Source: an uncultured archaeon
Lineage (GTDB): Archaea; Asgardarchaeota; Lokiarchaeia; Sigyniarchaeales; SOKP01
Assembly: GCA_964486045.1 (NCBI GenBank)
Contig: CAZALK010000002.1
Location: 192,001-256,000 of the forward strand
Direction of reading: 5' to 3'
DNA length: 64,000 nucleotides
Shown: positions 1 to 64,000 of the stretch, one piece after another
Numbering within the stretch: the first letter of the stretch is position 1
How the letters are laid out: the number at the start of each line of letters is the position of its first letter
Notes under the pieces: model-generated
What the model was told of the DNA's origin: nothing
The model's database searches: none
What the model saw: only the letters and a program-made list of their open reading frames with translations
Position numbers and translations under genes: made by a program

Positions 1-579
1 GATATAAAGTGGTATACTTTAGATGGTGGACTAAATAATTACTCTTTTACTGGATTAACTGGATTTATTGACCAATCTGCTTGGGATGCCATGCCTGATG
101 GTATGATTGCATTAAAATTCTACGCTTCAGATAAACCAGGAAACATTGGATCAGCTGAAGTTAATATAATGAAAGACGCTCAATCACCAATTATTGTCAT
201 TAATTCTCCAATTACTGATGAAATTTTTGGCGCTACTGCTCCTATCTTCATAGTAGAAATCTCAGATGAGAATTTAGACTCCATGTGGTATTCTCTTGAT
301 GACGGATTAACTAATTTTACTTTCACTACCAATAGTACCGTCAACCAAGTAGTATGGTCAACTATATCTGAGGGATCTATTACTATTACGTTCTATGCTA
401 ATGATACTGCAGGAAATCTTGAGTCTGAAAGTGTGAATGTAGAAAAGAGTCTTCTACCACCCGGAGATAATTTCATTATAATTATCATCATCCTTATCTC
501 AATAGTTTCCGGAGTTGCTATTGTGACTGTTGTTCTAATTGTAGTCCTTAGAAAACGAAAACCAGGAGAAGCAGTTTAA
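1..579 (+). CDS. C-terminal part of a membrane-anchored surface protein with Ig-like repeats (5' end outside window)
   Basis: Frame is open from base 1 (DIKWYTLDGG...). Two repeats of WY(T/S)LDxG...FYAxDxxGN, then a hydrophobic helix and basic tail (LRKRK). Confidence 0.8.
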   Translation, partial: DIKWYTLDGGLNNYSFTGLTGFIDQSAWDAMPDGMIALKFYASDKPGNIGSAEVNIMKDAQSPIIVINSPITDEIFGATAPIFIVEISDENLDSMWYSLDDGLTNFTFTTNSTVNQVVWSTISEGSITITFYANDTAGNLESESVNVEKSLLPPGDNFIIIIIILISIVSGVAIVTVVLIVVLRKRKPGEAV

Positions 580-583
580 ATAA

Positions 584-597
584 TTTTTTTTTTCTTT
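584..597 (+). terminator. Oligo-T tract, probable archaeal intrinsic terminator
   Basis: Run of 10 T plus CTTT just after the stop at 579. Confidence 0.4.
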
Positions 598-791
598 AAT
601 AGAATTGAAGAATTCAATTAATTTATTAACACTCCGTTTGTCGGTGATTCAAAACCTTCTCTCATAAATATTTAGATCTTAATCTATAGGGGATAAAAAT
701 GGGTAAATTCTAAAAGAAAAATTTAATAATACTTTAATTTTAATTATTTTAGTATTTACTTTATCCAGTAATGCAAAAATAATGAAAATAA

Positions 792-2729
792 TTGAAGAAT
801 ATGGGAAAAACTTTAACTGAAAAAATCTTGGAACAACATTTAGTAGAAGGTAAATTAGATAAAGGATCAGATATAGCAATCAAAATCGATCAAACTCTAA
901 CTCAAGATGCTACTGGAACAATAGCTTATTTACAATTTGAAGCAATGGGTATCTCACGAGTACAAACTGAATTATCTGTAAGCTATGTTGATCATAATAC
1001 ATTACAAACTGATTTTAAGAATCCTGATGATCACCGATATCTTCAGAGTATCGCAGCAAAATATGGCTTATATTTTTCAAGACCCGGAAATGGTATCTGT
1101 CATCAAGTTCATCTTGAACGATTTGCTCGACCAGGTAAAACATTATTAGGGAGTGATAGCCACACACCTACAGGGGGTGGTGTTGGATCAATAGCTATTG
1201 GAGCAGGTGGGCTTGATGTTGCCGCTGCTATGGCTGGCCAACCCTTCTTACTAAAAATGCCAAAAGTTGTGAATGTGTATGTTACAGGAAAACTTCCAGA
1301 ATTTGTGTCTGCTAAAGATGTAATATTAGAAATCTTGCGAAGAATTGGTGTAAAGGGAGCAGTAAATAAGGTCTTAGAGTATACAGGTCCAGGAATAAAA
1401 ACTTTAACGGCTCCTGAGAGAGGTACAATCACGAATATGGGAACTGAAACTGGGGCTACAACTTCAATTTTTCCTTCTGATGAGGTAACAAAAGAATTTT
1501 TAGAAGCTCAAGAAAGGGGAGATCAATGGATCCAATTAGAGCCAGATGAGGATGCTGTATATGATGAAAGAATTGAAATTAAATTAGACGAACTTGAACC
1601 ACTCGTTGCTGAACCTCACAGCCCTGGAAACGTGAAAACTGTAAAAGAGATTGAAGGTTTAAAAGTAGATCAAGTCTGTATTGGAAGTTGTACAAATTCT
1701 TCCCTAAAAGATTTGAAATCTGTTTCTAATATTCTCAAAGGAAGCACAATTGACGAAAATACAGTATTAACTATATCAGCTGGTTCACGCCAAGTAGTTG
1801 AACATATGATCCATTCTGGTGATATGATTAACTTATTAAAGTCAGGAGCAAGGATCCTTGAAAATGCATGTGGACCGTGTATTGGTATGGGACTTGCCCC
1901 TAAAACCAACGCTGTATCGTTGAGGACATTTAATAGAAATTTTCTGGGTAGATCTGGAACTAAAAGTGCTCAAGCTTATCTAGTAAGTCCTGAAACTGCA
2001 GCGGTTTCTGCTATTAACGGAAAGTTAACAGATCCTCGATCTTTTGGTTCTCATCCTGAAATCAAAATGCCAGTTAAATTTTTTGTAAATGATAATATGA
2101 TAATTCCACCACTTCCTATTGAAAAAACTAAGGATATAAAAATCGTGAGAGGTCCCAACATCAAACCTTTACCCGAATTTAATCCATTACTTGATATATT
2201 GTTAGGAGAAGTTCTCTTAAAAGTAGAAGACGATATTACTACAGATCACATAATGCCTGCAGGGGCGAAAATTTTACCTTTAAGAAGCAATATACCCGAG
2301 ATTAGTAAATTTGTATTTAATGTCGTTGATGAAACATTTCCTGAAAGGGCATTAGAAAAAGGAGGAGGCTTCATAATTGGAGGTGAAAACTACGGACAAG
2401 GATCAAGTAGAGAACACGCCGCAATTGCTCCCAAATATTTAGGTCTTAAAGCAGTAATTGTTAAATCCTTTGCACGTATTCATTTAGCAAATCTCGTTAA
2501 TTTTGGTATTGTACCATTAACCTTTGTAAATAAAAATGATTATAACAACATTGAACAAGGAGATAAGCTTGATATCGATCTTACTACTATCAATTCAGGG
2601 AAAATAACTTTAAGAAATCTTACTAAGAACAGTGAGATTTCATTGACACATTCTTTAAGTGATACTGAAATTGAAATATTAAAAGCTGGTGGAAAGCTTA
2701 CTTTCATCAAGCATAAACACACAAATTAA
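792..2729 (+). CDS. Aconitate hydratase, short (~650 aa) Aquifex/archaeal type; homoaconitase activity not excluded
   Basis: TQDATG, DHNTLQ, GICHQVH, GSDSHT, IGSCTN, CGPCIGMG, TFNRNF, TTDHI, NYGQGSSRE. The true start may be ATG 801. Confidence 0.9.
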   Translation: MKNMGKTLTEKILEQHLVEGKLDKGSDIAIKIDQTLTQDATGTIAYLQFEAMGISRVQTELSVSYVDHNTLQTDFKNPDDHRYLQSIAAKYGLYFSRPGNGICHQVHLERFARPGKTLLGSDSHTPTGGGVGSIAIGAGGLDVAAAMAGQPFLLKMPKVVNVYVTGKLPEFVSAKDVILEILRRIGVKGAVNKVLEYTGPGIKTLTAPERGTITNMGTETGATTSIFPSDEVTKEFLEAQERGDQWIQLEPDEDAVYDERIEIKLDELEPLVAEPHSPGNVKTVKEIEGLKVDQVCIGSCTNSSLKDLKSVSNILKGSTIDENTVLTISAGSRQVVEHMIHSGDMINLLKSGARILENACGPCIGMGLAPKTNAVSLRTFNRNFLGRSGTKSAQAYLVSPETAAVSAINGKLTDPRSFGSHPEIKMPVKFFVNDNMIIPPLPIEKTKDIKIVRGPNIKPLPEFNPLLDILLGEVLLKVEDDITTDHIMPAGAKILPLRSNIPEISKFVFNVVDETFPERALEKGGGFIIGGENYGQGSSREHAAIAPKYLGLKAVIVKSFARIHLANLVNFGIVPLTFVNKNDYNNIEQGDKLDIDLTTINSGKITLRNLTKNSEISLTHSLSDTEIEILKAGGKLTFIKHKHTN

Positions 2730-2781
2730 CAATTTTTTTATTCTTTTTATTTTTACTTATTTGACAAAAGTTCTTTATAAT

Positions 2782-2967
2782 TATCAGGATCTAGATTTTG
2801 AATGATAAAAAGACCGATTACTTTCTGTTTCTTATATATCGTTGGAACGTGAGTCAAACTACTAAAATACGATTAATGAATTATTTAGTATTTTTAAAGA
2901 ATATGAACAAGAAGGGAAAATAAGACTTGAATATGATAGTGATGTTTATTACAGTAAGTTGGAATAA
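2782..2967 (+). pseudogene. Remnant C-terminus of a class I SAM-dependent methyltransferase
   Basis: Manual translation YQDLDFE**KDRLLSVSYISLERESNY*NTINELFSIFKEYEQEGKIRLEYDSDVYYSKLE* resembles the GRLLSxSY...GKVRFEYDTxVY tail. In-frame stops, no start. Confidence 0.55.
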
Positions 2968-2980
2968 AATGTAAAGTAAG

Positions 2981-3934
2981 TTATATCCACTCATTTAAAA
3001 AATCCCGAATCGATTCAAATCGTTTTAATGAATCTAAAAATTCACCTTTTTTGAGTAAGTCCAGACCCTGAGAGTTAAATTTTTGAATATCAGCCTTTAA
3101 TTCTTCAAATTTAGCACCTTCCTTAAGTTGGATTAGTATTTGTGAATATTCTTCAACTTCCTTAGTTTTGTTTATCGATTCTGCTTGCGATATTAGACTT
3201 TCACAATTATTTATTGCTTCTTTAAATTTTTTCTGTTCCTTTTGAACTATAATTTTCTTTTTCAAATCTTCTATGTTTTCATTAACTTTATTGTAAGAAG
3301 TTTCCGCCTGATTAACATCACTTTTTATTTCCTCTAATTTATCTTTAAATTCTGTTAATCCTTTATCTTGAACTTGTTGCGTTAAATAGGTCAACCGTAT
3401 ATTTAACTCCCTAAATTGAAATTGTTTCTTTAATTCTTGACTTTCTTTTATTAGGTTTGTAATACCCTCGAGTATTTCTTTTTTTGCGCTTGCATCAAGG
3501 TATTTTCTTTCAATATTATCCCATTTTATTATAAATTTCTTGTGGTCTGATTGAAAAAGGAGTTTTTTCGCTTCTTTAATAACCTGGGCTACCTTATCAA
3601 AGTCTTCTACATTAAAAGCGTCATTATAATCAATTTCTAACTCTTTTAATTCAGATTCGAGTTCAGCACGAACTTTCGCTAATTTTTTTTCCTCACGTTT
3701 CTCGAGAAGTCCTTTAATTCGAGTAATTAATTGTTCTTGTTCTCTAATAAATGAAATAAGATTCTCTGACTTAGCTAGATCTATTATAATATACGCGAGA
3801 TCTAATGCTTCTTTTAGTTGTCCTTTCATAACTGATTGACCTTGAACAGCGGTTTTGTCATCAATTTCTGATATAACCCTTATTTTTCTTTTTTCATCTT
3901 TTTCTTCAATCTGTTTTGTTTTCTCTTCTGTCAA
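2981..3934 (-). CDS. Helical-repeat/coiled-coil protein, paralogous to the C-terminal part of the upstream gelsolin-domain protein
   Basis: E/K-rich TPR-like helices. Shares repeat motifs (ELKELE...KWxxxExKY; FQFxxI/L) with 3958-5580. Confidence 0.75.
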   Translation of the reverse strand: MTEEKTKQIEEKDEKRKIRVISEIDDKTAVQGQSVMKGQLKEALDLAYIIIDLAKSENLISFIREQEQLITRIKGLLEKREEKKLAKVRAELESELKELEIDYNDAFNVEDFDKVAQVIKEAKKLLFQSDHKKFIIKWDNIERKYLDASAKKEILEGITNLIKESQELKKQFQFRELNIRLTYLTQQVQDKGLTEFKDKLEEIKSDVNQAETSYNKVNENIEDLKKKIIVQKEQKKFKEAINNCESLISQAESINKTKEVEEYSQILIQLKEGAKFEELKADIQKFNSQGLDLLKKGEFLDSLKRFESIRDFLNEWI

Positions 3935-3957
3935 ATTGTTCCACTTTTGCTCAATTC

Positions 3958-5580
3958 TTATTTAGTATATCTTTGTATTTGATTAATTATCTGTTCATAA
4001 AAATCTAATGATTCCTTATAAGATCTATTATTTAACGAGTTTAACCCGCTTTTACTTAATTGTTCTATATTATCAATTAGATCCCGAGCAGAAATGTATT
4101 TCTTCTCAAAGGTTTCCCAGTTATTCTTGATTTCCTCATCAACAAGCTCAATTAATAGCATTTTTGATTTTCCTAAAATTTGTTCTAATTTTGCTAGATC
4201 CATGATCTTTAGTGAAGATACTAAATCCTTTTCTAATTGTCCAAGATCAGTTCTTAATTTTTTCTGTTTTTCTTCAAAGACTTGTCTCTCTTCAATTGAT
4301 TTTTCTGTTTGTTCTAATATAGTTGAATATTTTTCTAAGAGTTCGGATTTATTTATCGATTGAGCAATCTGAATTATTTTTTGGCAATCTCTTAACACAT
4401 CATCTATCTGATTAAATTTCTGGTTGTTATTGATTAGTTTTTCTAAATTTTCTATTTCTGCTAACTTTTTATTGTATTCAAGTTCTTCAGAGAATATTTC
4501 TGCTTTTAAATCTTCTAATTTTTTCTGATAATCGGGAATACTTATTTTTTTGACTTGTACTAAGAAATCATTTATTTCCTCTTCAATTGCACTAAATTGA
4601 AAATTTAACTTCATCTTTTCACTTTCTTTTATAAAAACTTTAATGCTTTCTACAAGTTCAGCTTTTTGTTTAGCGCTTTGAAGATCATCTTCATATTTAC
4701 TCCATTTCTTTTTGATTTCATCGTTAACAAGATTTATAAAAAGAGATTTTCCTCTTTCCATTATTTTAATTGAATTTTCAATCTCAAGATTCTTTAATGC
4801 TAAGAATAAATCATTCTCTAATTTAGTAAGTTCTTTAACCAATCGTGCTTGTTCTTTTTTCCAAACTTTTTTTTCATTTGAAATTAATTCTTTGGCTGAT
4901 TTTATTACAGATAAATCGTATATTTTACCATTTTTTTCCTCAAATTCTACTACAATTGTGTGTGCTTTTAAAAATTCCCCATCAGCAATTAATTTAGAAA
5001 ATTGTTTATCAATTTCAACTGCCTCACTGTCAATATCTTCGTTAATTTCTTTATCTGCACTTTTTGCTGTTAATTTTGTTATTAATGTTTTTTGCTCAGT
5101 TATCAATGCTTCATCATTAATTTTTTCAGCCAGTTTAATAATTTCTTCACAATTGTTAATCGCGTTGCTATACTTTTCTGAATTAACTAATTTTTCCAAC
5201 GTCTTCTTTAAATCTTCTATTTTTTTGAGTGTCGGAAGCATCACTTTTTCTTGATAATCAATTAATTTATAAAGCTCTTCCTTGTTAAGCTCCAGATTTT
5301 TAAAGAAGTCAAAAGGCTCTTCTCTCATTTCAAATGTGAAATTCCGTATAATGCGAAAATCAGGAAATTCCTCTTTCACTCTTACTCTGATGTTAGATAT
5401 ATGATTCTTTAATGCTTGAGTAGCATTACTACCTACCCAAACATACATAATTTTTTTGGTAGTAATATAAATAGCTAAAATGTTAACAATAGTGAAGACT
5501 TCTTTTATATGCGCATACGAAACTTCATCAAAAGTCCCATTGAAATTGAGTTTAAATATATTTATAGCATTTTGAGACAT
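3958..5580 (-). CDS. N-terminal gelsolin-like domain fused to long helical/coiled-coil repeats
   Basis: IMYVWVGSNAT...EMREEPFDFF matches the gelsolin-repeat pattern IYVWxGxxA...EPxxF. About 430 aa of helical repeats follow. Confidence 0.7.
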   Translation of the reverse strand: MSQNAINIFKLNFNGTFDEVSYAHIKEVFTIVNILAIYITTKKIMYVWVGSNATQALKNHISNIRVRVKEEFPDFRIIRNFTFEMREEPFDFFKNLELNKEELYKLIDYQEKVMLPTLKKIEDLKKTLEKLVNSEKYSNAINNCEEIIKLAEKINDEALITEQKTLITKLTAKSADKEINEDIDSEAVEIDKQFSKLIADGEFLKAHTIVVEFEEKNGKIYDLSVIKSAKELISNEKKVWKKEQARLVKELTKLENDLFLALKNLEIENSIKIMERGKSLFINLVNDEIKKKWSKYEDDLQSAKQKAELVESIKVFIKESEKMKLNFQFSAIEEEINDFLVQVKKISIPDYQKKLEDLKAEIFSEELEYNKKLAEIENLEKLINNNQKFNQIDDVLRDCQKIIQIAQSINKSELLEKYSTILEQTEKSIEERQVFEEKQKKLRTDLGQLEKDLVSSLKIMDLAKLEQILGKSKMLLIELVDEEIKNNWETFEKKYISARDLIDNIEQLSKSGLNSLNNRSYKESLDFYEQIINQIQRYTK

Positions 5581-5744
5581 TAATATTCCAACAAACTAGT
5601 TTGTAATTAATTAGTCTAAAAATATCCTTTTAAACATTTACAAATAGATAGACTAGAGTAAGTGGACAGAGACTTATCTTTAAGTTTATAATACATAGAA
5701 TTTTAATGATCTTAAAAAAGTAAAAAAAAAATTAGTAGTTATAA

Positions 5745-6266
5745 ATGCCAATAATTTCAATTGAAGTTAAGGGAGAGGTTAAAACTCCAAATATTGACCT
5801 ATCAAGTTGGATTTCTGATTCAGCTTGGGTCATTGGTGATGTGATAATTGGACCAGAGAATGTTATTTATCAAGGAGTAATAATACGTGGAGATTTTGCT
5901 AGTGTTGAAATTGGGGCTAGAAATGTTTTTCAAGACGCTTGTATAATAAACACTGCAGAAGGTTTTAAAACTACAATTGGTAATAATAATTTAATAGGTT
6001 TTGGTGCAATAGTCCACGGTGCCACGGTTAAAAATAATACAGTTATAGGCATCCAGTCGGTGTTAATGATATCTGTAACTGTTGAAGATGACTCAATGGT
6101 TGGGGCAACCTCTTTTGTAGGTATGGGAAAAAAAGTTCCTGTAGAAAAAAGATGGATTGGTCGTGAATTAAGAGGCGAAAATACTCAAGGAAAAATGTGG
6201 GAATCAGGAAGACAATCGTGGAGAAAGATGGGACTTTCCATGAAAGATCAAAAAGAAAATCCTTAA
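5745..6266 (+). CDS. Gamma-carbonic-anhydrase-like hexapeptide-repeat protein (two of three Zn His replaced)
   Basis: VIGDVxIG, IRGD, QD, HG motifs. The expected QDxxxxH and IGH read QDACIIN and IGF. Confidence 0.85.
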   Translation: MPIISIEVKGEVKTPNIDLSSWISDSAWVIGDVIIGPENVIYQGVIIRGDFASVEIGARNVFQDACIINTAEGFKTTIGNNNLIGFGAIVHGATVKNNTVIGIQSVLMISVTVEDDSMVGATSFVGMGKKVPVEKRWIGRELRGENTQGKMWESGRQSWRKMGLSMKDQKENP

Positions 6267-6353
6267 AACTATTTTATTTATTCTATTTATTTTGGACGAT
6301 AAAGAATTGAAATTTGAAATTAAAATTTTATTTGGATAAAAATGTAATAATAT

Positions 6354-7811
6354 TTAACCTAAATATCTCCTCCGATTTGCTGCCATTAAAACTTTTGATG
6401 ATAAGTCTTCAATCTTATTGAGTCTCAATGAATCTATTATATAATCTGTAATATTTTTATGTTCTTCATCCATCTCACAGTCAATTGATAATTCTTTTAG
6501 TTTTGATTCTATTACTTTAGGTATAAAGCGTTGGTCGGGGTTATAAAATTTAAGAGCATCCTTGAGGTCTTCTTCAAAATTTATATATTGGGTAAGAATA
6601 AAATCATAATCTCTTTGAGTTAAAGCATTTAATCCAAGTAATGCTGGTGGTAATCCCATGGAACACAAAGATGCCGTAAAACCAATTGCTCTTGGTAAAC
6701 ATTGGTCTCCCATTGAACGGCAATAACCAAATAGCCCAATATGAAGTTTTCTCTTCCTTCGTTTAGGTATAAACTTAGAAACTTTATTAATTAATGGTGC
6801 TAATTCTAGTACTTGTTTCCCATATTCTTCAGCATACTTTTCAACAATTTCTAAACATCTTTCTTCTTCCATAAAATGAGGATTCCTTCTTGGTGTTTCG
6901 TTTATTTTATCAATTGCTTTGGAGACCATATTCGGAGGATAGTCATACTTAAACGCAGATTGAAGGGTAAATGTTTGGACACTCGGATATTCTTTTAAGA
7001 CCCTTTCTACTGTGTCTGGTCGTAAATTACCTCTAAAAGGGGCTGATCCAACACCAATTATTGGATATAAATCTATACTTAATTCTTCGGATAGTTGATT
7101 AATTCTTTGGTGAGCAATTTTATTTACCACAACAGCAGAAAGTAGTCCATAATTTAACGCCGGATCGGATCTTGCAAAGAAGATTCGTTGGTATTCAAGA
7201 TTTTTATCACTAAGATAAGCTTTCAGTAGTAAATGAGAGAAAAGTATATGATGTTTATCTTCTACAAGAGGAATTACATTTATTTTATGTGGTTTAAATT
7301 GCCCCACCCATTCTGAGATTAAAATATCTCCATCCATTGTTGGATATTTTTGTTTTCCAATCACAAATTTATGATAGTAATTGTATATTCTATCAAGTCC
7401 TTGTTCTGAGGTGGTCATCGGTAATATAACTTCAAAAATAGGAGCAATATCATCATTAAAATATAAATTCGCAGCATCAAATGATCGAGGAATACTTTCT
7501 AGAGTTTCGATTAGCACTTTAGCTTCCGCTTTTTCTTCTTCAGGATTAGGTACTCTTATGGTTAAAAAAATATCTTTACCCAAACGAGTTTCTTTAAAAA
7601 AATCCGGATATTTTGTTAAAAGTTTTTTAACTACAAATCCATCAACCTCCTTACCTTCAGCATCCCACATTTGCTCATCACACCCAAGATGTGAATAAGC
7701 ATAAAAGGCTTCCTGGATTTCATCATCACCACCAAGATCGGAAGATTCCGCAAAAAAAGGTAAATGCACATTATCAGGATGCTGAGTACTCATACATCTA
7801 GGTATTTTCAA
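6354..7811 (-). CDS. ppcA: Archaeal-type phosphoenolpyruvate carboxylase
   Basis: IPRCMSTQHPDN, MWDAEGK, FEVILPMT, ARSDPALNYG, GVGSAPFRG, LPRAIGF. Confidence 0.95.
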   Translation of the reverse strand: MKIPRCMSTQHPDNVHLPFFAESSDLGGDDEIQEAFYAYSHLGCDEQMWDAEGKEVDGFVVKKLLTKYPDFFKETRLGKDIFLTIRVPNPEEEKAEAKVLIETLESIPRSFDAANLYFNDDIAPIFEVILPMTTSEQGLDRIYNYYHKFVIGKQKYPTMDGDILISEWVGQFKPHKINVIPLVEDKHHILFSHLLLKAYLSDKNLEYQRIFFARSDPALNYGLLSAVVVNKIAHQRINQLSEELSIDLYPIIGVGSAPFRGNLRPDTVERVLKEYPSVQTFTLQSAFKYDYPPNMVSKAIDKINETPRRNPHFMEEERCLEIVEKYAEEYGKQVLELAPLINKVSKFIPKRRKRKLHIGLFGYCRSMGDQCLPRAIGFTASLCSMGLPPALLGLNALTQRDYDFILTQYINFEEDLKDALKFYNPDQRFIPKVIESKLKELSIDCEMDEEHKNITDYIIDSLRLNKIEDLSSKVLMAANRRRYLG

Positions 7812-8031
7812 TTAAATTATCTCTCTTTTAGTAATGTTTATGTTCATAAAATCTCAAAGAGTTATATACTAGTAAGGTTTTTAATTCTTCAGTTTATTTT
7901 CTAAAGATTCAAACTTTATTACTTATTCTATTGAGTTCTATTCATTTTTAAAATTAAGCTGATTATTCTGGAAATTCATTGATAATTTGAAAACGTAAAA
8001 TTTTTGTTTGCTAACTCGTTAAAATTATTAA

Positions 8032-9132
8032 ATGAGTGAAGGAAAAGAACGAACATTTTTAGTGGGAATTTTTGGAGAAAATTTCGAACATAGAAAATTG
8101 TTAGGACAGGCTTTGGGAGCCCCAGGAACAAGTTCAGATATACAGTTCTATAATAGGTTAGATTCAAAATTAGGTTACGTCTTTACAGCATTAACTCCAA
8201 TTGACTATCCTGAAAAACTTAAACCATTTTTACAGACGTTAATACTGACTGATATCCATATTTTAATTATTGATGTAGATTTTGGTTTAAATTCCTCGGT
8301 AGGAGAGATATTAGTAGGAATGGATTTATTCCACAAGATGTCCAACACAAAATCATTAATTGTACTTTCTGGGATTACATCCAAAACAGAATGGAAGTTA
8401 AAAGATATTAAAAAAAAGATAGATTCTGTCTTAAATAATACGACACTTCAAGGAATTGAAGTTATTGAAATTAGACAGAAAGAAGAATATAACTCATTAA
8501 AAAAGAAAATTGTAGAGCTTGCTGCTGAAGCCCCTATAAATGGTTTAAAATCAGCACCCTACTCAAAAGTATTAATAGATCATGCGTTTTCAGTAAAAGG
8601 AATTGGTACGGTTATCTTAGGAATTGTTAGAAAAGGAACAATATATTCAAGCCAAATGCTGGATTTAACAGGAAATCATGGAGCAGCAAAAAAAATTATC
8701 ATTAGAAGCATCCAAAGGCATGATAGAACTTTTAAAGAAGCTCACGAAGGTGATAGAGTTGGGTTAGCATTAAAAGGCAACATTTCTACAGATGAGATTA
8801 GTAGGGACAATATAATTACATCTCAAGGTATTTTTAAAGGGGAGGAAGAAATAACAGCTAAAGTTTATATAAACCAATTCTATAAACCTAAAGGTGGAGT
8901 TATTATCCCTGGTGATTTAACAGAATATCATGGCATAGCCGAAATTAAAAGCACGCCCTTAAAGATAATTGAAGGGGAAAAATTAAACCCAGGAGATTCT
9001 GGAATAGTAAAATTGAGGTTTACTAAACCGTTATATCATGATGGAAGTGGGCTAAGTGGAATAATTTTTGATTTAAACCGTTTTCAAAACAAATTAAGAA
9101 TAATTGGACACTATAAACAATTATTAAATTAA
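8032..9132 (+). CDS. Archaeal SelB-like (aSelBL) EF-Tu-family protein with degenerate G domain
   Basis: GTSSDIQFYN, YPEK, IDHAFSVKGIGTVILG, IRSIQxHD, GDRVGLALKG. No GxxxxGK(S/T) P-loop or NKxD. Confidence 0.8.
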   Translation: MSEGKERTFLVGIFGENFEHRKLLGQALGAPGTSSDIQFYNRLDSKLGYVFTALTPIDYPEKLKPFLQTLILTDIHILIIDVDFGLNSSVGEILVGMDLFHKMSNTKSLIVLSGITSKTEWKLKDIKKKIDSVLNNTTLQGIEVIEIRQKEEYNSLKKKIVELAAEAPINGLKSAPYSKVLIDHAFSVKGIGTVILGIVRKGTIYSSQMLDLTGNHGAAKKIIIRSIQRHDRTFKEAHEGDRVGLALKGNISTDEISRDNIITSQGIFKGEEEITAKVYINQFYKPKGGVIIPGDLTEYHGIAEIKSTPLKIIEGEKLNPGDSGIVKLRFTKPLYHDGSGLSGIIFDLNRFQNKLRIIGHYKQLLN

Positions 9133-9546
9133 CTATAATAATCTTTTATATTTTTTTTGGGATAGTGAAGGCTCTATCCTCCAATCTAAAATTTTGGATT
9201 TACATTAACAAGGTGGATAACATTTATTTTACAAGGTGTAGATTCTCATTTACAATCTGTAGGCTTTTAAAACATTTAATAGAAATTAAATAAAATATAA
9301 AAGGTAAAACTCTGATAATTATTAAATAAATAAAAGATAGACTGAAAGATATGGAAAATGAACCAATTATAAAGAATATTGTGAGATTAGACCAAGTTTA
9401 TGCAGTTGGAGGGACTTTTAAGGATCCTTCTGAATTTAATCGCGCTGTAAACAGAAATTTGGTTGTGCTAAACGGAAGCGATAAAAACTGTAAGCAATCA
9501 ATTTTCTTTTTACTTGTTGTAAAACCCAAAAAATAATTATTGCTCA

Positions 9547-12231
9547 TTAATTTTTCACTTTTAGCATGTTTCTTAGAACAGTGTGCAAAATTCCCCCATT
9601 TTGATAATATTCAATATCTATAGGAGTGTCTAATCTTGCAATTACTTTAAATTTTAAATCCTCCCCATTGAGTCTTCTTGCAATTACATTTAATTCCGAT
9701 AAGGGTTCAATATCCTTGATTCCAAAGATACTAATGGTTTCTTCTCCTGTTAATTCTAGGCTATTTGCACTTTCACCATTTTTAAATTGAAGTGGTAAAA
9801 CCCCCATTCCAACTAGATTACTTCTATGAATTCTTTCAAATGATTCGGCAATTACTGCTTTTACTCCTAACAGTTGCGTACCTTTTGCGGCCCAATCACG
9901 TGAGCTCCCCATACCGTAATCTTTACCTGCAATAACAATTAAGGGAGTGTCAGAATTTATATACTTCATAGCTGCATCATAAATAGGCATTATTTCCTTT
10001 CTGGGATGATAAATTGTCCAACCTCCTTCTCTATTAACAAGAAGATTTTTAATTCGGATGTTACCAAATGTCCCACGCGTCATAACTTCATCATTTCCTC
10101 TTCTTGATCCAAATGAGTTGAAATCTTCAACATTTATTCCCTTTGATTTTAGATATTTTCCCGCAGGCATATCTACAGGGATTGCACCAGCGGGTGAAAT
10201 ATGATCTGTGGTGACACTCCCTCCCAAGAGTGCAATTACTCGCGCTGCTTTTATATCTGGAGACGATGGTCTTTCTAAAGGAAAATCTATAAAGAAGGGT
10301 GGTTCTTTTATATAGGTTGAATCTTCTTCCCATAGGTATACATCTTCTTTTGGAGGTTTTAGTTCATTCCATAAGTCCCAACCTTTAAAGATCTCACCAT
10401 ACTCTTTATTAAATAATTTAGCAGTGACAAATTTATCACTCAAATCTGTAATTTCACTTGAGTGTGGCCAAATATCTTTTAAATAAACAGGGTTTCCCCT
10501 CGGATCATTTCCTAATGGTTCATTTTCCATGTTTATTGCTACAGTACCTGCTAAAGCAAACGCTACAACTAAAGGTGGGGATGCAAGATAATTTATTCTT
10601 GTGTATGGACTAATTCTTCCTTCGAAGTTTCGATTTCCGCTTAGAACTGATGCTACTACCAAATTTTTATCCTGAATTTCATTAATTAATTCAGTTTTTA
10701 ATGGACCGCTATTTCCAATACAGGTTGTACAACCAAAACCTACTAAGTTGAAACCTAATTCTTCTAAAAAATGTAATAATCCAGCATCTTTTAAATAATC
10801 AATTACAACTCGGGATCCAGGAGCAAAACTAGTTTTAACAAAACTTTTAACTTTTAAGCCTTTTTCTAAGGCATTTCTTGCTAGAAGTGCAGCCCCGATC
10901 ATTACAGCTGGGTTCGACGTGTTAGTGCAAGAAGTAATAGCGGCAATGACAACTGAGCTATGACTTAAGTTATTCCCATCTGATATTTTTTCAAGTTCAT
11001 TACTCTTATTAAGTGTATTCTTCATATGCTCTGTAAAGTTTGTCTTCATCTTATTTGCTGGAATACGATCTTGAGGACGTGTTGGACCTGCTAAACTTGG
11101 TTCAATATTACTTAGGTTTATCTCTAAATTTTCACTAAAATTTGGTGGGGGAGCACTATCTGTATAAAACATTCCTACTCTCTTTGCATATTGCTCAACA
11201 AAATCAATATTATCTTTTTTTCTCCCACTATTTCTTAAATAATTCAAGGTTTCTTCTGTGATGGGAAAATATCCCATTGTTGCACCATATTCGGGAGACA
11301 TATTTGCAATGGTTGCTCGATCTGCAAGGCTTAATTTTTTTAGTCCTGAACCATAAAATTCGACAAATTTCCCAACTACACCAAATTTTCTAAGAATTTG
11401 AGTAATAGTTAATACAATATCTGTAGCGGTTATTCCTTCTTTGACATCCCCTATTAACTTAACCCCAACAACTTTAGGAACATTCATATATATGGGTTGC
11501 CCTAAAATGACCGCTTCGGCCTCTATCCCCCCGACACCCCAGCCAAAAACTGACAACCCATTTATCATCGTTGTATGGGAATCAGTTCCAACTAAAGTAT
11601 CTGGGTATCCGATTAGACCATTATTTTCTTCTTTTAAATGAATGACAGATGCTAAATATTCTAAGTTAACTTGATGACATATTCCTCTACTCGTAGGTAC
11701 AACCCTGAAATTTTTATAAACAGATTGTGCCCATTTAAGAAATTTATAGCGTTCATGATTACGTTCCATTTCCACTTTTTCATTCAAATCTCTCGCATCA
11801 TTTGATCCATAATAATCAACTTGAACTGAATGATCAATAACCAAGTCTACTGGTATTTTAGGATTTATATCTGAAGGATTTCCACCTGCCCTCTTTATGG
11901 CTGATCTCAGAGCAGCTAGATCTACAACTGAAGGAACTCCTGTAAAGTCTTGTAATAATACTCTTGATGGAATATAGGGTACCTCACTTATTAAATCACT
12001 TTTAGAGTCCCATTGACATACCATAAGTAAGTGATCCATCGTAACACGCTTACCATCTAGATTTCTTAAAAGATTTTCAAGTAATATTCTATGGGAATAT
12101 GGTAATTTGTTTGGATCACCTAATTTTAAATCCTTTAATTTTTGAATATTATAAATCAAAACATCTCCTACTTTGGATTTAATAGTATCCTTAACCTTTG
12201 ATTTAATTTCTTGCTCATCCATTATTCTCAC
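9547..12231 (-). CDS. acnA: Aconitate hydratase A (IRP/AcnA type)
   Basis: LLQDFTGVP, DHSVQVD, GICHQVNLE, GTDSHT, AITSCTNTSNP, GCTTCIGNSG, TTDHISPAG, GSSRDWAAKG. Start may be ATG 12222. Confidence 0.95.
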   Translation of the reverse strand: MRIMDEQEIKSKVKDTIKSKVGDVLIYNIQKLKDLKLGDPNKLPYSHRILLENLLRNLDGKRVTMDHLLMVCQWDSKSDLISEVPYIPSRVLLQDFTGVPSVVDLAALRSAIKRAGGNPSDINPKIPVDLVIDHSVQVDYYGSNDARDLNEKVEMERNHERYKFLKWAQSVYKNFRVVPTSRGICHQVNLEYLASVIHLKEENNGLIGYPDTLVGTDSHTTMINGLSVFGWGVGGIEAEAVILGQPIYMNVPKVVGVKLIGDVKEGITATDIVLTITQILRKFGVVGKFVEFYGSGLKKLSLADRATIANMSPEYGATMGYFPITEETLNYLRNSGRKKDNIDFVEQYAKRVGMFYTDSAPPPNFSENLEINLSNIEPSLAGPTRPQDRIPANKMKTNFTEHMKNTLNKSNELEKISDGNNLSHSSVVIAAITSCTNTSNPAVMIGAALLARNALEKGLKVKSFVKTSFAPGSRVVIDYLKDAGLLHFLEELGFNLVGFGCTTCIGNSGPLKTELINEIQDKNLVVASVLSGNRNFEGRISPYTRINYLASPPLVVAFALAGTVAINMENEPLGNDPRGNPVYLKDIWPHSSEITDLSDKFVTAKLFNKEYGEIFKGWDLWNELKPPKEDVYLWEEDSTYIKEPPFFIDFPLERPSSPDIKAARVIALLGGSVTTDHISPAGAIPVDMPAGKYLKSKGINVEDFNSFGSRRGNDEVMTRGTFGNIRIKNLLVNREGGWTIYHPRKEIMPIYDAAMKYINSDTPLIVIAGKDYGMGSSRDWAAKGTQLLGVKAVIAESFERIHRSNLVGMGVLPLQFKNGESANSLELTGEETISIFGIKDIEPLSELNVIARRLNGEDLKFKVIARLDTPIDIEYYQNGGILHTVLRNMLKVKN

Positions 12232-12246
12232 AATGTAATCTAAATA

Positions 12247-13491
12247 CTATCTTTTATCAATGTTTTCATACTTCTTATCTAATTCACCCACGTATCTAAG
12301 GCGTGGCCTTATGAGTTTATTATCCGAAAGTTGCTCGAGGGCATGAGCAACCCAGCCAGCACTGCGAGAAGCAGCAAATAATGGGGTAAAAGATGCTGTA
12401 GGTATACCTAATGCATGTAATGCTCCAGCAGAATATAAGTCTACATTAGGATAAATATTTTTGGTTTTTATCATAAATTCGGTAAGGGTTTCAGTCATCT
12501 CATAAATATTATCAATTTCCCCTTTATGAGTTTCATGCTCTGGATCAGGAATCTTTTCTATAATATCAGGATCACTCCATAAATTTTTAGATATTTCGCG
12601 CAATATTCTTGCTCTGGGATCCCATGTTTTATAAACTCGATGACCAAATCCCATGATTCTTTCCTTCTTCTCAAGCTTGTTTTTAGCCCAAGGTATAACT
12701 TTATCCTTTTTCTTTATTTCTCCTAACATAAGATTTATTACTCTTTCATTAGCACCACCATGGAGTGGCCCTCGAAGGGTACCGATAGCACTGGTGATTC
12801 CGCTATATATGTCTGATAATGTAGAAACGGTAACTCGACAAGAAAAAGTACTACTATTTATTGAGTGATCCATATGACAGATTAAAATCTTATCAAAATA
12901 TTCTTCAAATTCCTTGTTCGGGATTTTTCCTGTCATCATATAATAGTAATTACAAGAGTGTGAAAGATCTTCAGAGGGTTCAATTAAAGGTAAATTGCCT
13001 TGAATTCTATGTGAGAATGCTAAAACCGTAGGGATTTTTGCTATAATTCTTATTCCTTTTCTTATATTGGCTTCTTTAGAGAAATCGTAATCATCTGGAT
13101 CATATAGAGACAAAGCAGAAATTGATGTTCTTAATAATTCTATCCTTGTTGTATTTCTAGGAAAACTCTTTAATATTGTAACAATATTGTCTGGAAGTTT
13201 TCGCTCTTTAATTAATACATCTGTGAATGTCTTAAATTCTGATTTTGTCGGAAGTTTTCCATAGATTAATAAATAGGCAACTTCTTCAAAGGATGAATGT
13301 TCGACTAAATCTTTTAAAGGAAAACCTCGATAATAAAGTTTTCCATTCATACCATCTATGTATGTTATAAAGCTTTCATCTACATATATCCCTACTAAAC
13401 CTTTATAAGTTTTTGAACTATCAAGATCGCATAATTTTGCGTCTCCACCCGAATCATAATCATCTTTAATAAAACGCTTATCTCCTTTCAT
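12247..13491 (-). CDS. gltA: Citrate synthase (2-methylcitrate synthase not excluded)
   Basis: GKLYYRG, GPLHGGAN, MGFGHRVYK, DPRA, YPNVD. Lies 15 nt upstream of acnA on the same strand. Confidence 0.9.
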   Translation of the reverse strand: MKGDKRFIKDDYDSGGDAKLCDLDSSKTYKGLVGIYVDESFITYIDGMNGKLYYRGFPLKDLVEHSSFEEVAYLLIYGKLPTKSEFKTFTDVLIKERKLPDNIVTILKSFPRNTTRIELLRTSISALSLYDPDDYDFSKEANIRKGIRIIAKIPTVLAFSHRIQGNLPLIEPSEDLSHSCNYYYMMTGKIPNKEFEEYFDKILICHMDHSINSSTFSCRVTVSTLSDIYSGITSAIGTLRGPLHGGANERVINLMLGEIKKKDKVIPWAKNKLEKKERIMGFGHRVYKTWDPRARILREISKNLWSDPDIIEKIPDPEHETHKGEIDNIYEMTETLTEFMIKTKNIYPNVDLYSAGALHALGIPTASFTPLFAASRSAGWVAHALEQLSDNKLIRPRLRYVGELDKKYENIDKR

Positions 13492-13649
13492 TTTCTTTTA
13501 TTATTAATAAGTAAATGCGTGAATTTACCTTAAAGTAAAAAAGGTAGATATTTAATTCTTAGGCTTTTAAATCATTAATTTTAGGTTGGTTCTTAGAATA
13601 TAATTTAAAAGATAAATTCTTAAATTTAGTTAAAATAAATACTTTAATC

Positions 13650-14165
13650 ATGACCGAACTACACATTTCAACTACAAATAAAGGATTACCACTCGGAACT
13701 AAAGCACCTATGATTGACGAAGAAGATATTGATGGAGATAACGTGAATTTAACTAAATTGTTGGAAAAACACAATGGAGTTTTAATCGATCTATTTAGAG
13801 GAAGTTGGTGAATTCATTGCAGAAAACACCTCACATATTTAAATGAAAATTTATCAATACTAGAAAAACATAATATTAAGTTAATAGCTATCGCAATAGA
13901 TCTTCCTGATAAATTAATAAAAATGAAGTATAAAAACAACTTTAAGATACAGTTTATTACTGATCGCGCCGGAAGAATTAGTAAGGCATATAATGTTTTC
14001 TTAGATAGAAAGAGTGCTGTCCATGATGGATTGCAAATAAGCCATGCGATACCCTCGAAGTTTCTTGTCAATAGAGAAGGAAACATCGTTTGGGAATATA
14101 TCGGAGCAAAAACAGATAGACCATCAATCGAATTAATTGAAGATGCAATTATAAAATATCTATAA
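13650..14165 (+). CDS. Peroxiredoxin-like (AhpC/TSA, thioredoxin fold) selenoprotein, Sec at codon 54
   Basis: ATG 13650 is in frame with TGA 13809-13811 and with the track ORF at 13923. Reads GLPLGTKAP...LFRGSW-U-IHC...ITDRAGRISKAYNV...AIPSKFLVNREGNIVW, i.e. U-x-x-C at the CxxC site. SECIS-like hairpin follows. Confidence 0.92.
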
Positions 14166-14172
14166 TTTATAA

Positions 14173-14240
14173 TCCCATTAAGAATGATTTATGTGCATAA
14201 ATGATTGGCATGTGATGACAACCTTGCAAGGGTTCTGGGA
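14173..14240 (+). promoter_or_regulatory. Eukaryote-like SECIS element in the 3' UTR
   Basis: AUGA (14184-87), N11, AA(A) (14199-201), GA (14217-18). 8-bp helix UUAUGUGC/GCAUGUGA, UGAU/UGAC non-Watson-Crick core, basal helix UCCCA/UGGGA. Confidence 0.85.
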
Positions 14241-14314
14241 ATAAATGTTTCTTTTTTTTGAACGAATATATTAAGATTTAAAAATAAATAAAACTTAATG
14301 ATTAGCAATCCAGC

Positions 14315-14566
14315 TTGGCAAGTGTAAATAAAATGGATAAAATAGTAAAAATTAAAATAGTAAAAAAAGTCTTGCTCTTTATCTTTATATTAATAGCTAC
14401 GTTCAGCCTGTTCATGTTTATGGGTAGTTTTTTTATTAGTGAATTGCCTAGCACAATATCTTCTGGAATTTATTTCATCTTAGTATTCACAATGAGCATA
14501 TCTGCGATTGTAGTAAAATATGTCGGAGATATAGTAATTGTAGCGTTAGATAGAGATAGAGAATAA
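14315..14566 (+). CDS. Small two-TM membrane protein, unknown function
   Basis: Two hydrophobic segments in 83 aa. Start uncertain. Confidence 0.5.
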   Translation: MASVNKMDKIVKIKIVKKVLLFIFILIATFSLFMFMGSFFISELPSTISSGIYFILVFTMSISAIVVKYVGDIVIVALDRDRE

Positions 14567-14593
14567 AAGAATCGTCTTCTATTAGATTTAGAT

Positions 14594-15649
14594 TTAAACG
14601 AGGATATCGGAACTTATATCTTGTAATGTTTTACAATTTACCATCTTCATAGCTTTCTGAAGGGTTTTCTGCATATATTCCATATGAAGCTGTACTCCTT
14701 TAATACCTGCTCCAACAGAAGCTCGAATAATGTCACGTCCGATCAGAACAGAATCAGCTCCAAGTGCCAGCATTTTTAATACATCATAACCATTACGAAT
14801 TCCACCATCAACCATAATTTTAATCTTACCCTTCAATTCTGCAACAATCTGAGGTAAAATTTCTGCAGTTCCAGGAGTATAATCTAAGACTCTTCCACCA
14901 TGATTGGAAACAACAATAGCTGATACTCCAGCTTCCATAGCTTTAAAGGCATCCTCAATACACATTACTCCTTTTATTACAATCGGAAGTTTTGTCGAAG
15001 AAACTAATTCTTTGATATCATCAATAGATTTTTTAAACACAGGTTTATTATGAGTAGCCATTGCATATGATCCACAGCCATCTATATCTATACCAACAGC
15101 AATACATCCAGTGGTTTCTGCCTTTTCAAAAAACTTAATTATTGTTTCTTGTCCTCTAGGTTTTACAATTTTTACCCCATGTCCATCAGCTTCAGCAATA
15201 GCATTAATACCATATGTATTTTCAAGGGAATAAGTATAAGTATCTCCTCTCCATCCTATTGATCCCGCATCCTTACATCCCTGAACAACGGCAGAACAAA
15301 AGTCTTGTTCAGTAATAACTTCATCACCCCCAAAACTATTAACTCCTGCAACACTAGCACCCATTATTGGCATTGTTAATTCTTTTCCAAAAAAGTTATG
15401 GCGTGTATCAACAGTAAAATCTTCTTCCATTAATTTCATTTTTAATTTATATTTTCTAAGTGCTAAAAAATTGTTGTTAAAACTAGCTCCACTTCCAATT
15501 CCTCCAATACCAAGAGCTCTCCCATAACTCTGCCCTTGACAGAGTCTACGAGGGTCTCCATCGCAATCTTTGTAGACTCCACATATCCCTTTTAACTTGT
15601 CTCTCGCAATTTTCCTAACATCTTCTAGTGTTTTAATTTCAGGCGTTAT
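14594..15649 (-). CDS. FMN-dependent alpha-hydroxy-acid dehydrogenase with Cys-containing N-terminus; probable ATA start
   Basis: LPIVIKGV, IVVSNHGGR, DGGIRNG, LIGR. The frame extends 70 codons upstream of the track ATG (ITPEIKTLEDVRKIARDKLKGICGVYKDCDG...LCQG) to ATA 15649 behind GAGGTG. Confidence 0.88.
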   Translation of the reverse strand: MTPEIKTLEDVRKIARDKLKGICGVYKDCDGDPRRLCQGQSYGRALGIGGIGSGASFNNNFLALRKYKLKMKLMEEDFTVDTRHNFFGKELTMPIMGASVAGVNSFGGDEVITEQDFCSAVVQGCKDAGSIGWRGDTYTYSLENTYGINAIAEADGHGVKIVKPRGQETIIKFFEKAETTGCIAVGIDIDGCGSYAMATHNKPVFKKSIDDIKELVSSTKLPIVIKGVMCIEDAFKAMEAGVSAIVVSNHGGRVLDYTPGTAEILPQIVAELKGKIKIMVDGGIRNGYDVLKMLALGADSVLIGRDIIRASVGAGIKGVQLHMEYMQKTLQKAMKMVNCKTLQDISSDILV

Positions 15650-15665
15650 ACGTTCACCTCAAAAA

Positions 15666-17057
15666 TTACACCATTTTTTTAGGATCTAATAACTCATCTA
15701 AATTATCTATTTTCAAACCCATTTCTGTAATTACTTTTTTACATGTTTTTCCTTCTTTATATGCTCTTTGTGCAATCTCTGAACATTTATCGTACCCAAT
15801 TATAGGTGCGAGATTTGTTATTGTCATGAGCATTTCTTCTAGTTGATTATTTATTTGTTCTTCATTTGCTTTTAAATCTATTAAGCAATTATCAATAAAT
15901 GAATTGATCCCTCCCATAAGAATATCAAATGATTCAAGTAAATTTACAATCATTACAGGTTTACATACATTTAAATCTAAAATACTTCCATATGCTTCCC
16001 CAAAAGAAATAATATAATCATTTCCTAAAACCTGAAGACATACTTGGATTAATGCTTCAGATTGAGTCGGGTTTACCTTTCCAGGCATGATAGAGGAACC
16101 AGGCTCATTTTGAGGTAAAATTAGCTCTGCTAATCCTGCTCGTGGTCCACTACCCATCCAACGAATATCGTTTGCCATTTTTAAAAGAGACAAAGATAGC
16201 AATCGTAAATTACCACTAACATTAACAATAGTGTTATGTGAAGCAATTCCTTCCGCTTTTACAAGATTAATCTTAAATGGTATATTCGTTAATTTTGAAA
16301 GATGAGTAACGGTAAGTCTAGCAAAATCTTCATGAGCATTTAACCCTGTTCCCAATGCTGTCCCCCCTATTGGAATATGATATAATTCATTACAAACATC
16401 TCGTATTCTTTCTATGCTAGTTTCGATTTGTTTTTTATACACTTCAAATTCTAGAGATAAAGGTATTGGAACAGCATCTTGTAGGTGTGTTCTCCCTACT
16501 TTAACAATATCTTTATATTCTTTAATTTTAGTGTCCAAGGATTCTACAAGTTTTTTTAATGTTGGAAGGAGTTGTTGAATCATATGTAATGTGGATATAT
16601 GCATAGCACTAGGAATAACATCGTTCGACGATTGACTTTTATTTACATGATCATTTGGATGCACAGGGTGTTTTTTTCCCATAGGAAATCCAAGTACTTG
16701 ATTTGCTCGATTTGCCAGAACTTCGTTTATGTTCATATTCGTCTGAGTTCCACTACCGGTTTGAAAAATATCAATAGGAAATTGATCATAATACTTATCC
16801 TCCTCTAAAATTTCGTTTACTGCCTTTAGTATAGCATCTCCTTTCTCTTTATCGACTATATCTAAATCCATATTAGCTAAAAGGCACGCTTTTTTTAATT
16901 CCGCCAAAGAAGTAATGAAAATCTGAGGAAATTTGACTCCACTTATCTGGAAATTTTGAATTGCTCTTTGTGTGTTTATTCCCCAGAATACATCTTTTGG
17001 GACCTCAATTTCACCTAAAACGTCTTTTTCGATACGAAAATTCATAATTAATTTCAC
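15666..17057 (-). CDS. fumC: Class II fumarate hydratase
   Basis: FQTGSGTQTNMN, HPNDHVN, SQSSND, GRTHLQDA, GSSIMPGKVNP. Start probably ATG 17045. Confidence 0.92.
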   Translation of the reverse strand: MKLIMNFRIEKDVLGEIEVPKDVFWGINTQRAIQNFQISGVKFPQIFITSLAELKKACLLANMDLDIVDKEKGDAILKAVNEILEEDKYYDQFPIDIFQTGSGTQTNMNINEVLANRANQVLGFPMGKKHPVHPNDHVNKSQSSNDVIPSAMHISTLHMIQQLLPTLKKLVESLDTKIKEYKDIVKVGRTHLQDAVPIPLSLEFEVYKKQIETSIERIRDVCNELYHIPIGGTALGTGLNAHEDFARLTVTHLSKLTNIPFKINLVKAEGIASHNTIVNVSGNLRLLSLSLLKMANDIRWMGSGPRAGLAELILPQNEPGSSIMPGKVNPTQSEALIQVCLQVLGNDYIISFGEAYGSILDLNVCKPVMIVNLLESFDILMGGINSFIDNCLIDLKANEEQINNQLEEMLMTITNLAPIIGYDKCSEIAQRAYKEGKTCKKVITEMGLKIDNLDELLDPKKMV

Positions 17058-17191
17058 TTATAATTTGAATTTTTATAAGGTTATTAGAAAAGCGGTAATA
17101 AAAAAAGTTTATATTAATATTCAATAAATTTCGATGATGTGTTAATAAATAAATAATGAAATTTACAGAATGTAAAGATTATAAAAGTCCT

Positions 17192-18118
17192 TTAAATAAA
17201 TTCCCTGATTAAAGAATTGATCTCATTGGGACACTCATTAATTACCCAGTGAGAGCCACGTTTGATACATTTAATTGTTAAATCTGGGACATATTCGTCA
17301 AGTCCTTTAAGGTTATGAACTGTTAATGCTGTGTCTTTTTCTCCCCAAATAACTAAGGTAGGAACGTTTATCATAAGCGGTATAGCAGTTGATGGACTAT
17401 CGGCCAATGCTGTTATCTCTTCTCCTTTTTCAGGAGGAGGTAATCCTCCAGCGCGATAATAATTTAACCCTCCAGTTAAAGCCCCAGGTTCAGACCATGC
17501 ATTTTTATAAATCTCGCGATCATCATCATCAAATTCTATTTCAGAATTGACAACAATATCGAACAAAGCTTTATAGTTATTAGCAGATAACCATCCCTCA
17601 GCTATATAGCCATTCTCATTTTTAGATCGAAAGAATAATATATATTGGCTAGATGATTGTTGCTCCTCATTGTTTGCAATTAATTTTCCAAACGTATTTG
17701 GGTGCGGAGCATTTATGATGATTAATTTCTCAACTAACTCAGGGTGCAAGTTTGCAAAAGGCCAAGCAACAACACCGCCCCAATCATGGCCCACTAATAT
17801 AAATTTCTTACGTCCAAAATGTTCTTCTACTAAAGCTCTAATATCTTCAACGATATATCCAGGTTGATATTGTTCTATATCCTCAGGTTTAGATGAGGTA
17901 TTATATCCTCTCATATCAGGAGCTACTGCCAAATAATCTTTAGAAAATTCTAAAAGCTGATCTCTCCACATATACCAGAATTGCGGAAATCCATGCAAGA
18001 AAATGATCAATTTACCATCATCATTACCTGTTTTAACATAATGAAGTTTTACATTGTTTATTTCAGCAAATTCGCTTTTAAATTCTGGAAATTTTTTCTT
18101 TATTATTTCTTCGGACAT
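17192..18118 (-). CDS. Alpha/beta hydrolase, epoxide-hydrolase-like
   Basis: HGFP, DMRGY, GHDWGG (Asp nucleophile), LNYYRA, WGEKD, SHW. Confidence 0.88.
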   Translation of the reverse strand: MSEEIIKKKFPEFKSEFAEINNVKLHYVKTGNDDGKLIIFLHGFPQFWYMWRDQLLEFSKDYLAVAPDMRGYNTSSKPEDIEQYQPGYIVEDIRALVEEHFGRKKFILVGHDWGGVVAWPFANLHPELVEKLIIINAPHPNTFGKLIANNEEQQSSSQYILFFRSKNENGYIAEGWLSANNYKALFDIVVNSEIEFDDDDREIYKNAWSEPGALTGGLNYYRAGGLPPPEKGEEITALADSPSTAIPLMINVPTLVIWGEKDTALTVHNLKGLDEYVPDLTIKCIKRGSHWVINECPNEINSLIREFI

Positions 18119-18241
18119 CTTATTATACCTTCAAATTATTAGACTATATTGTCCAAAAACTACGATACATAATCTAAATAATCTAAATTAAATTATATTT
18201 TGTAATATTTTTCAACTATTAAAAATTCGTAGTGAGTTTTT

Positions 18242-20428
18242 ACGGTAAATAATAATCTCAATGAAGAAAAACCGTTTTATTTAGATTATACTATATCAAT
18301 TGAAGAAAGAGTAGATGATCTGGTCTCGAGGATGACCCTCGAAGAGAAAATCTCCCAAATGATCAATACAGCAGTAGCTATTCCACGTTTACATGTGCCA
18401 AAATACAATTGGTGGAACGAATGTTTGCATGGAGTACTTGCAAAGGGAAATTCAACCGTTTTTCCTCAAGCAATTGGAATTGCAGCTACTTGGAATGTGG
18501 ATTTAATTCATAAGGTAGCTACAGCTATTTCCGATGAAGCAAGGGCAATTCACCATGAAGCTGTTAGAAATGAAGATAGGGGACTTTTTCAAGGACTGAC
18601 ATTTTGGTCACCTAATGTGAACCTCTTCAGAGATCCACGCTGGGGACGTGGTCAAGAGACTTATGGGGAAGATCCATATTTATCTTCAAGAATGGGAGTA
18701 AATTTTGTAAAGGGACTTCAAGGTTATGATCCAAAATATCTTAAAGTGATTTCCACTCCAAAACATTATGTGGTTCACAGTGGTCCTGAAGGGAAAAGAC
18801 ATGAATTTAATGCAAAAATTACTAATAAAAATCTTTGGGAGACATATCTTCCTGCATTTGAAGCTTGTATAAGAGAGGGTAAAGCTTTTTCTATAATGTG
18901 TGCGTATAATCGGACAAATGAGGATCCATGTTGTTCAAGTGAAGTTTTATTACAGGAAATATTAAGAGATGATTGGGGTTTTGAAGGATATGTCGTTTCC
19001 GATTGTGGTGCTATAGGAGATATATATAGAACTCATAAAATAGCAAAGACTGCTGCTGAAGCCGCGGCGTTAGCTATTAATGGTGGATGTGATTTGTTTT
19101 GTCAAGTTATGTATGCAAATATCAAATATAAAAAGAAATTTTGGGAATGGATGATTGATGCTGTAGAACAAAATATATTATCAGAAAATACCATTGATAA
19201 GTCTGTTAGACGTCTTTTTATGGCAAGGTTTAAACTCGGTATGTTTGATCCACCTGAGGTAGTTCAATATCAACAGATTCCTTTTGAAATAAATGACTGT
19301 GAGGAACACCGTCAATTAGCATTAAAAACCGCAAAAGAATCAATAGTTCTATTAAAGAATGAAGATAACCTACTGCCATTGAAAAAAGATCTTAATTCAA
19401 TAGCTGTAATAGGCCCCAATGCTGACGATTTATCTGTACTTCTTGGTAATTATAATAGTATTCCATCTCGACATACAACATTTCTTCAAGGAATAAAACA
19501 AAAAGTATCCTATAAAACCAAAGTATCATATGTGAAGGGATGCGATGTAATTAAAGAATCTAAGGAAGAATTTAATAAAGCAGTTGAAGCTGCTAATAAT
19601 TCAGAACTAGTTTTATTGTTTCTTGGAATTTCTGCTTTGATTGAAGGTGAAGAAGGGTCAGCAGAACTCTCTGAAACCAATGGGGATAGAATCAACTTAG
19701 ATTTACCTGGTGTTCAAGAAGATCTTTTAAAAGTAATACATCAAACGGGTAAACCAATAATACTTATCTTAACAAGTGGAAGCGCCTTATCAGTCAATTA
19801 TGCAAAGGAGAATATCCCTGCAATTATTCAAGCGTGGTATCCTGGAGAGGAAGGAGGTGTTGCAACAGCGGATATTATTTTTGGTGATTATAATCCAAGT
19901 GGAAAATTACCAATAACATTTTATAAATCGGTTGATCAACTACCACCATTCGAAGATTACAGCATGGAAGGAAGAACATATAGATATTTTAAAGACGTCC
20001 CATTATATTCTTTTGGACACGGATTGAGCTATACTAAATTTAAATATAATAATCTTAGCATTTCTCCTCAAAAGGCCAATATCGGGGATATCATAAATGT
20101 AAGTGTTGATGTAGAGAATATAGGCGATCGGTTTGGTGAGGAAATTGTCCAGCTTTATATCAATAACTTCAAGTCTAATTTAAATTTACCATTAAGAGAA
20201 CTTCAAGGTTTTAAGAAAATTTCACTCAAATGTGCTGAAAAAACTAAAGTTTCATTTAAATTAACTAAAAAAAATCTTTCTTATATTAATAATGAAGGCA
20301 AACGATTAATTGAATCTGGTAAATTTACTATTTCTGTTGGAGGATGTCAGCCAGGATATAGTGATGATGGGATAAATTTTGTTCAAGAGAGTTTCGAGCT
20401 ATTAGGGGAAACAATGAGGATCCATTAG
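18242..20428 (+). CDS. GH3 beta-glucosidase/beta-xylosidase; start unresolved
   Basis: WWNECLHG, FPQAIG, RDPRWGRGQETYGEDP, KHY, VVSDCGA, GRTYRY, Fn3-like tail. Conserved PFYLD...IEERVDDLVSR lies in frame upstream of the track ATG 18332. Confidence 0.9.
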   Translation, partial: TVNNNLNEEKPFYLDYTISIEERVDDLVSRMTLEEKISQMINTAVAIPRLHVPKYNWWNECLHGVLAKGNSTVFPQAIGIAATWNVDLIHKVATAISDEARAIHHEAVRNEDRGLFQGLTFWSPNVNLFRDPRWGRGQETYGEDPYLSSRMGVNFVKGLQGYDPKYLKVISTPKHYVVHSGPEGKRHEFNAKITNKNLWETYLPAFEACIREGKAFSIMCAYNRTNEDPCCSSEVLLQEILRDDWGFEGYVVSDCGAIGDIYRTHKIAKTAAEAAALAINGGCDLFCQVMYANIKYKKKFWEWMIDAVEQNILSENTIDKSVRRLFMARFKLGMFDPPEVVQYQQIPFEINDCEEHRQLALKTAKESIVLLKNEDNLLPLKKDLNSIAVIGPNADDLSVLLGNYNSIPSRHTTFLQGIKQKVSYKTKVSYVKGCDVIKESKEEFNKAVEAANNSELVLLFLGISALIEGEEGSAELSETNGDRINLDLPGVQEDLLKVIHQTGKPIILILTSGSALSVNYAKENIPAIIQAWYPGEEGGVATADIIFGDYNPSGKLPITFYKSVDQLPPFEDYSMEGRTYRYFKDVPLYSFGHGLSYTKFKYNNLSISPQKANIGDIINVSVDVENIGDRFGEEIVQLYINNFKSNLNLPLRELQGFKKISLKCAEKTKVSFKLTKKNLSYINNEGKRLIESGKFTISVGGCQPGYSDDGINFVQESFELLGETMRIH

Positions 20429-20550
20429 TTGTTGGATTATATCACTAAAATTTATTTTTTATTCCATCTGAATATAACTTTAATACAGAATTATCTTTAT
20501 CCGTTATTGGTCAAACTTTCCATTCCAAAGATGATTAAAAAGGTAAAAAA

Positions 20551-21006
20551 ATGCCCACAAACCAATTTGTGCCTGACAATTTCGAGATCCCAGATGTACA
20601 TGAGACAGACAGTTTCCGTTTTCGGATGCTGTCAGCAGATGATCTCGAAAAAGATTATGAAGCAGTCATTGAGAGCCGAAAACTCCTCCATGCGATGTTT
20701 GGTGGTCCCTGGCCTAGAGTAGGATTCACCCTCGAAGAAAATCTCACCGATCTAAAAAGGCACCAACAAGAATTCATTGATCGGAAAGCATTTGCCTATA
20801 CAGTTGTATCATTGGATGAAACAAAGGTTCTTGGCTGCCTTTATATCAACCCTCACAAAACTAAAGGTTCAGATGCCGTCGTAGTTATGTGGGTACGTCA
20901 GAGCGAATACGATAAAGGGTTGGACAAGATTTTATTCAATACTGTAAAAGATTGGATCAGTACAAAATGGCCTTTTAAGAATGTAGAATACCCAGGTAGA
21001 GAATAA
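20551..21006 (+). CDS. GNAT-fold N-acetyltransferase-like protein
   Basis: DYEAV, WP, AFAYTV, LGCLYI, MWVR, WPFKNVEYPGR family pattern. Confidence 0.75.
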   Translation: MPTNQFVPDNFEIPDVHETDSFRFRMLSADDLEKDYEAVIESRKLLHAMFGGPWPRVGFTLEENLTDLKRHQQEFIDRKAFAYTVVSLDETKVLGCLYINPHKTKGSDAVVVMWVRQSEYDKGLDKILFNTVKDWISTKWPFKNVEYPGRE

Positions 21007-21103
21007 GTAATATAGAGAAATAAAATTTATAGTTTATATGCCTAAACTTTATTTCTTATCATTTTGGTAGATAAATTTAAATGAATATCGTACTCTTTAT
21101 AAT

Positions 21104-22894
21104 TTGGTGAAGATTTTGGTAAGATTTAGATGCTCGGTTTGTAATTTCATTTATGATGAGGGTAAAGAGGGGGGAAATTTTTCTGCATTATCTGACTCTT
21201 GGACATGTCCTGTGTGTGGTGCCCCAAAAAGTGCTTTTATTACAGAAGGAGTTAGTAAAGGTGATAATACCATAGCTACTAATGTTGCAGAAAAAATTAT
21301 TGAACAATTGGTTGCTTTTGGAGTTAAGCATGTTTTTGGAATTCCTGGAGATTCTAATCTCCCTTTAGTCAATGCAATTCGTGAAAACGATAAGATTGAT
21401 TTTATTTTAACTAGGCATGAAGAAACAGCTGCTTTCATAGCTTCTGCTCACGGAAAAATTACCGGTAAGTTAGGCGTTTGTATGTCGATTGCAGGACCTG
21501 GAGCTACTAACTTAATTACAGGATTAATGGACTCTGCAACTGATAGAAGCCCCGTTTTGGCACTTGTAGGTCAAATTCCTGAAGTTTACTTAGGTAGTGA
21601 AGCATTCCAGGAAATAGACCAAATTACATTATTTCAACCTTTTGCAGAATACGCTGAAACGATTGCAAGATCGAGTCAGGCAATTAAACTTACAATGATG
21701 GCCGCAAAATATGCTCTTAAGAAACCAGGAGTAGCTGTTTTAAGTTGTCCCACAGATGTTCTTGTTGAAAAATTAGATGATAATATAATCCGTCCAGAGA
21801 AACGATTGTTTAAAAGTGAGGTTACATCAACTAATGAAGAACTACAAAAAGCAGCAGATCTTATCAATAAGTGCACTAGACCAGTAGTATTCGGGGGTTG
21901 GGGATCAAGGTATGCTGGAGAACTACTGATCGAACTCTCAGAGCGATTGAAAGCTCCAATTGCCACAACATCACGAGTTAAAGGTATTGTTCATGAAACA
22001 CATAAATATGCAGTGGGGGTATTAGGTTCAATAGGAACAAAATATTCAGCGATGGCTATTCGAGGGTGTGATTTAATAATAATAATTGGCTCAGGTTTTA
22101 GGCAAGCAAATCTCGTGCCTCCAAACGTAAAAATAATACAAATAGATAATGATACAACTCGAATAGGTAAGACTTTTGATGTTGATATTGGGTTAGTAGG
22201 TGATGGTCGACTTGTTCTTCAAAAGTTAATACCTTTAGTGGAAGGTAAACAAGAAGATAATGATTTTTTATCTCATGTTTTTAAAATGAAACAAGAACAT
22301 ATGGCTGAACTAGAAATAGAAGCAAAAGATTTATCAGTTCCTATCAACCCTGGTTATGTTATTCAATCTATGAGGAGAACTTTAGAAAAGGATGCAATAA
22401 TATGTGTGGATGTGGGAGATCATACCTATCATTTCTACAAAAAATTTATCTGTGAAGGGCATAAAACTTATTTAAATGCAAATATGGCAAGTATGGGATT
22501 TGCTTTACCAGCTTCTATCGCAGCTAAGCTAGAGTTTCCTGAAAAGCAGGTTATATGTCTTGCTAGCGACGGTGGTTTTGCTATGTTGATGGCAGATTTT
22601 ACTACAGCAGTACGAGAGAAATTGAACATAGTCGCTATTATCTTTCATGATTGTGTTTTGAAAAATATTAAGAAGGAACTAATAAGAGACGGTTATCCCG
22701 TATTTGGTGTTGAGTTTCCTAATCCTAACTTTGCTGAGTTTGCTACATCAAGCGGAGGTTTTGGTGTAAGGGTTGAATCTCCCGAGCAATTAGATGATGC
22801 TTTACAAGAAGCTTTAAATTCGGGCAAACCTTCTATAGTTGAAGTAATGACAGATCCTGACAAAATGGCTGCTTCAACTAAGAAAGTAGAATAG
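21104..22894 (+). CDS. Rubredoxin fused to a ThDP-dependent pyruvate oxidase/acetolactate-synthase family enzyme
   Basis: CSVCNFIYD...[10 protein letters not shown]; [44 protein letters not shown]. Confidence 0.9.
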
Positions 22895-22932
22895 AAATAA
22901 TTATTATGTGATTTTTTTATTGAGGAAATAAA

Positions 22933-23792
22933 ATGAAATCTTCAATTATCGAGAAAATGGGTTACGAAGCGGATGATAAAGTTGTAATAACTCATATAGA
23001 CGATATAGCATCTTCTCATTCTGCGAACGTTGCTTCTTTTGAATGTTTAGATTTTGGTGTTGCCAAATGTGGTTCAATAATATCAGTATCTAGCTGGTTA
23101 ATGGAAGTCGCCAAAATTTTTAAGCAAATAAAGATTATGATTTGGGTGTTCATTTAACATTAACAAGCGAATATGATACATATCGTTGGCGACCTTTGAG
23201 CACAAACGATCAAGATTCAGGATTATTTGACACTGAAGGTTATTTATGGAAAACTTCTCAGGAAGCTATAGCCAAAATAAAACCTCACACAGCTGAACTT
23301 GAGATGAGAGCTCAAATTGATATTGCAATAAACAATGGAATAGATATCACCCATATTGACAGCCATATGGGGACTGTGCTTTTTCCAAAGTATATTCAAA
23401 ATTATTTAAATTTATCAAAAGAATACAGAATTCCTGCATTTTTTCCCCACGTTCCAAAAAAACAGCTGAATAAATTTATAATTATGAATGATATTGAAAT
23501 AAATAATTATCCGTTCATTGATCACCTAAGATTCGGTTCCTTGGAACTAGAAGATGATAAAATTAAATTTTATTGTGATATGATTAATTCATTAAAACCA
23601 GGACTTACTCATCTCCTCTTCCATCCTGCCAAATTGAGCCCAGAACTTAAAGATATAAAACATACACCCGTTGAACGTAATCAAGATTATGAAGTCTTTA
23701 CAAATCTAAATTTGAAAAATTATGTAGAATCATTAGATATTCATCTTATTGGCTACAGAGACATAAGAAAATTTATTCGAGAATCATTATAA
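22933..23792 (+). pseudogene. ChbG/YdjC-family deacetylase split by a 1-nt frameshift near 23125 (real or sequencing error)
   Basis: ORF1 has THIDD...SHSAN. ORF2 has DLGVHLTLTSE, THIDSHMG, HPA. One extra A in GCAAATAAAG would fuse them. Confidence 0.8.
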
Positions 23793-23892
23793 TAAAAATA
23801 TATTTATTATGCGAAGTTAATGAGGAAAAAATTCAAAAAATAAAAAGATCGTTATAAAGTTTAACTCTAGCTAATTTTTTTTTGAAAGCTTT

Positions 23893-25362
23893 CTAATTCC
23901 AGCTGATTTTAAAAGTTACAGCATAGTCACATGGCTTTTTATCAGGGATTTCTATATAAAGACCATCATCATCTACAGACCAGTTTAGATCCATTTCTAC
24001 CCCCAACATCTTAATTGATTTAATATCCTCTTCCGAGATCAAATGGAATGAGTTCCGATTGTCTGATTCTTTAACATTGATCCAGGATGTTCTAATAGTT
24101 TTAATGGTCAGTTTTGGTCTTATAGGCCATCCTAACACTATTGCATAAAGGCAGTTGTCCTTTACGGTAAATCTGATATCTTCTGGAGTATAAGGTCTAT
24201 CACCACTTTCAGAAAACATACCACCCCCTTTTAACTTCGTTGGACCTTCTTCAGCTATAGACCAAGGAGTACTTCCATAAATAGCTTCCCCATTAAGTTC
24301 TAACCATTTACCCATTTCCCTAAGTGCATCTTGATGGAGTTCGGGAATCGTACCATCAGATTTTGGACCAATATTAATAACTAAATATCCATGCTTTGCT
24401 ACTCTATCAATAAAATTATGCACTAAGATACGAGGTGATTTTACTCCAGCTTCTCTAGCATAACCCCAAGCTGTCGATCCTGCATTAATGTCTACTGAAG
24501 TATCTGTAATCCATTTATAATAAGTAAGTCTATTTGCTCTTCCTACCTCATAATCAACAACGCCAATACCAGGGGGGAGATTGTTCATCTTATAAAGAAT
24601 CTCAACTTCCTTACCCCATTCTTCAGCAATATTAAAATAATATGCTAACACTTCTTTTTTATACTTTTCTTGAATTCTTCCAAGTCCAAAATCCCACCAT
24701 ATGAGATCCGGTTTATATTTATCAATCACTTCAATTACGATGGCTCTCCACCAATCAAGAAACTCTTTATTTGGCCAGATCTGATATCGTTTATACTTCC
24801 CGTGATATCTAACGCCATACAAACCTGCAAATTCTGGATTTGCTGTATCAAATTCAGGATTTGATTGAGGAAAAAAATACCAGTTCGCGCCATGATGAAA
24901 AGCGACCATAAATTTTAGACCTTGTTTTCTAATAGCTTTTTCCATTTCACCAACTGTATCCCGTTTTGGTCCCATTTTAGCAGCATTCCACTTAGTTACT
25001 TTACTATCCCACATAGCAAAAGAATCATGATGGATTGCGACAGGTCCAGCAAACTTAGCACCTGCGTTTTTAAATAACTTGGCCCATTCTTCAGGATTAA
25101 ACTTTTCTGCCTTGAATAGCGGGATAAGATCTTTATAACCAAATTCAATCGGATCCCCATAATGCTGTACATGGAATTCATATTGCCTTGTTCCCTTTCT
25201 ATACATATTAAATGGGTACCAACTTACATTAGGACCACAAGCAGGCACAGAATAAACTCCCCAATGGTAATAAATTCCAAACTTAGCATCATCAAGCCAT
25301 TCTGGAGTTCTATGCTTTTTTAGAGAATTCCACGTCGGTTTATATTTTTCTTTAAAACTCAT
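23893..25362 (-). CDS. Alpha-L-fucosidase (GH29)
   Basis: PEWLDDAKFGIYYHWG, FNPEEWA, HHDSF, DLIWWD, NIGPKSDGTIP, NGEAIYG. Confidence 0.92.
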   Translation of the reverse strand: MSFKEKYKPTWNSLKKHRTPEWLDDAKFGIYYHWGVYSVPACGPNVSWYPFNMYRKGTRQYEFHVQHYGDPIEFGYKDLIPLFKAEKFNPEEWAKLFKNAGAKFAGPVAIHHDSFAMWDSKVTKWNAAKMGPKRDTVGEMEKAIRKQGLKFMVAFHHGANWYFFPQSNPEFDTANPEFAGLYGVRYHGKYKRYQIWPNKEFLDWWRAIVIEVIDKYKPDLIWWDFGLGRIQEKYKKEVLAYYFNIAEEWGKEVEILYKMNNLPPGIGVVDYEVGRANRLTYYKWITDTSVDINAGSTAWGYAREAGVKSPRILVHNFIDRVAKHGYLVINIGPKSDGTIPELHQDALREMGKWLELNGEAIYGSTPWSIAEEGPTKLKGGGMFSESGDRPYTPEDIRFTVKDNCLYAIVLGWPIRPKLTIKTIRTSWINVKESDNRNSFHLISEEDIKSIKMLGVEMDLNWSVDDDGLYIEIPDKKPCDYAVTFKISWN

Positions 25363-25511
25363 TTTTTGCCAGTTTTCTTTATCTTTTATGAAACTTTAAA
25401 GATTAAAATATAAAAAGACAAAATAATCTTAATATTTTTAGTATTATTACTCTAAGAAAAAATTAAAAGTTGAATTTTTATAGATTCTAATTAAAGTAGG
25501 TTTCAGAAATA

Positions 25512-27587
25512 ATGCAAGAAAATTTAATTGCTCACTGGAATTTTGATGAAACAATTGATGATGACTTTATTTTGGATTCGATTTCACATGAAAAAGATCA
25601 GATCTTTGGTTACATCGATCTTTTGAATGGAATCAAAGGGAATGCATTACGATTTGATGGGTATACAACACATCTTATGATTCCCAAAAAAAGGCTTCCC
25701 GAGTCTCTGAACCAATTTTCTATTAGTGCTTGGATAGCTAATGGTGCTTATACTTGGAATGAGGGACCTATCATCGAAAATTATGATGAAAAAAATGGAT
25801 TCTTTCTGGGAGTGACTGCTAACGGAAGAATCAGGTTTAAATTAATAATTAATGGGAAAGTATTTAAAGTAGAAACTGAAGAAAAAACCCCACTCTTCAT
25901 GTGGATGAATGTTACAAGCGTATTTGATAGTACTCGAGGGATATATCTCTATATAAACGGTGAATTAAAGGATTCCTTAGAAATAAAAGAAGACATAGGA
26001 GATGTAAGTCTTCCAAATGATTTGATTAATATAGGAAAGGCTGCCAAGGACGTTCGACCCACAAATGGGGTTAATAATGGTGGTCACTTTCCTTGTCCGA
26101 TTTATCTTGATGGAATTATTGACGAACTAAAATTTTTTGAAAAGGCAATTTCAACTGAACAAATTCAAGAAATTTTCACAAGTATTAAAAATCTAGGAGA
26201 ACCTCCCTTGGAAAAACGTGGACTTCCAACACTTCCTAAAGCTTCAAACCGATTTGGTGCATATTACACAACACTTAAATACTATAAAGAATGGGATCGT
26301 CTTTGGAGAGTGAAGGATCACTCGGATATAGTTGTTCTCTTTGATAATATGCCCATTAAATATGTTTTCTGGAGAGGTTTAAATTACATTTCTGCCTGGG
26401 TAACAGGTAATGACATCTGGTATACGAACGAATTTAATGAAACGTGGGCAGATAAGTTTGATCCCGATATCAACGGATGTGCTGAACCAATGTCTGATAA
26501 ACAGTGCAAAACCTCTCACGTTAGGATTATAGAATCGAATGATGCCCGTGTTATAGTTCACTGGCGTTATGCTCTTATAGATACTAATTATAGACAGGCA
26601 AGAGTAGATCCACTCACAAAATGGGGAGATTGGTCTGATGAATATTATGTCATTTATCCTGATGGAGTTGGGATTCGAGATATCACGTTACATAGTTCTC
26701 AACCAATGGAGCCACATGAATTTCAAGAGTCAATCGTTATCATAGGTGAAGGAATGTGTCCAGAAGATGTCTATGAATTAGAAGCAGTTACGTTTTTCAA
26801 CATGAAAGGTGAATCATATACTTATAGTTGGGAAATCGCATCTCCCAAGTTTTTCCTTGGTCCTAAAAATAAAAATATTGAAATTATTAATATAAAATCA
26901 GATACTGTTCCTTATTTAATTGTTCCAGATGGTCCGTGTATTGTTGCTGGAAAAGAATTTAACGGAAAAAAACGTCGAAATCCACACTTCATGCCTTATG
27001 CATATTTTGTAAAAAGTGGATCACATTTTCCTTGGTGGAATTCTTGGCCTGTAGCTAATATTCCTACAGATGGAAGGTTTACTTCAGTGTCTGACCGTCC
27101 AGCACATACAAATGTTTCTTCAATGGCAGAATGGGCAGATTATGAAATAGGTCCGGAATTAAGAAGAAGGATTATGCTTCATGGTGTTTGGGATAAGAAT
27201 AATAAAGAAGGATTAGTAATCTTGGCTAAATCTTGGTTAAAAGCACCTGAGATCGAGTTGAAAAATGATGCTTTTGATGGGGGTAATTATGTACCACACG
27301 AGAGAGCATATTACTTCACATGTAAGGAACCTAAATCAAAAAATTCTCTTGACTTCGCGGTCAATGCTAGTGAAGAAAAGCCTATATTGAATCTCGCTCT
27401 TATTATCCGTAACTTTGATACTGACATCATTCTTAAAGTCAACGGTGAAAAAATTCTCCGCGGTAAGGATTTTCGATATGGAGTAGAGCATGAACTCAAT
27501 GAAAATAGATTAGTTATATGGTTAAAATTAAAAACAGAAAGTCGAACTCAAATACAAATTAGTCCTAGGGGTGTAAAGCAAAATTGA
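25512..27587 (+). CDS. LamG/concanavalin-A-like domain protein with uncharacterised C-terminal region
   Basis: AHWNFDE, GNALRFDG, FSISAW, LYING, GIIDELK. No signal peptide seen. Confidence 0.8.
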   Translation: MQENLIAHWNFDETIDDDFILDSISHEKDQIFGYIDLLNGIKGNALRFDGYTTHLMIPKKRLPESLNQFSISAWIANGAYTWNEGPIIENYDEKNGFFLGVTANGRIRFKLIINGKVFKVETEEKTPLFMWMNVTSVFDSTRGIYLYINGELKDSLEIKEDIGDVSLPNDLINIGKAAKDVRPTNGVNNGGHFPCPIYLDGIIDELKFFEKAISTEQIQEIFTSIKNLGEPPLEKRGLPTLPKASNRFGAYYTTLKYYKEWDRLWRVKDHSDIVVLFDNMPIKYVFWRGLNYISAWVTGNDIWYTNEFNETWADKFDPDINGCAEPMSDKQCKTSHVRIIESNDARVIVHWRYALIDTNYRQARVDPLTKWGDWSDEYYVIYPDGVGIRDITLHSSQPMEPHEFQESIVIIGEGMCPEDVYELEAVTFFNMKGESYTYSWEIASPKFFLGPKNKNIEIINIKSDTVPYLIVPDGPCIVAGKEFNGKKRRNPHFMPYAYFVKSGSHFPWWNSWPVANIPTDGRFTSVSDRPAHTNVSSMAEWADYEIGPELRRRIMLHGVWDKNNKEGLVILAKSWLKAPEIELKNDAFDGGNYVPHERAYYFTCKEPKSKNSLDFAVNASEEKPILNLALIIRNFDTDIILKVNGEKILRGKDFRYGVEHELNENRLVIWLKLKTESRTQIQISPRGVKQN

Positions 27588-28075
27588 ATGACGGTACAGC
27601 ATTGAAGATGTTTAAGCAAATCAAAACTGGAAAGCTCTACGGGGCCAATTTACGAACCTTTCTTGAAGTACTAAAATATCTTACTGATAAATCTGAATAT
27701 GCCGAAGAAGAGCTTTTTGGATGGGAAAAAATAGTTCAAATTAAGTTGATAGATGACATAGATTTCTACTTAAAAACTGAAGGACCTTTCTCAGAACACC
27801 CCAAATTAGCCATAAAATATGGAAATTCTGATTCACCGGATACAATAATAATTAGCGATGTAGATACATTTACAGGGGTAATTTGTGGAAGAAAACAAGT
27901 AAATGCTGAAAAGTTTAACATCGAAGGAGACCGAACACAAGCAGGTATTTTCTTCATGCTACTAATGCTTATTGCCCAAGAATTTACTGAGCAAAAAAGA
28001 CAAAGAGTAATAACACAAAAAAAAAATAATCCTAATATATTAATATCCTATAAACTAGATAAAGAAGGTATATAG
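27584..28075 (+). CDS. SCP2-like lipid-binding domain protein
   Basis: PDTIIISDVDTFTGVICG...IEGD pattern. Overlaps the LamG stop by 4 nt. Confidence 0.6.
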   Translation: MNDGTALKMFKQIKTGKLYGANLRTFLEVLKYLTDKSEYAEEELFGWEKIVQIKLIDDIDFYLKTEGPFSEHPKLAIKYGNSDSPDTIIISDVDTFTGVICGRKQVNAEKFNIEGDRTQAGIFFMLLMLIAQEFTEQKRQRVITQKKNNPNILISYKLDKEGI

Positions 28076-28259
28076 AACTAATAATTGCCAATAAAAAACC
28101 ATATTTTTTAAAATGATTTCCGAATTTTCGCTTCTTTGAGAATGTAAATATGTTTTTATCATATTCAGTATTACAATTAGAACATGCGTAACTCTCTATT
28201 TTTATGTTATAGCTTACCTTATAACCACATATTGTACATTTGAAATTGTTCTTTTTCAT
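28032..28259 (-). CDS. Small Zn-ribbon protein with C-terminal TM helix
   Basis: CTIC...CSNC then a hydrophobic tail. Confidence 0.65.
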   Translation of the reverse strand: MKKNNFKCTICGYKVSYNIKIESYACSNCNTEYDKNIFTFSKKRKFGNHFKKYGFLLAIISSIYLLYLVYRILIY

Positions 28260-28379
28260 ATAGATGATTTTAATGAAATCTATTTTAAAAAATTTGAGTA
28301 AGTTAATCTTCGTATAACTATTGTTAATTATCTCAAAAAAAAAGATAAAAAAATTAAGGATTAAATAATAGAAAAGGAG

Positions 28380-29459
28380 TTATTGTACATACTTTATAGC
28401 CGTTTTTAATGATTTTTCTGCATCTTTAATTATAGTTTCTATAATATCGGGGACCGATTCAACTTTGTTTATAATTCCTATGCTTTGTCCGATCAAAACG
28501 CCACCATTCTCCATATCTCCTCGATAAGCTGCAAAGGCTGCCTTTGCATCTTTCCTTAATTCTTCATCTAGTTTTTCCTTTGTAATTGCGGCTCGGTGGT
28601 CTTCCAGAGCCTTTTCTTCTGCCATTTTTTCTTCTTTAGTTGTTACTAATCCCTTTGATAAAGAAAATTTGTTTTTCCAATATCTAATGGTTCCAAGCAC
28701 CCCTGTTTTTATGACAGTATCTTGAGATTTAGCAGCTGGTATAATATTTTTGTAATTTTCATGAAATTCGCTATCTTTGGAGGCTATAAATCTTGATCCC
28801 ATAGCAATTGCTCCCGCACCAAGAGATAAAGCCGCGGCCAACCCTGCTCCAGTTGCATATCCACCACATGCAATTTTTGGGATATCAGGATGTTTTTGCT
28901 GCATTTGTTGCAATAATACCATACCTCCAACTTTTTCATAAGATTGGTGCCCTCCGCCTTCGAATCCTGTTACCACGAGACCATCACACCCCGATGCGAC
29001 ACATTTATCAGCTAACCAAAGTGCAGGAGCAACATGAAAGTGTTTAATCTCTGTTTGTTCCCTTAGTTTTTGAAAATCCTTATTTTGGGGAAATTTTGCT
29101 GAGGAACCCGCACTAGAAAGAGCATATAAACACTGTTCTCTCAATTTAGGATTAGCCATAATATGTTTTGCAGCTCCACTTATAATCGTGTCACAACCTA
29201 CTACATTCCTCGAAGTTATAATGTTAAATCCAAAAATTCCAGTAGTATGCTCTACAACATAATCGAGATTTTTCTTCAGGGCTACTAAGTTATTTTTTTC
29301 ATAACCATCCATAGATACCGTTGAAAAGGATATCGTACCAAGCCCACCTGCGTTTGCAACTGCTGTGGCTAATTCTGTAGTTCTAAAAGGTCCCATAGGT
29401 GCATTTACGATTGGAACCTTGGTTCCAAACATCTCGGTAATATTTGTTTTAATTGTCAA
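28380..29459 (-). CDS. Nitronate monooxygenase / FabK-like flavoprotein
   Basis: PIVNAPMG, AVANAGGLG, GFEGGGH, IACGG, MGSRF, GQSIG. TTG start with AGGTGA SD. Confidence 0.88.
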   Translation of the reverse strand: MTIKTNITEMFGTKVPIVNAPMGPFRTTELATAVANAGGLGTISFSTVSMDGYEKNNLVALKKNLDYVVEHTTGIFGFNIITSRNVVGCDTIISGAAKHIMANPKLREQCLYALSSAGSSAKFPQNKDFQKLREQTEIKHFHVAPALWLADKCVASGCDGLVVTGFEGGGHQSYEKVGGMVLLQQMQQKHPDIPKIACGGYATGAGLAAALSLGAGAIAMGSRFIASKDSEFHENYKNIIPAAKSQDTVIKTGVLGTIRYWKNKFSLSKGLVTTKEEKMAEEKALEDHRAAITKEKLDEELRKDAKAAFAAYRGDMENGGVLIGQSIGIINKVESVPDIIETIIKDAEKSLKTAIKYVQ

Positions 29460-29552
29460 ATTTGATCACCTTTTTTTTAATTGAATCGATACCTAAAAAA
29501 ATTTACTCTTTTGCAGAATCAAATTATCCTTCGGAAGCAGAATGGATTAGTC

Positions 29553-30335
29553 TCACTTATTCTTTTTTTTATGAAATTCAATAATGTCTGATTTAAACTC
29601 ATCAAATGATTCCGTAGGAGGTCCATCTGGTCTGTAAGGTTTATCATCAAAATATAATAGATCCCCAATCTTAGGAGTTGAGGATATATCAATGATTGAG
29701 CAACACGCAATTTCTTCCATCTCTTTCGCTACTTTTTGAGCATTTAATGCACTATCAATTTCATCGCCACACCATCCGCACAAGTAAGCAGTTAGCTTAA
29801 CCTTGCCCTCTTCTGGTTTTGGAATTGGGATACGCCGAATTTTTGGGGCATCTGCTGAATCGTCCCAATTTTTCCACACAAGCACATCGTATCCATTTTT
29901 ATCAGTACGTATATATCCCATGTGCTCATAAAAAGAAACAGGATTCCAATGCGGAAAATCTTTACCCCAAACTGCAACGCCCTTATAACCGGATTCTCGG
30001 GCATCTCTTTCCACATATTCTAAAAATAAACGACCATATCCCTTGCTTTGCTGGTTACCGACGAGATGTTCATAACCATGAATCCACATACATAAGATTG
30101 CCATTAATGCTTTTCCCTCAAATGGAGAATGTTCAATTGGTAGATATTGGCATAAACCTACAACAGTTTCGTTGTCATCAATTATAACTTTAGCCCGTAG
30201 CCCTTTGGTTTTCATTTTTGCATACCATTCCTTCCGGATTCTGGTAATCTCGGGATTTTGTGGTTTTTCATCGTGCAAGCACCGAAAGAACGTATCTTCA
30301 GTATTTTCATCGATTTCAAGAATTTTCATTTTCAA
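29553..30335 (-). CDS. GNAT acetyltransferase with CxxC-containing C-terminal domain
   Basis: CMWI, QSKGYGRLFL, SFYEHMGY; C-terminal CGWC. Confidence 0.8.
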   Translation of the reverse strand: MKMKILEIDENTEDTFFRCLHDEKPQNPEITRIRKEWYAKMKTKGLRAKVIIDDNETVVGLCQYLPIEHSPFEGKALMAILCMWIHGYEHLVGNQQSKGYGRLFLEYVERDARESGYKGVAVWGKDFPHWNPVSFYEHMGYIRTDKNGYDVLVWKNWDDSADAPKIRRIPIPKPEEGKVKLTAYLCGWCGDEIDSALNAQKVAKEMEEIACCSIIDISSTPKIGDLLYFDDKPYRPDGPPTESFDEFKSDIIEFHKKKNK

Positions 30336-30498
30336 TTCCTCCTGTATGATCTTAAATCGATTTCTTAAAAAAATTTCTCTTTAACAAAATCAAGTTATAT
30401 AATCATTGATTTACTTATTATTTGTGATTGAAAGAGAAATTATTATTCAGTAATATTCCAGAAAGGAAAATAAGCTTATTCAATAATAAGCATGATAA

Positions 30499-31260
30499 TT
30501 AATCGCTGCTATAATTATCTCTGATGTCTTTTATGGCAGTTCCAGGCATAACACCTTTCGGACAAACTCTATTACAGACAAAAAACTTCTCACATGCTGG
30601 GACTCCATTATCTCGTAAGACTCTGGATAAAATTAATTCCCCTTTTTTACTTGTTAGCCTAGAATCTCTTATGAATCTATCAGCTTTAGCTAGCTGTGCT
30701 GGTCCAAGGTAATTGACCTTGTTCTTACTAACTGGACAAGCCCAACATAACCCACATAAAATACAATATACTAGTCTTTCAATAATTTTCATCTGTTTTG
30801 GAGATTGTGAAGATTCTGGAGCTTTATCATTCCAATCTCTTGTGAAAAATGGTTCGACTTCCTTATAAAAATTCCAGAAAGGCGCCATGTCAACAACCAA
30901 ATCTTTTAAAACTGTCATATTAGGTAACGGTTCAATTAAAATTTCATTTTCAGGATCCCATTCTGATTGATCACCAAATTTAAATTCTGGTAAATTAGTA
31001 GGCTTTTTACTCGATTTTACTGTTGAAATTTGTGTCCTGCAAGCTAATAAAGGGATTTTATCAATAATCATTCCACACGAACCACATATGGCTCCTCGAC
31101 AAGCATAACGAAATGCAAAAGTTGAATCATAATAATCTTGTATATAGAAAAGTGCATCTAATATACTTGCTCCTTCTAAAACTGGAACTTCAAATCGTTC
31201 ATAATGATTATTTCCGTCTCCAGAATTCCTATAAACCAGAAATTTATTTTTTTTTTCCAT
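30499..31260 (-). CDS. sdhB: Succinate dehydrogenase/fumarate reductase Fe-S subunit
   Basis: CRGAICGSC, LAC, IEPL, DLVVD, CILCGLCxxCP, CxxxxxCxxxCP. Confidence 0.92.
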   Translation of the reverse strand: MEKKNKFLVYRNSGDGNNHYERFEVPVLEGASILDALFYIQDYYDSTFAFRYACRGAICGSCGMIIDKIPLLACRTQISTVKSSKKPTNLPEFKFGDQSEWDPENEILIEPLPNMTVLKDLVVDMAPFWNFYKEVEPFFTRDWNDKAPESSQSPKQMKIIERLVYCILCGLCWACPVSKNKVNYLGPAQLAKADRFIRDSRLTSKKGELILSRVLRDNGVPACEKFFVCNRVCPKGVMPGTAIKDIRDNYSSD

Positions 31261-32972
31261 TAGTATTTCCTCTCTTTCACTTCAAATATTCCTAATTTAA
31301 CTGATTTGGTTTTAATCTCTAAACCACCTATTCCTCGATAAACCATTGAATGCTTAAGAAAATCATCATCATTGCGAGTAGGATAATCTGTTCGGAAATG
31401 AGCACCTCTACTCTCATTTCTCCATAAAGATGTCAGCGCGGTTGCTTCTGCAATATCTAACATACTTCGAAGCTCTAAAGTGCGTATTAATCCATAATTA
31501 AATCTTCGATCTTCAGTAGACACTTGTGTTTTTAAGAAGTCTTTTTGTAATCTCGGAAGTAAATTACATGCTTTTTCAAGATCCTCTTTATTTCTATAGA
31601 CACCTACATTCAAATTCAGGGTTTCTCCCATCTCATCTCTAATTTTTACCGGTTTTTTCCCTGAATTCTCGTTCCAATTCTTAAATAAGTTCTCGATTTT
31701 GTCTAAAGTGGCAGCCTCAACTGCTTTAATATCACTTAAAGATGATTTCTTAGGTAATCCTTTATTAAGCAATTTTCTTCCCAAATATCTGCCAAATACA
31801 GCAGTCTCTAATAAAGAATTGCCTCCTAATCTATTAGCACCATGAACTGATAAACAAGAGCATTCACCAATTGTATAAAGTCCGGATACGTCTGTTTCTC
31901 CATAATCTCCATTAAACCTTGTAGCAATTCCCCCCATTGAATAATGTTGTCCTGCTTGAACTGGAATTGGGACTTCTATTGGGTCAACACCTGCAAAATA
32001 TATACTTATATCTCTAATGCCTGGTAATCTTTCTTTAATCCGGTTAGCACCTAGATGAGTGAGATCTAAATGGACATAAGCATTCTTAAATCCTCTTCCC
32101 TCAAGAACTTCTGTCTCTATTGATCTGGCCACGATATCACGTGGAGCTAGCTCCATAGCTTTTGGGGCAGTTTTTTCCATAAAACGTTCACCTTTAGAAT
32201 TAAATAAATACCCCCCTTCACCTCGAGCACCCTCAGTAATGAGTATATTGGTACCGAATAGCGTAGTTGGGTGAAATTGAACAAATTCTACATCCTGCAT
32301 TGGGACACCAATTCTAAAAGCTGCCCCCACTCCATCACCAGTATTAATAACAGCATTAGTTGAGCGTTTAAAAATACGACCAAAACCCCCTGTAGCTAAA
32401 ATAATATATGGTGCGCGAAATGAAACAAGTTCACCTTTTTTAATATCAAGGGTAATCAATCCTGCAATCCTACCATCTGTTTTATAAAGATCTACTAAAA
32501 AATATTCATCAAAGAAAGTCACACCATTTCGAACAGATTGTTCATTGAGAGTATGAAGTAACGCATGACCCGTTCTATCACCAGCATAACAAGTACGAGG
32601 AAATCCAGCACCACCGAAAGGACGTTGTGCTATTAAACCAGATTCTAATCTTGAAAAAGGAGCACCCATACTCTCAAATTCGACAACAATCTTAGGTGCT
32701 TCTTCACACATGAACAATACAACATCCTGATCTGCAAGATAATCAGAGCCTTTTACTGTGTCAAATGCATGTTCTTTGGGAGTGTCGTCTTTCCCTTCTT
32801 CTAGATTACCTAGGGCGGCATTGATCCCTCCTTGCGCAGCTCCGGAATGGCTGCGAACAGGAAAAACTTTACTAATAACCGCAATATTCCATTTAGTTGA
32901 TAATTCTAATGCTGCCCTTAAGCCGCTAAGTCCCGCTCCAACAACTAAAACGTCAAATTCTTCGGTTTTCAT
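31260..32972 (-). CDS. sdhA: Succinate dehydrogenase/fumarate reductase flavoprotein
   Basis: [52 protein letters not shown]. Confidence 0.95.
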
Positions 32973-33323
32973 TAAATATCATATTTTATTGTATTGAATA
33001 AAAACATTTTACTAATAAGATATAAATGTTCATATTACTCTTGCAGATATCGAACGAGCATATAAAGAAGTAGAGGAGTTTCAACGACTAATTGAAAGGG
33101 GCAGAACTCCAGAACAGATTTTCGAGAACTTGCTTAGAATGATTGAAGATAGATATTTAAATAAACATAATGATAAGAGACGATTTCCTTTAAAAGTCAG
33201 TAATGACTCGATTTCCCGTAAAAAAAAAGGAATTTTTTTATAAATCATAAATTTACTGTTATGTATATACATTAATAATTAAATTTCTTATATATGATTA
33301 AATAAGAAAAGGGGAAAATAATT

Positions 33324-33548
33324 ATGGTTCAAAGAAGCGATTCAAAACAGTATTGGTTTGATCAAGAAAATTTACTCAAACCTATAGACTGGGAATACAT
33401 AAAAACACTTTCTGATGCAGTTCAAGATGTTCTAGAGTTATATATGCGTGGAGAGATCTCGATTGGTAAAGCATCTGAAATTGCACGCTTAAGCTATCGA
33501 GAATTTGATGATATTCGTGCAAATGCTAGAATTCCGATACATGTTTAA
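33324..33548 (+). CDS. UPF0175-family antitoxin (HTH)
   Basis: LYMRGEISIGKASEIARLSYREF, directly upstream of a PIN gene. Confidence 0.8.
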   Translation: MVQRSDSKQYWFDQENLLKPIDWEYIKTLSDAVQDVLELYMRGEISIGKASEIARLSYREFDDIRANARIPIHV

Positions 33549-33559
33549 CTTATGTTGAA

Positions 33560-34096
33560 ATAATCGTAATTTCTGATACATCTCCTATTGTTTTTTTCGC
33601 AAAGCTCTCAAAATTAACCTTATTAAGAGATCTATATTCTACAATTTTCATTCCCTTTGCCGTCTGGGAAGAATTGATACTTCCACTTTCTAAACCAAAA
33701 GGAGAAGTTCCTTCGGATATTGAAAATGAAATGAAAGCAAAAGATGAAGGATGGTTAGTTGTAAAAGATCCGGAATCATATCTCTACCGTGAGATTGCTT
33801 TGAATCTCTCTAAAAACTTGGGACGTGGTGAGGCATACGCCATTGCATTGAGTTTAGAGTTAAAAGCAGATATTCTTCTTATTAATGATAGTGAAGCTAG
33901 AAAAGTAACAGAATCTAAAGGAATTAAAACTAAATGGAGTACTGAGGTTCTTTTAGATGCATTAGAAAGTAATATAATCAAAAATTATAAAGAATTTGAA
34001 GAATTGCTAAATAGAATGATTGAGATTGGTTTATGGATAGAGAAATCTTTATATGATGATATTTTAAATAAGGCAAAAGTTATTAAGAAAAAATAA
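33560..34096 (+). CDS. DUF3368-family PIN-domain toxin; probable ATA start
   Basis: In-frame upstream extension IIVISDTSPIVF...IFIPFAVWEE, then LGRGEAYAIAL, LLINDSEAR, GLWI. Confidence 0.82.
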   Translation: MIVISDTSPIVFFAKLSKLTLLRDLYSTIFIPFAVWEELILPLSKPKGEVPSDIENEMKAKDEGWLVVKDPESYLYREIALNLSKNLGRGEAYAIALSLELKADILLINDSEARKVTESKGIKTKWSTEVLLDALESNIIKNYKEFEELLNRMIEIGLWIEKSLYDDILNKAKVIKKK

Positions 34097-34119
34097 TCCA
34101 GAACATAAAAGAATACTAA

Positions 34120-34992
34120 TTATCGAAAAGCATTTAATAAATCATTAAATTTATCTTTATCTAAATCTCTCTGGTATAAAGGTCTCTTATCATTATCATA
34201 AATGCGAACATTTTCTTCATAGGATTTACGGTTAGGATTAATATAAAGTACACCCAACGCAAATCTTTTTGTATCCAAGGCTAACTTCATAGCAGATTCT
34301 TGATTATAAGGATTATGTGAATCATCTATGTAATAACTATTAGATTTGTACCACTGGAATGTATTTACTCTATTAAAAGTCACGCATGGGCAAAGTAAGT
34401 CTATTAATGCATAACCTTTATGACTTATTGCTTTTATCAAAATCTCTTTTGTTTTTTCTATATCTCCAACAAAAGACCTGGCCACAAATGACGCATTTAA
34501 AGCAATCGCAACTGCAACCGCATTAAAGGGCTCATTTATAACTCCAAATACTTGAACTTTTGTCTTAAATCCTAATTGACTGGTTGGAGATGCTTGACCT
34601 TTTGTTAAGCCAAAGATCATATTGTTATGCACAAGATTTACAATATCAGGATTATATCGAATGGTGTGTAAAAAATGATTACCCCCTTCACTAAGCGTGC
34701 ATCCATCGCCACTAACGGCAATAACATGGAGTTCCGGATTAGCTGCTTTTATCCCAAGTGCCACTGATAAATACCTTCCATGGAGTCCATTGAAACTTTG
34801 CGATTTCATAAAATGAGGAAATTTTCCTGCCTGACCGATCCCTGATACTAATACAAGATCTTTAGGTTTAATACCTAATTCTGTCAGAGTTTCTTTCATT
34901 ACTTTCATAGCACTAAAATTCCCACATCCGGGACACCAGTGAATTTCAGTATCTAAATCAAATTCAGTTTTTGAAATCTTAATCACCATCAA
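34120..34992 (-). CDS. korB: 2-oxoacid:ferredoxin oxidoreductase beta subunit
   Basis: WCPGCGN, SGIGQ, LHGR, GDG, [15 protein letters not shown], PCVTFN. Substrate not determinable. Confidence 0.9.
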
Positions 34993-36691
34993 TTATTTTT
35001 TTTAATCTATCAACAATTTCTTCTACAGAAAACACGTATCCACTGTATTTTAAAATCCTATGATTCATATTAATATGTGTTTCATTCTCTAAAAGTTTTG
35101 CGAACTGTCCTGTAGGATTTTGTTCGATCGAAATTTTAATTTCTGCTTTGATAAGATAATCACGCACAATTTCATGAACAGGGTATATTTGCTTAAAAAA
35201 TAAAAAACTAATGTCATCTCTATTTAATCTTTCTAAAGCTTCCTTGATTAAATAATAATTACTCCCCCAACTGACTATCAAATATTTAAAATCTTCATTT
35301 CCATAAAATTCTGGTGGAATTGTCTCCTTTTTAATCAGTTCCAACTTTTTGAACCGCTTGCTGACAGTTTTATTTCTTAAAGCTGGATCTTCTGTAATTA
35401 TTCCATATTCATCGTGAGTATGACTGTCCGCATCAACTAACCCCTCACCATATCCAGGGATACCGCGAGGAGAAATACCAGTATTTGTAAAACGATATCT
35501 TTCATAGTTTTCATCAGTTTTTATAATATTTTTTAGAATTTCTAAGGAATCAAGATCTAATGAGTGAATATTATAGTATGAATCTACCAGATATTGATCA
35601 GTAAGAATAAATACAGGCACATGAAATTTTTGAGTAAGGTTAAACGCATTTTGAGTCAATTTAAATGCGTCTTCGATAGTCCCGGGGGAAAAAATTATTC
35701 TTGGAAACCAGCCTGCACCAGCATGTAAGACAAGTTCAATATCCTCTTGGCATGTTCTTGTTGGCATTCCTGTCGCAGGACCTGGTCGTTGACCTACAAC
35801 AATTACTATTGGTAATTCAGTCATGCCCGCAAGACTCACTCCCTCTGTCATAAGGGAAAAACCTCCACCAGATGTAGATACAAATGATCGAGCACCTGCA
35901 TAAGATGCACCTAGGGTTTTATTTATAGCGCTTATCTCATCCTCAGTTTGATCTACAATCATCCCAAATTCAAGAGCATGTTGAGCCAAAAATGTACCAA
36001 TGCCCGTAGAAGGTGCCATAGGATAAAAACAAGCAAAATTACACCCTCCAGCAATGGCTCCTAATGCAATGGCTTGAGTCCCATCTAGTATATAATCATC
36101 TATTAACTCAGGATTTTTCTTTATTTCAAATTTTTGATTAATTTGGTTGGAATTTATTAAGTCTTTAATTACATCATAACCCTTATCTGCGGCTTTAATG
36201 TTATTATTTATAATTTCTTGTCCTTTTGTTTTGAAATTTTCTTTTAGCAACTCATAAAGAATAGTTCTTTCAGCTTTCAACATACATAGAATTACACCTA
36301 ATGCTATGATATTGGCGTAAATCTTTCCGCCAACTGTATTTGAGAGCTCAGTAAAAGGGATTTCTACAGTGTTAGTTTCAATATCAGGGATAGTCTCAAT
36401 AAAATGTTTTTCACCAATGATTAAGGTCTTGGAAGATATCCTTTCTTTCAAATAAGGTAAAGCCTCCTCGTTTAGCGGAACTAGTAAATCAATTTGATCA
36501 AGATAAGCACGAACTGGTTTAGAAGATACTCGGATAGCTGTAGAATTAACACCTCCTCTAACTCTTGACATGTACTCTCTTGTTGCGAATACATGATAAC
36601 CGGTTTTTTTTAATGTTTTTGTTAATAATGCTTCAACAGTTTGGATCCCTTGACCTGCAGCACCACAGAGAACTATTGAAATACCATTCAT
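34979..36691 (-). CDS. korA: 2-oxoacid:ferredoxin oxidoreductase alpha subunit (fused gamma)
   Basis: [45 protein letters not shown]. Confidence 0.9.
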
Positions 36692-36916
36692 ATCTTTTTT
36701 TCACCCATATTTCACACTGTAAGAATTAATATTTCTGATTAAAGTAAGTGAACTAAGTTTAAATTTAAGATTATATTATTCTCGGGAATATAAGATTAAA
36801 AAGGCTTTTTTTATAGTTTATAAATATTTTCTAATGGAAATATCAACCCATTTTTTATTAATTACTATTAATTTACCTAAAAAACGTATAAACTAATCAT
36901 TCTAAATTTAACAATC

Positions 36917-37738
36917 ATGTCAGTTATAGGTATAAATAAAGAAAAATGCTCAAATTGTAAACAATGTATCCAAGAATGTGGTCGTGTTTATTTTTATGTT
37001 GATAATAATGGAGAGGTAGTTTTCAATGAACGATTAAATGCATGTAATATATGTGGTCATTGTATAGCAATCTGTCCTGAAGATGCTATATTAACAAAAG
37101 ATCTAGATGATGTGGAGACTTACCCCGGAATTGATACACCTGAAACTATTGTAGAGAGTGAAAAATTGCTTAGACTTCTTCGTGCTAAACGATCAATTAG
37201 ACGTTATAAAAATAAAAAGGTTCCAAAAGAATTACTAGAAAAAGTTTTTGAAGCTATGAGATATGCTCCAAGTGCTTCTAATGCTCGAAAGTGGCGCTAT
37301 GTAATTTTATCTGATCCTGAAAGAATTAAAGCATTAAACAATGAAGTTGTTAAAGCAAATTATGCTTATATGGGATTTCAATCAGGAGAGCAAGCAATCA
37401 AATATTTTGAATCTACTGGAAGGGGTATTTTCTATAACGCACCACATTTGATTGTGCTTTATTATAGGATTGTTGAAAAAAGTTCTGTTATGGTTGGATT
37501 ACGAGCAAATGATGCAGGAATTGCTTTAACTTATGGAATGTTAGAAGCTGAAAGTCTTGGGCTTGGAACTTGCTGGATTGGATTGGTCCAAGGAGCTGTT
37601 CCTATGAACAAGGAAATTTTAAATGTTTTGGGTATAAAAGGAATGGTGCTTGGAACTTTTACATTGGGTTACCCAGCTGTTAAATACCGTAGGACAGCCC
37701 CGAGACCACCTCTTAAAATAAAAGGACTGGAAAATTAA
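36917..37738 (+). CDS. Ferredoxin-fused nitroreductase family protein
   Basis: Two CxxCxxCxxxC motifs; RSIRRY, APSASN, LGLGTCWIG, LGYP. Confidence 0.9.
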   Translation: MSVIGINKEKCSNCKQCIQECGRVYFYVDNNGEVVFNERLNACNICGHCIAICPEDAILTKDLDDVETYPGIDTPETIVESEKLLRLLRAKRSIRRYKNKKVPKELLEKVFEAMRYAPSASNARKWRYVILSDPERIKALNNEVVKANYAYMGFQSGEQAIKYFESTGRGIFYNAPHLIVLYYRIVEKSSVMVGLRANDAGIALTYGMLEAESLGLGTCWIGLVQGAVPMNKEILNVLGIKGMVLGTFTLGYPAVKYRRTAPRPPLKIKGLEN

Positions 37739-37789
37739 GGATTATTCACAAGAAATATTTCTGTAAGTAGAATTTTCATTAAAGGAATA

Positions 37790-38227
37790 TTATAATATTT
37801 TATCTAAATTTTTAGTTATTTCTAATAATTCTTTGATAAAGTTTTTTACATCAATTAATTCTTCTTTTACATATGTAAGAACCTTGGAATTGTCTACTTT
37901 TGCATAGCTGTGAACAAGAATATTTCTAAACCTAGCCATGTCAGATAACTTTCTACTCAATTCAGATTCAATAATATTATTATTTTTAAGAATTTCAAAC
38001 ATTTCAGCGTAACTTTCCGCCCTTTCAAATCCTTTTACAGAAATAATATGTGAAGCAATATCAATACATGATTCAATTATTTCAAACAGGGAGTACTTTA
38101 CAGCTTGAACGTCCTTATAATTGCTCAAAAATTTTTCTATTTCTACGCTTTTATATTCATCTAAAAATTTTAAATTCTTTTCAATAATATCAATTTTATC
38201 TTGGATTAAATCCTTATCTATTTGCAT
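37790..38227 (-). CDS. HEPN (DUF86/HepT-like) ribonuclease toxin
   Basis: RNILVHSY (Rx4HxY), IESCIDIA, SYAEMF. Confidence 0.9.
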   Translation of the reverse strand: MQIDKDLIQDKIDIIEKNLKFLDEYKSVEIEKFLSNYKDVQAVKYSLFEIIESCIDIASHIISVKGFERAESYAEMFEILKNNNIIESELSRKLSDMARFRNILVHSYAKVDNSKVLTYVKEELIDVKNFIKELLEITKNLDKIL

Positions 38228-38633
38228 ATCTATATCTTCTCATTGTTTCATATAATTCAGAATGAGGTTTAAAATCTAAATATTCTTTCATAATCCTTGA
38301 TTCAAACTGGACTCTTTTGAAATCATCTACCGAGTATACTAATTTTGAATTTTTAAGCACTGAATAAAGGAATCTTAATGGCTTTCCGTTTAAAATTCGA
38401 ACATCAATAGATTTATAGATACCGATTGAGTCTTTGAATATTTTTTCTAACTTTCCCGCTAATTTAACTTCATACATATAATTAGGCTTGGATCCTTCAA
38501 GAATTAAGAGCCCGATATCTATATCTTTGTAACTTTCACTGTATGAAGCAGATCCATAAAGGTAAGTGGCTATTATCTTCTTTTCTTTAGACAGAATTTC
38601 CTTAAATGCATTCTTTATTTTTTCTAATTTCAT
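38214..38633 (-). CDS. Minimal nucleotidyltransferase (MntA-like) antitoxin
   Basis: YLYGS...DIDIG, IDVRILN, YLDF. Overlaps the HEPN gene. Confidence 0.88.
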   Translation of the reverse strand: MKLEKIKNAFKEILSKEKKIIATYLYGSASYSESYKDIDIGLLILEGSKPNYMYEVKLAGKLEKIFKDSIGIYKSIDVRILNGKPLRFLYSVLKNSKLVYSVDDFKRVQFESRIMKEYLDFKPHSELYETMRRYRYANR

Positions 38634-38752
38634 TTATAATAATTCTAATACCTATCCCATTAAATATATTTTTTCCTAGCTGATTTTATTGTTCGATTTT
38701 TTTAGTTTTTTAGAATATCTAAGAAGGATATTATCTAGTTGAAATTTTAATC

Positions 38753-40171
38753 TTATAAACCCATTTCATGCAATTTTTGCATGATTTCTTGCTTTTTCTT
38801 TCCCTTCAAATCATACCACTTATAAAAAACTAAAGCTCCTACGATACAAAAGATAAAGGGTAAAATACCTTGAATCAGACGAAGACCAAATATTCCATTC
38901 TCACTTGGACTATCGGGGTTATAAAGTGTGACTATATGGATAATCGCAACAATAAAGCTCTGAATTGTAACTGAGATTTTAGTAAAAAAATTCCTAATTC
39001 CCAACAATGTTGCTTGGTGGTGCTTTTGGATTTTTAAGGCAATCTCATCATAAACATCAGCGAACAGAGGGGATAACATAATCAAAAACATTGCAATTGC
39101 AATTCCTCTTAAAAACGCTATTACAAATAACTGGAGAATATTCACAATAAAAAAATTGCCTAACATTACAAAACCAAAGAATAATAAACCCAATGAAAAT
39201 AAAGCTGAATGCTCAATTTTTTTAGCCACAATAAACCATATGGGAATTGTTAAGAGAGAAGATATAAGCATTATTAATGATTCAAAAGTTCTTACTACTT
39301 GAGGGACTCGAAGAACATCATCCACAAAATTGACCGAATTCATGCTGATTAATCCCATTGCTATCATAAAAAAAACATATGCAAGAATAACCAGCATAAA
39401 ATTTTTTTGTTTAATCGCTATTTTCATTGTTTTAAAGAAAGAAATTCTTTCTGCATGCTCGTAACCTACGATAAAACGCTCTTTTATCTCTTCTGATTCT
39501 TTTGAGCCAGGAATAAAAATTAATAGAGACCCACCTAAAATAAAAACACTTATAATTGCAGCAAACGTAAATGAAGGAGGATTCCCTGGGATAATAATTA
39601 AAGACCATACTCCTACAGTTAAAAAATTAGCTATAAATGTAAAAATTTGAGAAATTAAACCCGCTTTTCTACGATTAGACTCCCCTCTAAAGTGAGCACC
39701 AAATCCTCCAAAAGTGTGGGTGTTTATGAGTGAAAAAAAAGCGTCAAATAAACAGACAATGATAATATAATAGAGCAAGACAGGTATCACACTCCCTACT
39801 CCTGTAACATTGGGTGGGGTAAAAAGCAAGAAAAAAAGTATAATTGTTGGAATCCCACCTATTATAATCCATGGAGTGTGAAAGCCCCTTTTTTTTGTCC
39901 ATCTTGTAGGTCTATCGGTATAAAATCCAATAAGAAGTCCCACAACCATACTCCATATTGTGTATACCACGTTTGCCAGAGCCATATAAATAGGCCAAAA
40001 AGATACTATATTTGTAAAGCCGAGATTATCTTCGTAGAATGTCCATACAAAGCTATTGAAAGCCATCATAACAAAAATATTGAAGAAATATCCCATAGAA
40101 AATAAGAATATCTTAAGAGTAGGCACTTTTTTCACTTCATTTGAATTTAAACCTTTTCTTAAAGACACCAT
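38753..40171 (-). CDS. MFS transporter, GPH (glycoside-pentoside-hexuronide)-like
   Basis: About 12 hydrophobic segments; GFYTDR...PWI, ADVYDE. Confidence 0.85.
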   Translation of the reverse strand: MVSLRKGLNSNEVKKVPTLKIFLFSMGYFFNIFVMMAFNSFVWTFYEDNLGFTNIVSFWPIYMALANVVYTIWSMVVGLLIGFYTDRPTRWTKKRGFHTPWIIIGGIPTIILFFLLFTPPNVTGVGSVIPVLLYYIIIVCLFDAFFSLINTHTFGGFGAHFRGESNRRKAGLISQIFTFIANFLTVGVWSLIIIPGNPPSFTFAAIISVFILGGSLLIFIPGSKESEEIKERFIVGYEHAERISFFKTMKIAIKQKNFMLVILAYVFFMIAMGLISMNSVNFVDDVLRVPQVVRTFESLIMLISSLLTIPIWFIVAKKIEHSALFSLGLLFFGFVMLGNFFIVNILQLFVIAFLRGIAIAMFLIMLSPLFADVYDEIALKIQKHHQATLLGIRNFFTKISVTIQSFIVAIIHIVTLYNPDSPSENGIFGLRLIQGILPFIFCIVGALVFYKWYDLKGKKKQEIMQKLHEMGL

Positions 40172-40340
40172 TTTAAGCTCTTAATAAAATTAACTCGTAA
40201 TAATCTATTTCATTTAATTATTTATTAAATTAATTCAAAAAACAGTTATAATAAATGATAAAATTAAGGATTTTTAATAAGAAATATTTCTGTGAGAAGT
40301 ATTTCAAGAATAGGAATATCTCTTAATTCTAATACTTGGC

Positions 40341-41405
40341 TTGTGTTATGGAGCGTATGGTATTTCCACAGTATTGATTTATCCCCCTCAAATAAGCGCA
40401 AAAACTCAAGAAATTATCGAATGTGCTAAAATCGCAGGAAAATATGGGGGGATATATTGTAGTCACATGAAAAATGAAGCAGATTATGTACTAGAAGCTA
40501 TTGAAGAGCTGATTGAAATTGTAGAAAAATCGGGGTGTCGAAGTGGGCAAATATCGCATATTAAAGTTGCAGGACCATTAAATTGGGGGAAAAGTGTAAA
40601 AATGCTCCAATTAATTAAGGAAGCAAATGACCGAGGATTAATAATTCGTGCCGATCAATACCCATACAAAAGAGGGATGAATTCATTGAGAAATTCTTTA
40701 CCAGAGTGGGCAAAAATGGGAGGGAATGAAGAAATTATCAAAAGACTACAAGATATTAAATCTAGAGAAAAAATAAAAAAAGACATGGAAAAAGAATTTA
40801 GTAAATCTAAAAGGTCATGGGATAAAATATTTGTAGCTTCTCAAAGAACAGATAAATGGAGAGATATAGAGGGATTATCAATATCAGAAATTAGGAATAA
40901 AAAGCAAGGCTCTAGCGAATTTGATATATTTTGCGAAATTCTCATTGATAACAATGCCAATGTGGAACAAATTACTGAATATGGGCATGAAGATGATCTT
41001 ATTACTCTAATGAAAAGTCGCTTCACTATGGTTGGAACAGATGGTTGGTCAGTACCAATGGGATCCGGTAAACTTCATCTTAGATTTAATGGAACATACC
41101 CAGGAATCCTCGGAAAATATGTCCGTGAAGAAAAAATATTAACGTTAGAACAAGCTATTAGGAAAATGACTTCGTTTCCTGCTCAAACATTAGGATTATA
41201 TGATAGAGGGATAATTCGAGAAGGGATGTGGGCAGACCTTGTAATTTTTGATCCCGATACGATCATTGATAGAGCAACCTATACCGATCCTCATCAATAT
41301 CCAGATGGGATACATTATGTAATAATAAATGGTGAAATTGTTGTAAAAGACAAGCAACACACAACAGTTAAACCTGGGAAGATTCTAAGAAAGAATTCTC
41401 ACTAA
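40341..41405 (+). pseudogene. N-terminally truncated N-acyl-D-amino-acid deacylase (amidohydrolase)
   Basis: SHMKNE, ISHIK, DQYPY, GTDG, AIRKMTSFPA, ADLVIFD present. The N-terminal HxH region is absent and HPR reads HLR. Confidence 0.7.
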
Positions 41406-41517
41406 TTATTTTTAATGATGAGATTTTTAAACTACTTAGTATTCAAAATCATTAATCAAATTATGAACAAATATATAGACCCATTAAGCTAAATAGTAAT
41501 GAGGGATAACTATTCGA

Positions 41518-42636
41518 TTGCTAGAATATGAGTGTAAAAGGATTTTCAATAGATTTGATATTCCATTAGCAAAAAATATAATCATTGAAAAAAGTGAAAA
41601 TATTGAACAAAAAGTTGATCAATTTACATTTCCTGCAATAGTTAAGTCTCAAATTGCGATTGGCAGTAGAAAAAAAGCGGGATTGATAAAAATTGCTAAT
41701 TCTAAGGAGGAAGCTATAAATCTCTGCAAAGAATTCTTTAGTAGAGTAGTTGCTGGATTCACAGTAGAAGCAATACTTATTGAAGAATTAATTCAAATTG
41801 AACATGAATATTATTGCTCAATTGCTTTAGACGCATCGGGACGCCAATTTTTTATTATTGCTAGCACAAAAGGAGGTATTGACATTGAAGAAGTATCCAA
41901 AAATAATCCTGAGGCAATATTAAAAGAGAAATTTAGATACAATGAAGGTTTAAGCGAAAATATTGCTAATGAAATTTCTGAACAGTTAGGATTTAAAGGA
42001 GAGCTCAAAGATTCAGTTATAGATTTATTTCATAAATTATGGAAAATTACAAAGGATCTTGAAGCCCAATTAGTAGAAATAAATCCCTTAGTTCTTACCC
42101 CTTCTGGATTAGTAGCTGTTGATGGTAAAATGATATTAGATGATGATACAGTATTTCGACAACCGATTGTCCAAGAATTACAAAACAAAAAGCTTTCACA
42201 ATTAGAAAAATTAGCAAAAGACGCGGGGTTTTCATTTGTAGAACTTGAAGGTGAAATTGGTATTTTGGCAAACGGTGCTGGCCTAACGATGGCATTATTA
42301 GATGTCTTGTCTGAATTAGGTTTAAAACCGGCAAATTTTTTAGATGTAGGAGGTGGAGCAAGTAAAGAACGAGTGTATAGTGCATTGGAATTGTTATTCA
42401 AAATGAATCCTAAGTCTGTACTGGTGAATATTTATGGCGGTATTACTCGTTGCGATGTTGTAGCTGAAGCAATAATTCAAGCCTTAGAAGATTTTAAAGA
42501 TACACCTCCTATGGTAATAAGACTAACAGGTACTAACGATAAGGAGGGAATTGCTCTACTTAATAATGCGGGAATTACAGCTTATCAAGATGTAATGGAT
42601 GCTGTCCATAAAGTTAAAGAGGTAATTGAGGGTTAA
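41518..42636 (+). CDS. sucC: Succinyl-CoA synthetase beta subunit
   Basis: LEYECK, KSQ, GGIDIE, EINPL, NGAGLTM, PANFLDVGGGA, NIYGGITRCD, RLTGTN. Confidence 0.92.
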   Translation: MLEYECKRIFNRFDIPLAKNIIIEKSENIEQKVDQFTFPAIVKSQIAIGSRKKAGLIKIANSKEEAINLCKEFFSRVVAGFTVEAILIEELIQIEHEYYCSIALDASGRQFFIIASTKGGIDIEEVSKNNPEAILKEKFRYNEGLSENIANEISEQLGFKGELKDSVIDLFHKLWKITKDLEAQLVEINPLVLTPSGLVAVDGKMILDDDTVFRQPIVQELQNKKLSQLEKLAKDAGFSFVELEGEIGILANGAGLTMALLDVLSELGLKPANFLDVGGGASKERVYSALELLFKMNPKSVLVNIYGGITRCDVVAEAIIQALEDFKDTPPMVIRLTGTNDKEGIALLNNAGITAYQDVMDAVHKVKEVIEG

Positions 42637-42637
42637 T

Positions 42638-43498
42638 ATGTATATTAATGAAAATTCCAAGGTACTAGTTCAAGGAATTACAGGAAGTCAAGGTAAGTTC
42701 CATACTCGATTAATGCTAGATTACGGGACTAATATAGTTGCAGGAGTGACTCCTAAGAAAGGAGGCCAGATGGTTCATGGGATCCCGGTATTTAATACTG
42801 TCGAAGGAGCAGAAAAAGAGGTAGGTTGTGATATAAGTATTATATTCGTTCCAGCACGTTTTACTTTTAATGCAGCTAGAGAAAGCTTAAATGCGGGAAT
42901 TAAAATGACATGTATAATAACAGAAAATGTTCCTGTTTTTGATATGATTCAGTTAATTGAGATAGCACAAGAGCGAAATCTACATATAGTAGGGCCAAAT
43001 TGCCCGGGTATGATGATTCCAGATAAGATAAAATTAGGGATAATGCCGGGGGATATGTGCAATTATGGAAATGTAGCAGTTATCTCAAAAAGTGGTACAT
43101 TATCCTATGAAATTACTAAAGCAATTGGGAATGCTGGAATTGGAGTATCCGCTTATATCGGAATTGGAGGAGATCCTGTACGAGGTACAACAATGCTAGA
43201 GGCCGTAGAATATTATTCAAATGATCCTGATACTAAATTAATTGTTTTAATTGGCGAAATTGGGAGCGATGAGGAAGAGAAAACTGCTGAATTTATTAAA
43301 CAACATACTGATAAACCAGTTGTGGCGTATATAGCTGGGAGAAGCGCTCCAGAAGGTAAACGAATGGGTCATGCGGGTGCAATTATTTCTGGTCATTTTG
43401 GAACTGCTCAAGGTAAAATAAGAGCGCTTACAGAAGCAGGAGCTACAATTGCAGAAACTCCTTGGGAAGTTCCTCAATTAATTAAACAAATTATGTAA
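42638..43498 (+). CDS. sucD: Succinyl-CoA synthetase alpha subunit
   Basis: VQGITG, GPNCPG, SKSGTLSYE, GIGGD, GEIG, RMGHAGA. Confidence 0.95.
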   Translation: MYINENSKVLVQGITGSQGKFHTRLMLDYGTNIVAGVTPKKGGQMVHGIPVFNTVEGAEKEVGCDISIIFVPARFTFNAARESLNAGIKMTCIITENVPVFDMIQLIEIAQERNLHIVGPNCPGMMIPDKIKLGIMPGDMCNYGNVAVISKSGTLSYEITKAIGNAGIGVSAYIGIGGDPVRGTTMLEAVEYYSNDPDTKLIVLIGEIGSDEEEKTAEFIKQHTDKPVVAYIAGRSAPEGKRMGHAGAIISGHFGTAQGKIRALTEAGATIAETPWEVPQLIKQIM

Positions 43499-43559
43499 GG
43501 GTGATGGAAAGGTTTTTCCAAACTCATTATGGAAATTTCTCTAGATTCCTAAATCTAAA

Positions 43560-43991
43560 TTATAAATATTGTAAAAAATCATTTATAACTGAAGTTATTG
43601 CTTGAAAATCCATAAGTTCTTCACCACTACCTTCAAAGGAAACATCTCCCTCCTTATGGGCACTTGAAATTTCGATTTGACCAAATAATATGCCTGTAAA
43701 AACATTCATCGAAGTTTTAAATGTAAGGGTTGGATCTTCAATATCACCCTCTCCAAAATCAACTTTTCCTTCCTTGAATTCTACCCAAAATTTCTTATTG
43801 TCATCAGAAATTATTATCTGTCCTAAAAAAGACATGTCCATCATGGCCATATCTTCAAATTCTTCCTTCAGTTTTTCATTTACTGTTGATATATGTTTGT
43901 AAACATTCAACAATTTTAGAGTGTCTTCAACTGTTGGATCCCCATCATTTAATTTCTCTTTAATATATTTTATTAATTCATCATCTACCAT
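43560..43991 (-). CDS. SCP2 sterol/lipid-binding domain protein
   Basis: FWVEFKEGKVDFGEGDIEDPTLTF...GDVSFEG. ATG 43991 is preceded by GAGGAG. Confidence 0.82.
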   Translation of the reverse strand: MVDDELIKYIKEKLNDGDPTVEDTLKLLNVYKHISTVNEKLKEEFEDMAMMDMSFLGQIIISDDNKKFWVEFKEGKVDFGEGDIEDPTLTFKTSMNVFTGILFGQIEISSAHKEGDVSFEGSGEELMDFQAITSVINDFLQYL

Positions 43992-44210
43992 CTGATTCTC
44001 CTCATTTTTTGGAGTACTTGATCTAAACAACTATATAAAATAAAAAATAATTAAATCTTTTCTTTAAGATAATTCGATTTTCTTAATTTAAAACAATAAA
44101 TAACATTAATAATCTATAAATCTCAAATTAATAGTATTAAACAAAATCAGTTAAGACTATAAATATTTAAGGTTTTTTTAGGCATTTAAGTATCATCCGG
44201 AGTTGATAAG

Positions 44211-45458
44211 ATGAAAGTTCAGGAAATATTGAAAAAAATTGATTCAAAGAAAAATGAAATAGTGAAATTGGTTCAAAATTTAATTCAGATTAAAAGCATA
44301 AATCCTCCTGGAAGCACAACTGAGATCGCTGGGTATATTAAGGAATATATTTCTGAACACAGATTGAAATGTGAACTTTACGAGCAAGAAAAGACAAAAG
44401 TAAATGCAGTGGGATCACTTTTAGGTAGTGGTAAAAAAAAATTCATTTGGAATGGTCATCTCGATGTAGTTCCGATCTCCAAACCCAACGGATGGTCAGT
44501 AGATCCTTGGGAAGGAGAAATAATTAATTCTAAGATTTTGGGACGGGGAGCAGCGGACATGAAAGGAAGCATTGCAGCGGTTATCTCTGCGGCATGTATT
44601 CTGTCAGATTCTAATGTAGAGTTATCAGGAGATTGGATTTTGGGATTTACGGCCGACGAGGAGACCGGCGGAGAGATGGGAGCTGAATACTTGGTTGAAA
44701 AGGGAATATTATCAGGGGATGCATGCATAGTAGGGGAACCGACATCTCTTTATAAACTTGGGGTGGGTGAAAAAGGTGTATTATGGCTTAAAGTTAAAGC
44801 TGAGGGAAGACCAGCTCATGCTGGTGTGGCATTCCTCGGGGATAATGCTATAGAAAAACTCTACCAATTTTTAACCAAATTACATAAAATTGAAGACATC
44901 GAGAGGAAACATAGCGAAGAAATTGAAAAAATATTATCGCATATTATTGAGGAATCAAAAAAGATAAAAAATCCGGAATTTTCAAGGGAATTTTTTGAAA
45001 GGGTGATGAATAGATTAGTAATGAATGTAGGAATGATGAAGGGGGGTACAAAAATTAACATAGTCCCATCTTCAGCAGAAGCTATAGTAGATATCAGAAT
45101 AGTCCCGGGAATGACCCATGAAACGGTAATGGAGGAAATTGAAGAGATTCTAAAGGATAGCGGTATAAATGGAATTACGTTTGAGACGGTATTAAAGGCA
45201 GACTCTTCTTATCAGAATATCGATAATCCATTTGTTAATTTTATGAAGAATACAGTTAATAGTAATAATAATATTGAGCTTACACTTAACATGATCCCAG
45301 GATTTACAGATGCTAGGTTCTTTCGAGCAATTGGAGTACCAACAGTAGTTTACGGGTGCGGAGGAGAAAATATTCATGGTGTAGATGAATTTATTACCAT
45401 TGATAATCTCATTTCAACAACAAAAGCCTATGCTCTAATTGCAATGAATTATTTATGA
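44211..45458 (+). CDS. M20 metallopeptidase (ArgE/DapE family)
   Basis: NGHLDVVP, GRGAADMKG, DEETGG, GEP, HAG, TDARF, IHGVDE. Confidence 0.9.
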   Translation: MKVQEILKKIDSKKNEIVKLVQNLIQIKSINPPGSTTEIAGYIKEYISEHRLKCELYEQEKTKVNAVGSLLGSGKKKFIWNGHLDVVPISKPNGWSVDPWEGEIINSKILGRGAADMKGSIAAVISAACILSDSNVELSGDWILGFTADEETGGEMGAEYLVEKGILSGDACIVGEPTSLYKLGVGEKGVLWLKVKAEGRPAHAGVAFLGDNAIEKLYQFLTKLHKIEDIERKHSEEIEKILSHIIEESKKIKNPEFSREFFERVMNRLVMNVGMMKGGTKINIVPSSAEAIVDIRIVPGMTHETVMEEIEEILKDSGINGITFETVLKADSSYQNIDNPFVNFMKNTVNSNNNIELTLNMIPGFTDARFFRAIGVPTVVYGCGGENIHGVDEFITIDNLISTTKAYALIAMNYL

Positions 45459-45524
45459 TAGTATCTTTTTGTCTACTCTGGGTGAATTTCCAAAAAAGTG
45501 AAAAATTACAGTTTGAGGATTCTT

Positions 45525-47033
45525 TTATACAAAATCTAGAATATTTCTGTCCAATTCTGGATTGTATTCAACCTTATAAGTTTTTCCTACAAAATCCTGG
45601 GTTTCCAAAGTTGACAAGTTCGGGAGTCCTTCCTTAGTAATTGCGATTGTACGTAACCCATTTTCGAGCGTTCCAATAAAGATTCCCCTTTTAATTCCTC
45701 CAGTTCGGCTATAAAGAATAGTGTATGCATTTATGGTAAAATTCCCATAAGCCTTTTCAACTGGTTTTGGTAAAGCCTTTTCTAATATCGATTGTTGAAT
45801 TTTTGAGTCATCTCGGATTTCCCATGGTATTTTACCGGGTGTTGAGCTATAAATTCCAACTGATTCTCCGGAATTGTAACCCCCATTTGCCAAAATCATT
45901 ACTTTAAAAGAGGAATTATTTCTTATCAAATTCACCGCTTGAGCAACTGCTTGCAACGAATAAGCACTTAATGGTCCTCCATGAAAAGGGAGCCCTCCGG
46001 TAATGGTCAGATTTCGAGGATCATCTTTTTTGATACCGAGTTCTTTTATAGTTATCTCCACCATGGAAGGAAAGCAGCAATAGAAATCAAACTTATCTAT
46101 CTCATCAATAGTTAAACCCGCCTGCTCCAATGCGAGTCTTGAAGATTCTCTTACTGCTGGTGAATCATGTAAGTTTGGGCGCCTAGTAATCGCACCTATA
46201 TTCTTGAAATCAGCACTCCCTGTAAGGTAAATTAAATTCTTTGGATCAATATTAAGTGATTCCGCTATCTCTTGACTTGTCATTATTACAGTAGCCGATT
46301 GATCCACAAAATTGTTAGCACACATCTGTTTAGTATAAGGAAACGTAATATAACGATTATTTTTAGTAGGTGTAGTTATTTCTTCAGCTTTAAGATATTT
46401 TTGAGTCCAACTGAAGGGATTCTCTGAAGCTACTTTGGAATATCTTTCATACAATTCCCCCATATAGACTTTATGATCTTCAAGGTTCCGTCCAAAAAAT
46501 GCCCTTACAGCACTCTCAAACAAGGAATAAGCAATAGGTGGCCAACCAATGGCATTTTTTCTTTCAAACTCGCTGAGATAACCCGATTTTTTTTCTTCGA
46601 TATATTTTGGCTCCTTTATTGCTGGCCAATTTTCGGGAGGATTTCTGTTAAATTTCTTCCCTATAGTATAGGTTGATTCTCCCCCAGTAATAAGAACACA
46701 ACGATGATTGCCTTTCACAATTGCTTTAGCTGCTCGATTTATCATTAATTGAGGGCTGTTTCCTCCCATTGACATTGAAAAGTAAACTTTCTCCTTAGGT
46801 TTAATATTAAGTCTTTCACTAAGCAAACCTGGAGCATCTTCATATGACCAAGATACAACATTAAGCATATAAACTGCATCAATAATATCTTTTATATTAT
46901 TAATTTTTGTCTCTTCGATAGCCAACTGGCTTGTCTTTTCCATTAAACTCAAAGGATCTAGGTTTTGGTCAGATTCTTTACGCTGCGTAAATTGGGCAGC
47001 TCCAATTATTACAGGAATATTTTTGTTAGTCAT
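45525..47033 (-). CDS. Thiolase-like protein (divergent acetyl-CoA acetyltransferase family)
   Basis: GGNSPQ, FPYTK, VDQSA, DFYCCFP, TITGGLPFHGGP. Confidence 0.82.
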   Translation of the reverse strand: MTNKNIPVIIGAAQFTQRKESDQNLDPLSLMEKTSQLAIEETKINNIKDIIDAVYMLNVVSWSYEDAPGLLSERLNIKPKEKVYFSMSMGGNSPQLMINRAAKAIVKGNHRCVLITGGESTYTIGKKFNRNPPENWPAIKEPKYIEEKKSGYLSEFERKNAIGWPPIAYSLFESAVRAFFGRNLEDHKVYMGELYERYSKVASENPFSWTQKYLKAEEITTPTKNNRYITFPYTKQMCANNFVDQSATVIMTSQEIAESLNIDPKNLIYLTGSADFKNIGAITRRPNLHDSPAVRESSRLALEQAGLTIDEIDKFDFYCCFPSMVEITIKELGIKKDDPRNLTITGGLPFHGGPLSAYSLQAVAQAVNLIRNNSSFKVMILANGGYNSGESVGIYSSTPGKIPWEIRDDSKIQQSILEKALPKPVEKAYGNFTINAYTILYSRTGGIKRGIFIGTLENGLRTIAITKEGLPNLSTLETQDFVGKTYKVEYNPELDRNILDFV

Positions 47034-47288
47034 ATGCTAGTTCTTTTTTTACTATAAATAATAAAATTTCCGATTTGTAATAAAAATTAGGAAACTATTT
47101 ATTACATTATTGGAAAAAAGTATAACAACGGATAGGAAACATACACTTTCCTCATTTTTTTGCTTTGTTTATCATTTCTGAGTCAAACTTGTATTCTAAA
47201 ATAATAAATCCTTACTCCAAAATATCTTACTACACAAAAATATAATTGAATCTGAAAAATAATTAAAATTAAATAAAACAAAACTTTT

Positions 47289-48536
47289 GTGGAAGCTATG
47301 AGGAAAGTAGCAATAATTGGGGTTGGTATTACAAAATTTAAACCAAGATGGCTAGACAAAACATATTTTGAACTAGCATATGATGCAACCAAGCTAGCAT
47401 TAGAGGATGCTAATAAAAATGGAGCTATTATTACACATAATGATTTACAATCGACTATATATGGTATATATAATGAACTCTTTGAACGTCAATTTATGCC
47501 AGATATTTTTATTAATAGTTATATCGGAATGAATGACAAACCGGGGGTGAGAGTCGCAACAGGTGGAGCAACGGGGGGATATGCTGTAAGAACGGCTTAT
47601 GCTGAAGTAGCATCCGGATTATCAGATTTAAGTCTTTGTCTTGGAGTAGAGAAATGTGCTGACTGTTATGATGAACAGACAGGAGCAAGTACACCAGAAG
47701 TTCTTAATTCAATAGCCTTTTCAACAGATATGACTTATGAATATCCAATGGGGGTTAATGCTGCTAGTTCTTATGTAAGTATGGTAAATGCTCATTTTGA
47801 GGAATTTGGAAGCCCTACAGAGGAACAAATGGCACTTGTATCCGTAAAAAATCATGGGAATGCTATTAATAATCCTAAAGCCCAATCACCAATGAAAATA
47901 ACTGTAGAAGATGTTCTGAATTCAAGAATTATATGCTATCCGTTTAAACTATTGGATTGTTGTTTATATTCAGAAGCGTCAGCAGCGTTAATTTTAGCAA
48001 GTGAAGATAAAGTTAGAGAATTAAAAGTTGAGAATCCAATTTGGATAACAGGAGTCGGTGCTGCAAATACAGATTGTTTTATAGGGAATAGAGAAGATAT
48101 GGGTAGGCTATATTCAAATATCCATGCGGCTAAAGCGGCATATAAAATGGCAGGATTAGAATATGATAAGATTAAAAGTCAAATTGACTTGGCAGAATTA
48201 CATGATGCTTTTTCTGGCCAAGAAGTAATATCCTATGAGGAATTAGGGTTTGTACCTTTCGGAGAAGGTGGCAAATGGATTGAATCAGGAGGTCCACTAA
48301 TGGATGGTGAAGTACCATGTTGTCCATCTGGAGGACTTATTGGATGTGGTCATGCGGTAGGTGCGACAGGAATTATGTCTACCGGTGAAGCTGCTCTTCA
48401 ATTAAGAGGAGATGCGGGAAAGCATCAAGTGAAAACAATTGAAAATGGAAGAGCTATTTCTCATTCAATTGGGGGGCCTGGAGCAGCATATGCTGCTATA
48501 ATTGTGATGGAAAATGAGGAGGCGGTGAGAAAATAA
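47289..48536 (+). CDS. SCP-x/Ltp2-type thiolase-fold protein lacking the nucleophilic Cys
   Basis: VATGGATG in place of ExACASG; KNH, ELHDAF, SGGLIGCGH retained. Confidence 0.88.
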   Translation: MEAMRKVAIIGVGITKFKPRWLDKTYFELAYDATKLALEDANKNGAIITHNDLQSTIYGIYNELFERQFMPDIFINSYIGMNDKPGVRVATGGATGGYAVRTAYAEVASGLSDLSLCLGVEKCADCYDEQTGASTPEVLNSIAFSTDMTYEYPMGVNAASSYVSMVNAHFEEFGSPTEEQMALVSVKNHGNAINNPKAQSPMKITVEDVLNSRIICYPFKLLDCCLYSEASAALILASEDKVRELKVENPIWITGVGAANTDCFIGNREDMGRLYSNIHAAKAAYKMAGLEYDKIKSQIDLAELHDAFSGQEVISYEELGFVPFGEGGKWIESGGPLMDGEVPCCPSGGLIGCGHAVGATGIMSTGEAALQLRGDAGKHQVKTIENGRAISHSIGGPGAAYAAIIVMENEEAVRK

Positions 48537-49030
48537 TGAATAATGAGTTTCAAGCTCATGAAATTAGAGATATAATCAAAATCAATTATAAGTATACGAT
48601 GGGTGGACAATCCAAGTTTTTCTTAGAATTAATGAAGAATAAAAGGATTTTAGGTGCAAAATGTACAAAATGCGGGAAGGTCTGGATGCCCCCGAGAATT
48701 AATTGTTCAGATTGTTTTGTCCCGGCTGATTGGTATGAAGTTAAACACACAGGCACAATCGAAGTAAGTACAATAGTATGGTACACCACATCTGCATTTA
48801 TTGAAAATATTCCATATGGTACTGTCTATGTTAGATTAGATGGAGCCGACACTGCGTTATTACAAGGAATTTTTTCTGAAAATCTAGTTCCTTCAAAAAT
48901 TAAAAAAGGAAAACGTGTAAAAGCCGTATTTCAAAAAGAAAGGGAAGGAAAGATGACTGATTTTTTCTTTGTTCCTGAAGATGAATATTTAAATTGGATT
49001 AATAAACCTGAATTTGAGGGAGGAGAATAG
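48536..49030 (+). CDS. DUF35 Zn-ribbon/OB-fold protein (thiolase partner)
   Basis: CTKCGKVWMPPRINCSDC, VRLDGAD. Coupled to the thiolase through TAATG. Confidence 0.9.
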   Translation: MNNEFQAHEIRDIIKINYKYTMGGQSKFFLELMKNKRILGAKCTKCGKVWMPPRINCSDCFVPADWYEVKHTGTIEVSTIVWYTTSAFIENIPYGTVYVRLDGADTALLQGIFSENLVPSKIKKGKRVKAVFQKEREGKMTDFFFVPEDEYLNWINKPEFEGGE

Positions 49031-49032
49031 AA

Positions 49033-49404
49033 TTGGGAGTTGCATATGAGAACTTAAAAAAAATAGCTGAGAGAATGAATAACAATCCTAAAGCTCTCCA
49101 AGTATTTGTGACAGATATCGGTGGTTCTCCAGTAAATTGGAGTATGACATTTCAATTTAATTTAGACACGGAGAATCAATTTTATTTGGTAATTAAAGAT
49201 CAAAAAATAGTTGTAAATATTGGAACTTCACCAGATGCGGAAATTATAATATCAGGAGATAATAACAGTATTACAAAAATTTGTCAAGGAAAAGGGGACT
49301 TCACACATGCTATCTCAAGAGAAGAGATTACGGTGCAAAAGGGGAAGGTAATGGATATAATAAGGTTAACAAGAGCTATTACTATTGTTTTAAAAACCGA
49401 ATAA
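49033..49404 (+). CDS. SCP2 sterol/lipid-binding domain protein
   Basis: FQFNL, FYLVIKD, PDAEIIIS, GKGDFTHA. GGAGG SD before TTG. Confidence 0.8.
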   Translation: MGVAYENLKKIAERMNNNPKALQVFVTDIGGSPVNWSMTFQFNLDTENQFYLVIKDQKIVVNIGTSPDAEIIISGDNNSITKICQGKGDFTHAISREEITVQKGKVMDIIRLTRAITIVLKTE

Positions 49405-49538
49405 CTATTAATTTCTAATTTTTATTATTACAAGATTTTTTAACATTAAACAGGATACCAATTTTATCGTTTAAACTTATAAAAGTAGAATTTACAACAA
49501 AAAGAAAAGATCTCTGGATTTAGAACATTAAAAAAGTT

Positions 49539-50819
49539 TTAAATGAGTTTAAACATTTGTCTTAAAGCAGAAGTCATAATATGTTTCTGAATTTGTGAAG
49601 TTCCTCCCCCAACTTGCCAGGTTCTAGAAATTCCTAGTAAATCACTCATTAATGTGTTATCACATAGTCCCGCACCGCCCATTAGGTCTGCACACTTATA
49701 ACAGACTCTCTCACTTAATTCCGCACTTTGAAATTTCAATTGTGAAGCGGTGGTGACGAGAGAAAGATTTAAATTCTGTGGAATAATTCCAAACTTTTCC
49801 TTTTTCTCATCAATAATTTGACAGATATGTAAAGTTGCTAAAGTTAAACTCATTGTTTTTGCCCACATATCTGCTAGTGGAAACCCTACTCCTTGATATT
49901 TTATTATTTCCTTATCAAATTGCTTCCTCATATTGGCATAAATAACAGCATGAGAAAGGGCATTCCATGCTTCTGATAAATTGATAAAGACTATCGATAA
50001 TCTCTCCAAATTGAGTCCTTCAAATAGATAGTCTCTTCCAAGACCTGGTTTTCCTAATACATAGTCCATAGGGACTCTTAAATTAGTGAAGGTTTCTTTT
50101 CCAAGAAATAATCTTGGAGTCCATGGGATATTTACCCTTTCAACACTCCATCCTTCCCAAGAAGTATCGACCAAAAATTGACCCATTGTATTTCCATTAT
50201 CCTTCTCTAAAACCGCATAAATTACAGCTAAATCAGCTTTGGGTCCATTTGTTTGATAAATCTTTTCCCCATTCAGAGAAAAGTCACCGTTATCATGTTG
50301 TTCACAAGTTGTAAGCATATGAACTGCATCAGAACCACGTTCGGGCTCAGTAATGCATATGCATCCTACTTTTTCACCAGTCACCAAATCTTTTAGGGCT
50401 TTCAAGCGTACATCAATATCTTCATGGTGAAATATTAAAGGATTTATTGCTAAAACACTCGAAAGTATCCCAAAACCCAGTTGAGGGTCGAAAAAATCAG
50501 TAGCAAGATATCTCATAAAATCAGCTGTCAATCCGTATGGTTCATAATTTAATCCAACATCACTAAAACGATTTACTCTTGTAATTAACCCTTCTCTACC
50601 AATTTCAGGAAACCATTCATAAAAATCTTCATTATGAGTAATATTGTATTTGTTTTCAAATTTAAGATAAAAGTCTTGAGCTATTTTTAAAAAACTTAGG
50701 CTCTCTGGTTTTAAAATGTTTATTAAATTGTTGTTTAGGAAATTATAACGATTTTTTAAGCACAGCTTTTCTAATATCTCGTCATTAATACATTGAACTT
50801 GCCCTTTCATATTTACCAC
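49539..50819 (-). CDS. Acyl-CoA dehydrogenase family protein
   Basis: ITEPERGSD, LNGEKIYQTNG, LNLER, RKQF, YQGV, GGTSQIQK. Confidence 0.9.
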   Translation of the reverse strand: MVNMKGQVQCINDEILEKLCLKNRYNFLNNNLINILKPESLSFLKIAQDFYLKFENKYNITHNEDFYEWFPEIGREGLITRVNRFSDVGLNYEPYGLTADFMRYLATDFFDPQLGFGILSSVLAINPLIFHHEDIDVRLKALKDLVTGEKVGCICITEPERGSDAVHMLTTCEQHDNGDFSLNGEKIYQTNGPKADLAVIYAVLEKDNGNTMGQFLVDTSWEGWSVERVNIPWTPRLFLGKETFTNLRVPMDYVLGKPGLGRDYLFEGLNLERLSIVFINLSEAWNALSHAVIYANMRKQFDKEIIKYQGVGFPLADMWAKTMSLTLATLHICQIIDEKKEKFGIIPQNLNLSLVTTASQLKFQSAELSERVCYKCADLMGGAGLCDNTLMSDLLGISRTWQVGGGTSQIQKHIMTSALRQMFKLI

Positions 50820-50952
50820 GGAATCAAACCTTAGTATTACTTTTTGTATTTAAAATAATTCTAAGCAATTTAATTTTTTTAAAAATTAGATATTCGATAT
50901 AACAAAAGTAAACAAAGAAAACTAGAATCGAATATTAAGTATTTAATAAATT

Positions 50953-51022
50953 AATAAATATTTCATTAATCTTGTTCTCAATTTGGGGGAGATCTTTTAA
51001 TTCGGCTATTTGACTCGTCTTA
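50953..51022. repeat. Copy 1 of a 70-bp diverged direct repeat flanking the AbrB-PIN pair
   Basis: Ungapped manual alignment to 52054-52123: 55/70 identical. Confidence 0.8.
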
Positions 51023-51150
51023 TAAAACCTATTTAACATTTGTCATATAATTGAATTGCTTCGTATTTTAACTATGAAGCTAATTAATTTCTGTTTCGCA
51101 AGTCAGTTTCTTGTCGTTTTAAGTGGTTTAACGATTTATAAGAATAAATA

Positions 51151-51183
51151 CGAAAAAAAGCATTTTTTCCGAAAATATATAAA
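51151..51183 (+). promoter_or_regulatory. BRE/TATA promoter with overlapping imperfect inverted repeat (possible TA operator)
   Basis: CGAAAAAAAGCATTTTTTCCG, then CCGAAAA-TATATAAA about 25 nt before ATG 51208 (leaderless spacing). Confidence 0.55.
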
Positions 51184-51207
51184 TATAACGAAAAATATAT
51201 TAAAAAT

Positions 51208-51459
51208 ATGACAACACAGGATAAGTCAATTGTCGGAAAAAAAGGGGAAATTCTCCCTAAAAAACATCTTAGAGTAATTTCTGGAATTAGTCCTGGTGAT
51301 AAAATCTTAATCGAAGCCTATCCTGGTGAATTAATTGTGAAAAAAATCTATTCAGTTGACGAATTACTTGAAATGCCAATTATAGCAGAGGGAACGGTTA
51401 AAGAAATTGAAAAAGATATTGGAGAGGAAAGTAAGAAACAAGATGAGATGACTGATTAA
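51208..51459 (+). CDS. AbrB/MazE-family antitoxin
   Basis: VGKKGEILPKKHLR...GISPGDKI swapped-hairpin pattern. Confidence 0.82.
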   Translation: MTTQDKSIVGKKGEILPKKHLRVISGISPGDKILIEAYPGELIVKKIYSVDELLEMPIIAEGTVKEIEKDIGEESKKQDEMTD

Positions 51460-51947
51460 TGCAAATTCAAAGGCTTATTTTAGATACAACTTATATTCTC
51501 CCACTATTTGGGATAAAAATTAAAGATTTAGCAGGAATAAATGAAGGTATAAAACTTATTTGGAAGAATGGAATAAAAGATTTTGAGGTTTATTTACCCA
51601 CAATTTGCCTTATTGAAGTTCTCTATAAGTTAATTAATGAATATAAGAAAACAAACGATTATAAAATTTTAAAAAGGTATCCTGTAGCAACTCCTACTGT
51701 AATGACTTCTCAGATTGTTAGTCTTTTCGATCCGCACTTAAATTCGATCGCAAGTCAAATTGCTATAATAATCCGTCATAATGGTCATTTAGATATTATG
51801 GATTGCCTAATCGCAGCTAGCGCCGCAGCGTTAAATGGGATATTGTTAACTGAAGATAAAAATTTAAAAAATATATTACAGAATATTCCTGAGACTAAAC
51901 TTCTTCCAATTTGGTCATGGAGCGAAATAGTTACTAAATTAATCTGA
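51459..51947 (+). CDS. PIN-domain (VapC-like) toxin
   Basis: ILDTTY, E, DIMDCLIAASA, LLTED. Coupled through TAATG. Confidence 0.88.
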   Translation: MQIQRLILDTTYILPLFGIKIKDLAGINEGIKLIWKNGIKDFEVYLPTICLIEVLYKLINEYKKTNDYKILKRYPVATPTVMTSQIVSLFDPHLNSIASQIAIIIRHNGHLDIMDCLIAASAAALNGILLTEDKNLKNILQNIPETKLLPIWSWSEIVTKLI

Positions 51948-52053
51948 AATATAATAATTCTGAAAACATTCATTTTAGATTACCTTTAATTTAAGTTTCT
52001 GTTATTATTGTCTATGGTTAAAATTCGATTTGAATTAGATTTCAAAATTAAGT

Positions 52054-62190: not shown

Positions 62191-63528
62191 GTGACAAAAA
62201 AGAAAGTAATAATAATTGGCGCATTAGGTTACGATTTCCACTTGTTTAATACAGTATTCAGAGATAACGAGGAATATGAAGTAGTAGCCTTTACAATTGC
62301 AGTTGAACAAAATGTCGGGACAATAGAAGGGGCAGAACGAAGATTTCCCACTGAACTTTCAGGAAAAATCTATCCCGAAGGAATACCTATGATTTCAGAA
62401 GAATTACTTGAAGATATAATTAAAGAAAAAGAAATTGATGAAGTAATATTTGCATATTCAGATGTTTCTCATGACGATGTGATGCATAAAGCGTCGAGAG
62501 CTCTTAGGGCAGGTGCAGATTTTCGCTTAGTCTCTGGAAAATTTACACAAATAAAAGCAAATAAACCTGTCGTAGCAATTTGTGCTGTAAGAACAGGTTG
62601 TGGAAAAAGTCAAGTTTCTAGAGCAACTTATAGATATTTAAAAAGTAAAGGTTATAAAGTAGTTGCTATACGAGAACCTATGCCTTATGGGGATTTAATT
62701 AAACAAAATATAATGAGATTTGAAAAATATGAAGACTTAGATAAACATAATTGCACTATTGAGGAACGAGAGGAATATGAGCCATACATTGAGCAAGGTT
62801 TAATTATCTATTCAGGAATTGATTATGAGAAAATCATTAGAGAAGCTGAGAAAGAAGCAGATATTATTATTTTTGATGGTGGAAATAATGAAATTTCTTT
62901 CTATGTACCTGATTTATTGTTTATAGTTGTAGATCCTTTAAGACCGGGTCATGAAATGAAGTATCATCCAGGTGAAGTCAATGCTCGATATGCTGATGCA
63001 TTTGTAATTAATAAAATGAATAGTGCTAAGCCTGAAGATGTAAAGACTGTAGAAAATAATTTAGATGAACTAAATCCTATGGCTACAAAGATATATACAA
63101 ATTCTATAGTTACAATTGAAGGTAATCATGAAATAAAAGGCAAAAAAGTCATCGTTGTGGAGGATGGTCCCACCCTAACACATGGAAACATGTCTTATGG
63201 GGCAGGATATGTTGCTGCCATTAATAGTGGAGCTATAGTAGTGGATCCAAGACCTTATTTATCAGGTACAATGAAGACTGTCTTTGAAGAATTTCCACAA
63301 ATTACTGAAATTATTCCAGCAATGGGGTATAATGATCAACAAATAAAGGATATGGAAGACACACTAAACAAAGTAGATGCTGAAATTATAATAGATGGAA
63401 GCCCAATAGACCTTGAAAAACTTATAAAGAGTAATAAACCAATTGTCAGAGTTAGCTACGATATCGAAGCTTTAAAGAGTCCAACAATAGAAGAAATTTT
63501 AGATCAATTTATCAAAAAGCATCTTTAA
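62191..63528 (+). CDS. COG2403 P-loop protein (cyclic 2,3-diphosphoglycerate synthase-like / arginine synthetase-like)
   Basis: DFHxFN, FAYSD, AVRTGCGKSQ, PMPYGDL, TIEEREEYE, DGGNN, EDGPTLTHG, PAMGY. Confidence 0.85.
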   Translation: MTKKKVIIIGALGYDFHLFNTVFRDNEEYEVVAFTIAVEQNVGTIEGAERRFPTELSGKIYPEGIPMISEELLEDIIKEKEIDEVIFAYSDVSHDDVMHKASRALRAGADFRLVSGKFTQIKANKPVVAICAVRTGCGKSQVSRATYRYLKSKGYKVVAIREPMPYGDLIKQNIMRFEKYEDLDKHNCTIEEREEYEPYIEQGLIIYSGIDYEKIIREAEKEADIIIFDGGNNEISFYVPDLLFIVVDPLRPGHEMKYHPGEVNARYADAFVINKMNSAKPEDVKTVENNLDELNPMATKIYTNSIVTIEGNHEIKGKKVIVVEDGPTLTHGNMSYGAGYVAAINSGAIVVDPRPYLSGTMKTVFEEFPQITEIIPAMGYNDQQIKDMEDTLNKVDAEIIIDGSPIDLEKLIKSNKPIVRVSYDIEALKSPTIEEILDQFIKKHL

Positions 63529-63646
63529 AAGCAATATTATTATAATTATCAGAGGTAGAATTCATAAGAAATGTTTTTCTTTTTACTTAAAAAGATTTCA
63601 TGACAAGTTTTTTTTCACATTCAATATACATACATAAATAGAGTGA

Positions 63647-64000
63647 ATGTTCATGATTTTAGCAGAAAGGAGATATGAACTTCAAGATGTCAAAAAAGGC
63701 TATGTGAATCGAACCTTATATATCAATCTTTCAAATAATGAAATTATTATTAAACCTGTTTCGGATGGGATGAAAGAGAAGTTTATAGGTGGAAAAGGTT
63801 TTGATCTGTGGCTTATGTGGAATGCCCTTCCAAAAGATAGAATAGTAAAATGGAATGATCCTATCAACGAAATTTGTATCGCGTCTGGTCCATTAGGAGG
63901 AAGTATATTTTATCCAGGATCAGGTAAAAGTATAGTAACTTCGATTTCTCCACTAACCGGGATAGTTATTGATAGTAATGTGGGGGGCTATTTTGGCCCT
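63647..64000 (+). CDS. Aldehyde:ferredoxin oxidoreductase family, N-terminal part (runs off window)
   Basis: Manual translation ...GYVNRTLYINLS...KFIGGKG...GPLGG...SPLTGIVIDSNVGGYFGP. Not in the ORF track because there is no stop. Confidence 0.9.
   Translation, partial: MFMILAERRYELQDVKKGYVNRTLYINLSNNEIIIKPVSDGMKEKFIGGKGFDLWLMWNALPKDRIVKWNDPINEICIASGPLGGSIFYPGSGKSIVTSISPLTGIVIDSNVGGYFGP

Follow-up and report, generated by a model that had tools for sequence, protein, structure and literature searches.

The two adjacent genes described here are a conserved, duplicated and reduced form of a protein family specific to the Promethearchaeales, and their products probably pair into a tether with a single gelsolin head. 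The genes lie on the minus strand of the analysed stretch of 64,000 nucleotides (the window). Gene A (positions 3958-5580, 540 aa, ATG start) encodes a gelsolin head, a helical-bundle rod and a terminal hairpin. Gene B (2981-3934, 317 aa, TTG start) encodes a headless paralogue of A. We tentatively favour, at somewhat less than even chances, the reading that the two proteins heterodimerise into an actin tether that has a single head and does not depend on calcium, and not into a cross-linker.

The stop codon of A is separated from the TTG start of B by a 23-nt spacer (3935-3957, minus strand), which is consistent with co-transcription, and the two genes are in different reading frames. An initial annotation of the window had reported these coordinates, the gap and a set of motifs, all of which are present, and had called B a headless paralogue carrying the same repeat. 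The paralogy is confirmed by a BLAST match between A and B (E 8e-16, z about 13). B is colinear with residues 101-540 of A minus residues 174-231 and 438-500, that is, minus two segments of the size of one repeat unit. B is a duplicate of the rod of A and not its continuation, and the possibility of a frameshift or a split gene was rejected. A 735-aa homologue considered as an A-B fusion turned out to be a repeat expansion. Gene A has 123 homologues, of which the named ones are all Asgard or unassigned; the named ones belong to Lokiarchaeota/Promethearchaeota and include Lokiarch_48210, the orthologue in GC14_75, which is not named in the literature searched. Both proteins are soluble by hydropathy, and Pfam searches with the single sequences of A and B gave nothing above the cut-off.

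Flanking genes resemble, as we read them from the sequence, central-carbon enzymes: the regions 792-2729, 6354-7811 and 9547-13491 presumably contain two aconitase-family genes, a likely archaeal PEP carboxylase and a citrate synthase, all apparently unrelated to the pair. The 366-aa product of 8032-9132 has what we take, by appearance, to be an EF-Tu/SelB-type fold without a recognisable P-loop. Since the genes flanking A and B differ between genera, the unit is the two genes. No terminator-like site was found in the spacer (a weak test for archaea), and a promoter scan was at chance level (20 found versus 17.2 expected).

Synteny across Lokiarchaeia, which had been proposed as a check on the pair, is clearly seen. 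In each of the 44 genomes tallied (two genera, leaving out pairs cut by contig ends), B is the next gene after A and has the same orientation, and it follows A in six further genera. Both genes are absent from 15 of the 35 genomes of the window's own genus that were searched, most over 90% complete; as adjacent genes can be lost together by a single deletion, this co-absence says little. An 86-codon frame elsewhere (G072:C180:11723-11971), in which the first 31 residues of the head stand beside the end of B, is apparently a deletion remnant of the whole pair. In a quick tree of rods from several genera, the A-type and B-type rods fall into largely separate groups (SH-aLRT 95 and 84), with one A inside the B group and with both groups nested among single-gene forms. 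The tree is consistent with one old tandem duplication, and the separation of the two groups across genera suggests that both genes have been kept, in order, for a long time. Another genome has undergone an independent tandem duplication, both copies of which retain the head.

The head of A (residues 1-100, positions 5281-5580, minus strand) is a true but divergent gelsolin fold, as had been proposed from the sequence. It is the most conserved part of A, with a column conservation of 0.78-0.90 versus about 0.52-0.78 in the rod. A deep profile made from 80 relatives matches ProGel (PDB 7c2f, E 4.6e-7), villin (1e-6) and adseverin (3e-5), as well as the Loki 2DGel; a shallow head profile reaches ProGel in the PDB only at E 0.16, so that the deep profile is needed. 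Foldseek with the model of the head (pLDDT 90.7) gives 92 matches at E <= 0.001, and the best 50 of these 92 are all of the gelsolin family. The best structural match is again ProGel (Z 12.1, rmsd 2.0 Å, 88 of 88 residues), while the gelsolin-like domain of Sec23/24 is found at Z 6-7 (7.1) and the cofilins at Z 5-6. The W-x-G and G-x-E-P-x-x-F signatures are both present, with W48 in 80, G50 in 76, E88 in 78 and F92 in 75 of the 80 relatives.

The ligands of Type II calcium are an Asp before W-x-G and a Glu at the start of the long helix. Their positions in the head, which we assigned by alignment to the 2DGel of this genome, presumably are 39 and 57. Both ligands are absent: the Asp of the DWG motif is replaced by Ile39 in A and is found in only 4/80 relatives, and position 57 is Leu in A and Leu, Val, Ile or Met in 80/80. 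With both ligands missing, calcium control of A is unlikely. The long helix (residues 55-71, positions 5368-5418, minus strand, as modelled) corresponds to the helix that contacts actin in known gelsolins. Here A has Asn59, His60 and Asn63 where ProGel and most gelsolins of this genome have an aromatic/hydrophobic pair and an Arg; position 60 is His, Tyr or Phe in 60/80 relatives, and 43/80 have a proline in the helix at position 62. The head also has basic residues that are invariant among close orthologues, which, together with its being the most conserved part of A, suggests that it binds something. A has one gelsolin domain only, no second actin-binding motif was found in it, and an LKKT-type motif at WH2 spacing after the head is not conserved.

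The head represents its own Promethearchaeales subfamily. In a tree of heads, a 99/100 branch separates 23 rod heads from 12 other Asgard gelsolins, of which 11 are gelsolin-fold proteins encoded in this genome and one is an outsider; the bootstrap is not fully settled. A search of 301 Asgard genomes gave no match to the subfamily outside the Promethearchaeales at E 1e-15. A sister branch of the subfamily (L044:7421-10024, L047:7029-8915 and L048:5374-6345), which includes UYP46565.1 of L. ossiferum, has long charged low-complexity repeats and a different C-terminal domain. The genome of the window encodes actins (two at E below 1e-120) and at least 11 further gelsolin-fold genes with varied tails, on contigs C18, C17, C16, C8, C6, C1, C3, C11, C10 and C13, several of which fall under the Pfam cut-off.

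ProGel is the best match of the head in both sequence and structure, and both are devoid of calcium sites. ProGel, however, consists of a 94-aa domain alone, which has the DWG Asp and, on the long helix, a hydrophobic Leu-Met pair; the head of A lacks the Asp and its pair is Asn-His. Calcium-regulated gelsolins have at least two gelsolin domains joined by a WH2-like motif and A has one domain; A is not a calcium-regulated gelsolin, either of the 2DGel or of the eukaryotic type. One gelsolin domain with a predicted helical extension is also found in Thorarchaeota 1DGelX (KXH72031.1; PMC7444086) and in L. ossiferum B35_GelX (UYP44381.1). The calcium independence predicted for A has been measured for Thor 1DGelX (Akil et al. 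2020, PMC7444086). Asgard 1DGelX is characterised by binding, nucleation and severing of actin in the absence of calcium. The tail of A, in contrast, is a rod of bundle repeats with a headless partner gene, and no such partner is described for 1DGelX. The head is not a 1DGelX orthologue: in L. ossiferum it is UYP44381.1 that groups with Thor GelX, and neither of the two rod-head members of that species. For the Thor protein itself and its domain X, the indications that they are not orthologous and not homologous, respectively, to A come from the tree of heads, the search of the 301 genomes and the published L. ossiferum orthologue, and are indirect.

Both cultured Lokiarchaeia carry members of the family (UYP46866.1 and UYP46565.1 in L. 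ossiferum, QEE15340.1 in MK-D1), so that its role is directly testable. Five gelsolins are named as enriched in a Lokiactin co-immunoprecipitation from L. ossiferum (PMC13716822; table in bioRxiv 10.1101/2025.11.30.690169), and the rod-head subfamily is not represented among them. We located UYP46866.1 and UYP46565.1 in this table through an identifier offset, and the masses confirm the assignment (102.96 versus 102.9 kDa and 98.45 versus 98.39). In the available part of the table both proteins are expressed. UYP46565.1, quantified in 3/3 versus 0/3, is enriched at log2 1.32 (p 0.0033, adjusted 0.023) and passes the authors' threshold; the five recognised gelsolins are at log2 2.1-4.0. At least 78 proteins in that part of the table have log2 above 1 and raw p below 0.05, so that this enrichment is modest and possibly indirect. 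UYP46565.1 belongs to the sister branch, with a low-complexity tail and without the terminal hairpin. In UniRef it is annotated as 'ubiquitinyl hydrolase 1', and the authors did not name it a gelsolin: Pfam does not detect the subfamily, which left a member that passes their threshold out of the gelsolin count. UYP46866.1, the closest to A in architecture, has no significant enrichment in the same part of the table (log2 0.78, p 0.34). For the subfamily as a regulator of actin, the co-immunoprecipitation data are thus mixed.

Behind the head, A has a rod (residues 115-499, positions 4084-5238, minus strand) of about six three-helix units of ~63 aa each. Its fold is suggested by the model of B (pLDDT 92, pTM 0.61), in which long helices (about 35-49 residues) alternate with short ones (16-18) at a period of about 63. 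The two helical repeat copies noticed in A by the initial annotation are real (z = 12.8 against residue shuffles and 7.8 against shuffles of 7-residue blocks), and these shuffle tests reject a chance likeness of K/E-rich helices. The copies are, however, only units 3 and 6 (about 4669-4848 and 4084-4260) of a tail that comprises about six units and a hairpin. Natural variants of A differ in length by -195, -123 and +195 residues, i.e. by whole units. Both chains end in a two-helix hairpin that has no third helix, which is TPR-like in A (3961-4083, minus strand) and spans residues 276-317 in B (2984-3109, minus strand; model helices 257-295 and 299-316). This hairpin is common to B and nearly all members of the family, from 301 to 1362 aa, and is a candidate for the element through which A and B pair. 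The most conserved part of B is its first three-helix unit (residues 14-76, positions 3707-3895, minus strand), which might be a binding surface that replaces the head.

The model of B gives no Foldseek match at E <= 0.001, no Atlas match and otherwise generic bundle matches, which does not show that the fold is new. A single unit of B superposes on the MIT domain of archaeal Vps4 (2w2u) with an rmsd of 1.2 Å over 63 residues (Z 9.5), on the tandem MIT of calpain-7 at Z 10.2, and on several MIT domains with rmsds of 1.2-1.7 Å over about 60 residues, all at Z values under about 13 that are generic for helical bundles. The units might then be receptors for ESCRT-III tails, and the pair would link actin to ESCRT-III. 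This is extremely improbable: designed bundles and TPR proteins score alike, the profile of the unit matches TPR proteins and no MIT among the 60 matches listed, and no ESCRT gene was recognised beside any locus read. One distant B matches KATNA1_MIT at E 0.021, under the cut-off. The first two helices of the unit resemble TPR in sequence, but the units chain end to end and do not form a TPR solenoid (whole-chain TM 0.2).

The layout of an actin-type head on a rod of three-helix bundles joined head to tail, with two paralogous chains, can be compared to that of spectrin, alpha-actinin and EzrA, although by analogy only. The spectrin repeat is about 106 aa long and the spectrin head is a CH domain, as against a ~63-aa unit with a TPR-like hairpin and a gelsolin head; the chain lengths of A and B are unmatched, no sequence link to spectrin was found and Pfam gives no spectrin match for A or B. 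A is not a spectrin-repeat protein.

The initial annotation had proposed a heteromeric scaffold or filament cross-linker. Its heteromeric part is in agreement with a complex prediction for A and B, which scores 0.46 versus 0.00 for the best of three controls, the controls being unrelated proteins and not paralogous rods. At least 96% of contacts agree between runs, and the partner pLDDT is at least 77. The mark used is reached by 58 of 80 solved complexes and 2 of 110 mismatches, and among those reaching it only 7 solved complexes, together with both mismatches, score 0.60 or under. A score of 0.46 lies in this range, where passes are often wrong, and the prediction is therefore weak support for a heteromer.

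It might then be that A and B form no stable complex. A alone or as a homodimer would be a 1DGelX-like regulator, and B, adjacent by co-transcription, would be a rod that acts independently or a partner that competes and inhibits. In favour of this alternative, a single gene suffices in many relatives and tandem duplicates remain neighbours by default; nevertheless, the largely separate and long-kept groups of A and B rods in several genera and the conserved surfaces that B has of its own make it very doubtful.

The cross-linker part of the proposal is not favoured. Throughout the genomes of the synteny tally the length of A ranges from about 345 to 740 aa, with B nearly constant at around 330 aa. 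Such a twofold variation at constant B argues against a side-by-side registration of the chains and favours an end-to-end contact, and an A:B dimer would have one head. For A and B to bundle or cross-link filaments, (A:B)n or A:A assemblies with two or more heads would be required. Single-gene relatives would have two heads if homodimeric, the tandem pair of one genome keeps the head in both copies (sisters too), the rod is laid out like a spectrin-like spacer, and ProGel bundles actin at high concentration (PMC7444086). Against the single head of the dimer, the varying length of A, and the finding of neither a second actin-binding motif nor a conserved WH2-type motif, a cross-linker is quite improbable, and the one-headed tether remains the preferred reading.

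The relatives of the pair are instructive as to what such a tether might hold. The sister family, to which the cultured L. ossiferum and MK-D1 belong, usually has one gene and no pair, and its long members have a conserved beta module of ~230 aa before the hairpin. This module resembles tandem DUF11 Ig-like domains, with DUF11 above the cut-off in two members. It also matches the AP/COPI mu-homology family PF00928 at E 0.007-0.013, under the cut-off, and has no match in the PDB; an identity as a mu-homology domain is not established. The beta module occurs across many Asgard families, joined to other heads, and is absent from A, B and all of their own genus searched. Relatives that branch off earlier have a single gene, which includes an additional double DUF11-like module and often directly precedes a gene for a longin-TPR-longin protein. 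The pair of the window has lost both the beta module and the adjoining longin-TPR-longin gene. A tree of the beta module does not resolve a single origin of all headless copies.

In 8 genomes from 6 genera and 2 families, the next gene after the head gene or the pair encodes a longin-TPR-longin protein of ~680 aa. In one genus (g4), B is followed in 26/26 genomes by a longin that stands alone and is homologous to the C-terminal longin of that protein. The longin profile matches MON1 (E 0.001) and TRAPP Bet5 (E 0.004). By eye, the longin-TPR-longin protein begins with a uDENN-like domain, for which profiles gave no support. In L. ossiferum the gene of this protein is followed by one for an Arf-like GTPase. 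In the genome of the window the longin homologue is on another contig, and in the window's genus it is unlinked to the pair and is present also in genomes that lack the pair. As longins adjoin the relatives and are unlinked here, the link is ancestral in gene order and has been broken in the lineage of the window. The neighbourhoods of the relatives hint at a link to regulators of small GTPases.

These neighbourhoods would also fit a head that no longer binds actin. The family would then be the scaffold of a longin/TPR/small-GTPase complex that uses the gelsolin fold as a protein- or lipid-binding module, as Sec23/24 do, and the pair would be a reduced remnant that still heterodimerises. Besides the longin and Arf-like genes, the altered long helix, the lack of enrichment of UYP46866.1 with actin and the occurrence of the DUF11-like module with other heads, again beside a longin-TPR gene, agree with this. 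Sec23/Sec24 do resemble A and B in having a gelsolin fold and a paralogous heterodimer and, possibly, in working with a small GTPase; their trunk, zinc finger and beta-barrel are absent from A. Against the scaffold reading, the head is closer in fold to ProGel. Position 91, which presumably matches the arginine finger of Sec23, is not Arg but Asp or Glu in 73/80 relatives. Moreover, one subfamily member is enriched with actin, and longins and GTPases are abundant in these genomes. A scaffold unrelated to actin is thus somewhat doubtful.

The one-headed tether can be described as follows. The tandem-duplicated A and B would assemble into a heterodimeric rod, most likely by contacts between their conserved C-terminal hairpins; the complex prediction gave no interface. 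The three-helix bundles of the rod would be a spacer of variable length. The single gelsolin head of A would bind Lokiactin weakly and without calcium control, as ProGel does, and the conserved first bundle of B would present a different binding surface. The dimer might thus link actin to another protein, plausibly a longin/small-GTPase module, and would be neither a severing protein nor a cross-linker. More speculatively, and on balance unlikely, the family would supply the subunit that faces actin in a so far unrecognised Asgard adaptor assembly, made up of the gelsolin rod, the DUF11-like module, the longin-TPR-longin protein and a small GTPase. Such an assembly would couple Lokiactin to membrane shaping or to signalling by GTPases, and in one lineage duplication and head loss would have turned a homodimer into an asymmetric heterodimer. 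If so, this change would parallel the way in which coat and spectrin subunits diversified in eukaryotes.

On current understanding, small gelsolins and profilins are the main regulators of Asgard actin, and the literature searched contains no structural linker of the spectrin or adaptor type for it. A gelsolin whose rod varies in length and which has a partner of its own would fill this role. Being patchy and confined to one order, the pair is an accessory module and not the ancestor of a eukaryotic protein. No description of the headless partner, the rod or the longin link was found in the literature searched, itself incomplete; the pair is apparently undescribed so far and a lineage-restricted accessory variant of a known architecture.

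Several other arrangements were observed among the relatives. A family of 520-620 aa proteins, mostly single-copy (L063-L077), has tandem DUF11-like domains with SNAP/TPR-like or other heads (for example L065:7523-9226, L066:6931-8703 and L063:7007-8566). It is present in 26/28, 20/21, 11/11 and 9/11 genomes of other Asgard families, and in one genus a longin-like-TPR gene lies immediately downstream of it. Three closed genomes of the sister family, those of L. ossiferum and MK-D1 among them, have a second beta-module gene, which is headless and forms a pair with a TPR-longin gene (L078:6201-9361, L079:6319-9477 and L080:6940-10006). Just upstream of a pair and two longin-TPR-longin genes, all on one strand, L037:2967-5270 encodes a 767-aa acidic protein of Ig-like repeats with a weak adaptor-mu match (E 0.007). 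Finally, in the 1088-aa product of L081:5371-8637 the rod, beta module and hairpin are joined to zinc-finger domains and an N-terminus that looks vWA-like by eye; as the same rod here carries another N-terminus, the head appears to be exchangeable.

Follow-up and report, generated by a model that had tools for sequence, protein, structure and literature searches.

A UGA-containing PrxL selenoprotein gene followed by a lokiSECIS element in a Sigyniarchaeales (Lokiarchaeia) genome

The window analysed here, a stretch of 64,000 nucleotides from an uncultured archaeon of the order Sigyniarchaeales, contains on its forward strand a gene, here named prxL, that consists of one 171-codon frame running from an ATG to a TAA, with a TGA as its sole in-frame stop (Table 1). 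Under translation table 11 this frame is cut into a 53-aa head (13650-13811) and an 80-aa tail (13923-14165), and the latter agrees with the original prediction, according to which the ORF track reports only the last 80 residues. The residues surrounding the TGA, with U standing for selenocysteine (Sec), are D-L-F-R-G-S-W-U-I-H-C-R-K-H, and translation of the frame (FRGSW-U-IH-C) bore out that a single TGA falls at the first Cys position of the redoxin motif. The further claim that 171 residues are obtained on read-through, with coding sequence on both sides, was upheld by purifying selection spanning the TGA (see below) and by two domain matches that run across it: Pfam AhpC/TSA (PF00578, E 1.7e-18) covers residues 16-148 of the product, and Redoxin (PF08534, E 1.4e-12) likewise crosses the TGA and extends to residue 159. 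The ATG start is kept in orthologues and conservation starts there; a 5′ extension of the frame was excluded, as stops are located upstream in the orthologues and conservation is found only from the ATG onwards. Since its N-terminus is hydrophilic, the product is probably cytoplasmic.

Table 1. Features of the prxL locus and of its recoding element; positions refer to the window.
Feature	Position	Strand	Remarks
Aconitase (acnA)	9547-12231	-	Upstream, divergent from prxL
Citrate synthase (gltA)	12247-13491	-	Upstream, divergent from prxL
Divergent spacer, citrate synthase/prxL	13492-13649	.	158 nt; putative promoter
prxL CDS	13650-14165	+	171 codons including Sec54; stop TAA 14163-14165
UGA codon 54	13809-13811	+	Predicted Sec; position 1 of the U-x-x-C redox box
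TGC codon 57	13818-13820	+	Predicted resolving Cys of the redox box; sole Cys of the product
Whole SECIS element	14173-14240	+	MFE fold and conserved flanks
Basal helix	14173-14177 / 14236-14240	+	UCCCA with UGGGA
lokiSECIS core	14184-14218	+	Pattern, covariation, covariance model
AUGA of core	14184-14187	+	
Stem arms of core	14188-14196 / 14208-14216	+	
Apical loop of core	14197-14207	+	11 nt, terminal G; AUAAAUGAUUG
GA of core	14217-14218	+	
Side hairpin	14220-14223 / 14231-14234	+	AACC with GGUU
T-rich run	14248-14259	+	Putative archaeal terminator of monocistronic prxL mRNA

The arrangement of prxL in divergence from gltA-acnA across 158 nt, which had also been part of the original prediction, was confirmed by the ORF coordinates. 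The spacer contains an A/T box (tcttaaattt) located ~25-35 nt 5′ of the prxL ATG, and it lacks a Shine-Dalgarno sequence ahead of this start codon. Downstream, and convergent to prxL, are genes for an FMN-dependent dehydrogenase and a class II fumarase. Judging from its sequence, the T-rich run behind the gene is likely to be the prxL transcription terminator, and T-runs are also found 3′ of the SECIS in homologues. Between prxL and the FMN dehydrogenase there is a small ORF (14315-14566, +) encoding 83 hydrophobic residues, which is 74% identical at one orthologous locus (G013) and for which a Pfam search returned no family.

A homologue search in 40 related genomes yielded 36 matches at E <= 2e-18, all of which (36/36, from more than 20 assemblies) carry one or two in-frame TGA codons; with TGA read as U, their motif is either W-U-x-x-C or W-U-x-x-U. 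These matches comprise: (i) group A, the prxL orthologues, found in six genomes of the genus, with 78-84% identity and the motif F-R-G-S-W-U-[IV]-[HL]-C; (ii) group B, with ~48% identity and F-R-G-N-W-U-S-H-C; and (iii) group C, with F-R-G-T-W-U-x-Y-U and therefore two Sec. The TGA is present at the same codon in the orthologues of five other assemblies, of which four are full-length and one, the sixth group A gene (G013), is frameshifted close to codon 140. In the five full-length group A genes the TGA is intact without exception (5/5), while dS values of 0.5-2.8 place their synonymous sites near saturation, so that the retention of TGA at this codon is not due to chance. Their dN/dS ranges from 0.09 to 0.21 for codons 1-53 and from 0.03 to 0.09 for codons 55-171, and prxL is thus under strong purifying selection on both sides of the TGA (~0.1 before, ~0.05 after). 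Because the same TGA recurs across independent assemblies, a read error is excluded. A genome-wide reassignment of TGA was excluded as well, given that this codon terminates 531 of the 3052 long frames of the genome (17%) and hence acts as an ordinary stop.

Besides prxL, the genome harbors a group B paralogue (W-U-S-H-C; G000:C14:124319-124804, +) and a group C paralogue (W-U-Y-Y-U; G000:C12:150974-151462, +), each with its own lokiSECIS, and it is possible that the two Sec of the latter form a diselenide. In several relatives (L017, L019) groups B and C are arranged in tandem. The genes next to the paralogues encode a Ras-family GTPase, a Sec23/24-like protein and an EamA transporter, and inspection of these gene neighbourhoods provided no redox partner and no functional clue. 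Five additional PrxL homologues (P0032, P0033, P0036, P0038 and P0079), all on short contigs, appear with W-x-x-W or W-x-x-C at the redox box; the W in these public sequences is a TGA mistranslated as Trp, probably owing to a TGA=Trp code used by the gene caller, and the proteins are mistranslated selenoproteins.

By its published definition (PMC4989117), a lokiSECIS consists of an AUGA, a stem of 9 bp, an apical loop of 11 nt whose first part is A-rich and whose last nucleotide is G, and a GA. Exactly this geometry is found in the 3′ UTR of prxL, with the core placed 19 nt past the TAA stop and 375 nt 3′ of the UGA. The same architecture was present 3′ of all 21 homologues examined (21/21), using a pattern that required 8/9 pairs, and in the alignment of these homologues compensatory changes on both sides were observed in each of the nine stem pairs (9/9). 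In this alignment 87.8% of the stem cells are paired, a share that drops to 28-58% on sliding the partner. The covariation score of the stem was reached by none of 500 shuffles (0/500). The first (outermost) pair is mostly non-canonical (13/21 homologues) and is read here as part of a kink-turn core. Conservation among the 21 homologues also includes a 5′ flank, AAUCCC...UAAGAAUGA, and a 3′ flank, GACAACC..GGGUU.UGGGAUU, and the MFE fold of the prxL 3′ UTR is a three-way junction.

Rfam returned no SECIS family, whether the entire window was searched at the gathering threshold or positions 13500-14400 with E up to 10, a type of failure that was likewise encountered for Lokiarchaeota SECIS by Mariotti et al. 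(PMC4989117). The single-sequence fold energy of the 3′ UTR was not better than that of shuffled sequences (z 0.32), and the identification of the SECIS is therefore based on comparative evidence. A covariance model (R1), trained on PrxL elements only, scored 57.5 bits (E 4.7e-8) at the prxL SECIS; across the 5.18-Mb genome this model retrieved the three PrxL copies and a site just 3′ of a Sec-containing selD.

A plain SECIS pattern scan of the whole genome gave only 16 matches, at least eight of which are located 2-26 nt behind TAA- or TAG-ended frames that contain TGA. Three other TGA-containing frames were observed. A 158-aa frame (G000:C25:38565-39041, +; L045:1566-2042) has two adjacent TGA codons, in V-H-A-D-U-U-A-D-V, both of which are kept in 34/41 related genomes and 9/11 genera; a lokiSECIS-pattern match lies 8 nt past its stop, and it belongs to no Pfam family. 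A 72-aa Cys/Sec-rich, zinc-ribbon-like frame (G000:C11:149175-149393, +; L047:1676-1894) contains four in-frame TGA, kept in six other genomes of the order, with a SECIS-pattern match 10 nt past the stop. Finally, a 49-aa frame (G000:C3:142778-142927, +; L048:1279-1428) includes one TGA, in G-S-G-N-U-S-C-I-N, and has a good SECIS-pattern match 11 nt behind it; no Pfam match was obtained for this frame.

The components needed for Sec insertion, on which the original prediction depended, were all found in the genome. A tRNA-Sec was detected with 63.5 bits, with the anticodon TCA according to ARAGORN; it sits on another contig, and a tRNA search of the window accordingly returned none. The gene for SepSecS (E 9e-117) adjoins the tRNA-Sec, and that for EFSec, whose best PDB match is Methanococcus maripaludis SelB (1e-82) and which contains the Pfam domain aSelB_III, is 5 kb away. 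EFSec, tRNA-Sec and SepSecS are clustered within ~7.5 kb (G000:C15:132874-140357). PSTK is also encoded, as are two selD genes, both of them Sec-containing by virtue of an in-frame TGA.

An exhaustive HMMER search returned 1530 relatives of the prxL product. Among aligned domains of distant homologues, 126 of 139 have Cys at both redox positions, typically within Y-R-G-x-W-C-P-x-C, which places a Cys opposite the TGA, as would be expected from the original prediction. A full-length Cys orthologue was absent from the results of a word-indexed protein search, in which all ‘full-length’ matches had the TGA read as W. An alignment of 44 sequences shows complete conservation of R50, G51, W53, U/C54 and C57 and near-complete conservation of P20, D105, Y114, P135 and R157. 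The AF2 model of the product (pLDDT 92.2) matches both the Prx/BCP/AhpE and the ResA folds (TM 0.67-0.89), with the BCP/PrxQ and AhpE peroxiredoxins as closest folds (TM 0.72-0.89) and ResA close behind.

The active site was compared with both families by alignment. UGA54 is placed opposite the first of the two Cys in the W-C-x-x-C of ResA, and C57 opposite the peroxidatic Cys of PrxQ (PDB 2cx3). Of the Prx motif P-x-x-x-T/S-x-x-C only the Cys is kept in prxL, which reads R-G-S-W-U-I-H-C in this place. The catalytic Arg that in Prx precedes x-F-[IV]-[IV]-D is replaced by P135: in the alignment with 2cx3, the Arg of the latter (a-k-R-a-v-F-i-v) falls on P135 of prxL (a-i-P-s-k-F-l-v), a residue that also aligns with the cis-Pro of ResA. 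The prxL product thus combines a peroxiredoxin-like scaffold with a thioredoxin/ResA-like active site, and the original designation as peroxiredoxin holds for the fold but not for the active site. Since the catalytic Pro, Thr and Arg of Prx are absent and a cis-Pro is present, the product is more likely to be a selenol/thiol oxidoreductase than a classical peroxidase.

Taken together, prxL is a real selenoprotein gene of a kind already described. It very probably constitutes a monocistronic gene for a cytoplasmic PrxL selenoprotein of 171 residues, in which UGA54 would be decoded as Sec by tRNA-Sec and the archaeal EFSec under the direction of the eukaryote-like lokiSECIS in the 3′ UTR. The analysis establishes the gene with its recoding signal, the fold of the product and the Sec machinery of the genome; the chemistry and the substrate described next are inferred. 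Sec54, predicted to occupy the N-terminal, nucleophilic position of the W-U-x-x-C box, where helix 55-66 begins, opposite the cis-Pro P135, would attack an oxidised substrate, which may be a disulfide, a sulfenic acid or a peroxide. Cys57 would resolve the intermediate, leading to an intramolecular selenenylsulfide, which could then be re-reduced by a thioredoxin-type reductant or system. A role as disulfide/sulfenate reductase is more likely than classical peroxidase chemistry.

Other explanations of the locus have to be weighed against this. In a true peroxidase, H2O2 or organic peroxides would be reduced via a Sec-selenenic acid, and the position of the gene beside gltA-acnA would serve to shield the Fe-S aconitase. 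We consider this unlikely, even though the overall fold is closest to that of BCP/PrxQ and AhpE (TM 0.8-0.89), C57 aligns with a peroxidatic Cys, and Sec is an efficient reductant of peroxides in GPx. The absence of the Prx signature, with a ResA-type cis-Pro instead of the Arg, argues against it. As for its genomic context, prxL is located within a TCA gene cluster, and among the six clade A genomes citrate synthase is found upstream in four (4/6) and the FMN dehydrogenase downstream in at least four (>=4/6), the latter being the more constant neighbour of clade A prxL; however, in the other two genomes an M28 peptidase takes the place of citrate synthase, prxL appears to have a promoter spacer and a terminator of its own, and the paralogues lie beside unrelated genes. 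With citrate synthase upstream in only 4/6 clade A genomes, the originally proposed protection of aconitase found little support, and prxL is at best weakly linked to this enzyme. It is quite improbable that clade A PrxL represents a specialised third paralogue tied to the TCA cluster, where it is flanked by acnA-gltA on one side and by the Cys-rich FMN dehydrogenase-fumarase pair on the other; if this were true, the protein would be, for example, a dedicated reductant or repair factor of a TCA-cluster enzyme and not a general redox protein.

The remaining alternatives concern the UGA itself. Reading of this codon by other means than the Sec system, through near-cognate insertion of Trp or Cys or through leaky termination, would result in a product with Cys or Trp at this position or, for the most part, in a 53-aa peptide. 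This is highly improbable: the W that some gene callers put at these codons (P0032 and P0033, W-x-x-W), which could be quoted in its favour, is an artefact of the TGA=Trp code used on short contigs, a Trp replacing the invariant redox Cys would have no activity, and a covarying SECIS behind every copy is accompanied by the complete Sec machinery. That prxL could be a pseudogene, or that a sequencing error could have turned a Cys codon into TGA, leaving two dead fragments, is suggested by the splitting of the frame under table 11 and by the frameshift in the G013 orthologue. This reading is effectively refuted by the recurrent TGA in all of the close matches, the low dN/dS on either side of it at near-saturated dS and the conservation of the SECIS.

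With regard to known families, the best structural matches of the prxL product are the BCP/PrxQ and AhpE peroxiredoxins (PDB 3hjp, 1xvw, 2cx3), from which it differs by having R50 and U54 in place of the Pro and the Thr/Ser, and P135 in place of the Arg. ResA/TlpA/DsbE proteins (PDB 1st9, 4nmu) possess a W-C-x-x-C box with the nucleophile at its first position, where prxL has U, and their cis-Pro motif P-T/S-x-F-L-I aligns with A-I-P-S-K-F-L-V of prxL; alignment to 4nmu and 3c71 indicated that both the box and the cis-Pro loop have their counterpart in prxL. On the other hand, the scores of the product, 56 bits with the NCBIfam ResA model NF002854 (cut-off 170) and 25 bits with TIGR00385 (cut-off 123), fall below the family cut-offs. 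The extracytoplasmic anchor of ResA/TlpA/DsbE proteins is missing from the prxL product, which lacks a membrane anchor as well as a signal peptide; its overall structure is nearer to Prx.

The product corresponds to ‘Prx-like 1’ of the GOS classification (PMC2398784), which comprises bacterial/marine selenoproteins of pfam00578 with UxxC (Zhang & Gladyshev 2008, PMC2398784). The Pfam family, the Sec position, the R-G-x-W-[U/C]-x-x-C motif and Pro135 are common to prxL, ‘Prx-like 1’ and the YRGxWCPxC Cys homologues, at an identity of 25-35%. Many of the Cys homologues have N-terminal signal-like hydrophobic segments, which are not found in the prxL product, and bacterial ‘Prx-like 1’ genes carry a bacterial SECIS within the CDS, in contrast to the eukaryote-like SECIS in the 3′ UTR of prxL.

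The nearest relatives have been reported from Lokiarchaeota, in agreement with the original prediction that a Prx-like selenoprotein is known there: PrxL.2 (UxxC) and PrxL.1 (UxxU), both with lokiSECIS (Mariotti et al. 2016, PMC4989117). A ‘Prx-like protein’ has also been listed for 43% of Sec-using Asgard genomes (Huang et al. 2024, PMC11227280), and a close database homologue is labelled Promethearchaeota. This label, like the Ras-family GTPase and the Sec23/24-like protein encoded beside the paralogues, is consistent with a Loki-type Asgard archaeon. With Loki PrxL (PMC4989117) prxL shares the AhpC/TSA fold, Sec at the first redox-box position, the lack of Cys outside the redox box (C57 is the only one in 171 residues), the lokiSECIS behind the CDS and a host with Sec machinery. 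Family, SECIS and host range having been published, prxL raises no new question. Its value is in part that of an annotation correction: public protein sets hold only truncated forms, and the entries concerned, tails of 94-117 aa or heads of 53 aa, agree with the expectation that standard pipelines miss the gene.

In a maximum-likelihood tree that comprised group A, groups B (UxxC) and C (UxxU) of the same genus, and Cys homologues, the three Sec groups were monophyletic (100/99) relative to the Cys homologues, and clade A (98/95) was the sister lineage of B plus C. This clade, found in 6/25 genomes of the genus that were searched and in none outside it, has only 42-50% identity to groups B and C. 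Its SECIS begins after the spacing given above, compared to at the stop in B/C, so that the basal helix is located in the UTR and does not code for a C-terminal N-P-K/N as it does in B/C; its apical loop, AUAAAUGAUUG, is less A-rich than the A7-UGAG of other PrxL. Based on these sequence comparisons, prxL is a new member of the PrxL family, possibly forming a separate paralogue clade set apart from groups B and C of the same genus. The Asgard selenoproteome thereby gains a third clade of PrxL paralogues, whose SECIS is placed slightly differently; this selenoproteome is of interest because no other archaeal SECIS is as closely related to the eukaryotic element as that of Asgard.

Follow-up and report, generated by a model that had tools for sequence, protein, structure and literature searches.

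The 3' UTR of a peroxiredoxin-like gene (prxL) in the analysed stretch of 64,000 nucleotides (the window) carries a predicted SECIS element at 14173-14240 on the forward strand. Sequence comparison confirmed its assignment to the eukaryote-like type and to the published lokiSECIS class, of which it is one more member. The comparison also confirmed that its side hairpin, P3, is not peculiar to the prxL element: nearly all Asgard SECIS elements examined share it as a conserved third arm. The core was already known; the phylum-wide third arm and the closed 3-nt bulge are new with respect to the main texts of the published descriptions. In our best explanation, to which we give a probability of about 0.72, the element would be a three-way-junction cis signal for Sec at UGA54, with the P3 loop as a second functional determinant.

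The prxL gene (13650-14165, forward strand) is predicted to encode a 171-aa selenoprotein of the AhpC/TSA type with a UxxC motif, and its product matches the Pfam domain AhpC-TSA with an E value of 1.7e-18. The list of open reading frames breaks the gene in two at an in-frame TGA (13809-13811), which precedes the SECIS core by 372 nt. When this codon is read as Sec54, in the context RGSW-U-IHC, the frame continues to the TAA stop at 14163-14165. Homologs of prxL were found in 47 of 81 related genomes, and one or two TGA codons are retained in all strong matches. Orthologs with 81% identity are located on LAZR01 contigs, which belong to the assembly from Loki's Castle that Mariotti et al. studied. 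As in lokiSECIS elements, the prxL element lies just behind a gene with an in-frame UGA at a Cys-homologous site. Another ortholog (L043:601-1113), 91% identical, has TGG at the Sec codon with the three-armed SECIS intact, which is either a sequence error or a recent loss.

The genome contains genes for tRNA-Sec, EFSec, SepSecS, a PSTK-like kinase and two SelD proteins, which is the archaeal Sec machinery without SBP2 described for lokiSECIS hosts, with the kinase match scoring below the curated cut-off. The EFSec gene is located on contig C15 beside those for tRNA-Sec and SepSecS; its 472-aa product is of the archaeal type, with an aSelB_III domain and no SelB-wing match. A search of the genome with PF01248 (L7Ae family) gave two matches only, both in frames shorter than 130 aa and read as L7Ae and L30e, and no SBP2. 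The preliminary description had suggested reading by L7Ae/L30-type proteins without SBP2, and the gene content agrees with that. Promethearchaeota are among the closest named relatives of SelD, in a search that gave mostly bacterial matches and few Asgard names; with the LAZR01 orthologs of prxL, this marks the host as an Asgard archaeon of the Lokiarchaeia type. A 366-aa protein related to EF-Tu/SelB is encoded in the window at 8032-9132; it has a degenerate GTPase N-terminus and is not a true EFSec. One selD gene (L031, G000 C1:758842-759903) carries 30 extra in-frame nucleotides, including a second TGA, which do not occur in other SelD sequences. This insertion folds into an A/U hairpin and might be a small mRNA intron of the archaeal type. 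SelD matches of families f13 and f24 have TAA within the match.

The element begins with the eighth base past the stop codon, as first described. Its basal helix P1 pairs UCCCA (14173-14177) with UGGGA (14236-14240), an assignment based on sequence, RNAfold and comparison of PrxL genes. The 5' side of the SECIS core, AUGA(U), is located at 14184-14188 and provides the tandem G.A/A.G pairs followed by U.U; its UGA is invariant in 54 sequences. The upper helix P2 consists of 8 bp between 14189-14196 and 14208-14215, and it encloses an apical loop of 11 nt (14197-14207) with AAA at 14199-14201 and G14207 as its last base. The 3' side of the core and its closing C form U-GA-C at 14216-14219, recognized from sequence and alignment, with GA at 14217-14218. 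The motif AUGA-N11-AA-N16-GA therefore has the spacings proposed in the preliminary description, counted from AUGA at 14184-14187, and the helices of 8 and 5 bp given there are also present. P3, with strands AACCU and GGGUU around the loop UGCAA (14225-14229), occupies 14220-14234, and its loop contains a conserved G14226-Y-R. A U-rich tract follows at 14248-14259, with U tracts 3' of the element in most homologs; it is probably an archaeal-type transcription end.

The three-way junction is both the minimum free energy structure and the centroid predicted by RNAfold, with an energy of -13.1 kcal/mol for the whole element and -5.5 kcal/mol for the core alone. The folding energy is no more favorable than that of shuffled sequences (z 0.15). 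An Rfam search with the element gave no SECIS match at the gathering score, nor at E values up to 10. Because single-sequence stability is close to that of shuffles and Rfam gives no SECIS match, the case for a real element must rest on comparison.

Comparison of 54 distinct PrxL 3' UTRs revealed the same fold behind the orthologs. P2 is paired in 96.5% of the cells (pair by sequence) and shows two-sided changes at 8 of 8 pairs. For the side helix the paired fraction is 93%, and slid controls of the whole structure give 28-48%. The register AACCU/GGGUU with the 5-nt loop UGCAA is paired in 91.1% of cells and is also the one predicted by RNAalifold. The hairpin noticed in the preliminary description thus stands; however, the register given there, with a UGCA loop and a bulged G, was rejected, being paired in 81.9% of cells only, with one pair disrupted in 21 and another in 15 of the 54 sequences. 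Covariation of P3 within PrxL is modest (two-sided change in 10 of 270 cells), because the two central C-G pairs are nearly invariant and seldom change. Among 20 aligned selD elements of the same family, two-sided changes occur at each of the three counted P3 pairs and at both closing pairs; one of the P3 pairs is A-U in 12 sequences and G-C in 8. Here 99.3% of cells are paired, against 29-55% in slid controls. The covariation expected among Asgard SECIS elements was thus found, for P2 in PrxL and for P3 in SelD.

A total of 114 distinct gene-anchored elements, from PrxL, SelD, VhuD and five other gene groups, were screened for the hairpin with a descriptor built from PrxL and then applied to SelD and VhuD. 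A hairpin starts 0-8 nt past the core GA in 110 of them and has GY in its loop in 107; these are counts and not probabilities, since the sequences are related and their independence is overstated, and a handful of the automatic picks are in a wrong register. The corresponding numbers are about 28 and about 15 for shuffled windows, 6 and 3 for windows 40 nt downstream, and 63 and 17 of 630 for decoy cores of this genome. A stricter descriptor found the hairpin in only 39 of 56 PrxL. Behind VhuD genes the strict hairpin is present in 30 of 37 with Sec versus 5 of 28 with Cys, and the AUGA core in 31 of 37 versus 1 of 28; seven SelD rows tagged Cys, mostly or wholly alignment-start artefacts, were left out of this comparison. 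With later additions, the set covers families f1 and f2 of the same order, f5, f6 and f7 of the same class, and f12, f13, f18, f21 and f24 of other classes. The selD 3' end of family f12 is common to a named Thorarchaeota record. The side hairpin accompanies every one of the 12 type I cores of this genome, as well as two type II cores. The preliminary description had seen the three-way junction as a variant; the junction is supported, but the hairpin belongs to the usual Asgard layout and is no variant of a single element.

The P3 loops range from 4 to 8 nt, mostly 5-8, with G-Y-R on the 3' side and extra bases added 5' of the G. A strict GNRA tetraloop was rejected as a general rule for P3, since the loops include AGCA, AAUGCA and GUAAGCG. 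In 88 of 108 cases the G of the loop is 8-9 nt away from the 3' end of the hairpin, a range partly fixed by the script. Behind the Sec genes L098, L227, L228 and L229 of families f2 and f7, P1, P2 and P3 with a GCA loop are present without the AUGA core. A few Sec genes (L067, L249) have no clear GY loop behind them.

A further pair is conserved between P2 and the junction. In 112 of 114 elements, the nucleotide two positions upstream of AUGA is paired with the one directly following GA, as G-C, C-G, U-A or U-G. At the position of the prxL pair, G14182 with C14219, it is G-C in all 54 PrxL elements, and in the SelD alignment C-G in 13, U-A in 6 and U-G in 1. This pair corresponds to the -1b/-1n pair of a standard kink-turn and closes a bulge of three nucleotides, A14183, A14184 and U14185. 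At the sequence level the 3-nt bulge, the tandem G.A/A.G, a Watson-Crick -1b/-1n pair and U at L3 are all present, so that above the junction the covarying pair is predicted to close a kink-turn of the standard form, with a 3-nt bulge, of the kind bound by L7Ae-family proteins. The 3b.3n pair is U.U here, and 3n is G in about a third of PrxL elements; U.U at 3b.3n falls outside the kink-turn class that folds in Mg2+ alone (PMC4382518). Proteins of the 15.5K/Snu13 type prefer 3-nt-bulge kink-turns, while SBP2 prefers large internal loops (PMC1874613). Below, a basal helix of at least 5 bp closes the junction in 52 of 54 PrxL elements versus 10.6 expected. P3 and P1 are joined by a linker of 0-1 nt in SelD elements and in the prxL element.

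The lokiSECIS was described by Mariotti et al. (2016) behind PrxL, VhuU and HdrA-VhuD genes as AUGA, a stem of 9 bp under an 11-nt loop that has adenines on its 5' side and G at its end, and then GA, with no SBP2 (PMC4989117). The same structure, as Asgard type I eSECIS-like, was extended to 1224 Asgard genes by Huang, Xiao and Zhang in 2024 (PMC11227280). The prxL element resembles it in its place behind a PrxL gene near the stop, in the AUGA and GA, in the apical loop, and in the genome in which SBP2 was not found. The 9-bp stem corresponds to U.U plus the 8 covarying pairs, and the loop at 14197-14207 starts with AUAAA and ends with G. The published models, however, comprise core, upper stem and apical loop only, and the main texts describe neither the third helix nor the closed 3-nt bulge. 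Huang et al. draw a two-stem element whose internal loop and lower stem are without highly conserved bases (PMC11227280). The main texts of both studies contain no side hairpin, though it may be drawn without remark in supplementary figures; the word "hairpin" is absent from the text of Huang et al. (PMC11227280), and a 2026 review leaves the hairpin unmentioned. Full-text literature searching returned no paper that combines SECIS, three-way junction and Asgard, and one paper that names lokiSECIS.

With the eukaryotic type I SECIS, bound by SBP2 and eL30, the element shares the AUGA/GA core with its tandem G.A quartet, the apical adenines, the location in the 3' UTR and presumed action at a distance. 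The upper helix of eukaryotic SECIS elements has about 11-12 bp, whereas that of the prxL element has 8, and a 3-nt bulge and a junction take the place of the large internal loop. The core is thus eukaryote-like, as the preliminary description had said, but the full eukaryotic kink-turn consensus claimed there does not hold: the upper helix is short, the bulge has 3 nt, and the Rfam match, like SBP2 in the genome, is missing. Its exclusion of the methanogen and bacterial types proved sound. The Methanococcales/Methanopyrus SECIS is similar in its 3' UTR position and in operating with archaeal EFSec and no SBP2, but its GAA/A bulge between G-C-rich stems is absent from the prxL element. One example, a Methanocaldococcaceae selD SECIS (L151), has the GAA/A and no side hairpin. 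The bacterial SECIS is an in-frame hairpin directly 3' of the UGA and is bound by a winged-helix SelB, in contrast to the downstream position and the wingless EFSec found here. In the k-junction of the TPP riboswitch (Wang et al. 2014, PMC4005666), too, the non-bulged strand of a kink-turn is interrupted by a third helix, and the strand order is identical. In the prxL element, however, a closing helix of 1-3 bp lies between kink-turn and junction, and the element may be a simple k-turn atop a three-way junction rather than a k-junction, which is also characterized by coaxial stacking of the third helix with the C helix and by the cross-strand hydrogen bonds of a k-turn.

In the proposed working of the prxL element, P1, P2 (the lokiSECIS arm) and P3 would fold as a junction just past the stop codon, with P2 leaving it through the standard kink-turn closed by its Watson-Crick pair. 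P3 probably stacks on P1, for which the short linker is suggestive. L7Ae or L30e could plausibly clamp the kink-turn in the place of SBP2, and the assembly would bring EFSec and its Sec-tRNA to UGA54. The P3 loop, which keeps a near-fixed distance from the junction, would act as the second determinant. It looks like a contact site because of its conserved triplet, its near-constant distance from the junction and its survival without the kink-turn. That the loop is recognized by EFSec or by an Asgard-specific factor has a chance somewhat short of even; internal tertiary docking is a less likely role. In the PrxL alignment of related sequences, considered for a tetraloop receptor or pseudoknot partner, the loop columns covary only with one another. 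An L7Ae/L30 reading of the element is plausible, but binding by these proteins cannot be the whole mechanism because the hairpin survives in elements without the kink-turn core. A bolder version, which we consider possible but rather unlikely, takes P3 and not the kink-turn as the primary determinant of Asgard SECIS elements, its G-Y-R loop being read by EFSec or another Asgard factor, and would account for the persistence of P3 in core-less elements. If it were true, eukaryotes would have lost the arm when SBP2 arose, leaving the large internal loop behind.

P3 could instead be purely architectural, stacking on P1 and setting the junction angle, with a loop consensus that is just a stable GNRA-like cap. 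The short linker to P1 is in keeping with this, and GCAA, GCGA and GUGA are common stable loops, found in these genomes at the ends of tRNA variable arms as well. Yet most loops have 5-8 nt rather than being tetraloops, with their extra bases 5' of the G, no UUCG-type cap occurs among the loops listed, and GCA is retained in ten families and in the core-less elements, which makes a purely structural role improbable. A separate 3'-end signal for termination, processing or mRNA stability, merely adjoining the SECIS, would fit the U tract within about 15 nt after the element in most PrxL homologs. This is less probable still: P3 is enclosed by P1 in 52 of 54 PrxL elements and is rare behind Cys-type VhuD genes and decoy cores, and no match resembling an intrinsic terminator was found.

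The variable arm of this genome's tRNA-Sec, UAUCC-UGCGAAG-GGAUA, resembles P3 and raises the idea that the hairpin mimics it and recruits a tRNA-Sec-binding protein. However, the tRNA-Sec arm of family f2 is without the G-Y-R loop that P3 of its SECIS elements retains, and the arms of other families have generic GCAA, GAGA and GCGGA caps, so we regard such mimicry as very improbable. That the hairpin is a chance fold in one 3' UTR, as its shuffle-like folding energy might suggest, is refuted by conservation and covariation over three gene families and ten taxonomic families, and its likelihood is close to nil. The three-way-junction signal with a functional P3 loop is preferred over all of these.

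The Asgard SECIS, which is cited as the link to its eukaryotic counterpart, bears on how archaeal 3'-UTR SECIS elements are read without SBP2, and the phylum-wide third arm makes that question more accessible to testing. Should a three-way junction of about 70 nt be the working unit, the published consensus is incomplete, reporter constructs and search models need extending, and the P3 loop offers a definite target in the search for the missing factor. In the only experiment found, a Loki vhuU SECIS failed to direct read-through in the foreign host M. maripaludis, with a construct of unstated length and sequence and a reported MFE of -6.9 kcal/mol (PMC11881835). That construct may have lacked P3, because its energy is nearer to that of the prxL core alone than to that of the whole element.

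Requiring core plus hairpin also sharpens selenoprotein discovery. In this genome the filter reduces 415 loose cores to 18, ten of which are behind UGA-containing genes. A VhuU motif, sought with one pattern, was not found in this genome. A core with a side hairpin at L038:281 (G000 C16:46380, minus strand) has no assignable UGA-containing gene upstream and is an orphan SECIS, belongs to a very short gene or is due to chance. A 69-aa Cys-rich ORF (L035:388-594; G000 C11, SECIS at 149404) has four in-frame TGA codons, including U-N-U, and a lokiSECIS 10 nt past its stop. Its only Pfam match is a weak one to a zinc ribbon, and it may resemble the bacterial GDCCVxC (seleno)protein family. An ORF of about 163 aa (L040:1548-2042; G000 C25, SECIS at 39050) has two adjacent TGA codons (HAD-U-U-ADV) and a SECIS 8 nt past the stop; it lies downstream of an Acr3-like transporter gene and is absent from the families in the list of Huang et al. 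Two small hydrophobic ORFs, L032:1180-1428 and L041 (G000 C3 142939 and C35 3783), contain one TGA each (GSGN-U-SC and SLA-U-GT), are followed by three-armed SECIS elements and are candidate membrane selenoproteins. A type II SECIS with the side hairpin was also found at G000 C11:51273 (minus strand), behind a 306-aa frame with FAT-U-NAAG.

What the first reader, a model, noticed from the sequence alone, without database searches (positions are those of the whole stretch)
14594..17057. FMN alpha-hydroxy-acid dehydrogenase coupled to fumarase: candidate non-canonical malate dehydrogenase
Seen: malate/oxaloacetate interconversion is the only TCA step with no gene in this window. The FMN enzyme starts 16 nt after the fumC stop, with its SD in the gap, and has a three-Cys N-terminal extension (CGVYKDCDG...LC). 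Established: this family oxidises (S)-2-hydroxy acids, and L-malate is one. Inference: an FMN, possibly Fe-S-linked, malate dehydrogenase closing the cycle. I do not know of this as a described activity.
Basis: inference. Interest (0 to 1): 0.72.

Follow-up and report, generated by a model that had tools for sequence, protein, structure and literature searches.

The report
Candidate FMN/iron-sulfur malate dehydrogenase
An Asgard archaeon has a flavin enzyme with three extra cysteines right after its fumarase gene; relatives in many anaerobes also sit among citric-acid-cycle genes, often in genomes with no usual malate dehydrogenase, so it is probably an undescribed kind of that enzyme.

Summary
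A class II fumarase gene (15666-17057, minus) is followed after 16 nt, with GAGGTGA in the gap, by a 351-codon FMN_dh-family gene (14594-15649). It has no ATG/GTG/TTG start; homologues start with Met exactly at its ATA. It keeps the catalytic Lys/His/Arg/Asp set and carries an N-terminal C-x5-CDG-x5-C motif. The window encodes every TCA step except malate/oxaloacetate.

The linkage is not unique. This 3-Cys clade, often fused to rubredoxin, lies within 3 kb of a TCA gene in 41 of 53 loci from Asgard archaea, Methanobacteriaceae, Desulfobacteraceae, Fibrobacterota, Spirochaetota and Myxococcota, in varied arrangements. The 4-Cys sister clade does so in 0 of 47. In 61 Desulfobacteraceae genomes the gene is in 49, and 33 of these show no LDH-like MDH, type-2 MDH or Mqo. 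LDH/MDH-family genes are enriched where it is missing.

Best reading (about 0.55): an NAD-independent L-malate:acceptor oxidoreductase passing electrons from FMN through an Fe-S cluster.

Caveats:
- No biochemistry exists.
- This genome has a type-2 (Ldh_2) MDH-family gene.
- Two genus-mates have fumC without this gene.
- Across Asgard there is no anticorrelation with MDH.

First readers of this scan flagged the same idea on two other genomes. I found no paper describing it.

The parts
15666..17057 (-). Class II fumarase (fumC), 463 aa, P0001
   Evidence: Pfam Lyase_1 plus FumaraseC_C. TIGR00979 scores 568 bits, below the 665 cut-off. Best PDB matches are fumarases (human FH 448 bits, E. coli FumC 437) ahead of aspartases (403, 326). 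It shares KSQSSND and GRTHxQDAVP with human FH.
15650..15665 (-). 16-nt intergenic gap with Shine-Dalgarno-like GAGGTGA (15660-15654)
   Evidence: Read directly. Similar GGTGA-type motifs precede the gene in relatives.
14594..15649 (-). FMN_dh-family gene, 351 codons counted from ATA 15649-15647 (P0002 is the frame from 15658). Candidate FMN/Fe-S malate:acceptor oxidoreductase.
   Evidence: PF01070 scores 214 bits. Homologues of 70-90% identity are found in Loki-, Thor-, Heimdall- and Hermodarchaeota. The AF2 model has pLDDT 89 and pTM 0.90; it is a TIM barrel with TM 0.70-0.76 to mandelate, glycolate and long-chain hydroxy-acid oxidases.
15647..15649 (-). Probable ATA initiation codon
   Evidence: Homologues begin with Met at this aligned position. 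There is no canonical start for 70 codons. The letters are the same in two samples. L021 has ATA directly after an in-frame stop.
15539..15583 (-). Three-Cys motif C26-x5-C32-D-G-x5-C40, predicted Fe-S ligands
   Evidence: The three Cys are invariant in 53 clade members. The sister clade has C-x2-C-x2-C-x4-C at the same place, with its second Cys replaced here by Tyr29.
14891..14908 (-). Catalytic SNHGGR (His253 base, Arg256)
   Evidence: Invariant in all alignments. It aligns with SNHGAR of lactate and glycolate oxidases. Lys229 and Asp191 are also invariant.
12247..13491 (-). Citrate synthase (downstream context, consumer of oxaloacetate)
   Evidence: PF00285 scores 401 bits. Citrate synthase is the nearest TCA neighbour of the FMN gene in 10 of 41 linked loci.
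9547..12231 (-). Aconitase AcnA
   Evidence: NF006757 scores 1347 bits.
30499..32972 (-). sdhB (30499-31260) and sdhA (31260-32972)
   Evidence: Pfam Fer2_3/Fer4_8 and FAD_binding_2/Succ_DH_flav_C.
34120..36691 (-). 2-oxoacid:ferredoxin oxidoreductase beta (34120-34992) and alpha (34979-36691)
   Evidence: Pfam TPP_enzyme_C/PFO_beta_C and POR/POR_N.
41518..43498 (+). Succinyl-CoA synthetase beta and alpha
   Evidence: Pfam ATP-grasp_2/Ligase_CoA and CoA_binding/Ligase_CoA.
53807..58214 (+). ATP-citrate lyase AclA and AclB, and isocitrate dehydrogenase
   Evidence: Pfam Citrate_bind/Citrate_synth_N, Citrate_synt/Ligase_CoA, and Iso_dh.
6354..7811 (-). Archaeal-type PEP carboxylase (source of oxaloacetate)
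   Evidence: PF14010 scores 612 bits; TIGR02751 scores 597 bits.

Best explanation
The gene at 14594-15649 most likely encodes a soluble or peripheral, NAD(P)-independent L-malate:acceptor oxidoreductase. It would carry out the malate/oxaloacetate step of the TCA gene set in this window.

Shown:
- It is an FMN_dh-superfamily TIM barrel with the catalytic Lys229, His253, Arg256 and Asp191.
- It is probably co-transcribed or translationally coupled with fumarase (16-nt gap with an SD-like motif).
- Its clade is defined by an invariant N-terminal C-x5-CDG-x5-C motif and is physically linked to TCA genes in many unrelated anaerobes.

Inferred:
- L-malate made by fumarase is oxidised at FMN. His253 acts as base, and Arg256 and Lys229 hold the carboxylate and the flavin charge.
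- The reduced flavin is re-oxidised one electron at a time through a [3Fe-4S] or [4Fe-4S] cluster held by the three Cys.
- Electrons then leave to rubredoxin (fused in the sister subclades, free in this genome), a ferredoxin or a membrane carrier.
- Oxaloacetate goes to the citrate synthase encoded 1.1 kb downstream.
- The reaction could also run backwards, feeding oxaloacetate from PEP carboxylase into a reductive branch.
- In this genome it probably works beside a type-2 NAD(P)H malate dehydrogenase-family enzyme. This would parallel the way Mqo works beside Mdh in some bacteria.
For: 1. The fumC-FMN_dh pair, with 4-28 nt between the reading frames (in several loci the stop-to-stop frames overlap), recurs in contigs labelled Loki/Promethearchaeota, Thor-, Heimdall- and Hermodarchaeota. 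Some clusters read korA-korB-sdhA-sdhB-fumC-FMNdh-acn in reaction order (L037, L038).

2. Other arrangements link the same clade to TCA genes:
- Rd-FMNdh-korAB-fumC-sdhAB (G087) and IDH-Rd-FMNdh (G114).
- sdhA-sdhB-fumC-Rd-FMNdh in Methanobacteriaceae (five of nine loci; other orders or no TCA neighbour in the rest).
- korAB-Rd-FMNdh with citrate synthase nearby in Desulfobacteraceae.
- CS-FMNdh in Fibrobacterota.
- fumC divergent from FMNdh in a Treponemataceae MAG.

3. Overall, 41 of 53 non-redundant 3-Cys loci have a TCA gene within 3 kb, against 0 of 47 loci of the 4-Cys sister clade. The nearest neighbour is fumC in 23 and citrate synthase in 10. One branch separates the two clades, with SH-aLRT 99.

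4. L-malate is the only TCA intermediate that is an (S)-2-hydroxy acid with a secondary alcohol. This follows from the established stereochemistry of the family.

5. Missing-gene argument:
- This genome shows no Ldh_1_C, Mqo or malic enzyme.
- The isolates Desulfobacter latus AcRS2 and Desulfocicer vacuolatum DSM 3385 carry the gene and show no Ldh_1_C, Mqo or Ldh_2.
- Of 61 Desulfobacteraceae genomes, 49 have the gene, and 33 of those lack all three MDH types.
- Ldh_1_C occurs in 7 of 12 genomes without the gene against 8 of 49 with it.

6. Rubredoxin fusions in two subclades point to one-electron transfer out of the enzyme. The genome encodes a free rubredoxin.

7. Ser197, six residues after Asp191, is invariant in the 3-Cys clade. 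It is Leu in 81% of the 4-Cys clade. This fits a more polar substrate side chain.
Against: - No enzyme of this clade has been assayed. Substrate, cofactors and acceptor are all inferred.
- The genome has an Ldh_2-family gene (C9:157670-158701, 394 bits). Its best solved relatives are deposited as malate dehydrogenases. Ldh_2 is found in 24 of 25 sampled genomes of the same family, whereas the FMN gene is in 7 of 25.
- Genus-mates G049 and G150 have fumC next to the M28 peptidase gene (preceded by the abhydrolase gene in G049) with no FMN gene between. So the gene is dispensable there.
- Across 151 Asgard genomes there is no anticorrelation with LDH-like MDH: 5 of 25 against 22 of 126.
- By alignment, the classical substrate-binding Tyr24, Tyr129 and Arg164 have no clear equivalents.
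- Known family members oxidise malate poorly (my own knowledge).
- Desulfobacter genomes keep malic enzyme, so a bypass is conceivable.
- PF02866 does not separate LDH from MDH. The complementary pattern could therefore reflect lactate metabolism.
- No fusion to a TCA enzyme was found.
- Related genomes are not independent, so the Fisher values overstate the case.
Confidence: 0.55

Rival explanations
1. It oxidises another 2-hydroxy acid tied to the TCA cycle. The main candidate is L-2-hydroxyglutarate to 2-oxoglutarate, either as metabolite repair or as a feeder reaction.
For: In Hodarchaeota, family f22 and Desulfobacteraceae, the nearest neighbour is korB/korA, which uses 2-oxoglutarate. 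In G114 and L042 an isocitrate dehydrogenase is adjacent or near. L-2-hydroxyglutarate is also an (S)-2-hydroxy dicarboxylate, so polar clade-specific residues would fit it too.
Against: fumC (23 loci) and citrate synthase (10 loci) are the commonest nearest neighbours. A repair enzyme would not be expected to be a core gene of Desulfobacteraceae (49 of 61). Nor would it be expected to complement the absence of every MDH type.
Confidence: 0.13
2. It is a generic anaerobic L-lactate or glycolate:acceptor oxidoreductase (an Fe-S variant of LldD or glycolate oxidase). Its position next to TCA genes would then reflect only co-regulation of carbon oxidation.
For: The best named matches are L-lactate dehydrogenase/oxidase and glycolate oxidase. 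One 4-Cys relative lies beside a LUD/CCG lactate-utilisation gene. One relative is fused to a HAD phosphatase. The Ldh_1_C anticorrelation could reflect LDH rather than MDH.
Against: Scores to curated lactate enzymes are far below their cut-offs: LldD 123 against 550, lactate oxidase 103 against 645. TCA linkage is specific to the 3-Cys clade and absent from the 4-Cys clade. The gene's position between fumarase and citrate synthase, in clusters ordered like the cycle, is hard to explain for lactate.
Confidence: 0.14
3. It is a rubredoxin-linked 2-hydroxy-acid oxidase used mainly for oxygen or peroxide detoxification. It would feed electrons from a central metabolite to rubredoxin and on to peroxide- or oxygen-reducing enzymes.
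For: There are rubredoxin fusions. A peroxiredoxin-like gene lies next to the FMN gene here (13650-14165), in L010/L011 and in L035.
Against: This reading does not exclude malate as the donor. The peroxiredoxin neighbour is on the opposite strand and is not found in most loci. The TCA linkage is much more general.
Confidence: 0.08
4. The gene is a decaying or N-terminally truncated copy in this genome, because it lacks a canonical start codon.
For: There is no ATG/GTG/TTG for 70 codons, and genus-mates lack the gene.
Against: The frame is intact and is 90% identical to its closest homologue. All invariant residues are kept. A strong SD-like motif lies 4 nt before ATA. The same ATA is seen in a second genus. 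The letters are identical in two samples.
Confidence: 0.04

Closest known systems
FMN-dependent (S)-2-hydroxy-acid oxidases/dehydrogenases (Pfam PF01070): glycolate oxidase, L-lactate oxidase, LldD, flavocytochrome b2, mandelate oxidase
   Same: Same TIM-barrel fold (TM 0.70-0.76). It has the catalytic Lys, the SNHGGR His/Arg pair, the Asp partner and the DGG(I/V)R and GR FMN-binding motifs. Like LldD and flavocytochrome b2, it probably hands electrons to a carrier rather than to oxygen.
   Different: Only 21-29% identical. It is far below every curated subfamily cut-off. It has an N-terminal three-Cys module that no solved member has. The Tyr24, Tyr129 and Arg164 substrate triad is not recognisable; an invariant Lys166 lies near the Tyr129 position. 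Its genomic context is TCA genes.
Malate:quinone oxidoreductase Mqo (PF06039, FAD)
   Same: The proposed physiological role is the same: NAD-independent oxidation of malate in the TCA cycle, which is thermodynamically favourable, often alongside an NAD-linked enzyme.
   Different: Unrelated fold and cofactor. Mqo is not found in this genome or over its cut-off in 61 Desulfobacteraceae genomes.
Type-2 malate/L-lactate/sulfolactate dehydrogenases (PF02615, e.g. PDB 1v9n, 3i0p, 2x06)
   Same: They are candidates for the same reaction. One copy is in this genome on C9.
   Different: NAD(P)H-dependent, unrelated fold, and not in the TCA cluster. The copy scores below the sulfolactate dehydrogenase equivalog cut-off (269 against 500).
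4-Cys sister clade of 'alpha-hydroxy-acid oxidizing proteins' (Clostridia, Desulfovibrionaceae, Nitrospirota; also ATP-grasp fusions)
   Same: 40-45% identical, with the same barrel and catalytic set. It has a Cys motif at the same N-terminal place.
   Different: The motif is C-x2-C-x2-C-x4-C instead of C-x5-CDG-x5-C. Position 197 is Leu instead of Ser. None of 47 loci has a TCA neighbour. This clade is also uncharacterised as far as I could find.
Glutamate synthase FMN domain with a [3Fe-4S] cluster held by three Cys (recalled from memory; a lead, not tested)
   Same: An FMN TIM barrel with a three-Cys cluster that relays single electrons between the flavin and ferredoxin or a partner subunit. 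There is a weak Pfam Glu_synthase match at 273-310.
   Different: The chemistry differs (imine reduction), the Cys spacing differs and so does the cluster's position. The Pfam match covers only the shared phosphate-binding loop.

Membership tests
PF01070 FMN_dh superfamily | Profile match over the gathering score | tested here: met
   214.4 bits against a cut-off of 24.9, in two stretches.
PF01070 FMN_dh superfamily | Catalytic His and Arg (SNHGxR), the Lys on strand 6 and the Asp partner of His | tested here: met
   His253, Arg256, Lys229 and Asp191 are invariant in 100 sequences. They align with lactate and glycolate oxidase.
PF01070 FMN_dh superfamily | Substrate-carboxylate triad equivalent to Tyr24, Tyr129 and Arg164 of glycolate oxidase | tested here: inconclusive
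   The profile alignment to 5zbm puts Lys166 beside the Tyr129 position, and no Arg at the Arg164 position. The Tyr24 region is the low-confidence loop 41-55. No model coordinates were available to me.
LldD / L-lactate oxidase / MftD / type 2 IPP isomerase (NCBIfam equivalogs) | Score over the curated cut-off | tested here: not met
   LldD 122.6 against 550. L-lactate oxidase 103.2 against 645.5. MftD 111.3 against 470.9. IPP isomerase 2 55.3 against 281.3.
Malate dehydrogenase by function (malate to oxaloacetate) | Catalytic activity on L-malate | not testable with these tools
   Only context and phyletic evidence are available.
Malate dehydrogenase by function (malate to oxaloacetate) | Gene neighbourhood and complementary distribution expected of the TCA step | tested here: met
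   41 of 53 loci are TCA-linked against 0 of 47 in the sister clade. 33 of 49 Desulfobacteraceae genomes with the gene lack all three MDH types. The pattern is not seen within Asgard.
Iron-sulfur flavoprotein | Conserved Cys ligands for a cluster | tested here: met
   C26, C32 and C40 are invariant. The sister clade has a ferredoxin-like four-Cys motif at the same place.
Iron-sulfur flavoprotein | Presence and type of the cluster, and its distance to FMN | not testable with these tools
   This needs iron analysis, EPR or a structure. The AF2 model has only moderate to low confidence over residues 21-55.
Class II fumarase (for the upstream gene) | Equivalog score and fumarase-type signature rather than aspartase | tested here: inconclusive
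   TIGR00979 scores 568 against 664.75, below the cut-off. The aspartase subfamily PRK12273 scores 511 against 510. However, the top 26 PDB matches are fumarases, and the KSQSSND and GRTH motifs are as in human FH.

The most novel reading that the evidence does not exclude
The 3-Cys FMN_dh clade is a third, so far unrecognised class of malate dehydrogenase. It would be an FMN/Fe-S enzyme linked to rubredoxin or another carrier. It would operate the malate/oxaloacetate step in the TCA cycles or branches of Asgard archaea, Methanobacteriaceae, Fibrobacterota, some spirochaetes and most Desulfobacteraceae. It would also be the gene behind the NAD(P)-independent malate dehydrogenase activity that I recall being reported for Desulfobacter postgatei in the 1980s. 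I could not check that recollection in the library.
Probability: 0.5. Interest if true: 0.85.

Novelty: new variant of a known kind. Interest (0 to 1): 0.75.

Why it matters
Malate dehydrogenase is one of the most studied enzymes of central metabolism. Only NAD(P)-linked (LDH-like and type-2) and FAD/quinone-linked (Mqo) forms are in the textbooks.

A flavin/iron-sulfur form would have several consequences.

- It would fill the gap at this step in metabolic reconstructions of Asgard archaea, which bear on models of eukaryote origins.
- It would do the same for acetate-oxidising sulfate reducers and some methanogens.
- It would change the energetics assumed for the step. No NADH would be made, and electrons would leave at a higher potential, or enter from low-potential carriers in the reductive direction.
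- It would define the function of a large clade now annotated only as 'alpha-hydroxy-acid oxidizing protein'.

The hypothesis is directly testable with cultured Desulfobacter or Desulfocicer strains and with recombinant protein.

Tried and rejected
- Aspartase instead of fumarase for the upstream gene: rejected on PDB ranking and motifs, although NCBIfam is ambiguous.
- Type 2 IPP isomerase, IMPDH-like or FabK-like identity for the FMN gene: rejected by scores. The roughly 15 weak PF01070 hits elsewhere in the genome are FabK/NMO-like barrels.
- Assembly error at the ATA: rejected.
- Anticorrelation with LDH-like MDH within Asgard: not found.
- Fusion of the clade to a TCA enzyme: none among 179 long relatives; every one of the 120 listed with an extra Pfam domain is an ATP-grasp fusion.
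- Solved structure with an Fe-S cluster in this family: none.
- Literature: searches for an FMN-, rubredoxin- or Fe-S-linked malate dehydrogenase, and for Asgard MDH, gave nothing relevant.
- My recollection of the Desulfobacter postgatei NAD(P)-independent malate dehydrogenase could not be verified. The papers that cite Brandis-Heep 1983 do not mention it.
- Bacterial and archaeal Rd-fused relatives P0123, P0124 and P0126 sit in non-TCA or too-short contexts.
- Contexts of the 4-Cys clade are heterogeneous.
- Expression: no RNA holder listed for this stretch.
- I could not obtain model coordinates, so Cys-to-FMN distances and substrate docking were not done.
Full report
**What is there**

The window is contig C2:192001-256000 of a 5.18-Mb, 99%-complete marine-sediment MAG (7.8% contamination). 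Its proteins match Loki/Promethearchaeota best. On the minus strand, a 463-aa class II fumarase (15666-17057) ends with TAA at 15668-15666. Sixteen nucleotides later, and 4 nt after GAGGTGA, an ATA codon (15649-15647) opens a frame that runs to 14594.

The frame is closed upstream by TGA and has no ATG, GTG or TTG for 70 codons. Even so, twelve homologues of 350-367 aa align over its whole length, and most start with Met exactly at the ATA. The ATA is the same in contigs from two samples, at depths 275 and 78. A genome of another genus has ATA at the same place, directly after an in-frame TAA (L021). The full-length gene is therefore real and probably starts at a near-cognate codon.

**The protein**

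Pfam places it in FMN_dh at 214 bits. No curated NCBIfam subfamily is reached: LldD 123 against 550, lactate oxidase 103 against 645, type 2 IPP isomerase 55 against 281.

An AF2 model built on 20 sequences is a confident TIM barrel (pLDDT 89, pTM 0.90). Its TM-score is 0.70-0.76 to mandelate, long-chain hydroxy-acid and glycolate oxidases, at 21-29% identity.

Lys229, the SNHGGR His253/Arg256 pair, Asp191 and the FMN phosphate loops are invariant. The N-terminal half is divergent. The classical Tyr24, Tyr129 and Arg164 substrate binders have no clear counterparts, and an invariant Lys166 lies near the Tyr129 position.

The N-terminus carries C26-x5-C32-D-G-x5-C40, which is invariant. The following loop (residues 41-55) is modelled with low confidence, as would be expected if a cofactor is missing from the model.

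**The upstream gene**

NCBIfam is ambiguous. fumC_II scores 568, below its 665 cut-off, and an aspartase subfamily model is just met. However, the 26 best PDB matches are fumarases, and the KSQSSND and GRTH motifs are those of human fumarase. I treat it as fumarase.

**The window and the genome**

The window also encodes:
- archaeal PEP carboxylase, AcnA and citrate synthase;
- SdhAB, a two-subunit 2-oxoacid:ferredoxin oxidoreductase and SucCD;
- ATP-citrate lyase and isocitrate dehydrogenase.

In the whole genome I found no LDH-like MDH (Ldh_1_C), no Mqo and no malic enzyme. There is one type-2 malate/L-lactate dehydrogenase family gene at C9:157670-158701 (394 bits). Its best solved relatives are deposited as malate dehydrogenases and sulfolactate dehydrogenase. 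So a possible NAD(P)H enzyme for this step does exist.

**Is the linkage conserved?**

Yes. Contigs labelled Promethearchaeota, Thor-, Heimdall- and Hermodarchaeota carry fumC followed within 4-28 nt by this gene (in several loci the stop-to-stop frames overlap). Citrate synthase, aconitase, SucCD, SdhAB or AclA lie nearby. In species-representative genomes the pair is adjacent in six further Asgard genomes. Two MAGs read korA-korB-sdhA-sdhB-fumC-FMNdh-acn, which is the order of the reactions (L037, L038).

**The wider family**

A search of 1.8 billion representatives, plus a scan of GTDB genomes, showed two sister groups.

- One has a ferredoxin-like C-x2-C-x2-C-x4-C motif. It occurs in Clostridia, Desulfovibrionaceae, Nitrospirota and others, and includes ATP-grasp and HAD fusions.
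- The other has the three-Cys motif, with the second Cys replaced by Tyr and a seven-residue insertion.

A quick IQ-TREE tree of 100 sequences separates them by one branch with SH-aLRT 99.

The 3-Cys group has three subclades:
- unfused proteins of Asgard archaea, Spirochaetota and Fibrobacterota;
- rubredoxin-fused proteins of Desulfobacteraceae and Myxococcota;
- rubredoxin-fused proteins of Methanobacteriaceae, other archaea and two Asgard families.

I searched the flanks of all loci with the window's own TCA proteins. Of 53 non-redundant 3-Cys loci, 41 have a TCA gene within 3 kb, against 0 of 47 4-Cys loci. The nearest neighbour is fumC in 23 loci, citrate synthase in 10 and korB in 5.

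The arrangements differ between lineages, so the link has been kept or rebuilt repeatedly:
- sdhA-sdhB-fumC-FMNdh in Methanobacteriaceae (five of nine loci; other orders or no TCA neighbour in the rest);
- korAB-FMNdh in Desulfocicer;
- CS-FMNdh in Fibrobacterota;
- IDH-FMNdh in G114;
- FMNdh-korAB-fumC-sdhAB in G087.

**Missing-gene test**

Desulfobacter latus AcRS2 and Desulfocicer vacuolatum DSM 3385 carry the gene at 50-53% identity. They belong to a group known to oxidise acetate through a modified citric acid cycle (stated in PMC2702500). Neither shows Ldh_1_C, Mqo or Ldh_2. Both do have malic enzyme.

In 61 sampled Desulfobacteraceae genomes:
- the gene is present in 49;
- Mqo is over its cut-off in none;
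- Ldh_2 is present in 10;
- Ldh_1_C is present in 15, that is in 7 of the 12 genomes without the FMN gene but only 8 of the 49 with it, two of those being fragments;
- 33 of the 49 have none of the three MDH types.

Fisher p is 0.006, but related genomes are not independent. This is the pattern expected of non-orthologous displacement.

From memory, Desulfobacter postgatei was reported to have an NAD(P)-independent, membrane-associated malate dehydrogenase. I could not verify that in the library, so it is only a lead.

**Counter-evidence**

- Within Asgard archaea there is no such complementarity. The FMN gene is in 25 of 151 sampled genomes and Ldh_1_C in 27, with 5 overlapping. Ldh_2 is in 69, including about 20 of the 25.
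- Two genus-mates have fumC next to the M28 peptidase gene (preceded by the abhydrolase gene in G049) with nothing between.
- No fusion to a TCA enzyme exists among long relatives.
- PF02866 cannot tell LDH from MDH.
- No member of either Cys clade appears in the PDB or in any paper I could find.

**Mechanism proposed**

Shown: an FMN_dh barrel with the complete proton-abstraction and flavin-stabilising set; an invariant Cys triad; rubredoxin fusions in sister subclades; tight coupling to fumarase.

Inferred:
- L-malate is oxidised at FMN.
- Electrons pass singly through a 3Fe- or 4Fe-cluster on the N-terminal segment to rubredoxin, a ferredoxin or a membrane carrier. A free 50-aa rubredoxin is encoded on C5.
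- Oxaloacetate goes to citrate synthase. In reverse, oxaloacetate from PEP carboxylase is reduced.
- A higher-potential acceptor would make malate oxidation favourable, as with Mqo.
- Ser197, invariant here and Leu in 81% of the sister clade, lies six residues after Asp191. It is a candidate contact for the second carboxylate.

I put this reading at about 0.55. The rivals are L-2-hydroxyglutarate or another TCA-related hydroxy acid at 0.13, and lactate or glycolate at 0.14. A mainly oxidative-stress role is at 0.08, and a decaying gene at 0.04.

**Novelty**

The fold and chemistry belong to a known superfamily. The Cys module, the rubredoxin linkage and the proposed role as the TCA malate dehydrogenase are, as far as I could find, undescribed.

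First readers of this scan raised the same idea independently on two other genomes. That is not independent evidence.

I rate it a new variant of a known kind, with interest 0.75.

Noticed in passing
window 13650-14165 (+), TGA at 13809-13811: A peroxiredoxin/redoxin-like gene reads through one TGA as a 171-aa protein with GSW-U-IHC at the active-site position. This is a likely selenoprotein. The same split 53-aa plus ~105-aa AhpC-TSA pair is called next to the FMN gene in L010 and L011.
   Followed up: partly
window 21104-22894 (+): A 596-aa thiamine-diphosphate enzyme (TPP_enzyme_N/M/C) with an N-terminal rubredoxin domain. Close homologues sit in the same TCA clusters in other Asgard contigs. 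In a bacterial MAG it lies directly upstream of sdhA-sdhB-fumC-FMNdh (L057). It may be a second rubredoxin-linked oxidoreductase of this pathway.
   Followed up: partly
window 28380-29459 (-) and about 15 other places in the genome: A large paralogous family of ~350-aa FabK/nitronate-monooxygenase-like FMN barrels (TIGR03151 149 bits, below the cut-off). The expansion is unusual.
   Followed up: no
whole genome G000 against genus-mates: G000 is 5.18 Mb with 7.8% contamination, while four genomes of the same genus are 3.5-3.6 Mb. They lack the FMN gene, and two of them have the short aconitase arrangement instead. Either this lineage has a large accessory complement or the bin is partly mixed.
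   Followed up: partly
L019 (G077), L021 (G141), window 15647-15649: Several Asgard copies of this gene lack a canonical start at the conserved N-terminus: ATA here and in L021, and no in-frame ATG/GTG/TTG in L019. Most relatives have ATG or GTG there. This suggests that near-cognate initiation is tolerated behind a strong GGTGA motif.
   Followed up: partly
L014, L016, L017, L011, L121 (downstream of fumC/FMNdh): A ~660-aa DUF4910/Peptidase_M28 gene is conserved next to the fumC-FMNdh pair in several Asgard lineages. It stays next to fumC where the FMN gene is missing. It is not in this window's cluster.
   Followed up: no
P0133, P0150, P0274-P0392: Hundreds of ~750-aa proteins fuse an ATP-grasp/L-amino-acid-ligase module to a 4-Cys FMN_dh domain. 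They occur in Nitrospinota, Spirochaetota and others, and their function is unknown.
   Followed up: no
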